Shown piece after piece: positions 1 to 38,151 of a stretch of 38,151 bases of DNA. Both the position numbers and the translations under genes were made by a program. This stretch comes from Flavobacteriales bacterium (lineage in GTDB: Bacteria > Bacteroidota > Bacteroidia > NORP154): positions 1-38,151 of the forward strand of contig DTRI01000094.1 in NCBI GenBank assembly GCA_012966015.1. The letters are read 5' to 3'. The notes beneath the pieces are model-generated. The model saw only the letters and a list, made by a program, of their open reading frames with translations, was not told the origin of the DNA and did not search any database. Each line of letters opens with the position of its first letter. The stretch's first letter is position 1.

Positions 1-1
1 C

Positions 2-919
2 TTCAATAATCTTAAAGCTCTTACTCCGGGAATGTTCGGATATTCCATTCTAAGAAGCTCACTTGAAAGTCCTTTCTTCAATGATCTTTTTGATTCCCTG
101 TCCAAATTCGATATTCCTGTAGAAGGCCTCCATACCGAAACTGGCCCCGGCGTTTATGAAGCTGCCATCCTTTACGATGAGATACTTCCTGCAGCTGACA
201 GAGCTACGCTGTTCAAGACATCTGTAAAGGAGATCGCCTACAGACATGAGATCATTGCGAGCTTCATGGCCAAATGGAGTAAAGATCTCCCTGGATGCAG
301 TGGCCACGTGCATCAAAGTTTGTGGAATATGAAAAAGACAAGCAACTTATTTTACAATAAATCAGATAAGCATGGCATGAGTGAGCTGATGAAAAGTTAT
401 GTGGCAGGACAGCTGTATTGCCTGCCTCACATTCTGCCCATGTTCGCGCCAACCATTAATAGCTTTAAGAGATTGGTGGAAGGAGCCTGGGCTCCCACAA
501 CACTTACCTGGGGCGTAGATAACCGCACGACAGCACTTAGAGTTCTTAGCAGTAGCAGCAAGGCGGCAAGACTGGAAACTCGTGTTCCTGGATCTGATAC
601 GAATCCGTACATAACAATGGCTGCCAGCCTGGCTAGTGGGCTCTATGGAATTGAGAATAAGCTGAAGCTAAAACAACCCAATACACTGGGCAATGGATAC
701 CGTGATTTCAAATATGGGAAGCTCCCCAACTCCCTGGAGGAGGCCACGAAAGCCATGCGAAAATCTAAGTTAGCCAATGCACTATTCGGCAGTGAATTTG
801 TAGATCACTTTTTGATCACGAGAGAATGGGAATACCGTAACTACAACAAGCAGGTAAAGAAAAAGAGTAAAACCGCCATTAGTAATTGGGAGCTCAAGCG
901 ATACTTTGAAATCATCTAA
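2..919 (+). CDS. Glutamine synthetase-family ligase (gamma-glutamyl-amine synthetase, PuuA/GlnA4-like), 5'-truncated by window edge
   Basis: GS catalytic-domain motifs HTETGPGVYE, GCSGHVHQSLW, NSFKRL, WGVDNRTTALR, RLETRVPGSDTNPY. The frame is open from base 2 (FNNLKALTPGM), so the real start lies outside the window. Context of ADH, C26 hydrolase and ALDH. Confidence 0.9.
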   Translation, partial: FNNLKALTPGMFGYSILRSSLESPFFNDLFDSLSKFDIPVEGLHTETGPGVYEAAILYDEILPAADRATLFKTSVKEIAYRHEIIASFMAKWSKDLPGCSGHVHQSLWNMKKTSNLFYNKSDKHGMSELMKSYVAGQLYCLPHILPMFAPTINSFKRLVEGAWAPTTLTWGVDNRTTALRVLSSSSKAARLETRVPGSDTNPYITMAASLASGLYGIENKLKLKQPNTLGNGYRDFKYGKLPNSLEEATKAMRKSKLANALFGSEFVDHFLITREWEYRNYNKQVKKKSKTAISNWELKRYFEII

Positions 920-922
920 CTT

Positions 923-2071
923 TTGGACACAAGTCAACTATATTCGTTCAGCTTTCCAACTGATGTTAGGTTTGGTGCAGGTGCAGTCAAGGAACTAAGT
1001 GCTTACCTAAAGAAAAACAACCTGTCAGCACCACTTGTTGCTACCGACGCTAACGTAGCTGACCTGGATTTTTTCAAGTCGATTATTGAAGATCTGAGAA
1101 ACGCTAGCCTTAGGCCAACAATTTTTTCAGAGATTCATCCCAATCCAGTAAAATCAGATGTGATCCTGGGTGTTGAGCGATATGAAGCAGCCTCATGTGA
1201 CTCAATAATCGGAATTGGCGGAGGTGCGGGAATGGATGTGGCGCGCGCCATTGCATTGGGTATAAACAACAAAAGGGATCTTTTTGACTATGATGACCTG
1301 ATTGGCGGAGATAAGTATGTCACCGAACCGATTCCCCACTTCATTACCATACCCACTACAGCGGGAACGGGAAGTGAAGTTGGCCGAAGTGCTATTATAT
1401 CAGAAGATGAGACGAAGAAAAAGAGAATTCTGTTTCACCCCACCCTCCTGGCAAAAATGGTATATGCCGATCCGGAGCTGACCTTCGGCCTTCCTGCAAA
1501 CATTACCGCTGCAACCGGAATGGATGCCCTTACGCACAACATGGAGGCCTATCTCGCCAAAGGATTTAATCCACTCTGCGAGGGAATTGCCTTGGAAGGG
1601 ATGCGATTGATTATGGAGTCGCTTGAAACTGCAACGAACAATCCGGATGAAGAATCCAGGGCGAAGATGCTGGTCGCATCTCTAATGGGTGCTATTGCCT
1701 TTCAAAAGGGGCTGGGAATAGTGCACTCCCTGGCACATCCATTGTCCTCGCTTGTTGATATGCACCATGGCCTGGCCAATGCAATCTGTATCAGCAGAGG
1801 GCTGGAGTTCAATATTCCGGGACAAGAAGTTAAGTTTAGCAAAATGGCGCAGGTGATGGAATTAGAGAATCAATCTCCTGAAGGAGTAATCAACGCACTG
1901 AATGAGCTGAAATCAGCTGTTGGCATACCCGATGATTTGGGAAGCCAGGGTATTGTTTCTGATCATATTGAGGAATTGTCAGACCTGGCCATTAATGATT
2001 TTTGTCATCCGAACAATCCTATAGCAGTAAAGCGGGAAGATTTTAAAAGAATATACGAATCTCTTTTGTAA
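923..2071 (+). CDS. Iron-containing alcohol dehydrogenase
   Basis: GIGGGAGMDVAR, IPTTAGTGSE, GMDALTHNME, GLGIVHSLAH and HHGLANAI Fe-ADH motifs. TTG start 3 nt after the previous stop. Confidence 0.93.
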   Translation: MDTSQLYSFSFPTDVRFGAGAVKELSAYLKKNNLSAPLVATDANVADLDFFKSIIEDLRNASLRPTIFSEIHPNPVKSDVILGVERYEAASCDSIIGIGGGAGMDVARAIALGINNKRDLFDYDDLIGGDKYVTEPIPHFITIPTTAGTGSEVGRSAIISEDETKKKRILFHPTLLAKMVYADPELTFGLPANITAATGMDALTHNMEAYLAKGFNPLCEGIALEGMRLIMESLETATNNPDEESRAKMLVASLMGAIAFQKGLGIVHSLAHPLSSLVDMHHGLANAICISRGLEFNIPGQEVKFSKMAQVMELENQSPEGVINALNELKSAVGIPDDLGSQGIVSDHIEELSDLAINDFCHPNNPIAVKREDFKRIYESLL

Positions 2072-2093
2072 TCGTCAGTAATGAGGTTATAAC

Positions 2094-2837
2094 ATGAAAA
2101 AAATAGGCGTAGCATCGGCATTTATGTATCCTGAACCGGAGCGACTGGTTTTTGGTAAGAAAACCTTGTGCTATTTGGAGAAGGATATGGGGCGCTACCT
2201 ATCTCAAGAGGGTGCCATGCCAATCCTCATACCAGACCTTGAAGATGATGAGTTAAGTGAATTCATTTCTGAAATGGATGGCTTTGTATTTCAGGGTGGA
2301 ACGGATATCGCACCCGAAACTTATGGGGAAGAACCCATTGAAAACGGAAAATGGAAAGGAGATCCAATTCGCGATGTCCATGAGCTTAAGATTATGGAAT
2401 ATGCGGTCAAACATGATAAGCCTGTATTTGGAATCTGCAGAGGATTTCAATTGATGAACGTCTATTTTGGGGGTACGCTGTATCAGGATATCAACACCCA
2501 GCTGCCCAATTCAATTGTTCACCGAGATGCTGAGCTCTACGATCAGCTCAATCATGAAATTGAAATTGGCTCATCCAGTATATTGGGTGAATTGTATGGA
2601 AAAGAAAATGTATTGAGTGTTAATTCCGTTCATCACCAGGGAGTGAAAGAGCTGGGAGAAAACCTCGACATTTTAGCCACATCCAAAGAAGATCAAATCA
2701 TAGAAGCTTTCAAGTGGAACCAATGCGATGCGGGAAAGGTCATGGGGGTACAGTGGCATCCGGAGTTCTTTCACAATTCAAAAGAACCGGTAATCGATGC
2801 GAATTCGATTTATCGTCTGTTTTTAGATTTTTGTTAA
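2094..2837 (+). CDS. Gamma-glutamyl-gamma-aminobutyrate hydrolase family (peptidase C26, PuuD-like)
   Basis: Class I glutamine amidotransferase motifs GGTDIAP, GICRGFQLMNV (Cys nucleophile), VNSVHHQGV, GVQWHPE. Confidence 0.92.
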   Translation: MKKIGVASAFMYPEPERLVFGKKTLCYLEKDMGRYLSQEGAMPILIPDLEDDELSEFISEMDGFVFQGGTDIAPETYGEEPIENGKWKGDPIRDVHELKIMEYAVKHDKPVFGICRGFQLMNVYFGGTLYQDINTQLPNSIVHRDAELYDQLNHEIEIGSSSILGELYGKENVLSVNSVHHQGVKELGENLDILATSKEDQIIEAFKWNQCDAGKVMGVQWHPEFFHNSKEPVIDANSIYRLFLDFC

Positions 2838-4208
2838 ATGGAAATAATTAATCCAGCTACCGAGGAGGTAATTAAAGAGATTCAGGGAGATACTTCCCAA
2901 ACGATTCTCGAAAAGTATGATCAGCTAAGGTTAGGGCAGGTGAGCTGGGCTAACATCCCGCTAGCGGATAGAATTAACATCATTCAAAAATTCAGTGATC
3001 TTCTAAAGACCAATATCGATAAATTGGCTTCTACTCTTACAGAAGAAATGGGTAAGCCTCTGTCCCAGTCTCTCAATGAAATCAAAGGTGCCAGGAAGAG
3101 AATAAAATTTTTTCTGGAAAACTCTGAAATGTGGCTGAGTACTGAAGTCGTACACACCGAAGATAATTTACAGGAAGAGATTAAATATGAACCATTGGGT
3201 GTGATTGCAAACATCTCGGCATGGAATTACCCTTACCTGGTAGGAGTTAATGTTTTCATCCCGGCATTAATAGGGGGCAACGCGGTGCTGTACAAACCTT
3301 CTGAACTCACCGCTCTCACGGGCCTGGAAATCCAGCGACTCATGCATGAAGCGGGAATACCAGAAAATGTTTTTCAAGCTGTCATTGGCGCCAAAGAAGC
3401 TGGAGAGGCTTTACTGGCATTACCATTAGATGGGTATTTCTTTACCGGCTCTTACAAGACCGGCAAATACATCTATGAAAAGGTCGCACCAAAAATGGTA
3501 CAGTGCCAAATGGAGCTGGGTGGTAAGGACCCTCTGTATGTAACTGATGATGTTGAAAATATTCATGAAGTTGCCCAAGCCGCGGCGGGTGGAGCCTTTT
3601 ACAATGCCGGACAAAGCTGTTGTTCTGTAGAGCGCATATACGTTCATGAAAAATCAGTTGATCGATTCATAGACGCGTTTGTTAAAGAAGTTGAATCTTA
3701 TCAAATAGGTGGCCCAACCATTTCTGATGTTTTCATCGGACCACTGGCCAGGGAACCGCAATTGGAATACCTAAAGACCCAGGTAGATGAGGCCATTGAA
3801 CAGGGTGCTGAGCTAAAAACCGGCGGTAAAATTGCAGATTGTACAGGATATTATTTTCAGCCTACCGTACTCTCCAATGTAACACACGATATGCGTGTAA
3901 TGAAAGAGGAATCATTTGGCCCGGTGATTGGAATTCAGTCCGTAGCCAGCGACGACGAAGCAATTTCACTGATGCAAGACACTGTATATGGTTTAACAGC
4001 TTCCGTGTATACCCGTAATAAGGACCGGGCTGATTCGATCATGAAAAAGATGAAGACAGGTTCAGTGTATTGGAATTGCTGTGATCGGGTGAGTGCCAAC
4101 TTACCCTGGTCAGGAAGGGGCAACTCTGGAATTGGATCTACCTTATCCCACCTTGGCATCCGGGCATTTGTACAGCCCAAGGCCTACCATTTCAATGGGC
4201 CTCAATAA
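2838..4208 (+). CDS. NAD(P)-dependent aldehyde dehydrogenase
   Basis: AWNYP, KPSELT, FTGS, MELGGKDP, NAGQSCCSVER, EESFGPV. The start directly abuts the upstream stop (TAA-ATG). Confidence 0.95.
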   Translation: MEIINPATEEVIKEIQGDTSQTILEKYDQLRLGQVSWANIPLADRINIIQKFSDLLKTNIDKLASTLTEEMGKPLSQSLNEIKGARKRIKFFLENSEMWLSTEVVHTEDNLQEEIKYEPLGVIANISAWNYPYLVGVNVFIPALIGGNAVLYKPSELTALTGLEIQRLMHEAGIPENVFQAVIGAKEAGEALLALPLDGYFFTGSYKTGKYIYEKVAPKMVQCQMELGGKDPLYVTDDVENIHEVAQAAAGGAFYNAGQSCCSVERIYVHEKSVDRFIDAFVKEVESYQIGGPTISDVFIGPLAREPQLEYLKTQVDEAIEQGAELKTGGKIADCTGYYFQPTVLSNVTHDMRVMKEESFGPVIGIQSVASDDEAISLMQDTVYGLTASVYTRNKDRADSIMKKMKTGSVYWNCCDRVSANLPWSGRGNSGIGSTLSHLGIRAFVQPKAYHFNGPQ

Positions 4209-4321
4209 GATCTAGAAGAGAATTTTACGAAATTATCAGATAAGCAGCTCTGAGCTTACGCTTTGGAAGCTTGCCAGCTATTTTTCCCTCAGGCATTGCG
4301 ATTAGCGTGAGAGGAGGTTCT

Positions 4322-5248
4322 TTATAATCTTGTATATCCTTTCTCCTTGAGCAGATCGTTGGCGAGGTCTGGGTAATCTGTAATCAGCCCATCCACTCCT
4401 ACATCCAGTAGTTCTATCATGGAGCCTTTGTCATTAACTGTCCACGGAATAACTTTCATGTTATTCTGAGCAGCATACTCCACTAGCTCGGCGTTGACCA
4501 AAAAGAAATTAGGACTGTAGATTTCAGGAATGAAGCCAAGCAGCTTCAGGTTTTCTTCAAAGTCCGAATTTTCTGCAATTAAGAATGCCAACGCTATATC
4601 CGGGAATGTCCTATTGGCAACCATCAATATTCGAGGGTCAAAGGACTGGATGTTACACACTTTTTCAATATTTTTTTCCACGATGACTTCCATCAGCAAA
4701 TCCACGAACTCTGCAGGCTTGGGATGATATTTTTCATCCCATCCCTGCACGCTCTTCGCCTCAATATTGTAGTAAACCAGAGGTAGGGAATTTTTCTCTC
4801 TATACTCTTCAACCGCATCTATTACATCCGAGAGTAAGGGCTTATGTGTCTTCATTTTCGTCTGTTCAGGAAATCGATCGAGAAGCTTGGAACCACAGTC
4901 GAACTTTGCGATGTCTTCGTAATTCATCTTGTACAAATTAAAAGAATCCTCCATGTTCACTCCTATCTCCTGCCCTGTGGAATCGTAGCATATTTCTGGG
5001 GAAAGAAAAGGTTCATGGGAAAGAAGCACCTTTTTATCTTTGGTGATCACCACATCCATCTCCAGGGTCGAAACGCCTATTTCCAACGCTTTTATAAATC
5101 CAGCAATGGTATTTTCCGGCATCAGCCCCCGACAACCCCGGTGACCCTGCAAATCTATTTTGTTTTGTTCCTTCACTCCTTCTGAACAGCTAAAGCTCAA
5201 TACGCTGACAAGTAGCAGCACCAGGATCTTGACAGAATTATTACGCAT
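4322..5248 (-). CDS. Glycerophosphodiester phosphodiesterase (GDPD/GlpQ-like), probable lipoprotein
   Basis: QGHRGCRGLMPENT, LEMDVVITKD, NIEAKS, IQSFD, PWTVN, GVDGLITDYP. N-terminal hydrophobic signal ending LSFSC. Confidence 0.93.
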   Translation of the reverse strand: MRNNSVKILVLLLVSVLSFSCSEGVKEQNKIDLQGHRGCRGLMPENTIAGFIKALEIGVSTLEMDVVITKDKKVLLSHEPFLSPEICYDSTGQEIGVNMEDSFNLYKMNYEDIAKFDCGSKLLDRFPEQTKMKTHKPLLSDVIDAVEEYREKNSLPLVYYNIEAKSVQGWDEKYHPKPAEFVDLLMEVIVEKNIEKVCNIQSFDPRILMVANRTFPDIALAFLIAENSDFEENLKLLGFIPEIYSPNFFLVNAELVEYAAQNNMKVIPWTVNDKGSMIELLDVGVDGLITDYPDLANDLLKEKGYTRL

Positions 5249-6104
5249 CCGCCGGTTCTTCTATGTTGGATTCTGCAGTTTGTTGCAATATCCACGAATT
5301 CCAGCATTCAAGCACTTTCTCTTTTTCCGGATCATTGTGCGGCTCATGCGGCATTCCCTCCCACATCTGGAATGTAGCATTCGGCCCCGCCTGTTCCGCG
5401 AAGTCTTTGGAAGCTGCTGCGGATGTCAATTTATCTATACTTCCGTGTGTTACCAGGGCTGGAATATTCAGCTTGCTCGCATTATCAAGTGCCCAATAGC
5501 CAGCTTCATAAACATTCAAGAACAAGGACGCTGAGATCTTAGAATGCACCAATGGATCTTCCTCGTATGCTTTCACCACTGCCGGATCCCGGCTAAGGTC
5601 ATTGGCATCTAATTCATTGTCCTGTGTGAACGCAGGATAAATTCCTGACATAAACTTTCCAAGCGATACTTTAAAGGCAGGTGGCTCGAATGCTAATTTG
5701 AACCAGCCAGATGAAATTATTGCAGCAGCTAAAGGCTTAGTATCACCTCTAAGTATATAATTTGCCACCAAATTTCCGCCCATACTATGTCCATAAGTGA
5801 TTATTGGGATATGGGGAAACATGTCACGAGCATGTACAACTGACCGGCACACATCCGCCATGAGCACATCATAATTCAGGGCGTGGCCTCTTTTCCCATC
5901 CGATTTACCATGACCCCTGGCATCTGTACCTAAAACAGCTGTATTTCGTGCATTAAAATAGTCGGCTACATGCTGGTAACGCCCTATATGTTCACCGAGT
6001 CCGTGAACAATTAAGAGTACTCTTTCTGGATTTTCTGGAATCCAGCTGGTGCCTCTTAGCAAGGTGCCATCATCTGCGGTAATCTCATAGTTATCCTGAC
6101 GCAT
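5241..6104 (-). CDS. Alpha/beta hydrolase, lysophospholipase/monoglyceride lipase family (Hydrolase_4)
   Basis: VHGLGEHIGRY, DARGHGKSDGKRG, GHSMGG nucleophile elbow, HGSIDKL, HEPHN. Overlaps the GDPD start by 8 nt. Confidence 0.92.
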   Translation of the reverse strand: MRQDNYEITADDGTLLRGTSWIPENPERVLLIVHGLGEHIGRYQHVADYFNARNTAVLGTDARGHGKSDGKRGHALNYDVLMADVCRSVVHARDMFPHIPIITYGHSMGGNLVANYILRGDTKPLAAAIISSGWFKLAFEPPAFKVSLGKFMSGIYPAFTQDNELDANDLSRDPAVVKAYEEDPLVHSKISASLFLNVYEAGYWALDNASKLNIPALVTHGSIDKLTSAAASKDFAEQAGPNATFQMWEGMPHEPHNDPEKEKVLECWNSWILQQTAESNIEEPADA

Positions 6105-6130
6105 AGAATTGTGAAATTAGGGTTGGGAAG

Positions 6131-6138
6131 CAAAGATA
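6131..6138 (-). promoter_or_regulatory. Bacteroidota sigma-A -7 element (TATCTTTG) for the hydrolase-GDPD operon
   Basis: Reverse complement of caaagata matches TAnnTTTG, 27 nt upstream of the ATG at 6104. Confidence 0.6.
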
Positions 6139-6233
6139 GCAAAGGGCAGAAGAAATATTGCCTTTTGAATAGACGAATAAAATTTCAGCTTCAGGCTAAA
6201 ATGCATGTGCGATGTTTTGGTTGGTTACACAAT

Positions 6234-7211
6234 TTAACGCTCGATGATCAATTTGTTTGTGTACACGCTGTTTTTAGAGGAATATCTGAGGAAATAAAAG
6301 CCTTCATCCAGCGCAGAAAAATTCACCTTCACAATATTATTTGAGTTAGCAACATCGTTAGAAAACACTTCCTGACCCAGGTAATTTAGCAATTGCAAAT
6401 TATAGGACTCACCGGGAAACGGTGACTCCATCTCAAAATTACCGTTACTCGGGTTGGGATAAATTACGAGCTGTTTATCCTGTGGCTTGGATAACTCACC
6501 CGTACCCAGATTCAACAGCAGATTGTCAATGTCAGCTACAATGTCTTTCGGAGCTTTGTGAAACCAACCGTGTTTAACGTACACGGATCCATCCGTATTG
6601 ATCAGGTAAGCGTTGTTTGGAGCATAGGCCATGTTCGTCCAATATTCGTTGCATGGGCCGTCAATAAGAACGGGCACATCAATGGTCATGGCGTTTAACA
6701 TGGTAGATACGATTGTTTTTCTCTCGCCATACGTTGTTGGCTGCCGGTGTAAAATTCCTTCACTTTGGTTGGCAGCTGTGGTCCAAACCTGGCCGCTGTA
6801 TGGGCTTACATCAACATCTGGGTGCGGTTCAACAACGTAAATAATGAATGTCGAGAGCTGGCTGCTGTACGTTGCTTGAATTTGATTGATTACGGGAATC
6901 TTTCCTCTGTACACCGGACAGGTATAGCTCCCACTAATCAGAAGAAGGGGTTTGCCTTTTTGGAGTTCGGTCAATATATCGGTGCCAGCTCCATTCACAT
7001 CATAGAAGTTAAAGTGTAGTAGTGTATCGGCAACCTGTATTCCAGGAGTTTCATACGTTCCATCAGGATCTAGATAAACGCCAATTGTGCAAATAGGGTC
7101 ACCATCACCAGGCAAGGAATTTACACCAATGGTGGGCCCCAGAACAATTTGGGCCATTGCGAAATGAGAGATGGCCAGCGCTATGGCAACAAATGCTAGT
7201 TTGATTTTCAT
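6234..7211 (-). CDS. Secreted iodothyronine-deiodinase-like (thioredoxin-fold) protein with T9SS type A sorting domain
   Basis: Signal peptide ending AMA-Q. KPLLLISGSYTCP, FIIYVVEPHP and VPVLIDGPCNE..APNNAYLIN resemble deiodinase blocks. C-terminal IYPNPSNG...EGFYFLRY...KLIIER CTD. Confidence 0.75.
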   Translation of the reverse strand: MKIKLAFVAIALAISHFAMAQIVLGPTIGVNSLPGDGDPICTIGVYLDPDGTYETPGIQVADTLLHFNFYDVNGAGTDILTELQKGKPLLLISGSYTCPVYRGKIPVINQIQATYSSQLSTFIIYVVEPHPDVDVSPYSGQVWTTAANQSEGILHRQPTTYGERKTIVSTMLNAMTIDVPVLIDGPCNEYWTNMAYAPNNAYLINTDGSVYVKHGWFHKAPKDIVADIDNLLLNLGTGELSKPQDKQLVIYPNPSNGNFEMESPFPGESYNLQLLNYLGQEVFSNDVANSNNIVKVNFSALDEGFYFLRYSSKNSVYTNKLIIER

Positions 7212-7353
7212 GGTGTGCGATTTAGGGGTTTAGCTGTTTTGCACTGTTGGACATTCGCTAAATTCAAAGGTTTAACGATTATTATCGATGAGCTATAATA
7301 AGTGCATTGCTGATGCTCTAAGTTACAAATTAATGGGCTATTTAAAATTAACT

Positions 7354-7361
7354 TAATTTTG
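7354..7361 (+). promoter_or_regulatory. -7 promoter element (TAATTTTG) upstream of the REP-like hairpin, RAYT remnant and lysA
   Basis: Exact TAnnTTTG match. Confidence 0.55.
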
Positions 7362-7373
7362 CCGACCGCTGAA

Positions 7374-7417
7374 TAACCAGCTTTTTCAAAGTTTTGAACT
7401 TTGGAAAAAGCTGGTTA
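7374..7417. repeat. REP-like inverted repeat (44 bp hairpin)
   Basis: taaccagctttttc-aaagtt-ttg-aacttt-g-gaaaaagctggtta: 14-bp perfect outer arms plus 6-bp inner arms with one bulge, 10 nt before the transposase remnant. Confidence 0.8.
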
Positions 7418-7427
7418 AACTATAAGG

Positions 7428-7661
7428 ATGTTTATACCTCTAGAACCTGACAAATACTATCATATATGCAATCACGCAAATGACAGCGAAAATCTAAAGG
7501 ATTGGGAATTTTCTTCTTACAACTCCATACTATCTGCACAAGAATCAAATTTAGTCAGCAAAGAGGTGATAATATGGTTTAAAGATCGAGATAACTTTAT
7601 CTATTGCCATGAATCATTGACAACGGATGTTGAGGTTAAATTACAAATTGAAACTCTATGA
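7428..7661 (+). pseudogene. Internally deleted REP-associated tyrosine transposase (RAYT / IS200-IS605 Y1-like) remnant
   Basis: N-terminal PLEPDKYYHICNHAN..ENL is joined directly to the C-terminal DWEFSSY..ILS...EV..WF...F...H block. The central HUH and catalytic-Tyr (YIHxNP) region is absent. Adjacent REP-like hairpin. Confidence 0.65.
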
Positions 7662-8890
7662 ATCTAGTAAACAACAGATACGAAACCGGAGGAGTAGACC
7701 TGCTTAACATTGCAGAGGAGTTTGGCACACCTGTTTATGTGTACGACGCTCAAAAGATACGGGATCAATATAAGCTGCTCACTTCTGCATTTTCCGATGT
7801 AAATGTTAAAATTCGTTATGCCTGCAAGGCGCTGACCAATCAGAATATTCTCAGGTTGTTGAAAGGACTCGGATCAGGGTTAGACACCGTTTCTATTGAA
7901 GAGGTGGAGCTGGGAATAAAGGCTGGCTACCAACCTGAAGAAATTATTTTCACACCCAACGGTGTTTCAATTGAGGAGATTAACAAGGCAGTTGAAATTG
8001 GTGTGACCATAAACATAGACAACATTAGCATCCTGGAGCAATTTGGAAATATCCATGGGGCAAAGGTTCCTATCTGTATCAGGTTGAACCCACATATTCT
8101 GGCAGGAGGTAATTATCAAATATCGACCGGGCATATTGACTCTAAATTTGGTATTTCTATTCACCAGCTGCGGCATGTGGAGAGAATAGTAGAATCTACA
8201 GGGTTAAAAGTTAACGGCTTACACATGCACACAGGATCAGAAATAAAGAACATTGACGTATTTTTAAGAGGCGTTGATATTTTATTTGAGTCTACAAGCT
8301 ATTTTAAGGAGCTGGACTTCATCGACCTCGGCAGCGGATTTAAAGTAGCCTCCGCTCCAGATGAAGATGCCACCGACATTATAGCGCTAGGCAAGGCCCT
8401 GTCGCAACGATTCAATGAATTTTGCAAAGAATACGGTAAAGAGCTTGAGCTTTGGTTTGAGCCTGGTAAATTTTTAGTGAGTGAAGCGGGTACCTTCCTG
8501 GCTAAAGTGAATGTGGTTAAACAAACTACAGCCACCGTCTTCGCGGGTGTTGATTCTGGGTTCAATCATTTGATTCGCCCCATGTTTTATAACGCATATC
8601 ATCATATATGTAACATATCCAACGCCGCAGGAGTTGAGAGGATCTATACTGTTTCGGGCTATATCTGCGAAACGGACAATTTTGCCTGGGACAGAAAAAT
8701 TACGGAGATAAAGGAAGGCGACATACTTGCTTTCCAAAATGCAGGCGCCTATGGTTTTGTGATGGCCTCCAACTACAATTCCAGGCTTCGTCCACCGGAG
8801 GTTTTAATAAATAACGGAAAAGCACAGCTGATCAGAAAACGTGAAGAGCTGGAAGATAATCTCAGGAATGAGATAGAAGTTTCACTCTGA
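7658..8890 (+). CDS. lysA: Diaminopimelate decarboxylase
   Basis: FGTPVYVYD, YACKA (PLP Lys), SKFGI, GLHMHTGS, FEPGKFLV, GYICETD, GAYG..MASNYNSR. Confidence 0.97.
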   Translation: MNLVNNRYETGGVDLLNIAEEFGTPVYVYDAQKIRDQYKLLTSAFSDVNVKIRYACKALTNQNILRLLKGLGSGLDTVSIEEVELGIKAGYQPEEIIFTPNGVSIEEINKAVEIGVTINIDNISILEQFGNIHGAKVPICIRLNPHILAGGNYQISTGHIDSKFGISIHQLRHVERIVESTGLKVNGLHMHTGSEIKNIDVFLRGVDILFESTSYFKELDFIDLGSGFKVASAPDEDATDIIALGKALSQRFNEFCKEYGKELELWFEPGKFLVSEAGTFLAKVNVVKQTTATVFAGVDSGFNHLIRPMFYNAYHHICNISNAAGVERIYTVSGYICETDNFAWDRKITEIKEGDILAFQNAGAYGFVMASNYNSRLRPPEVLINNGKAQLIRKREELEDNLRNEIEVSL

Positions 8891-8891
8891 C

Positions 8892-9035
8892 TTAATCGAG
8901 TGACCGGGTTGTTACCCAATACCTATACCCAATAATTATATAATCCATTTTACTGAGCTTGTTAAGGTCCTTGTGGCTGTAGCGCGGCAGAATTACCTTA
9001 TTGATTTTGGCGAGTATCTTGAACAGTGGCTTCAT
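8892..9035 (-). CDS. Small basic 47-aa protein (MKPLFKILAKINKVILPRYSHKDLNKLSKMDYIIIGYRYWVTTRSLD), absent from the ORF track
   Basis: Translated by hand: ATG at 9035, TAA at 8892-8894. Starts 8 nt after the selD stop and fills the lysA-selD gap. Resembles, from memory, a conserved small Bacteroidota protein family (FKxLAKxNK..LP...IIGxRYxVT). Confidence 0.75.
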   Translation of the reverse strand: MKPLFKILAKINKVILPRYSHKDLNKLSKMDYIIIGYRYWVTTRSLD

Positions 9036-9043
9036 GGGCGCTT

Positions 9044-10081
9044 TTATTGAACGCGAATATAAGCTCCTTCATCCATTCTAGCTAATGTGCGACCAATAGA
9101 TGCTAATTCAAGCCCTTGAGCATTCGAAAAGTCTATAAATTCATTTTCACTTCCTTCCTTGACAGCCACCAATAACCCACCGCTTGTTTGAGGATCACAG
9201 AGCACATTTCGCTGCTCATCGTTCAATGCTACTATTTTATTTCCATAGCTCTCCCAGTTTCTCTTTGTACCTCCGGGTATACACTTCAAATCCAAGTATT
9301 TGTAAATACTGGCGATGGTTGGTATTGCCTTATAATGGAGCTCCGCATTAACGGAAGCGCCCTCACATAGCTCCAGTAAGTGCCCTAACAAACCAAATCC
9401 GGTAACATCAGTCATGGCCATAACATATTCCAACTTAGAGAATTCAGCACCCACCGAATTTAACTTTACCATTATATCCCGTGCAATGTTCTTATCCCCG
9501 GGTTCCAACAATTCTTTTTTCTGAGCGGTGGAGAGTATTCCCACACCTAGCGGTTTGGTGAGAAACAAACTGCAGCCAGCAGCTGCCTCTGAATTTCTTT
9601 TGATATTGGCGATATCCACAATGCCAGTCACTGCCAAACCGAATAGCGGCTCTGGGTTATCGATACTGTGACCTCCAGCCAGGGTAATACCTGCCTCTGC
9701 ACACATGGATCGGCTGCCCTCTATTACGTGATTGGCTATTTCTGCCGAAAGCTCATTGATCGGCCAACCGAGTACCGCTATGGCTGTGACTGGAGTACCA
9801 CCCATGGCGTACACATCGCTTATGGCATTGGCTGAAGCAATTCTCCCAAAATCAAACGCATCATCAACTATGGGCATAAAAAAGTCTGTTGTGCTAATGA
9901 TTGCTTTTCCATTTCCAATATCAATTACCGCCGCATCATCTCTGGTGTCACTGCCCACCAACAGATTTGGATCGTCCGGTGCCTGATGGACACTTGCAAG
10001 AATTTCCTCTAACAACAAAGGCGATATTTTACAACCACAGCCAGCACCATGACTGTATTTTGTAAGTTTTATGCTTTCCAT
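9044..10081 (-). CDS. selD: Selenide, water dikinase (selenophosphate synthetase), Cys-type
   Basis: LTKYSHGAGCGCKI, DDAAV, STTDFFMPIVDD, ANAISDVYAMGG, GGHSID, TDVTGFGLLGH, DPQTSGGLL. Confidence 0.97.
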   Translation of the reverse strand: MESIKLTKYSHGAGCGCKISPLLLEEILASVHQAPDDPNLLVGSDTRDDAAVIDIGNGKAIISTTDFFMPIVDDAFDFGRIASANAISDVYAMGGTPVTAIAVLGWPINELSAEIANHVIEGSRSMCAEAGITLAGGHSIDNPEPLFGLAVTGIVDIANIKRNSEAAAGCSLFLTKPLGVGILSTAQKKELLEPGDKNIARDIMVKLNSVGAEFSKLEYVMAMTDVTGFGLLGHLLELCEGASVNAELHYKAIPTIASIYKYLDLKCIPGGTKRNWESYGNKIVALNDEQRNVLCDPQTSGGLLVAVKEGSENEFIDFSNAQGLELASIGRTLARMDEGAYIRVQ

Positions 10082-11115
10082 AAATTCATATTATTTTCTT
10101 GAAGAAACTGATCAACGAGCTGAGCGTTAAGGACATGATCACCAGATTTAACTGGCAAAGCATGAACTTGTACAGGCTCTCTTTTATTAAGGCCGAAAGT
10201 ATATGCTTTGTCATAATATTGTAATGCAATCTTCACAAATTCCGTATAATCCTTTGATTCAAGTGCCGCTATAGCATTCTGTGCGTTTAGTCCACCCAGG
10301 CGCTTTCTTATTCTCAGGATTCCATCTCTGAGCTGCTCATCAGGGAAGTTCGTGTATTCCTTTGCAATACGTTCTGCTCGCTGTTCTACGCCCATTTCTA
10401 TAGCCACAACCGGGCTGTTACGTATCTGCGCGTATAGATCATCCGGAATCCGAACCGATCCGATTGCCTGGCTCTCATCCTCAAGAATAACAGGTTTAGA
10501 AATGTTATAGTCCTTCCACGCTTCCCAAAGATCGTTTTGAAATTGCTCCGTAGTTGGTTGGGTATTCTGTCCCAAAGCTCCAAAAGAAGAGCCCTTATGA
10601 CAGGCTAACTCCTCCAAATCAATTGTCTGATGACCACGTTCTGATAATTGCTTTAAGATATCGGTCTTCCCACTACCCGTCATCCCGCCAAGAATCAGCA
10701 ACTTCCAGTTCAGCTTAAAACAATCATACACCTTATTGCGATAAGCCTTGTAACCCCTAACCAACACTTTAACATTGTACCCATTATCAGACAAGTATTC
10801 AGAAAATCGTTCGCTTCTCAACCCTCCGCGCCAACAGTGCACAAGCAGATTTTCATTGTCATCAATTTTGGCAACCGTATCCATAAACTCCTGAATTTTG
10901 GGTTCAACTATGTTTAAAGCGATCTCAATCGCTTTCTCCCGGCCATTTTGCCTAAAGGCCGTTCCAACTATGGCCCGTTCCTCGTTGTTCAATATTGGTA
11001 TATTAATAGCACCTGGAATACAACCGCTTTCAAATTCCCTGGGTGAACGTACGTCTATCACCTTATCCGTCTTCCTTAATTCAATAAATTCTTCTATGTC
11101 CACTTTTATAATCAC
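10069..11115 (-). CDS. mnmH: tRNA 2-selenouridine(34) synthase (SelU/YbbB)
   Basis: Rhodanese domain DVRSPREF...HCWRGGLRS, GYKAYR, P-loop GMTGSGKT, DLEELACHKGSSFG, EDES. GTG start. Overlaps selD by 13 nt. Confidence 0.96.
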   Translation of the reverse strand: MIIKVDIEEFIELRKTDKVIDVRSPREFESGCIPGAINIPILNNEERAIVGTAFRQNGREKAIEIALNIVEPKIQEFMDTVAKIDDNENLLVHCWRGGLRSERFSEYLSDNGYNVKVLVRGYKAYRNKVYDCFKLNWKLLILGGMTGSGKTDILKQLSERGHQTIDLEELACHKGSSFGALGQNTQPTTEQFQNDLWEAWKDYNISKPVILEDESQAIGSVRIPDDLYAQIRNSPVVAIEMGVEQRAERIAKEYTNFPDEQLRDGILRIRKRLGGLNAQNAIAALESKDYTEFVKIALQYYDKAYTFGLNKREPVQVHALPVKSGDHVLNAQLVDQFLQENNMNLWKA

Positions 11116-11137
11116 CTGGCCATTTATTTAATTGGAT

Positions 11138-11145
11138 CAAAATTA
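11138..11145 (-). promoter_or_regulatory. -7 promoter element (TAATTTTG) for mnmH-selD
   Basis: Reverse complement of caaaatta, 23 nt upstream of the GTG. Confidence 0.55.
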
Positions 11146-11210
11146 GAAACATTAATGTTTGCGCATAAACTCAAACACCATCTCATTTATTTTTTTATTT
11201 GATATTTCTA

Positions 11211-11218
11211 TACATTTG
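11211..11218 (+). promoter_or_regulatory. -7 promoter element (TACATTTG) for the SRPBCC/GyrI gene
   Basis: Exact TAnnTTTG match 24 nt upstream of the ATG at 11243. Confidence 0.6.
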
Positions 11219-11242
11219 TAGCACTCACCAAATATTTAACAA

Positions 11243-12256
11243 ATGAATGCAATCAAAAAAATAATCATTGCAATCGTTGCGTTTGTGGCACTGGTAGCGC
11301 TAATTTCACTTTTTCTACCATCTGAAGTAACTGTTACGAGAACCGCTATAATGAATGTCCCTGCAAAAGTTGTTTTTGAACAAGTGAATGACTTCCACAA
11401 TTGGGTAAACTGGGATCCGTGGCAAGAGAAGGACCCAGCGATGAAAGCCACCTATGAAGGCCCAGAAGCAGGGGAAGGCAGTAAGCGATGTTGGGAAAGT
11501 GATCATGAAGAAGTTGGTAACGGCTGCCTCACTATTTTGGAAAGTGTACCCAATACCTCGATCAAAACCAAATTGGAATTTGAGGGGATGAGCCCTGGAT
11601 TTGGAATCTGGTCGTTTGAAGAAGATGAAGGTGAAACTACAGTTTCATGGGGAATGAAAATGGATATGGGCATGAATCCCATTGGAAAGATCATGGGTTT
11701 GATGATGGATGGCATGATTGGGCCAGACTTTGAAAGAGGACTTGCTACACTAACAGCGCTATGTGAAAACATGCCTGTAGAAGAACCAAAACCTACTATT
11801 GATGCTAAATTGGTTTCAATAGAGTCAATTCCAATTTACTCCATCAAGGATTCGGCAGTGGTTCAGGACCTCGCTGCAAAGATGAATGATTTATATAAAG
11901 AAATTCATGCCTACGTGGAAACAGTAAAAGCTGAAATGACAAGTCCGAAATTGTGCATTTGGCATAAGTGGAACCCTGAAGGCTTTAGTGTTCTCGAATG
12001 TGCTATTCCAGTTGCGGAAACGGGCGAAGGTTCTGAAACCGTTATGGCTGCTGCAACATATTCTGGCAATGCTGTAACAACTACGCATTTAGGATCCTAT
12101 GAAAGTTCTGAAGATGCTTACATTGGCTTAGAGGAATACATCAAAGCCAATGGGTACACAGTCAAGGGGCCTCCCTGGGAGATATACACCGTGGGACCTC
12201 AAGATAATCTCGATACCACAGAATGGATTACACAAATCTATTTCCCAGTAGAATAG
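11243..12256 (+). CDS. Membrane-anchored SRPBCC (polyketide cyclase/START-like) + GyrI-like small-molecule-binding protein
   Basis: N-terminal TM helix. VTRTAIMNVPAKVVFEQVNDFHNWVNWDPW and IGPDFERGL (SRPBCC). HLGSYE...AY..LEEYI...PPWEIY...WITQIYFPV (GyrI-like). Confidence 0.85.
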   Translation: MNAIKKIIIAIVAFVALVALISLFLPSEVTVTRTAIMNVPAKVVFEQVNDFHNWVNWDPWQEKDPAMKATYEGPEAGEGSKRCWESDHEEVGNGCLTILESVPNTSIKTKLEFEGMSPGFGIWSFEEDEGETTVSWGMKMDMGMNPIGKIMGLMMDGMIGPDFERGLATLTALCENMPVEEPKPTIDAKLVSIESIPIYSIKDSAVVQDLAAKMNDLYKEIHAYVETVKAEMTSPKLCIWHKWNPEGFSVLECAIPVAETGEGSETVMAAATYSGNAVTTTHLGSYESSEDAYIGLEEYIKANGYTVKGPPWEIYTVGPQDNLDTTEWITQIYFPVE

Positions 12257-12276
12257 TAGATCTGAAGCTCCATTTA

Positions 12277-12312
12277 AAAGAAGCCTCCTTGAGAAATTGA
12301 GAGGGCTTTTTT
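12277..12312 (+). terminator. Probable intrinsic terminator
   Basis: Imperfect stem aagcctc...gagggctt followed by a T run, 20 nt after the stop. Confidence 0.5.
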
Positions 12313-12320
12313 AATGTTCT

Positions 12321-12404
12321 TCATTGCGAGCGAGTGCGAAGCCATTTCTAGCTATCGTGAAGAAGAGTTGGAGATTGCTTCAGTCGTTCCTCCTTCGAAA
12401 TGAC
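12321..12404. repeat. Degenerate palindromic interspersed element (GTCATTGCGAG...GAAGCAATCTC / GAGATTGCTTC...CGCAATGAC type)
   Basis: tcattgcga pairs with tcgaaatga and gaagccatttc pairs with gagattgcttc. Lies between convergent genes. Confidence 0.65.
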
Positions 12405-12412
12405 GTTAAATA

Positions 12413-13213
12413 TTAGAACGAGTTGTCTCCACTAAGCACATCGCCTATGCCGCCGAGAATGCTCCCTTCACCTTTGCGCTTTCCGCCCATTTTGGGAGCT
12501 GAAGATATAATCCTATCGGCGAGGCGACTGAAGGGCAATGATTGAATCCAGATGCGTCCATGGCCAGAGAGAGTTGCAAAGAAAAGTCCTTCCCCGCCAA
12601 AGAGCGTGTTCTTGATACCTCCCACAAATTGAATGTCATAGTTTATGGTTTGCTCAAAGGCAACCAGACACCCTGTGTCCACTTTTTGTACTTGTCCAGC
12701 CTCCAATGTCTTTTCAATAATGGTTCCACCTGCATGCACAAAAGCCATTCCGTCACCTTCGAGTTTTTGCATGATAAAGCCCTCACCTCCAAATAATCCA
12801 ACACCAATCTTCTTCTGGAATTCAATGCCAACGCTTACTCCTTTTGCTGCGCATAAAAAGGCATCTTTTTGGCATATTACTTTTCCGTTCATCTGGCTGA
12901 GATCCAAGGCAATGATCTTACCCGGATAGGGAGATGCTAAAAACACATGCTTCTTACCTCGTCCCGTATTGGTGTAAGCGGTTAAAAATAAACTCTCTCC
13001 GGTAAGTACCCGCTTACCTGCTGAGAAAAGTTTATCCATTATCCCTGCATTTTCCTTGGCACCATCTCCAAAAATGGTTTCCATCTCTATTTCAGCATCC
13101 ATCATCATCAGGCTTCCGGCTTCCGCAATAATTGATTCTTGAGGATCTAACTCCAGCTCTACGCATTGCATTTCCTCCCCGATAATCTTATAGTCTATTT
13201 CATGATTGTTCAT
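12413..13213 (-). CDS. TIGR00266 / AIM24-family protein
   Basis: HEIDYKIIGEEMQCVELELDP, GKRVLTGESLF, CQKDAFLCAA, GLFGGEGFIMQKLEGDG, QSLPFSRLA. Confidence 0.92.
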   Translation of the reverse strand: MNNHEIDYKIIGEEMQCVELELDPQESIIAEAGSLMMMDAEIEMETIFGDGAKENAGIMDKLFSAGKRVLTGESLFLTAYTNTGRGKKHVFLASPYPGKIIALDLSQMNGKVICQKDAFLCAAKGVSVGIEFQKKIGVGLFGGEGFIMQKLEGDGMAFVHAGGTIIEKTLEAGQVQKVDTGCLVAFEQTINYDIQFVGGIKNTLFGGEGLFFATLSGHGRIWIQSLPFSRLADRIISSAPKMGGKRKGEGSILGGIGDVLSGDNSF

Positions 13214-13231
13214 AGTAACAAATATTTATTA

Positions 13232-13768
13232 TTACCAGTCGCTTGTTTTATTTGGCTCTATGTGTGCCATGCCCTTCTTGAGCTTTTCGATGAGCTCCTC
13301 GACACCTTCCACACAGAGATCTTTTATACCACTCCACATCTCAGCACTCATTACATCATAACCACAGAATGGCTCTTCTCGCTCCAGCTTTCCTCCTGTA
13401 CCAATCCTGTTGGTCTTGTCTGAATGTTTCAGTGAAGTTATTGTGTATTTATATCTCCCTTCCTTTATTTCCAGGTTCAGCATGTAGTGAACAAACCCTC
13501 CTTTTTCTGTTCCACCTGGTTTAGACATGATCTTAAACATGGATTTTGCATTGATCGTTCCATTCATGTCATTCTCAGACTTAATAACATTCGGCGATTT
13601 GTAACTGGAAGCAAACCATGCCTTGGCATTGGCGTACAATTCACCTTTCGATAATCCAGCAACTTTTACCACCTCCGTGAACTCTACCAATCCACTTGTA
13701 CCCCTGGGAAGTTCTTTCTGAGCAAATAGTGGGGAGCTGAACAGTAAAAAAAGAATAATGTATCTCAT
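13232..13768 (-). CDS. Exported DUF4468-like (TBP-like fold) protein
   Basis: Signal peptide MRYIILFLLFSSPLFA-Q. FTEVVKV...SKGELYANAKAWF and LEIKEGRYKYTIT patterns. Start moved to the ATG at 13768 because the track's TTG at 13795 lies inside a TATATTTG -7 motif (13793-13800). Confidence 0.7.
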   Translation of the reverse strand: MRYIILFLLFSSPLFAQKELPRGTSGLVEFTEVVKVAGLSKGELYANAKAWFASSYKSPNVIKSENDMNGTINAKSMFKIMSKPGGTEKGGFVHYMLNLEIKEGRYKYTITSLKHSDKTNRIGTGGKLEREEPFCGYDVMSAEMWSGIKDLCVEGVEELIEKLKKGMAHIEPNKTSDW

Positions 13769-13899
13769 ATCAATTGCATTTATGTTGAGCTTCAAATATA
13801 AAAAACATAGACGTTCAATTCCAAGACCTTACCAAGCATTTATAAACCTATTGTTCATTTGTTTACCTTAGCCATCCTTCAAAATTAAAACACAAGCAA

Positions 13900-16800
13900 A
13901 TGAGACTTTATTTATCCCTTTTGATTATTCCTTTATTGGTTGTTACATCTGATGCATTATCTCAAAAATCTAAGAAAGGTGATAAGTTCAGTGGTAAATA
14001 CAAGAGCGCCACTTTCAGCGGACTAAAGTTGAGAAGTATTGGGCCTGCCCTCACCTCAGGAAGAATCTCCGATATTGCCGTTAACCCAAATAAAACCAGC
14101 GAATACTATGTAGCAGTTGCTTCTGGTGGTGTATGGAAAACGAGCAATTCAGGAAATACCTACACACCTATTTTCGATGGGCAAGGAAGCTATTCCATCG
14201 GTTGTGTAACTATTGATCCCAACAATCCTCATATCGTTTGGGTAGGTACCGGTGAAAACAACAACCAGCGCAGCGTAGCCTATGGAGATGGTGTGTATAA
14301 ATCTGAGGATGGAGGAAAATCCTGGAACAACATGGGCCTAAAAACCTCTGAGCATATAGGTAAGATCATTGTCAAGCCGGGTAACTCAAATGTGATTTAT
14401 GTAGCCGCCATGGGGCCCTTGTGGAATGCAGGTGGTGAGCGTGGTGTGTACAAGAGCAATAACGGTGGTGAAACCTGGAAACCAATGCTGGAAATTGATG
14501 AACACACCGGAGCCACCGATCTGGTTATGGATCCGAGAAATTCAGATGTATTGTATGCTTCATTCGAGCAGAGAAGGCGACATGTGTTTACTTACATTGG
14601 CGGTGGACCTGGTTCAGGAATCCATAAAACAACCGATGGCGGACAAACATGGAAAAAGTTAACCACTGGATTGCCCAAGGTGGATATGGGAAGAATAGGA
14701 CTGGCCATCTCGCCCGTGAATCCAGATTATATATTTGCCATCATTGAGGCATCGGATAAAAAAGGTGGTTTCTTTAGAAGTACCAATCGTGGAGCGAGCT
14801 GGGACAAGATGAGTGATTACTCGACCAGCGGCAACTATTACCAGGAAATTATCTGTGACCCCAAAGACGTGGACAAGATATTCTCCATGAACACCTGGCT
14901 GCACCACACTGAAGATGGCGGCAAGAACTTTAAAAAGACGGGTGAGAAGAGCAAGCACGTTGACAATCATACGATCTGGATAGACCCAGGTGACACTGAT
15001 CATTGGCTGATTGGATGTGATGGCGGCATTTACGAGACCTGGGATCATGCTGAGAACTGGCAATACAAAGCCAACCTACCCGTCACACAATTCTATAAGC
15101 TGGCAATAGACAATGCCGAGCCCTTTTACAATGTGTATGGGGGAACACAGGACAACAATACACAAGGAGGCCCCTCAAGGACCATCAACAATTCGGGTAT
15201 CGTGAACTCAGATTGGTATATAACGCTTGGCGGAGATGGCTTTGAAGCGGCTATTGATCCCAAAGATCCCAACATAGTTTACTCACAGGCACAGTATGGC
15301 TGGCTGGCGAGGTATGATAAAAAAAGTGGAGAAAAATTAGGGATAAAACCCATGACTGGAAAAGGTGAACCAGGCTTGCGATGGAATTGGGATGCCCCCT
15401 TGCTCATCAGTCCACACAATAACAAGCGTTTATATTTCGCCGCCAATATCCTGTTCCGCAGTGACGACAGAGGCAGCAATTGGAAATCCATTAGCGGTGA
15501 CCTCACCAAGCAGATAGACCGAAATAAGCTCGAAGTAATGGGAAAAGTTTGGAGCATGGATGCTGTAATGAAGAACAAGTCGACAACAATTTATGGGAAC
15601 TGTGTTGCCCTGGATGAATCACCATTGCAAGAGAACCTGATTTATGTAGGTACTGATGATGGCCTGATACAGATTACAGAAAATGCAGGTACCTCGTGGA
15701 CAAAAATGGCTAAATTCCCCGGCATTCCCGAAACTACTTACGTGAACGACATTGTCGCCTCGAAGCATAGCGCTAGCGTAGTCTATGCAACTTTTAATAA
15801 TCACAAGAGAGGCGACTTTAAACCCTACATCCTGAAAAGCGCTGACAAAGGCAAATCCTGGACGGCAATACAGGGTAATTTACCTGCAAGGGGCTCGGTT
15901 TACGCGATTGCTGAAGATCATGAAAATCCGAAGTTGCTTTTTGCGGGAACTGAATTCGGACTATTCTTTACTATTAGTGGAGGCAATGAGTGGACACAAT
16001 TGAAAAGTGGCTTACCCATCATTGCGGTAAGAGACCTTGAAATTCAAAAAAGAGAAAATGACCTGGTTCTGGGAACATTTGGGAGAGGATTTTACATACT
16101 GGATGATTATTCGGCACTGCGCACCTATTCTGATGAGCTGATGAAAAAGGATGCACATATTTTTCCAATAAAAGATGCGCTGATGTATGTGGATTCCAGG
16201 CCCTTGGGAAACAGGGGCAAATCGAGCCAGGGCGAATCTTTCTATAACGCTGAAAATCCTCCTCTCGGAGCTGTATTTACCTTTTTAATGACCGATACGT
16301 TAACTACCCTAAAAGAAACCCGTCAGAAACAGGAAAAGAAATTGAAGAAGGCGGGCACGGCAATCCCCTTCCCTTCACCAGCTGAAATTCGGGTGGAAGA
16401 CAATGAGGAAAAGCCATACTTACTGTTTACCGTACGTGATGGGAAGAGCAATGTGGTCAGAAAAATAAAATCAGAAACGAAGAATGGCATTAACAGAGTT
16501 GTTTGGGATTTTAGATACACGGCCACCACACCCATCAAACTGAAAGAAGACAAGGTGAGCAGATATAGTGAAGCATCGTCTGGGCCGCTCGCTTTACCTG
16601 GAAATTATACGGTGTCCATGTCTAAGAGCGTTAACGGTGTAATCTCAGAATTGGTAGAACCACAGAAATTTGTATGTGTGAAGCTCAACAACACTTCACT
16701 TCCGGCAAAAGACAATGTAGAATTGCTAAAATTTGAAAATCAGGTGAATGAGTTGAGGAGAGCTGTACTGGCAACGCGCAAAGTAAAAAGTGAATCAGAT

Positions 16801-17184
16801 AATCGTTTAGAGCATATCAAGATTGCGGTGAGGTCCGCGCCAGAGGTTCCTATTGAAATGATGGAACAAATTAAAACACTAGAAAAGGAACTTTTAGAAA
16901 TAACCTTAAAGTTAAATGGAGACCACAGTCTTAGAAAACGAGAATTTGAAATACCGTCTTCTATCTCCGATCGGGTTGAAATAATCATATGGAGCATGTG
17001 GCGCGCGACGACAGCACCCACGCAAACCAATAGGGATGGCTATAGAATAGCTGCTGAGGAATTTGGCCCACTGCTGGAGGAATTGAAGGGAGTGGTAAGT
17101 AAGATTGATGCAATTGAAGAAAAGCTTGAAGACTTTAAAGCTCCTTTTACTCCAGGTAGATTTCCAACCTGGAATAATGAGTAG
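13900..17184 (+). CDS. Large exported VPS10/sortilin-like BNR (Asp-box) beta-propeller protein (often annotated glycosyl hydrolase)
   Basis: Signal peptide. RSIGPALTSGRISD. Many Asp boxes (KSEDGGKSW, KTTDGGQTW, RSTNRGASW, RSDDRGSNW). GGTQDN. C-terminal helical region. Confidence 0.88.
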   Translation: MRLYLSLLIIPLLVVTSDALSQKSKKGDKFSGKYKSATFSGLKLRSIGPALTSGRISDIAVNPNKTSEYYVAVASGGVWKTSNSGNTYTPIFDGQGSYSIGCVTIDPNNPHIVWVGTGENNNQRSVAYGDGVYKSEDGGKSWNNMGLKTSEHIGKIIVKPGNSNVIYVAAMGPLWNAGGERGVYKSNNGGETWKPMLEIDEHTGATDLVMDPRNSDVLYASFEQRRRHVFTYIGGGPGSGIHKTTDGGQTWKKLTTGLPKVDMGRIGLAISPVNPDYIFAIIEASDKKGGFFRSTNRGASWDKMSDYSTSGNYYQEIICDPKDVDKIFSMNTWLHHTEDGGKNFKKTGEKSKHVDNHTIWIDPGDTDHWLIGCDGGIYETWDHAENWQYKANLPVTQFYKLAIDNAEPFYNVYGGTQDNNTQGGPSRTINNSGIVNSDWYITLGGDGFEAAIDPKDPNIVYSQAQYGWLARYDKKSGEKLGIKPMTGKGEPGLRWNWDAPLLISPHNNKRLYFAANILFRSDDRGSNWKSISGDLTKQIDRNKLEVMGKVWSMDAVMKNKSTTIYGNCVALDESPLQENLIYVGTDDGLIQITENAGTSWTKMAKFPGIPETTYVNDIVASKHSASVVYATFNNHKRGDFKPYILKSADKGKSWTAIQGNLPARGSVYAIAEDHENPKLLFAGTEFGLFFTISGGNEWTQLKSGLPIIAVRDLEIQKRENDLVLGTFGRGFYILDDYSALRTYSDELMKKDAHIFPIKDALMYVDSRPLGNRGKSSQGESFYNAENPPLGAVFTFLMTDTLTTLKETRQKQEKKLKKAGTAIPFPSPAEIRVEDNEEKPYLLFTVRDGKSNVVRKIKSETKNGINRVVWDFRYTATTPIKLKEDKVSRYSEASSGPLALPGNYTVSMSKSVNGVISELVEPQKFVCVKLNNTSLPAKDNVELLKFENQVNELRRAVLATRKVKSESDNRLEHIKIAVRSAPEVPIEMMEQIKTLEKELLEITLKLNGDHSLRKREFEIPSSISDRVEIIIWSMWRATTAPTQTNRDGYRIAAEEFGPLLEELKGVVSKIDAIEEKLEDFKAPFTPGRFPTWNNE

Positions 17185-17189
17185 CAAGG

Positions 17190-17597
17190 CTAATCTTCAA
17201 GCAGGTGCTTTTTTTCAGCTAACCATACGGTTGCATCCTCAATATTTCCAAAAATCTTTGCTTCCCTAACTGGTTTTACTACCCTAAGATAGAATTTTGC
17301 TAATATCTTTATAGGCAGGTTATTCACTATTATCGCCTGAGCCATTCTTCGATTTATCAACTCTTTCTCTTTTGCAAAATATCTCAATGCCTCAGGAGAT
17401 GCATTACCAAACACATTTGAAGCATCAATAAGTGTAAGAAACTTTCTATCAGGGAAAATTGCGAACGCCAGATTGCGGATCCTAATAGCCTCTTCCAAGT
17501 CTACGCTAGCGCCATTCTTGAGCCGAATCAAGACAGTATCGTCGTCGAATTTCGATAGAGTCGTCCCTTTAGTATGTCCGACAGGGGAATCTGATAT
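17190..17597 (-). CDS. STAS/SEC14-like small alpha/beta protein, paralog 1 (start uncertain)
   Basis: Similar to the adjacent paralog (LIDA, ALRYF, RMAQAIIVNNLPIK, KP..E.KIFGNI..A..WL). Similarity runs upstream of the track's TTG (17531) through an open frame with no ATG/GTG. Confidence 0.65.
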   Translation of the reverse strand: MSDSPVGHTKGTTLSKFDDDTVLIRLKNGASVDLEEAIRIRNLAFAIFPDRKFLTLIDASNVFGNASPEALRYFAKEKELINRRMAQAIIVNNLPIKILAKFYLRVVKPVREAKIFGNIEDATVWLAEKKHLLED

Positions 17598-17944
17598 AGT
17601 GAGTGGTGAACTAATCTTTCAGAGCTAATTTAACATGAATTCGTGATAATAAGTGTTTTGCTTGTACTTTATCTGCTGATGCCCCACAATTATCGTTTTT
17701 TTAGTTATACAGTTTTTAAGGCCCAAATGCCTGTTAACTATTCAAAACTATTTAAAACAAAAGCATTTAACCAAATATTCAAACGGCTTTGGGACGAAAA
17801 CATGCTCTGCGGGGACGAACGAAAAGAATTAAATGGTCTGATGGCATTAAAAAGCCTGTTTTAGTTTGTTTTAGATAGGTAAGAAATTGTGTCACATCTA
17901 TTAGCAGTGGAAATTTTTGATTGCCCCAAATTTTATTCGTAGAA

Positions 17945-18355
17945 TCAGCTCTTGCTCACGAGATGCCTCAGCTCAGACAGCCATGCTATAGCCTCGTCTA
18001 TATTTCCAAAAATTTTTACCTCTCCTGCGGGTTTCTTAACTCTCATATAAATGTTGGCGAACAATCTAATTGGCAAGTTATCTACTACCATGGCTTGTGC
18101 CATTCGTAAGCCTACCAACCTTTCATCATTCGTAAAGTAATCCATAGCATCGGGATCCATTATCCCATATATTTCTGTCGCATCAATTAGCAGAAGAAAT
18201 TTTTGATTGCCACAAACCTTAATCGTAGAATCAGCTATCTCAATTGCTTCATCCAGGGATACATGCGCATCATTCTTAAATTTAATTTTTATTATCTCGG
18301 TATCAAACTTAGAGATAATAGAACCAGTTGTTTCAATCGTAGTAGAGGCGTCCAT
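17945..18355 (-). CDS. STAS/SEC14-like small alpha/beta protein, paralog 2
   Basis: ATG at 18355. LLIDAT, AMDYF, RMAQAMVVDNLPIRLFAN, KIFGNIDEAIAWL. Confidence 0.75.
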   Translation of the reverse strand: MDASTTIETTGSIISKFDTEIIKIKFKNDAHVSLDEAIEIADSTIKVCGNQKFLLLIDATEIYGIMDPDAMDYFTNDERLVGLRMAQAMVVDNLPIRLFANIYMRVKKPAGEVKIFGNIDEAIAWLSELRHLVSKS

Positions 18356-18394
18356 AAACAATAGTGATGGTATATGTTAAATAAGATTAATAGG

Positions 18395-18931
18395 TCAATC
18401 TTCTTTTTCAAGAGCGTAGAGGACACCTTCACCTACATCTACCTCATCATCTTCTTCTTCCTCTCTGGGGACTTCAAAATATTTCACAAAGGTCATTCCT
18501 GACTTTTCGATGACATTGATGGATCCCTTGTTTTCTGACATTACTGAAGCTACTATTCTAGTCAGTCCGAGCTCCTCAAACCCATATTTCAAACATGCTT
18601 TGGCAGCCTCCGTCGCGTAGCCATTGCCCCAATTTTTTCTGTACAGCCGAAAGCCAAGATCTATATCACCTGATTCTTCTGTTATCAGGCCACACCAACC
18701 GATGAACTCATTGGTCTCTTTAATGATGCAGGCCCACCTGCCCATGCCATCGTTTTTATAACGATCATAACCCTCTAGAAATACCCTTGCGTCATCAATA
18801 GAATCAAAAGAAGAGGCCTTACCAATATATTTGATCACCTCTGGATCTTGATTGAGATTGTACATATCTCGTGCATCCTCAACCGTGAGTTCCCGCAGAA
18901 TTAACCTGTCCGTTTCTATGATAACGCTCAT
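18395..18931 (-). CDS. GNAT N-acetyltransferase, RimJ/RimL family
   Basis: IETDRLILRE, FIGWCGL, WGNGYATEAAKA, ENKGSINVIEKSGM. Confidence 0.93.
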   Translation of the reverse strand: MSVIIETDRLILRELTVEDARDMYNLNQDPEVIKYIGKASSFDSIDDARVFLEGYDRYKNDGMGRWACIIKETNEFIGWCGLITEESGDIDLGFRLYRKNWGNGYATEAAKACLKYGFEELGLTRIVASVMSENKGSINVIEKSGMTFVKYFEVPREEEEDDEVDVGEGVLYALEKED

Positions 18932-19009
18932 TGTTTCAATGGATTATCTCGCTTGTTTCAATCCTGCCTACAGTTCGAATTTGCTCACTGAAACCCGGCA
19001 GGGCAGGCT

Positions 19010-19367
19010 TCCTAATTAGGTGCTGGCAACAGCATCTGGATACTTCAATCAATACCCAAAAATACGATCCTTAATCTAATGTTCAAATAGAATAATTCCT
19101 GATAGTGTGAGCCAAAATGTTCCCAGCTGCCAACCACTTTTTCAGACAAAGCACCCCTGCTGCATGGTGATACACAACATCGTATCTAAGTGCGCCCACT
19201 CTTGGATTTATGATATAACCGATCATGCCCAGATCATGCAGCAATATCAGTGTGGGAATTATCCACACTAAAAAATCCGTTTGTTCAACAAATATTTCAG
19301 ATAAAAGGAACTGATAAATGCTGCAGAAAAATGCCTATGGGATGGCTCATACTTTTAACAGTCGTCT
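19010..19367 (-). pseudogene. Degraded DUF4260-family membrane protein gene
   Basis: LLKV*...QFLL...LILLHDLGMIGYIINPRVGA..Y...HH in one frame, then after a frameshift DRIFGY*LKYPD...T*LG. These match the family's PDxxMxGY and DRxFGYGLKY..THLG motifs as I recall them. Confidence 0.7.
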
Positions 19368-19398
19368 ATTTGTTCTTCTGTCTTGCCCAACGCTATGC

Positions 19399-21012
19399 TC
19401 ATAAAACAATTATTTTTAAGCTTCCATTGACGTCCCCTGATTGGATTCTGAGAAAATACAGGGCAGGACGCAATTCAACTGACATGCTGCTGCCACTGAA
19501 ACCGCTCTGCCTGAAAACCACTCTTCCACGAATGTCTGTAATCGTGATAAAAGCTGCATTTACAATTTGATTGAATTGAACCCAGCCTCCTACAATGGGA
19601 TTGACCATGGTTATTGATTCAGCTTTTACACCTTCCATTTCGGAAAGAACAACAGTTGCACAAGAATCAGAATTGGAGTTTTGATCTTCGATGATCCCCT
19701 GAGGTGTGAGGTCCTTACCGACAAATCCAGCGTAGCTGCCAGGGTATTTTTCCGCTCTAAAAATCGTATTGTCACCCTGGGCAATGGTATCATATTGATC
19801 GAAAAAGCTGGCGCCAACTGGATTTTTGTAGGTCCACAAGTGATCCCCGTTTTTTGTGATTTCTGATACTTGCCCACGGGAAGATTCACATATTAAGAAG
19901 TTTCCATTGGGCAGTGGGAAAGCACCGCACTTCTTGCCCTCTAACATGGTTACACCGAAAAATGCTCCGTTCCAGGACCATTCAAAATCAGCAGGCAAAA
20001 ATCTATTTGTCTGCTTTTGATAGATACCACCTGATATTTCAGGGGTTATTAAATGAACTGAGCTGAACGTACCGGTACCATCGCCGCCATTGTTGTAAAC
20101 AGATATCTTATCAGCATCCAGGTATCCCGATTCCACCCATCTGCAATCATGTTGCAGGAATAACTGTTGATTGGAAGGGCCACCCTGTCTATAGATCTGT
20201 GGGTTCCCCCAACGCCAAAGGAAATCACCTCCCATATTTGCGTTTCCGCCCGTATGTCCCGCGGCTTCCGCAGTGGTGGTGCTGTGGTCTATGATGTATA
20301 TCTCGCTAAGATGTCTTGCCGAAATAATAATCTGATCCAGAGAAGGATTATAGTCCACAGCATTGACGTGGGTCCAATCACTGTTATGAGAACTGGGAAA
20401 GTTTAAATCGAGCAGTTCGGGGTGGTCTGCGACCACATCGTAATTGAGTTTTGTGCTATCGAGATCCTGAACGAAATGGTCTATGAATTTCCATTCCCAA
20501 ACCACACTGGCATCATTGGTTCCAATAGGCTGTAACTCGACCAGTTTATCCAGCTTGAAAACGGGGCCAACATTGCCTGAGTCTCTTCCCGCAGCAATAA
20601 TCTCCGCTTTAGTATAAGTATCGGTCAGCAAACAGAGTATGTTCCCATTAGGAAGTGGCTCAATATCGTGGTGCTGCCTCAGTCCATTGTCTTTCATAGC
20701 ATAGGACCAGAGTAAGGTATTGTCCCAATCCCGTAGCTCAAGAGAATCGGCGCCTGCACGGAGCAATGTCCCATCTTCCAACAGGTAGCATGTGGAGCCG
20801 GGTGTCTCAGAAAAATTCCATTGATTGACGATTTCTCCACAGTTGTCTATTAGGTACACATTGTTGTTCAGGCCGGGAGTAAACAGGGTGTATCCCTCAG
20901 AAGTATCTGCTTCAGCTAGAAGCAGGCCCAAATTGGGTGCTTGAGCATAGCACATCAGTTCAATGAGCAGGCTCGCAGACAAGGCAACTAATCTATGTGG
21001 ATACGAATTCAT
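19399..21012 (-). CDS. Aryl-sulfate sulfotransferase (ASST)-family beta-propeller with T9SS sorting domain
   Basis: EGYTLF, QHHDIEPLPNGN, DWTHVNAVDY, ISARHLSE, RWGNPQ.Y, QHD, FRAEKY. C-terminal ITDIRGRVV...ALYFLRI...KIIVL CTD. Confidence 0.85.
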   Translation of the reverse strand: MNSYPHRLVALSASLLIELMCYAQAPNLGLLLAEADTSEGYTLFTPGLNNNVYLIDNCGEIVNQWNFSETPGSTCYLLEDGTLLRAGADSLELRDWDNTLLWSYAMKDNGLRQHHDIEPLPNGNILCLLTDTYTKAEIIAAGRDSGNVGPVFKLDKLVELQPIGTNDASVVWEWKFIDHFVQDLDSTKLNYDVVADHPELLDLNFPSSHNSDWTHVNAVDYNPSLDQIIISARHLSEIYIIDHSTTTAEAAGHTGGNANMGGDFLWRWGNPQIYRQGGPSNQQLFLQHDCRWVESGYLDADKISVYNNGGDGTGTFSSVHLITPEISGGIYQKQTNRFLPADFEWSWNGAFFGVTMLEGKKCGAFPLPNGNFLICESSRGQVSEITKNGDHLWTYKNPVGASFFDQYDTIAQGDNTIFRAEKYPGSYAGFVGKDLTPQGIIEDQNSNSDSCATVVLSEMEGVKAESITMVNPIVGGWVQFNQIVNAAFITITDIRGRVVFRQSGFSGSSMSVELRPALYFLRIQSGDVNGSLKIIVL

Positions 21013-21070
21013 GTTCTCACGCTTGGTCTAATTTTCACTTCAGGTTCTTCTTTAATCTATTTTACACAAT

Positions 21071-21236
21071 TTATATCTTGGTTAATTTCCATTTCCCGGT
21101 TCTAAAAGCTATTATACACATAATAGCCAGCAATGATTGGGCGATGGCTATGGCGACAAAAACTCCTTTCGGCACCGTTGAAAGCCTGATTAATAACCAT
21201 TCCATAAGCGAAAGTAATATACCTGAAACGTGACAT
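21071..21236 (-). pseudogene. C-terminal remnant of a MATE-family efflux transporter with internal deletion/frameshift
   Basis: One frame gives YITFAYGMVINQAFNGA. A second frame continues PKGVFVAIAIAQSLLAIMCIIAFRTGKWKLTKI*. Both are typical of Bacteroidota MATE C-termini, and the intervening GDT.TP...LP.AY segment is missing. Confidence 0.65.
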
Positions 21237-21614
21237 TATTAATTATTCCCTTGTTTGTCGCTGCCAAAGATCGGGAAATAAAGCTGGATTTATACAAATC
21301 TAAATTGCTTAAGTCTTACGCTTAGATAAATATCCAGACCAAGCGTAATGAAGTGTTTCATAACTTCTATTTATACTGCATGATGAAGAGGTGGGCGCCA
21401 GTTATGAAAGTTGTGACCGGGCGGATGAAGAGCTACTTGTTGTTGGGCTTCAAAGCTTCGAAAATATGAACGGTTAAATGCAGGCTACAACAACTTACAA
21501 TACCAACGCACTGACCCAAAAAATGGCAGACGATGGATTTATCGAATCCATACAGCATTAAAAGGGCCCTCTCCTGAGCATCGGCTACGCTGCAATAACC
21601 ACCATCAGAATTAG

Positions 21615-21622
21615 TAGCTTTG
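21615..21622 (+). promoter_or_regulatory. -7 promoter element (TAGCTTTG)
   Basis: Exact TAnnTTTG match 19 nt upstream of the ATG at 21642. Confidence 0.55.
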
Positions 21623-21641
21623 GCGGATATTAGCTTTACGC

Positions 21642-22784
21642 ATGCAAATAATTGTAAAAACATTTCAAGGACTTGAAGAGGTGCTGGCGGAAGAGCTGAA
21701 GTTGCTGGGAGCAAAAAATATTGAACCCATCAAAAGGGCTGTTTCCTGCACAGGCGATTTAAAGCTTTTGTATAAGGCCAACCTGCATTTGAGAACGGCA
21801 TTGCGGGTATTGCTCACCATTTCGACATTTGAAGCCAAAGATGAAGAGGCATTATACAGGAACGTACATGATTTTGACTGGACGCAATACATTGATGAGA
21901 GCAGTACAATAGCCGTAGACGGCGTAGTATTTTCAGATCATTTTAAGCATTCTAAATACGTGGCACTCAAGGTCAAGGACGCCATAGTAGATAAATTCCG
22001 GGAAACGACCGGAGAGAGGCCATCCATTGATGTAAACAATCCTGCTTTACGCATTAACGTTCACATTTTTCAGGAGAAGGTGACCATATCATTAGACAGC
22101 TCTGGCAGCTCACTGCATATGAGAGGCTACAGAGCGAGTAATCAGGAGGCTCCATTGAATGAAGTGCTTGCAGCCGGCATGTTATTAGTGGCCGGTTGGA
22201 AACCGAACATTCCATTAATTGATCCCATGTGCGGCTCGGGAACAATATTGATGGAAGCCGGCATGATGGCTTATAACATGGCCCCCGCAATCAGGAAAAA
22301 GCATTTCGGGTTTATGAAATGGCGTGATTACGATGGAAAATTGTGGGAGCGGCTGCACAAGAAGGCGGAAGAAGCCATTGCCACACCTAAAGGTTCTATC
22401 AATGGATCGGACATTTCGGGTGAAGTATTGGACGTTGCCAAAGTTGCCACGCTGGATTTTAAGCTCAACTTCGGGATAAGGCTCATGAAAATGCCCTTCA
22501 ACAGATTATATCCCAAAACTGACCACGGCATGCTAATGCTCAATCCACCTTATGGCAAAAGAATCAAACCGGACGATATCAATGCGCTGTATAAAGACAT
22601 TGGTAACACCTTAAAAAGAACCTTTATTGGATTTGAAGCCTGGATTTTAAGCCCGAATGTTGAGGCACTAAAAAATATTGGCTTGCATCCATCTAAAAAA
22701 CACACCTTGTTTAATGGCCCGCTAGAATGTAAGTTCCAGAAATTCGAGATGTACGAGGGAAGTAAAAAGGTGGCAAAAAACTAA
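21642..22784 (+). CDS. THUMP-domain class I SAM-dependent RNA methyltransferase (RlmL-like, 23S m2G2445)
   Basis: KTFQGLEEVLAEEL, KDAIVDKFR, SLDSSGSSLHMRGYR, APLNEVLAAG, DPMCGSGT, NPPYGKR. Confidence 0.92.
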   Translation: MQIIVKTFQGLEEVLAEELKLLGAKNIEPIKRAVSCTGDLKLLYKANLHLRTALRVLLTISTFEAKDEEALYRNVHDFDWTQYIDESSTIAVDGVVFSDHFKHSKYVALKVKDAIVDKFRETTGERPSIDVNNPALRINVHIFQEKVTISLDSSGSSLHMRGYRASNQEAPLNEVLAAGMLLVAGWKPNIPLIDPMCGSGTILMEAGMMAYNMAPAIRKKHFGFMKWRDYDGKLWERLHKKAEEAIATPKGSINGSDISGEVLDVAKVATLDFKLNFGIRLMKMPFNRLYPKTDHGMLMLNPPYGKRIKPDDINALYKDIGNTLKRTFIGFEAWILSPNVEALKNIGLHPSKKHTLFNGPLECKFQKFEMYEGSKKVAKN

Positions 22785-22933
22785 ATTATACCCACAGCAA
22801 CATCTTATGTCATTTCTTTCTGCTTGTCATTCTGCTTGGGCCAGATTGCAATATTCTGAGGTATTAATGTTATTTTTATAGTCCTGAAGGCAGCGCTGAT
22901 AAAGAAAACAATCCACGTATTATCTTGTATCTC

Positions 22934-25510
22934 ATGAAAAAAACAGTCTATATTTTGTTATTCGTTTTCATCGTTTCAACTAATTACCTAACTGCACAGG
23001 TAATGATTAACGAATACTCAGCATCAAACCTCAGGAACTTTTTAGACAATAACTCAAAAACGGAAGACTGGATAGAGCTGTATAATCCTACAGGTGCAAC
23101 AATTGACCTGGGAGGAATGTATCTTTCAGACAAGCCGGGCAAACCAACAAAGTGGCTAATACCTTCAGGAATAACCATTCCAGCTGGTGGATTTGCAAGA
23201 TTTTGGTGTTCAGGAAGAGACACAATTGTCGGAACTGATTACCATACCAATTTCAAATTATCACAGACTACAGGTAAGGATTCCGTAGTTCTTTCGACGG
23301 TAACAGGGGTTATTTACGAGAAATGGCCTTTAACAATGACGTTAGTAGAACATTCCAATGCCAGATCAACTGATGGGAGTCCAACCTGGATGACCTGTAC
23401 CAACCCAACGCTGGGCTCATCCAACAATGCCGCTCCTATGTTTACGGGCTATGCGGCCGACCCTACCATGTCGTTGATCGGAGGATTTTATGCTGGAACG
23501 CAAACCATTACAATACAGACAACAGAACCTAATTCCATTCTCTATTACACAACGGATGGAACAGCCCCAACAACTGGTTCTACACAATATGTGTCGGCGC
23601 TTACCATTAGCAGCACGCAAATAGTTAAAGCACGGGTTTACAGCAATGACCCCCAGATTCTACCCGGACGGGTTGAAACAAATACTTACTTTATAGACGA
23701 TACGTTCAGCCTTGCAGTTATATCAGTAGGCGCAGATGAATTGCTCAATCTTGCTAATGCGGTAACAAGTGCCGCGATTCCGATCGGGTCCATAGAGTAC
23801 TTCGATATTAACGGACAACGGGTTGCAACTTCTTATGGTGATCTGAATAGGCATGGCCAGGACTCATGGGTACTTGATCAAAGGAGTATAGACTGGGTTT
23901 CTCGTGATGAGATGGGATATAGCAAAGCCATCTTCGCTCAACTTTTCCATTATTCGACAAGGGATGAATACCAACGTATCATCATGAGAGCATCTGGTGA
24001 CGATAATTACCCTGCACTTGAAGCACCAGCTATTTTCCCTGATAACGCACATACCGGAGCCACACATGTACGCGATGAATACGTTCACACACTGGCCCTG
24101 GAAGGCGGCATGAAAGTAGATGTTCGGGCAGTTGAACGCATCGTCGTCTATTTTAACGGCCAATATTGGGGTGTTTATGGTTTGCGGGAACGGCCAGTGG
24201 ACCACGACTACATCAAGGAGTATTACAATCAGGGTAAATATGATATACAATATCTATCTACCTGGGGAAATACAGAGGCAGAGTACGGAGGTATTACGGC
24301 TTTTTCAGACTGGGGGCTGCTGCGGAATTTTATATTGAACAACGATATGAGCCTGGCCAACAATTACCAGGTCTGCAAGGATAATATTCGACTTACAAGC
24401 CTGATAGACTACATGATTGCCAACCTGAATTCAGTTGCTAAAGACTGGTTGAATTATAATACCGGCTGGTGGAGAGGGCTGGACCCATCCGGCGATCATA
24501 AGAAATGGGGCTATATTCTTTGGGACAATGATGCCACGTTCGATTATTACATCAATTACACTCAAATCCCCAATAGTAACCCGAATGCAGAGCCCTGTGA
24601 TATTGATGATATAGCAGCTTATATGGATCAATTCTTTGACGACGGAAGCGGCAACAATGATGATGTAGGTAAGCACGAAAAGATATTCTTAAAGTTACAA
24701 GCGGAGAATCCGGAGTTTCAACAGCTCTACTATTCACGACAGGCCGATTTGATGAACACGGTATATACCTGCGACAACATGCTGAATACCATCGACAGCA
24801 TGGTTGCGACCATTGCTCCGGAGATGCCGCGACAAATAACACGTTGGGGTGGAAGCATGAGCGAATGGAATTCCAATGTAGCAGATTTGAGAAGCTTTAT
24901 TGAACAGCGTTGTCTCCTGTTAGACGACGGTATGGTCAATTGCTTTAACCTAACTGGCCCCTATCCGCTGACAATAATGGTAGAACCGGCTGGAGCAGGC
25001 ACAGTCGATCTCAACACACTTACATTGACAAACTTTCCCTGGACCGGGAATTATTTTGGGAATATGGATAACCTATTGGAGGCAATTCCTATCGGGGGCA
25101 ATTCCTTCATAGAATGGCAAACTACTTCTGGCAATGTAATAAGCCCTTCGACCGACAGTGCCAGCGCGAGGATCACCCTTATTCAGTCAGATACTTTAAT
25201 CGCGGTGTTTACTCCGCCAGTGGGAATATACAACCCCAAAGCAGGGTTTAGCTTTTCTTCCTATCCAGCAGTTGTGAATACGAACTTAATGGTTAAATAT
25301 GAACTGGATCAGGAAATGGATGTGAGCCTTAAGCTATATTCTTTATACGGTGTTGAGGTAGCTGATTTTCAGAATATCAAGGGACAAAAGGAATCAGGAA
25401 ATCACGAGGAACAGCTTAGCCTGAGCGCTGACCTGGCTCCTGGCGTGTACTTTCTTCAATTCCGTGCGGATGATGCGGAGCAGACCACGAAGATTGTTTT
25501 GGCGAGATAA
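22934..25510 (+). CDS. Secreted CotH-family kinase with lamin-tail domain, Fn3-associated domain and T9SS sorting domain
   Basis: Signal peptide ending LTA-Q. VMINEY..EDWIELYN (LTD). LYYTTDGTAPT. YFNGQYWGVYGLRE, DWLNYN and ILWDNDATF (CotH kinase motifs). LAPGVYFLQ...KIVLAR CTD. ATG at 22934 preferred over TTG at 22925. Confidence 0.88.
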   Translation: MKKTVYILLFVFIVSTNYLTAQVMINEYSASNLRNFLDNNSKTEDWIELYNPTGATIDLGGMYLSDKPGKPTKWLIPSGITIPAGGFARFWCSGRDTIVGTDYHTNFKLSQTTGKDSVVLSTVTGVIYEKWPLTMTLVEHSNARSTDGSPTWMTCTNPTLGSSNNAAPMFTGYAADPTMSLIGGFYAGTQTITIQTTEPNSILYYTTDGTAPTTGSTQYVSALTISSTQIVKARVYSNDPQILPGRVETNTYFIDDTFSLAVISVGADELLNLANAVTSAAIPIGSIEYFDINGQRVATSYGDLNRHGQDSWVLDQRSIDWVSRDEMGYSKAIFAQLFHYSTRDEYQRIIMRASGDDNYPALEAPAIFPDNAHTGATHVRDEYVHTLALEGGMKVDVRAVERIVVYFNGQYWGVYGLRERPVDHDYIKEYYNQGKYDIQYLSTWGNTEAEYGGITAFSDWGLLRNFILNNDMSLANNYQVCKDNIRLTSLIDYMIANLNSVAKDWLNYNTGWWRGLDPSGDHKKWGYILWDNDATFDYYINYTQIPNSNPNAEPCDIDDIAAYMDQFFDDGSGNNDDVGKHEKIFLKLQAENPEFQQLYYSRQADLMNTVYTCDNMLNTIDSMVATIAPEMPRQITRWGGSMSEWNSNVADLRSFIEQRCLLLDDGMVNCFNLTGPYPLTIMVEPAGAGTVDLNTLTLTNFPWTGNYFGNMDNLLEAIPIGGNSFIEWQTTSGNVISPSTDSASARITLIQSDTLIAVFTPPVGIYNPKAGFSFSSYPAVVNTNLMVKYELDQEMDVSLKLYSLYGVEVADFQNIKGQKESGNHEEQLSLSADLAPGVYFLQFRADDAEQTTKIVLAR

Positions 25511-25731
25511 GCCCTGTACCTTCCCCGGTAATAGTTCATCTCAATTGATACCTCAATTGCCTTTTTTAGTAAGTCTAACTTCTCGTCGATAGCCGTAGCC
25601 TCCATTGATTCATTAATCCAGTCCTTTACAATGTTACTATCAGAGATTGAATTGATGGTCTTCTCAATTTCTGAATAGCCATATAAAAATGACGATAGAA
25701 ACAGTATAAGCGTTGCGACAATATATTTCAT
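25456..25731 (-). other. Possible N-terminal fragment of an exported helical (TPR-like) protein
   Basis: ATG at 25731 gives a clean signal peptide MKYIVATLILFLSSFLYG and amphipathic helices, then the frame runs into the antisense 3' end of the CotH gene. Confidence 0.4.
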
Positions 25732-25773
25732 GACTGAAATGTAAGTAAAAAATGACATTTGAACCATATGTAA

Positions 25774-25781
25774 TACCTTTG
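25774..25781 (+). promoter_or_regulatory. -7 promoter element (TACCTTTG) directly before rlmN
   Basis: Exact TAnnTTTG match only 4 nt before the ATG at 25786. Confidence 0.6.
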
Positions 25782-25785
25782 TTGT

Positions 25786-26844
25786 ATGCAACCAAAATCT
25801 GATATCCTGCTCGTTTCCGTGGAGGAGCTAAAGAAATTTGTTGAGGCGAAGAATCACAAGACCTTCAGGGCCAAGCAAATTTATGAGTGGCTCTGGAAAA
25901 TCGGGGTGCGGTCCTTTTCGGAAATGAACAACATTCCTAAAGAGCTGATAAGTGAGCTAGACGGCCATTATGTTATACTCAGATTAGATATAGAAAGTAC
26001 TCAAAAAAGTGTTGACGGCACGATAAAAACAGCCTTTAAGCTTCATGATGACCACCTTATTGAAGGTGTGCTTATTCCAACATCTAAAAGAACCACGGCG
26101 TGTATTTCTTCTCAGGTAGGCTGTAGTATGACGTGTACTTTTTGTGCCACAGGAAGATTGGAAAGAAAGAGAAACCTCGAGGAATCAGAAATTTTTGATC
26201 AGGTAGTGGCCATTTCGCAACAAGCTAAAGAGCACCACGGTAAAACCCTGAGCAATATTGTTTACATGGGTATGGGTGAACCATTGCTGAATTATGCCAA
26301 CGTTCTGAAGTCTATCAAAAGAATAACAGATCCTAAGGGTCTTGGTATGTCGCCAAAACGTATTACGGTATCGACAGTTGGAATTGCCAAAATGATTAAA
26401 AAGTTAGGTGATGATGATGTGAAATTTAATCTTGCGCTGTCATTACACGCAGCAAACGATGAGAAGCGCAGCAAAATTATTCCTATCAATGAGCAGAATT
26501 CATTGGACACATTAAAGGAGGCCATCATTTATTTTCATGAAAGGACTGGAACCAGGATCACCTATGAATACATCATATTTAAGAATTTTAATGATGAATT
26601 AACAGATGCCCGTGAGCTTGCTGAGTTTTGCAAAATAACACCGTGTAAGGTGAATGTGATTGAGTACAACCCTATAGGTAATACGGAACTTTCACAGGCA
26701 GAAGCAAGAAAAGTAGATGCTTTTGTGGCGCACCTGGAGAGCAGGAACATCATTGTTAACGTGCGGCGCAGCAGAGGTAAAGACATAGATGCCGCATGTG
26801 GACAACTGGCCAATAAAGGTCATAAGAACAAGCAGGCCAATTGA
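25786..26844 (+). CDS. rlmN: Dual-specificity 23S rRNA/tRNA m2A methyltransferase (radical SAM)
   Basis: FRAKQI, CISSQVGCSMTCTFCATG (CxxxCxxC), NIVYMGMGEPL, LALSLHA, RGKDIDAACGQL. Confidence 0.97.
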   Translation: MQPKSDILLVSVEELKKFVEAKNHKTFRAKQIYEWLWKIGVRSFSEMNNIPKELISELDGHYVILRLDIESTQKSVDGTIKTAFKLHDDHLIEGVLIPTSKRTTACISSQVGCSMTCTFCATGRLERKRNLEESEIFDQVVAISQQAKEHHGKTLSNIVYMGMGEPLLNYANVLKSIKRITDPKGLGMSPKRITVSTVGIAKMIKKLGDDDVKFNLALSLHAANDEKRSKIIPINEQNSLDTLKEAIIYFHERTGTRITYEYIIFKNFNDELTDARELAEFCKITPCKVNVIEYNPIGNTELSQAEARKVDAFVAHLESRNIIVNVRRSRGKDIDAACGQLANKGHKNKQAN

Positions 26845-27145
26845 ACATAGTTGGTAGAGGTAAATTATTAGTGGCACCGATACAACTAGTTATCGCAAGG
26901 GCGTAGCACTTGTAGTTTTTCAGCGCCCAAGGCTCCTGGAATAGAACGGCAGAAAATCATATAGAAGAGATTGTTTCATATTTATCCATACACAGGTACT
27001 GAGAAATTGAATTGCACCATCTTCCAGCGCTTAGCCGAAAGGGCGCATACAGGTCTTACAACATAACCAAGAGTTTTCAATACTGGAAATCCAAAATGTG
27101 TACATTTAGAGCCTATAAACTAAGTATTAAAAAACAGATTAGAGA

Positions 27146-27628
27146 ATGAGTATTGCGAAAAACAGTGTAGTAACAATGCATTACGCATTGAAGAATGACG
27201 GAGGCGATGACCTGGGAAGCTCTCATGGCCACGAACCTATGGCTTATCTTCACGGTAATGATAACATAGTTCCGGGATTGGAAAAGGAGCTGGACGGAAA
27301 GAAAGCTGGTGATAAGATCAATGCTGTAGTTTCACCAGAAGAAGGGTACGGTATTAGAAATGAAGACGGAATAAGAAAAATAGATAAAGCCAGATTTGAA
27401 GGTGATGAAGAAATAACGGTTGGCATGCAGATACAGGTAGATATGGAAGGAGAAGTATCTGTAGCAAGCGTAACTGATATTGACGAAAAGGAAATTACAC
27501 TTGACTTGAATCATCCATTGGCTGGAGAAACCTTACATTTTGAAATAGAGATTATGGGTGTCCGGGATGCAACAGTAGAAGAGCTGAGCCATGGACACGT
27601 GCATGGCCCTGGTGGACATCATCACTAA
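27146..27628 (+). CDS. slyD: FKBP-type peptidyl-prolyl isomerase with His-rich tail
   Basis: YLHG...IVPGLEKEL, SPEEGYG, DLNHPLAGETLHF, HGHVHGPGGHHH. Confidence 0.93.
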   Translation: MSIAKNSVVTMHYALKNDGGDDLGSSHGHEPMAYLHGNDNIVPGLEKELDGKKAGDKINAVVSPEEGYGIRNEDGIRKIDKARFEGDEEITVGMQIQVDMEGEVSVASVTDIDEKEITLDLNHPLAGETLHFEIEIMGVRDATVEELSHGHVHGPGGHHH

Positions 27629-27642
27629 TACCATAAACTAAA

Positions 27643-27683
27643 ATAAAAGAAAGGGAGAAATCGGCTGTACTGCCTTCTTCTCC
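27643..27683 (-). terminator. Probable intrinsic terminator on the minus strand (possibly bidirectional)
   Basis: Minus strand GGAGAA-gaa-GGC-agtaca-GCC-gat-TTCTCC followed by CTTTCTTTTATT. Confidence 0.55.
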
Positions 27684-27849
27684 TGAAAAATCAGGCATAA
27701 CTCCACACCCAAACACCCATCAAACAAGTGAAAGGTCTTACCCTTTCACACTGAGGGCTTAAATAATCTCAGATACCGCAAATCTCCCTATACATGCATC
27801 CACCTACTGGCGGAATGGTCAAAGGGCTTTACAACGCGGTGAAAAAAAG

Positions 27850-28041
27850 CTACTGCTTATTTACGTTAACTGCGACGGGTCCTCGAGGAGTATCTTCGAT
27901 GTCAAAGCTGACCTTATCTCCTTCCCAAAGGGTTGTGTTTGTACCAGACTTGTGAACAAATAGATCCTTTTCCCCTTCATCAGGTGTTATAAATCCAAAT
28001 CCTTTTTGCTCATTAAAAAACTTAACTGTTCCAGTTGCCAT
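27850..28041 (-). CDS. Cold-shock protein (CspA family)
   Basis: [15 protein letters not shown] (RNP1) and DLFVH (RNP2), 63 aa. Confidence 0.96.
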
Positions 28042-28302
28042 TATAAATGTATTTATTGAATTGTAATGTATTGTATTAAATTATGTCGCGAAAATACAAG
28101 TTTTGTTAATATCCACAACAAATTACAGACATATTTGAAATTCCTATCTGGGGAGAAAAACAAAACCTATTCAATTTTATTAAGATATTGTTGATAAGTT
28201 GTATTCTTCGCAACAATTACAATGCTCACCTGACCATTGATAATTAACTGAACAGAGGGCATATTTAATTATTATTACGACCTTGGTCAATCAATTTTAG
28301 AT

Positions 28303-28704
28303 ATGTCTGAACAACCCAAATCTGAACAACCCAAAGGAGAGCTTACAATCCAAGTGCTTGCCATGCCAGCGGACACCAATCCATCTGGTGATGTTTTTGG
28401 CGGCTGGTTACTCTCACAAATGGATATTGCGGGAGGTGTTTACTGCAGAAAGATAGCCAAAGGCCGAGTTGTAACGGTGGCACTGGACTCTACCACTTTC
28501 AATTTACCTGTTTTTGTTGGTGATACGCTTTGCTGTTACGTGGAATTGGTAAAAAGGGGCCATACTTCTATCACAGTTAAAATTGAAGCATGGGTAACCC
28601 GGGAATACGATATTGAAAAGAGCATTAAGGTAACGGAAGGCGTTTACACCTATGTTAAAGTAGATCAAGAGCGTCATCCAATACCATTACCTGGCAATGA
28701 ATAA
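28303..28704 (+). CDS. Hotdog-fold acyl-CoA thioesterase (YciA-like)
   Basis: AMPADTNPSGDVFGGWLLSQMDIAG, GRVVTVA, PVFVGD, GHTSI. Confidence 0.92.
   Translation: MSEQPKSEQPKGELTIQVLAMPADTNPSGDVFGGWLLSQMDIAGGVYCRKIAKGRVVTVALDSTTFNLPVFVGDTLCCYVELVKRGHTSITVKIEAWVTREYDIEKSIKVTEGVYTYVKVDQERHPIPLPGNE
28306..28335 (+). repeat. Perfect 15-bp tandem duplication (tctgaacaacccaaa x2, SEQPK x2)
   Basis: Directly visible at the 5' end of the thioesterase. Confidence 0.95.
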
Positions 28705-29530
28705 GCTCCACTTCCAAATCGTGCATCTCAATAGACTTAGAATTCTCATTCTGGGAGTGGTAATTGTATTGTCATTAAATAAGAACGCACATTCACAAAC
28801 TCCTCCAGATTTTACGCTCTATGATACAGACAGCGTTTCGTGGAATCTATATTCTTTATTGGGAAGCGGGAAAACCGTCCTCCTGGATTTTTTCTATGCT
28901 TCATGTGTGCCCTGCCAAACATTTACACCTGAAATCGAACAACTATATCAGGATTATGGAGCTGGTACCGGAGATCTAATCGTTCTTGGCATTTCTGATC
29001 GTGACAACAACGCAGTACTGGGCTCATTTGCTGCCGATTACAACGTTACTTATCCAAGCGGGGGCACCAAAGGAAATGGAAATACAATTACTAGTTTGTA
29101 CATGGGCTGGTTCTCCTTCTCGGGTTGGCCACAATATGCGGTAGTCTGCACGGATACAAGCATCTTTTGGGGCGTAACACCCTCAATAGGGATGGCTGCG
29201 CTTCGGAACAAGATAGACACCTGCGATATTGTAACTTCCTCTCGTCAATTAGACCTAAACCACAACATATCTGAGCTAAAGGTATCGGTCTATCCTCAAC
29301 CTGCTGATCAGTCGCTAAGCGTACATATAGAAAATGCTTCCAGGGCCCATCTGAAAATCAAATTATTGAATCTGCTGGGTTCAGTGATTAAAGAATATGA
29401 TTTAAGAAACTATATGGGATCCTCAAGGCTCGTAATAAATACGGCTGAGCTCAATAGCGGCACATACTTAATGCAAGTTGAAGAATTGGGACATACTAGA
29501 CGTAACGTCAAGATTGTAGTTACACATTAG
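28697..29530 (+). CDS. Secreted TlpA/redoxin-type thioredoxin-fold protein (CVPC) with T9SS sorting domain
   Basis: Signal ending AHS-Q. PDFTLYD, GKTVLLDFFYASCVPC, cis-Pro-type GWPQY. VYPQPA...LNSGTYLMQV...KIVVTH CTD. Overlaps the thioesterase by 8 nt. Confidence 0.85.
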   Translation: MNKLHFQIVHLNRLRILILGVVIVLSLNKNAHSQTPPDFTLYDTDSVSWNLYSLLGSGKTVLLDFFYASCVPCQTFTPEIEQLYQDYGAGTGDLIVLGISDRDNNAVLGSFAADYNVTYPSGGTKGNGNTITSLYMGWFSFSGWPQYAVVCTDTSIFWGVTPSIGMAALRNKIDTCDIVTSSRQLDLNHNISELKVSVYPQPADQSLSVHIENASRAHLKIKLLNLLGSVIKEYDLRNYMGSSRLVINTAELNSGTYLMQVEELGHTRRNVKIVVTH

Positions 29531-29542
29531 CGGATAATCCAC

Positions 29543-29550
29543 TATCTTTG
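29543..29550 (+). promoter_or_regulatory. -7 promoter element (TATCTTTG)
   Basis: Exact TAnnTTTG match 25 nt upstream of the ATG at 29576. Confidence 0.55.
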
Positions 29551-29575
29551 AGACAGTAAAATAAAACATAAGCGC

Positions 29576-31048
29576 ATGAAATATCTTGTGATTTTAGTTA
29601 CACTTTTGTTGAGTAGTTCCTTGAAGGCACAAACACTGACCTGGTCAGCTGAATATCCAGTGACAGGCGGTAATAGTTTTAGCAATGTGAGGCCCAGAAT
29701 TGCTTTAACAACTGGAAACACCCCTATTATTATGTGGGGTGATGACGTGAACAGCGATGTTTATACCGCAAAGTGGACCGGATCGGGATTCACAGCCCCG
29801 CTGAAGATTCACTCGGATAGCATAGACGTCTTCACTTCAAATTGGGCCGGGCCAGAATTTGAGGCTTCCGGAGACACGGTATTTATAGGATTAAAAGTAT
29901 TACCAGAAGCGGATAACGGAGTTTATTCAGTACGGTCTACGGATGGTGGCTTGACATTTGACGACACTGTGCGAATTGAAAATATAGGAGATAGCCTGGC
30001 GCGATTTCCTACAGTAACCATTGCTAATGGCGGAAACCCAGTATTCGCTTACATGAAATTTGATTCTAACTGGATGGACGCTCAATACACTGTAGCACAA
30101 TCTATAGACGGTGGGGATACCTTCGAGCAAGATGTTGAAGCAGGTCTACTAGTAACTGGGGAAGCTTGCGATTGCTGCCCTGCAGCCATCAAAACTGATG
30201 GCCAGAGACAGGTGCTGATGTTCAGAAACAATGACAACAACCTGAGGGAAAACTGGCTGGTTTATTCTGATGATGGCGGAACCTCTTTTATCGCAAGCGC
30301 TGTAGCAGACACCACAAATTGGGAAGTATTCTCCTGCCCATCTTTTGGTCCGGATTTTATTATATCTGGTAATGCCATTCATTCTACCTGGTTAAGTCGT
30401 GGAACGGGAGGAGTCGAGCGTATTTATGTGGGCACATTTGATATCAATACCATGCAAATAACCTTTCAAGATACGATCAGCAGTGGTACACTACCTGTAA
30501 CGAATTTTGAACGGTATTCGAGAATGGCTGGTGAAGCAGACGTGGTTGGAGTAGTGTATCAGCATACTTCTTTTGGAAACACAGATATCATCCTCGCCAG
30601 TTCACAAACTGGCAGTGCCGGTTTGGTAGGTAATATTGATACTGTCAATATCTCGACAACGGGCAATCAGCAAAGTCCTGATATTGCCTATGCCGATGGA
30701 ACCTTTCACATAGTATGGCAGGACGAAACATCGGGAGATGTTATGTATAGAAACGTGACAGTACCGTATACAAACATAGAAAAACCCACTCAAACCACTG
30801 TGGAAGTTACCATTAGTCCCAATCCATTTAATGGATTTGCAATATTAAAAATTGAAGGAGGAAAGCTCAGTACCTATTCCCTGGATATCTATGATGTTTC
30901 AGGAAAGATAATAAGGAGCTACGCAAACCAACGATCAGATCAGTTGATAATAAATAGGGGTGAGCTAGTTGCTGGCACGTATTTTTATAAGGTCAGCAGT
31001 AGCAGTATGGAACATACTGCCAATGGCAAACTTGTTATCTCGGAATAA
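29576..31048 (+). CDS. Secreted BNR/Asp-box (sialidase-like) beta-propeller with CDCC motif and T9SS sorting domain
   Basis: Signal ending LKA-Q. Asp boxes RSTDGGLTF, QSIDGGDTF, YSDDGGTSF. ACDCCP and SCPSFGP. ISPNPF...IYDVSGK...AGTYFYKV...KLVISE CTD. Confidence 0.82.
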   Translation: MKYLVILVTLLLSSSLKAQTLTWSAEYPVTGGNSFSNVRPRIALTTGNTPIIMWGDDVNSDVYTAKWTGSGFTAPLKIHSDSIDVFTSNWAGPEFEASGDTVFIGLKVLPEADNGVYSVRSTDGGLTFDDTVRIENIGDSLARFPTVTIANGGNPVFAYMKFDSNWMDAQYTVAQSIDGGDTFEQDVEAGLLVTGEACDCCPAAIKTDGQRQVLMFRNNDNNLRENWLVYSDDGGTSFIASAVADTTNWEVFSCPSFGPDFIISGNAIHSTWLSRGTGGVERIYVGTFDINTMQITFQDTISSGTLPVTNFERYSRMAGEADVVGVVYQHTSFGNTDIILASSQTGSAGLVGNIDTVNISTTGNQQSPDIAYADGTFHIVWQDETSGDVMYRNVTVPYTNIEKPTQTTVEVTISPNPFNGFAILKIEGGKLSTYSLDIYDVSGKIIRSYANQRSDQLIINRGELVAGTYFYKVSSSSMEHTANGKLVISE

Positions 31049-31078
31049 CCACAATATTTAACCATTTAAAATTCTAAC

Positions 31079-31489
31079 ATGAAAAGATCATCTACTGCTG
31101 TCTGGGAAGGTAGCGGGAAAGAAGGCTCAGGTCATATTTCCTCTGATTCCAACATACTTAACGATACGCCATATTCCTTTTTATCGAGGTTTGAAGATGG
31201 TTCCGGAACCAATCCCGAAGAATTAATTGCTGCGGCTCACGCAGGTTGTTTTGCAATGAAGCTCAGTTTTATATTGGGAGCAGCGGGTTTCACAGCAGAT
31301 AAACTGGAAGCAAAATGTGAGGTAACATTAGACGATGGAGCAATTACATCCTCGCATATTAGCTTAAGTGCTTTTGTCCCTGGAATTGATGAAGACACGT
31401 TTGCCGCTTCAGTGAAGGATGCAGAGGAGAATTGTCCGATTTCCAAGGTGTTGAATACGAATATCACGGTCGATTATTCCTTGAACTAG
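31079..31489 (+). CDS. osmC: OsmC-family peroxiredoxin
   Basis: AVWEGSGKEGSG, YSFLSRFEDG.GTNPEELIAAAHAGCF, CPISK. Confidence 0.95.
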   Translation: MKRSSTAVWEGSGKEGSGHISSDSNILNDTPYSFLSRFEDGSGTNPEELIAAAHAGCFAMKLSFILGAAGFTADKLEAKCEVTLDDGAITSSHISLSAFVPGIDEDTFAASVKDAEENCPISKVLNTNITVDYSLN

Positions 31490-31597
31490 TAAGTAAGAAG
31501 TTTCAAAATCACGAAATTGAACTCTAAACACGTTGGCCACAACCAACCCAGCCATCTTGCGTCTAAATCACAAATATTTATGTCGCGATTCTGATAA

Positions 31598-32293
31598 ATG
31601 AAAAGAAAGAACAGGAAGAAGTTAATAGGCCTGGTGCTACTGACCGGCATGATCGCACTTGCTGGTTTTACTGGTTACGCGTTGCTGAACAACAGCAAAG
31701 TCATCTATTTTTTAGACAGAGTTCAGAGGCAGCTGGAAGCCTATATCGAAAAACCTTCTACTATTGGACTCAATTCATCGCAGCTGACAGAGCTGAACTA
31801 TGGCCAGGAGATTGATGAGATCGCCATAAAATACGGTTTGCCTGCCAACTTTTTAAAAGCGCTTGTTGTACTGGAGTGCTCTGGTAATAAGCCAGTAGAG
31901 TCCCGGTTTGAGAAGCACATATTCACCAAGCTAAAGAATGTAAGAGACAAAAAGGGAAGCTTCTACGAGCGGGTAACAAATGAAATACTACACGATGCCT
32001 CCGATGCAGCGATTGAGAATTTGGCCAGGTCCTGGGGGCCATTTCAGTTGATGGGATATAAGTGCCTGCAATTAAACGTGCTTGTAAATGATATTCGTGG
32101 AGAAGATGCTCTCGATTGGGGCGCCAAATGGATTCAAATGGAATACGGTCATTTACTCAAACAAAAACGATACAAAGACGCATTTCACTACCACAACTCC
32201 GGAAGGATATTCCCGGCCGACGGAATCCCCGCAACTCATGATCCGCAATACGTGGAAAAGGGGCTAAAATACATGAAGTATTTTAGCAATTAA
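31598..32293 (+). CDS. Membrane-anchored lysozyme-fold muramidase/lytic transglycosylase (DUF3380-like)
   Basis: Basic N-terminus plus TM helix. LKALVVLECSG (catalytic Glu), RFEKHIF, SWGPFQLMG, YHNSG...YV. Confidence 0.7.
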   Translation: MKRKNRKKLIGLVLLTGMIALAGFTGYALLNNSKVIYFLDRVQRQLEAYIEKPSTIGLNSSQLTELNYGQEIDEIAIKYGLPANFLKALVVLECSGNKPVESRFEKHIFTKLKNVRDKKGSFYERVTNEILHDASDAAIENLARSWGPFQLMGYKCLQLNVLVNDIRGEDALDWGAKWIQMEYGHLLKQKRYKDAFHYHNSGRIFPADGIPATHDPQYVEKGLKYMKYFSN

Positions 32294-32515
32294 GATTTTC
32301 ACTCTTTTTCATGCTGCAAAAGCTTCAGGCAGAAAAACTAATTTCTTACATAGATATTTTTAAGTAATTAATTACTCCCCTCGTTAACAGCACTTAAAAA
32401 GGTTCAAATACTCCCTCAATCTTACGCTTGCAATAAAGCTCGGATTGTTGGCTAGTATCCATTTCTATTTCTCGGTTCCTTTGAAAAATCAAAATAATAA
32501 ATAAAACCAAATGCG

Positions 32516-35431
32516 ATGAAAACAGTTACCCTAACAGACAAAAAAATAACCTGGCGAGCAATGTCGACAATTACGATCACTGTATTGATGATCTTTTCAA
32601 TTGGTATTTCAACAGTCTTTGCTCAAACTACCTATTACTCAAGAACCGATGGCGACTGGAGCAACCCTGATTCATGGTCAACCTCGAGCTGTGCTGGCTC
32701 AGCAGGAGCATCAACACCGACAGCAGCTGATAACGTAATTATTTGTGCTGGTATTGTCATCACCTTGTCACAAAATGTTGCAATAAATGACCTGACAATC
32801 AATAATACCGGTCAGTTAGATGTTACAACTGCAAATTTTAATATCGAGCTTAGTGGGGACTGGGTCAGCTATGGGGACACCATGTCACCGAGCTTCGATG
32901 CCAGATCAGCTACCGTAACATTGAACGGAACATCGCTTCAGCTAATGGAGGGCGAGACGGAATTTTACCACCTTATTATTGACAACAGCGCCGGAGTAAC
33001 AATAAATAGCGGAGTACAGGGTATTGGCGGTACACTAAGACTGACAGATGGACTTCTGAACACTAACGACTCTCTAACGCTAAGGTCGGATACTAACGGA
33101 ACTGCAAGGATTGCTGAAATAACAGGAGGCAGTATAGATGGAGATGTTATCACGGAACGTTACGTTATACAAGGAGACAATAACTGGAGGTTTTTCTCAA
33201 CGCCGGTTGCGGGTGCAACACTTGCAGAATGGCAAGATGACTTTGTCACTTCCGGATTCCCTGGTTCCGATTATCCAGCTTTTGGATTTTCATCAATTTA
33301 CACCTACGATGAGACTGCTTTGGGTCCTGGATCCAACGGTTATGAAGCACCAACAAACATCAGTGACCCAATCAATATCGGTGAAGGATACTGGGTGTAC
33401 CTCGGGCCGCTTCCACTCACATTTGAGGTAAAAGGGCCAGCCAACACTGGAAATTTTTCATTACCGGTATCCTATACATATGATGTGTCTCAACCCCCTG
33501 CTGAAAATGGATGGAATATGGTTGGCAACCCATACGCATCTTCAATAGATTGGGACTCTCCCTACTGGACTAAAACCAACATTGGATCTACAATTTATAT
33601 CTATAAAGATGACGGCTCTTATGCCACCTATCCAGCGGGAGGCCCTGGAACAAATGGGGGAACCAAAGACATTGCATCCTCACAAGGGTTTTGGGTACAA
33701 TCTACGGGATTCAATCCAATACTTACGGCCACAGAAGGTGTTAAGTCTTCTGCTGACGCTTCCTTCCTGAAAAACTCAGGGCCGGCAGCTCACTTAAAAT
33801 TAGACATCAGCAGTAACGGTTATACAGATGAGGCTATCATAAGATTCTATCCAGGGGCATTAGACGGCCTGGATAATCTAGATGGTTATAAATTAGCAAA
33901 TCCCAACCCACAAATACCCAACATATCTACGGTTGTGGATAATGAAAATCTTGTAATCAACAGCATGTCTGACTCAACTGATGAATTCAGCATCCCCATA
34001 AAGGCACTTTTTGAGGATACGGGTACTTACACTATACAAATCACAAAGTCAGGCCTTGTAATTCCTTCTAACTCCATGCTTGTTTTAGAAGATCTACTTA
34101 CCGGCATCATTACAGATCTTACCGTTGATAGTACATGTAAATTCACAGTTAGCAGCCTTTCTAATAGCCCTAGATTCATGCTTCATTTGCAAAAGGGTTT
34201 TACGCTATCCAGCGAAGATGTTAAGTGCAATGGTAAAAACAACGGTTCTGCAGTTGTAACTGTATTCGGCAATGGGCCCTGGGCTTATACCTGGACAAGA
34301 GCCAATGGAGATACAATTATGACAACAACCAACAACGCAAACACTGATAGCATTCAAGGACTGGCTCCAGGATCTTACGCTTTTTACGTAAGTGATTTGG
34401 GCGGATATTACACGGACCTTTACAGTGAGTTTAGCATTAATGAGCCCGCTTCTATTTCAGCTACAGCGCTCCTTTCCGATCCAAGCTGTTATGGAGGAAA
34501 TAATGGCAGCATTCAGATGAATGTATATGGTGGAGTTGGAGTTTATCAGTATTCCTGGTCAAATAGCTCAAGCGAAACCACCAGCGTTATTTCTAACCTG
34601 ACATTTGGCTTGTATCATGTTACCATTTCAGATCAAAATGCTTGTGAGATTATTCACACTTCTCAGGTTAACCAACCCGAAGTGCTGGCTATATTAAACC
34701 AAACAACCAATGTTAGCTGTTTTGGTGACGATGACGGACAGATAGATTTAACTGTTACAGGCGGCACAGCGCCCTATAACTACTCCTGGTCTAACGGCGA
34801 AGCCACTGAAGATGTAACAAATCTCTCTCCCGGTACTTTTGACATTATCATTACGGATAATAATGGATGTTCTGTTAACGGTGCCCTGGCAGTTACAGAA
34901 CCTGAGCAGGTAATTGCTAATTTCAACATCCTGAACAAAATGCTTCAGCTCTCTGATGGAGGAGTAGGTGAATTTGAGAACACGTCAACTGGTGCCACAT
35001 CCTATTTATGGGATTTCAGCGACGGTTCTTACTCAACCGACGAAAATCCAGTTCACGCGTTCACCGCAGCGGGATACTATCAGGTTTCACTAACAGCTTA
35101 TAACGGACCATGTGAAAGTCAAGCATACCAGATAATAGGAATTATCGACAACACCGTTGGTATTAGCGGCATGAATAATAACAATGGCCCCGTTTCTGTT
35201 TCCCAATCCGGGCGAGAGATTCTAATTCGCTTTAATTTTGAGAAGCCAGCGCATGTATCAGTTTCAATACACAATTTGCTGGGACAGGTGATTGTAAGCG
35301 ATGACCGGAGGACAATTACAGGCGAGGTACTAAGCTATACTCTTCAGGGAAAACACCCGGGAATATATTTAGTTAGTGTTGAGTACTTAAATCAGGTATC
35401 GGTTACCAAACTACTCGTTACTGGCAATTGA
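32516..35431 (+). CDS. Large secreted adhesin-like protein with SprB-type repeats, PKD domain and T9SS sorting domain
   Basis: Signal ending VFA-Q. GWNMVGNPYASSIDW. Three V/PxC.G..xG...T/V.GG..PY.Y.W-like repeats. FENTSTGATSYLWDFSDG (PKD). IHNLLGQ...PGIYLV...KLLV CTD. Alternative start at 32561. Confidence 0.85.
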   Translation: MKTVTLTDKKITWRAMSTITITVLMIFSIGISTVFAQTTYYSRTDGDWSNPDSWSTSSCAGSAGASTPTAADNVIICAGIVITLSQNVAINDLTINNTGQLDVTTANFNIELSGDWVSYGDTMSPSFDARSATVTLNGTSLQLMEGETEFYHLIIDNSAGVTINSGVQGIGGTLRLTDGLLNTNDSLTLRSDTNGTARIAEITGGSIDGDVITERYVIQGDNNWRFFSTPVAGATLAEWQDDFVTSGFPGSDYPAFGFSSIYTYDETALGPGSNGYEAPTNISDPINIGEGYWVYLGPLPLTFEVKGPANTGNFSLPVSYTYDVSQPPAENGWNMVGNPYASSIDWDSPYWTKTNIGSTIYIYKDDGSYATYPAGGPGTNGGTKDIASSQGFWVQSTGFNPILTATEGVKSSADASFLKNSGPAAHLKLDISSNGYTDEAIIRFYPGALDGLDNLDGYKLANPNPQIPNISTVVDNENLVINSMSDSTDEFSIPIKALFEDTGTYTIQITKSGLVIPSNSMLVLEDLLTGIITDLTVDSTCKFTVSSLSNSPRFMLHLQKGFTLSSEDVKCNGKNNGSAVVTVFGNGPWAYTWTRANGDTIMTTTNNANTDSIQGLAPGSYAFYVSDLGGYYTDLYSEFSINEPASISATALLSDPSCYGGNNGSIQMNVYGGVGVYQYSWSNSSSETTSVISNLTFGLYHVTISDQNACEIIHTSQVNQPEVLAILNQTTNVSCFGDDDGQIDLTVTGGTAPYNYSWSNGEATEDVTNLSPGTFDIIITDNNGCSVNGALAVTEPEQVIANFNILNKMLQLSDGGVGEFENTSTGATSYLWDFSDGSYSTDENPVHAFTAAGYYQVSLTAYNGPCESQAYQIIGIIDNTVGISGMNNNNGPVSVSQSGREILIRFNFEKPAHVSVSIHNLLGQVIVSDDRRTITGEVLSYTLQGKHPGIYLVSVEYLNQVSVTKLLVTGN

Positions 35432-35451
35432 CAATCCTCTTAAAAATACAC

Positions 35452-35535
35452 AAAAAACCCCTCGGCAATACATCCCATACATAGCGTAACGCAGGTTGTG
35501 CGCGGCTATGTGCGGGATGCACTGAAACGAGGGGT
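35452..35535 (-). terminator. Unusually long minus-strand hairpin ending in a U-tract
   Basis: ACCCCTCG/CGAGGGGT base stem, a 20-bp middle stem with three G-U pairs and one mismatch on the minus strand, CGCA/TGCG top stem, then a T run. Confidence 0.75.
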
Positions 35536-35561
35536 AATAGAATGTTGTGTTAAGGTGTTTG

Positions 35562-35708
35562 CTACGCCTTACCCAGAATTCTAAATACTTTTGTACCACA
35601 AGTTCCGCAAGTACCTTTTGCAGCCTTCATTCCGTTCTTCATAACGACTTCTTCTGCGTTTTGAATCTCCACTTGCTTTTTGCATTTCATGCATCGTCCT
35701 TCAGCCAT
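35562..35708 (-). CDS. 48-aa basic zinc-ribbon protein, DUF5679-like (MAEGRCMKCKKQVEIQNAEEVVMKNGMKAAKGTCGTCGTKVFRILGKA), absent from the ORF track
   Basis: Translated by hand: ATG at 35708, TAG at 35562-35564. Two CxxC pairs, MKNG turn, A-rich leader, own terminator. Confidence 0.85.
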   Translation of the reverse strand: MAEGRCMKCKKQVEIQNAEEVVMKNGMKAAKGTCGTCGTKVFRILGKA

Positions 35709-35918
35709 AATTTTATGTTTTAGTTATTAATTGATATTAAACACGGCAATAATAGCAATAGTTCTCTAATAGAATAATAAATTCAAAGGAAACTTATACA
35801 CTATGTAAGTTGATAAATAAATTGAAGCGAATGACAAACAAGCGTATTGCAAACACCAACAAAGGAAATAGCAGACGGTAAGCGGTATTTTCAAGAAGTT
35901 TGACGTCAGAAACCAGCA

Positions 35919-38150
35919 CTACATATTTCGGCGGTACTGACCCCCTACCCCAAACAAGGTTTCGGTTATCTGCCCAAGAGAGCAGTATTTACAGGTTTCC
36001 AGGAGCGCCTCGAAAAGATTTCCGTTTTGCACGGCGACCTTTTGAAGATTAGATAAGTGCTCATGCGCCTCAGCATTATTTCGCTTATTCAGCTCACCTA
36101 CCATTTTTATCTGGTACTTCTTCTCACTTTCGGTAGCCCTAATCACCTCCTTAGGTAGTATGGTAGGCGAACCTTCTGAAGACAGAAATGTATTAACCCC
36201 GATCAAAGGAAGTTCTCCCGAGTGCTTTAGGGTCTCGTAGTAAAGGCTCTCCTCCTGTATCTTGCCCCGTTGATACATGGTTTCCATGGCTCCCAACACA
36301 CCGCCTCTTTCGGTAATGCTGTCGAATTCCATCATCACGGCCTCTTCAACCAAATCTGTCAGCTCCTCTATGATGAAGCTGCCCTGAATGGGATTTTCAT
36401 TCTTCGAAAGCCCTAATTCCTTATTAATGATCAATTGAATGGCCATGGCTCTCCTTACACTTTCCTCTGTGGGCGTAGTAATTGCTTCGTCATAAGCATT
36501 GGTGTGCAGCGAGTTGCAATTGTCATATATGGCATAGAGTGCCTGCAATGTTGTTCTTATGTCATTAAACGCTATTTCCTGGGCGTGTAATGAGCGACCG
36601 CTGGTTTGGATGTGGTATTTCAGCTTCTGACTACGCTCACCCACCTGGTACTTCTCTTTCATTGCCTTGGACCAAATCCTTCTGGCTACCCTGCCAATTA
36701 CCGCATATTCTGGATCTATACCGTTGCTGAAGAAGAAGCTGAGGTTGGGGGCAAATTTGTCTATGTCCATACCCCGGCTTGCATAGTACTCCACATAGGT
36801 AAAACCATTGGCCAGCGTAAAAGCAAGCTGCGTAATTGGGTTGGCACCCGCTTCTGCAATGTGGTAACCGCTGATGCTCACGGAATAGAAATTCCGAACG
36901 TTATGATCTATGAAATAGGACTGAACATCACCCATCAATCGCAAGGCAAACTCCGTGCTGAAGATGCAGGTATTCTGCGCCTGGTCCTCTTTTAAAATAT
37001 CCGCCTGAACAGTACCCCTTGTTGACGACAGTGCCTTCTCTTTCAGTTTATTATACACATTTGCCGGAAGTACTTGATCACCCGTAATACCGAGCAGCAT
37101 TAGGCCCAACCCGTCATTTCCTTTGGGTAGCTTTCCGTTGTATGAAGGCCGCTTGGCATTTTTCTTTTTGTAAAAAGCATCGATTTTTTTATTCACCTGC
37201 TTTTCAAGGCCTTTTTCTTTGATATACAGCTCGCATTGCTGATCGATTGCTGTGTTCATGTAATATGCCAATAGCATGGGTGCCGGACCGTTGATGGTCA
37301 TTGATACTGAAGTCCTTGGGTCACAGAGATTGAAGCCACTGTAGAGCTTCTTGGCATCATCGAGGCAGCAAATGCTAACCCCAGAGTTTCCAATCTTTCC
37401 ATAGATATCCGGCCTCGTTTCAGGATCCCTGCCATATAGCGTCACACTGTCGAAAGCCGTTGAAAGTCGTTTTGCAGGCATATCCAGGGAAACATAATGG
37501 AATCTTTTATTCGTCCTCTCCGGGCCGCCTTCCCCGGCGAACATGCGCGTTGGATCTTCTTCTTCTCTTTTGAAAGGGAAAACGCCAGCTGTGAAGGGAA
37601 ACTCCCCTGGGACATTCTCCTGTAAATTCCATTTGAGCACATCGCCCCATGCCTCATAGGTGGGCAACGATATTTTTGGGATCCTGGTGTGTGACAGGGA
37701 CTCTGTGTGCGTTCGAATTTTAAGCTCTTTGTCTCTTACTTTGAAAGTATAAATCTCACCCTTGTAGTTCGCTACCTTCTTAGGCCATCCCTGAATGATC
37801 TCATAGTTTTTAGCGTCGAGTGCCTTAAGCATCTTTTTGTAGCTGGCCTGAAGCTCTTTAACAACTTTGTCTTTCCCCTCCTTCTTCAGAGCATCAATGG
37901 AAAGATTCAATGCATACAGGTCCTGGGCAATCTTCTTTTGTTCATCCGCCCATTCGTTATAGCTTCTAACGGTATCTGAAATCTCACTCAGGTACCTTAC
38001 CCTCTTGGGCGGAATTATGTAGATCTTCTCACTCATTTCCTCAGTACACTCGATACTGCTCCTAAAATTAGCTTCTGTTTTATCCGAAATAGTTTCTATC
38101 AGCTTATTGTACAGCGTATTGGTACCTGGATCATTGAATTGGCTGGCTAT
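35919..38150 (-). CDS. icmF: Fused isobutyryl-CoA mutase / MeaB-like GTPase (IcmF), C-terminal mutase domain, 5'-truncated by window edge
   Basis: Frame open to the window end (IASQFNDPG...). [25 protein letters not shown] (Phe at the MCM Tyr89 position), [35 protein letters not shown]. Ends GGQYRRNM with no C-terminal B12 domain, as in IcmF. Confidence 0.9.
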
Positions 38151-38151
38151 A

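Follow-up and report, generated by a model that had tools for sequence, protein, structure and literature searches.

The 325-residue product of the gene described here, from a marine member of the Bacteroidota, is the short form of a family of Cys-type deiodinase-like proteins exported through the T9SS. Its catalytic domain is genuinely, though distantly, related to the iodothyronine deiodinases, and we have recognised an Ig-like domain, termed X, that is either fused to this deiodinase-like enzyme or encoded beside it. The explanation we favour, tentatively and as a whole, is that an enzyme of the deiodinase superfamily would be exported by the Sec route and then secreted or surface-attached by the T9SS, with a single nucleophilic Cys98 in place of selenocysteine and with X acting as a cysteine relay.

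A distant relative of the iodothyronine deiodinases

The gene lies in a window of 38,151 nucleotides, by which we mean the whole stretch of DNA that was analysed (Table 1). The preliminary description had assigned it a signal peptide, a catalytic domain and a T9SS CTD, and this architecture is supported, the catalytic domain being a deiodinase-like Trx fold. All of the sequence blocks that it named occur in the 325-residue ORF: KPLLLISGSYTCP at residues 87-99, FIIYVVEPHP at 122-131, HRQPTTYGERK at 155-165, VPVLIDGPCNE at 179-189 and APNNAYLINTDG at 197-208. The TGT codon it had pointed to does encode residue 98. A promoter and terminator scan of positions 5900-7700 returned site numbers not above those of shuffled sequence.

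Table 1 Features of the deiodinase-like gene, in window positions.
Feature	Positions	Strand	Details and basis
Whole gene	6234..7211	(-)	ATG start; 325 codons and TAA stop at 6234-6236; ORF list, sequence, domain matches
Signal peptide, residues 1-20, predicted cleavage between AMA and Q21	7152..7211	(-)	Read from sequence
Family-specific N-terminal extension, residues 21-56, with invariant Cys41	7044..7151	(-)	Conservation; pLDDT 90-97
Deiodinase-like Trx/Prx-fold catalytic domain, residues 57-237	6501..7043	(-)	
TGT codon of Cys98, aligned with Dio2/Dio3 selenocysteine	6918..6920	(-)	Alignment; conservation
Y125-V-V-E128-P-H130-P131 block, counterpart of deiodinase Y-I-E-E-A-H-P	6819..6839	(-)	Ungapped Dio2/Dio3 alignment
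Insertion, residues 132-160, between strand β2 and next long helix	6732..6818	(-)	Predicted secondary structure
Codon of invariant Cys187 (D-G-P-C-N block)	6651..6653	(-)	Conservation
T9SS type A C-terminal sorting domain, residues 250-325	6237..6464	(-)	Profile and sequence matches

The likeness to deiodinases that had been claimed for this protein goes beyond chance, as judged by profile and by sequence matches. The Pfam T4_deiodinase profile (PF00837), which had been proposed as a test, gives the sole Pfam match of the catalytic domain: E is 2.1e-5, but the score of 24.4 bits is just below the gathering cut-off of 27. The NCBIfam profile deiodinase_rel (NF038285, “deiodinase family protein”) matches residues 56-215 at E 5.9e-21, with 75.3 bits against a curated cut-off of 250, which is not reached. 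Across the family, NF038285 matches all 119 members (best E 8.2e-28) and PF00837 matches 107 of them at E ≤ 1e-3 (best 1.7e-12). In a sequence comparison with Trx-fold PDB chains, E fell below 0.01 for Dio2 (3.1e-4) and Dio3 (9.7e-4) alone, the next being DsbF at E 0.15, and the family profile matches Dio3 at E 1.9e-8.

The AF2 model of the protein (pLDDT 92.8) displays the N-terminal βN1/βN2 module and the insertion after β2 that characterize the Trx/Prx fold of the deiodinase family, with residues 132-160 at the place of the deiodinase-specific insertion. Dio3 and Dio2 are ranked first and second by Foldseek and together head both fold searches, although TlpA/ResA-type chains tie with them in Z, within 1 unit. 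The structural alignment spans 175 of the 188 residues of Dio3 and 171 of the 183 of Dio2, and therefore includes the region of the deiodinase insertion; identity over these alignments is ~17%. Matches in the ESM Atlas belong to thioredoxin-like or deiodinase clusters, all with scores < 0.9, and serve as leads only.

This evidence also bears on whether the protein is an ordinary thiol-disulfide oxidoreductase of the TlpA/ResA/AhpC type that merely resembles deiodinases, an identity which is largely refuted already and which we regard as extremely improbable. The 325-residue protein contains neither a CxxC motif, Cys98 being followed by P-V-Y, nor the PxxxTxxC active site of peroxiredoxins, and its only redoxin match in Pfam or NCBIfam is to MauD, at E 0.051. 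Significance by sequence is limited to Dio2 and Dio3, and the catalytic domain is ~40 residues larger than TlpA/ResA-type chains, with the extra part aligning with deiodinases. The preliminary description had named an AhpC/TlpA redoxin lacking the deiodinase insertion as the alternative to its own account; we found no AhpC, Redoxin or Thioredoxin Pfam match at E ≤ 10, and the insertion region is aligned.

Ungapped HMMER alignments to the Sec-to-Cys crystal constructs of Dio2 and Dio3 place Cys98 on the selenocysteine, bearing out the earlier assignment. In these, GSYTCPVY aligns with GSATCPPF (Dio2) and GSCTCPPF (Dio3); opposite YIEEAHP and YIDEAHP stands YVVEPHP, whose consensus across the family reads YTVEAHP. 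Ser95 and Thr97 match the S-x-T-U-P block of deiodinases, while Tyr125, Glu128 and His130 match the Y-x-x-E-A-H-P block. The deiodinase counterparts are Sec170 for C98, the proximal Cys168 for Y96, Glu200 for E128 and the relay Tyr for Y125 (roles of the deiodinase residues according to PMC9141512). All 121 sequences have T97, C98, P99, H130 and P131, and 120 have E128, whereas the proximal-Cys position, Tyr96 here, is Tyr in 110 of the 121. The protein has three cysteines only (41, 98 and 187), and the sole one downstream of Cys98 is Cys187, 89 residues on. We infer that Cys41 and Cys187 pair as a structural disulfide; both are missing in two remote subfamilies.

Export and distribution of the family

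The sorting domain scores 42.1 bits with TIGR04183, well over the cut-off of 23, which agrees with the earlier proposal of this profile, and PF18962 matches residues 250-323 with 50.1 bits (cut-off 27). By sequence, the domain also matches the CTDs of the T9SS substrates 8glk_D and 8glj_D. The N-terminus, judged by eye, reads as a cleavable signal peptide, MKIKLAFVAIALAISHFAMA followed by Q, within which the structure model has a helix at residues 2-17. Of 121 aligned sequences, 120 keep Gln21, in line with the Bacteroidetes Q-rule for signal-peptide cleavage (PMC5837995). The T9SS machinery is present in this genome (G000), with SprA at 2682 bits and PorU at 1393 bits, both above their cut-offs.

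The enzyme family is small, patchy and almost wholly confined to uncultured Bacteroidota. This genome encodes a long-form paralogue as well, of 458 aa, on contig C16. At the catalytic site, all 80 genome loci have Cys, as do the two gene copies that this genome carries; the preliminary description had suggested looking for TGA at the Cys98 position in homologues, and no selenocysteine form turned up among these loci. Neither SelA nor a tRNA-Sec above cut-off was found in this genome, which is 78.8% complete.

The X domain and its predicted complex with the enzyme

X is an Ig-like domain of ~125 residues with a W-x4-C-x-D-x-C loop. It is present in all 63 long-form loci, between the catalytic domain and the CTD, and five of the nine short-form loci have a separate, adjacent T9SS gene for it; the X parts of these five neighbouring genes match long-form residues ~242-375, with E between 1e-19 and 1e-37. 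When 966 ORFs from 81 loci were compared all against all by blastp, no other recurrent neighbour emerged, the next cluster occurring at 7 of the 81 loci. The enzyme gene does form an apparent operon with alpha/beta hydrolase (5241-6104) and GDPD (4322-5248) genes, but this arrangement recurs only in the 81%-identical relative L003 and was given no weight.

In this genome, X is encoded by an unlinked stand-alone gene (238 aa, contig C335; X domain at residues ~28-152), of which the closest relative, G401, has an orthologue. The outer-membrane-like gene beside it had no match near other loci. We rejected a 231-residue ORF of the window (31598-32293) as an X protein (best blastp E 0.35). Query searches of four short-form genomes, MAGs of unknown completeness, did not find X in two of them. 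All 80 X sequences share C88, W79, N58 and N130, and at least 90% have C84 and D86; the neighbouring X of locus L004 is without the first Cys of the pair.

A model of the enzyme–X complex scored 0.72, while three controls scored 0.00-0.01, the best being 0.01. Of 157 solved complexes, 116 attain this mark, as do 2 of 215 mismatched pairs; these counts apply only roughly here because the alignments were our own. Between runs, at least 96% of contacts agree, and partner pLDDT is at least 92. The predicted interface comprises enzyme residues 98-100, 129-130, 136, 138-147, 198, 216 and 219-221 and X residues 84 and 86-93, and, of the insertion, takes in residues 136 and 138-149. In the model, X Cys88 contacts enzyme Cys98, and the most conserved patches of the two proteins meet.

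X could instead be the usual Ig-like stabilising domain of T9SS cargo, in which case the docking would be an artefact and the enzyme's partner and substrate something else. Ig-like domains of cargo are reportedly needed for stability in secretion (reference 46 of PMC7712824). X-like proteins with the same W..C-x-D-x-C motif are found in G301, where our query found no member of the enzyme family; X is therefore not confined to this enzyme and could be a cargo module of general use in the T9SS. However, a spacer is not expected to persist as a separate adjacent gene after fission, as X does at those five short-form loci, and the meeting of conserved patches in a model whose controls score close to zero likewise argues against an artefact. 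We consider this reading unlikely.

In the relay that we favour, the Cys98 thiolate would take an electrophilic atom from its substrate: either a halonium, the substrate being an iodo- or bromo-aromatic as for deiodinases, or an oxygen, the substrate being a peroxide as for peroxiredoxins. A proton would come from the Ser/Thr-Glu network. X Cys88 would attack the oxidised Cys98 to form an inter-domain disulfide, which X Cys84 would resolve, freeing Cys98. A peroxiredoxin-like cascade of re-reduction has been proposed for deiodinases; the present scheme would be its equivalent, with X providing the resolving cysteines in trans. The Ig-like Cys-pair domain, fused or adjacent in relatives, may offer a concrete lead on the extracellular reductant, a question raised in the preliminary description, even though a relay through X would move the reductant problem only one step outward. 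It is possible, if doubtful, that the two parts constitute a surface thiol redox machine delivered by the T9SS, in which the C-x-D-x-C loop of a PorA-like Ig domain would plug the active site and act as a resolving and relay pair in trans.

In the complex model, the X loop occupies the cleft beside Cys98, which is the place where a halogenated small molecule would need to be bound. The simple picture of a lone secreted dehalogenase that had been drawn earlier is weakened by this, although the deiodinase-like, T9SS-exported architecture of that interpretation is upheld by the profiles and alignments. Such a stand-alone extracellular reductive dehalogenase would act on small iodo- or bromo-phenolics (iodotyrosines, bromophenols) and be recycled by environmental thiols, with X as a binding or spacer module. 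Organohalogens are common in marine and vent habitats, and the labels of the sequencing runs in which the stretch occurs read marine, seawater or hydrothermal vent (23 runs are listed, with no RNA run among them). The full nucleophile and proton-relay set of deiodinases is conserved (S95, T97, C98, Y125, E128 and H130), Sec-to-Cys deiodinases remain active, and natural Cys deiodinases occur in invertebrates (PMC9141512). Against this, there is no extracellular thiol pool and no conserved neighbour gene for substrate uptake, and, going by record titles, the family is also found in MAGs from wastewater, lakes and soil, so its occurrence is not bound to habitats rich in halogens. On balance we doubt that the enzyme acts alone in this way.

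Another reading with low probability is that of a split peroxiredoxin-like surface thiol peroxidase, in which Cys98 would be peroxidatic, X resolving, and the substrate H2O2 or an organic hydroperoxide. Deiodinases resemble peroxiredoxins in their Prx-type N-terminal module and in a Prx-like scheme for re-reduction (PMC11592359). AhpC-TSA is matched by 15 and Redoxin by 21 of the 119 family members, and other genes of the window code for an OsmC-like protein and for a second redoxin exported by the T9SS, a CxxC protein at 28697-29530. However, the 325-residue protein itself lacks such matches, as described above, and the family has a conserved Pro198-Asn199 at the site of the peroxiredoxin catalytic Arg. 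The E-x-H-P block, which to our knowledge is characteristic of deiodinases and not of peroxiredoxins, also points to the former.

Sco-type Trx-fold proteins bind metal via CxxxC and a His. Cys98, His130 and the C-x-D-x-C loop of X could similarly form an inter-domain Cu, Zn or Fe site with no redox function, and Cys98, Pro129-His130 and X residues 84 and 86-88 are all in the predicted interface. We think this very unlikely: X D86 is modelled against enzyme residues 100, 216, 219 and 220 rather than toward Cys98, no Sco-like protein is among the fold-search matches listed, and the conserved Ser/Thr/Tyr/Glu relay would have no obvious role in such a site.

Comparison with known systems

Mouse Dio3 (4TR3) and Dio2 (9H48), representing Dio1-3 of PF00837, likewise have a Trx/Prx fold with an N-terminal β hairpin and an insertion after β2. 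The G-S-x-T-[U/C]-P and Y-x-x-E-x-H-P blocks of Dio1-3 and of this family are in register, and Dio2, like this family, is without the proximal Cys that Dio1 and Dio3 have two residues before Sec; Dio2 has Ala there. Dio1-3 carry selenocysteine and an N-terminal membrane anchor, whereas this protein has Cys, a cleavable signal peptide and a T9SS CTD. Dio1-3 are also obligate homodimers, with a solvent-exposed relay His and thyronine-binding residues. The N-terminal extension with Cys41 and the Ig-like Cys-pair partner domain are features of this family and not of Dio1-3, and Cys187 lies farther from the catalytic Cys than does the deiodinase distal Cys, which is 69-76 residues past it (PMC9141512). 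The thyroid-hormone substrates of Dio1-3 are not expected for this family.

Bacterial “deiodinase-like” proteins were described from marine metagenomes by Zhang, Fomenko & Gladyshev (2005, PMC1088965), and a 2026 review (PMC13188914) lists the bacterial deiodinase-like protein as a UxxC selenoprotein of PF00837 that is still uncharacterised; such proteins have been on record since 2005 without an assigned function. These are also of the Trx fold, with both Cys and selenocysteine forms known. In place of the UxxC of the listed selenoprotein, members of this family have C-P-V-[FY] and lack a second Cys, and T9SS export and an X partner are absent from the descriptions of bacterial deiodinase-like proteins in the accessible text of these sources. 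Our literature searches returned no paper joining deiodinase with T9SS, and the literature naming the Pfam family yielded nothing on this family.

PorA (PGN_0123) of Porphyromonas gingivalis combines an N-terminal Ig-like domain (6KJK) with a CTD. It has no detectable sequence similarity to X, and its N-terminal domain shows 11% identity to X in structural alignment; X has no PDB sequence match at E < 0.2. PorA is described as a surface signal to PorXY-SigP whose ligand is unknown (PMC7712824). DsbD-N-like chains are absent among the best 50 matches listed for X in a wide structural search, which does not by itself exclude that fold, and the ESM Atlas matches of X are T9SS proteins of Bacteroidota and Ignavibacteriota, all with scores < 0.9 and hence leads only.

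If the two-part machine is real, no partner of a bacterial deiodinase-like protein would have been identified before X, and the pair would be the extracellular equivalent of the DsbD-N/Trx-fold relay, serving to dehalogenate substrates reductively or to remove peroxide. A genuine relay would show the turnover of a thiol enzyme outside the Gram-negative cell, and the ancestral, pre-thyroid job of the deiodinase fold may come to light. Because the family uses Cys it should be easy to express, and a candidate partner suggested by gene fusion and fission and by a docking model makes the chemistry of Cys98 testable with purified parts.

The N-terminal domain of DsbD uses an Ig-fold Cys pair to reduce the Trx-fold partners DsbC and CcmG, and in typical 2-Cys peroxiredoxins the resolving Cys lies on the other chain. 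By analogy, the logic proposed here would be the same: a β-sandwich Cys pair would dock on the nucleophilic Cys of a Trx fold, and the resolving Cys would come from another chain. The Trx-fold partner of the DsbD type has CxxC, whereas the one here has one Cys, and the DsbD and 2-Cys peroxiredoxin systems are periplasmic or cytoplasmic with a known electron source, whereas here both parts are T9SS cargo.

Fold, export and distribution of the deiodinase-like protein

The catalytic domain of the deiodinase-like protein is a relative of the deiodinases and not an ordinary redoxin. T4_deiodinase (PF00837) is the only Pfam match besides the C-terminal sorting domain (CTD), at E 2.1e-5 and 24.4 bits, just below the cut-off of 27, and AhpC-TSA, Redoxin and Thioredoxin gave no match at E ≤ 10. 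The NCBIfam model NF038285, “deiodinase family protein”, matches residues 56-215 (E 5.9e-21; 75 bits, far under its cut-off of 250). Searched against all PDB sequences, the isolated domain matched mouse Dio2 (E 3.1e-4) and Dio3 (E 9.7e-4), with E 0.15 for the next-best thioredoxin (Trx)-fold chain; one further match, to a designed repeat protein, runs through a short low-complexity stretch. A 119-member family profile matched Dio3 at 1.9e-8 and Dio2 at 2.3e-5, and no other Trx-fold chain at E ≤ 0.01. All 119 members match NF038285, and at E ≤ 1e-3 PF00837 is matched by 107, Redoxin by 21 and AhpC-TSA by 15.

The AlphaFold2 model, built on the family alignment (mean pLDDT 92.8), ranks Dio3 (4TR3) first and Dio2 (9H48) second in Foldseek. 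TlpA/ResA-type chains are level with the deiodinases in Z (16.2-15.6); they are ~140 residues long and leave ~40 model residues without a match. The Pfam and PDB matches, the lack of a redoxin match and these ~40 extra residues largely rule out an ordinary AhpC/TlpA redoxin without the insertion, which the preliminary description had set against its own reading; its deiodinase-like core therefore stands, with the T4_deiodinase score below cut-off.

The sequence blocks quoted in that description are all found where it placed them, and the export signals it named are borne out: residues 250-323 form a type A sorting domain by both PF18962 (50.1 bits, cut-off 27) and TIGR04183 (42.1 bits, cut-off 23), and match in sequence the CTDs of T9SS substrates in cryo-EM structures (8glk_D, E 1.5e-6; 8glj_D, E 1.7e-4). 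The N-terminus reads as a putative signal peptide, MKIKLAFVAIALAISHFAMA followed by Q. Residues 2-17 are helical in the predicted model, and 120 of the 121 sequences in the alignment share Gln21, which is what the Bacteroidetes Q-rule, as given in PMC5837995, predicts. The host genome, a 78.8%-complete MAG (3.5 Mb, 421 contigs), encodes T9SS machinery (SprA, 2682 bits; PorU sortase, 1393 bits), and the CTD model is matched by five further proteins of the window.

Features of the window and of related loci
Feature	Location	Strand	Details
Deiodinase-like ORF	6234..7211	minus	ATG start, 325 residues
ORF without family	7428-7661	plus	77 aa; ends at lysA start
lysA	7658-8890		
selD	9044-10081	minus	NF002098, 526 bits; 2 kb from deiodinase-like gene
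selD/mnmH overlapping pair	9044-11115	minus	mnmH, tRNA 2-selenouridine synthase gene, 358 bits
Sortilin/BNR protein	13900-17184	plus	1094 aa; large, secreted
Arylsulfotransferase-like (ASST) protein	19399-21012	minus	537 aa; ~12 kb from deiodinase-like gene
CotH-kinase-like T9SS protein	22925-25510	plus	lamin-tail and chitobiase-C domains; large, secreted
Second T9SS-exported Trx-fold protein	within 28697-31489	plus	277 aa; AhpC-TSA/ResA-like, C-V-P-C motif
SprB-repeat/PKD T9SS protein	32516-35431	plus	large, secreted
Long-form paralogue, same genome	C16:3017-3652 (L002 841-2217)	minus	458 aa; fused X and CTD
Stand-alone X-like T9SS protein, genome G301	L104 1435-2160	plus	241 aa; G-W-x4-C-x-D-x-C motif
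Further Bacteroidota deiodinase-like subfamily	L085 1354-2382	plus	T9SS-exported; G-S-V-S-C-N site and E-A-H-P
Further Bacteroidota deiodinase-like subfamily	L084 1309-1986	minus	225 aa, without signal peptide; G-S-I-T-C-P and E-A-H-P

Of 1739 candidates from a word-indexed protein search, 242 are relatives at E ≤ 1e-3. They fall into two length classes (~320 aa and ~445 aa), and the source names given for them say no more than “T9SS type A sorting domain-containing protein” or “hypothetical”. Searching 1.84 billion representatives exhaustively gave 152 relatives at E ≤ 1e-30, rising to 489 at ≤ 1e-10 and 1065 at ≤ 1e-3; with one genome per species there were 222 across 185,579 species. All 80 loci kept bear MAG or “uncultured” titles and include Saprospiraceae, Lewinellaceae, Flavobacteriales, Chitinophagales, Cytophagales and a few Ignavibacteria/Kapaibacterium; by title, the family's habitats are marine, wastewater, lake and soil. 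An even sampling of 400 further genomes from the phylum turned up a close relative in one (E 6e-71) and remote relatives in four. At least half of the window's sampled words are present in 9 of the 23 sequencing runs listed; their labels are hydrothermal vent, seawater or marine metagenome, apart from one run with a coded organism and one with no label, and the run with the most words may be the source sample.

Active site and selenium use

Alignments to Dio2 and Dio3 made with HMMER are ungapped from the active site through the E-A-H-P block, and we mapped residues using the deiodinase numbers and roles given in PMC9141512. Cys98, encoded by TGT at 6918-6920 as first described, corresponds to Sec170 of Dio3; Thr97 and Ser95 to the relay hydroxyls; Tyr96 to the proximal Cys (Ala in Dio2); Tyr125 to the relay Tyr; Glu128 to Glu200; and His130-Pro131 to the H-P after the deiodinase Glu. 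T97, C98, P99, H130 and P131 are invariant across 121 aligned sequences, with E128 in 120 and Y125 in 118 of them.

Cysteine occurs at just three positions of the protein (41, 98 and 187), and there is no CxxC. Cys41 belongs to an N-terminal extension specific to the family, and Cys187 to the D-G-P-C-N block. Cys41 and Cys187 are both invariant, and they are jointly absent from two remote subfamilies in other Bacteroidota genomes. We infer that Cys41 and Cys187 form a structural disulfide, in which case Cys98 would be the sole reactive thiol. We read the sequence as that of a domain that would act like a deiodinase or a peroxiredoxin with a single reactive cysteine. Its oxidising substrate is possibly a halogenated aromatic, as proposed in the preliminary description, or possibly a peroxide.

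A check of homologues for TGA at the Cys98 position, as proposed in the preliminary description, found none: a Cys codon occupies it in 80 of 80 loci. SelA was not found in the 78.8% complete host MAG, nor was a tRNA-Sec above cut-off, the three best candidates being tRNA-Ser or tRNA-Leu. The selD gene overlaps mnmH, and selenium use in this genome is therefore explained by tRNA modification.

Elsewhere in the window, the 277-aa C-V-P-C protein might serve the deiodinase-like system as a redox partner at the surface; downstream of it lie a 490-aa T9SS protein without family and then an OsmC-like protein. The homologue of the 77-aa ORF in the locus of an 81%-identical relative is 206 aa long, so the window's copy looks truncated.

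The X domain as a predicted partner

The long class has ~125 additional residues between catalytic domain and CTD. At short-class loci the adjoining gene often encodes a ~232-aa protein made of a signal peptide, a domain without family and a CTD, whose N-terminal part matches long-class residues ~242-375 (E 1e-19 to 1e-37). We tallied this Ig-like domain, X, over 81 loci, leaving unclassed five that the motif filter missed and keeping apart four (L016, L048, L060 and L062) that are short by ORF length but truncated or broken. X is present in 63 of 63 long-form genes, and a stand-alone X gene adjoins five of the nine true short-form loci, one of which (L069) was placed among them by hand.

The host genome carries both forms, its long-form paralogue having a catalytic domain 40% identical to the window's. 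No X gene lies beside the window's deiodinase-like gene; a stand-alone one is on contig C335 (238 aa, W79-x4-C84-x-D86-x-C88), and its orthologue in the closest relative's genome (71% identical) is likewise unlinked. In a midpoint-rooted FastTree of 121 catalytic domains, 27 of 30 short forms fall within one clade of 28 (support 0.968), which would fit a single split or fusion event.

To predict the complex, we used the two family alignments and paired enzyme residues 22-240 with X residues 28-152 (the C335 protein). The model scored 0.72 (runs 0.80, 0.69 and 0.72) and the best of three controls 0.01. Of solved complexes, 116 of 157 attain the model's mark, and of mismatched pairs, 2 of 215; these counts are a rough guide here, where our own alignments were used. 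The runs have at least 96% of contacts in common, with partner pLDDT of at least 92. The modelled interface is formed by the most conserved parts of both proteins: Cys98-Pro99-Val100, Pro129-His130, Ser136, 138-147 (the insertion), Pro198, Trp216 and 219-221 of the enzyme, and Cys84 and residues 86-93 of X. Cys98 contacts X Cys88, and X Asp86 lies against enzyme residue 219, a position where 109 of 121 sequences have Lys or Arg. Docking of X on Cys98 is a prediction that carries the confidence of the model.

The explanation we favour is that X would act in trans as the source of resolving cysteines: once oxidised, Cys98 would become disulfide-linked to X Cys88, and X Cys84 would then resolve this bond. 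This relay would mirror the Prx-like re-reduction cascade proposed for deiodinases (PMC11592359). Against it, X-like proteins with the same motif occur in at least one genome (G301) where our query found no enzyme, our query found no X in two of four short-form genomes searched, and the first Cys of the pair is missing from one neighbouring X; a metal site instead is possible. Given the X-like protein of G301, X would be a wider T9SS cargo module, one without a family name.

Comparison with known deiodinase-like proteins

Deiodinase-like proteins of bacteria, some with Cys and some with Sec, have been on record since 2005 (PMC1088965), and PMC13188914 presents them as still without function. 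The window's protein belongs to this superfamily. Two further Bacteroidota subfamilies (table) also match NF038285 below cut-off. Our literature search found no paper combining “deiodinase” and “T9SS”. The window's protein falls short of both curated cut-offs (PF00837 and NF038285); further differences from these families are the absence of UxxC, its T9SS export and its predicted X partner.
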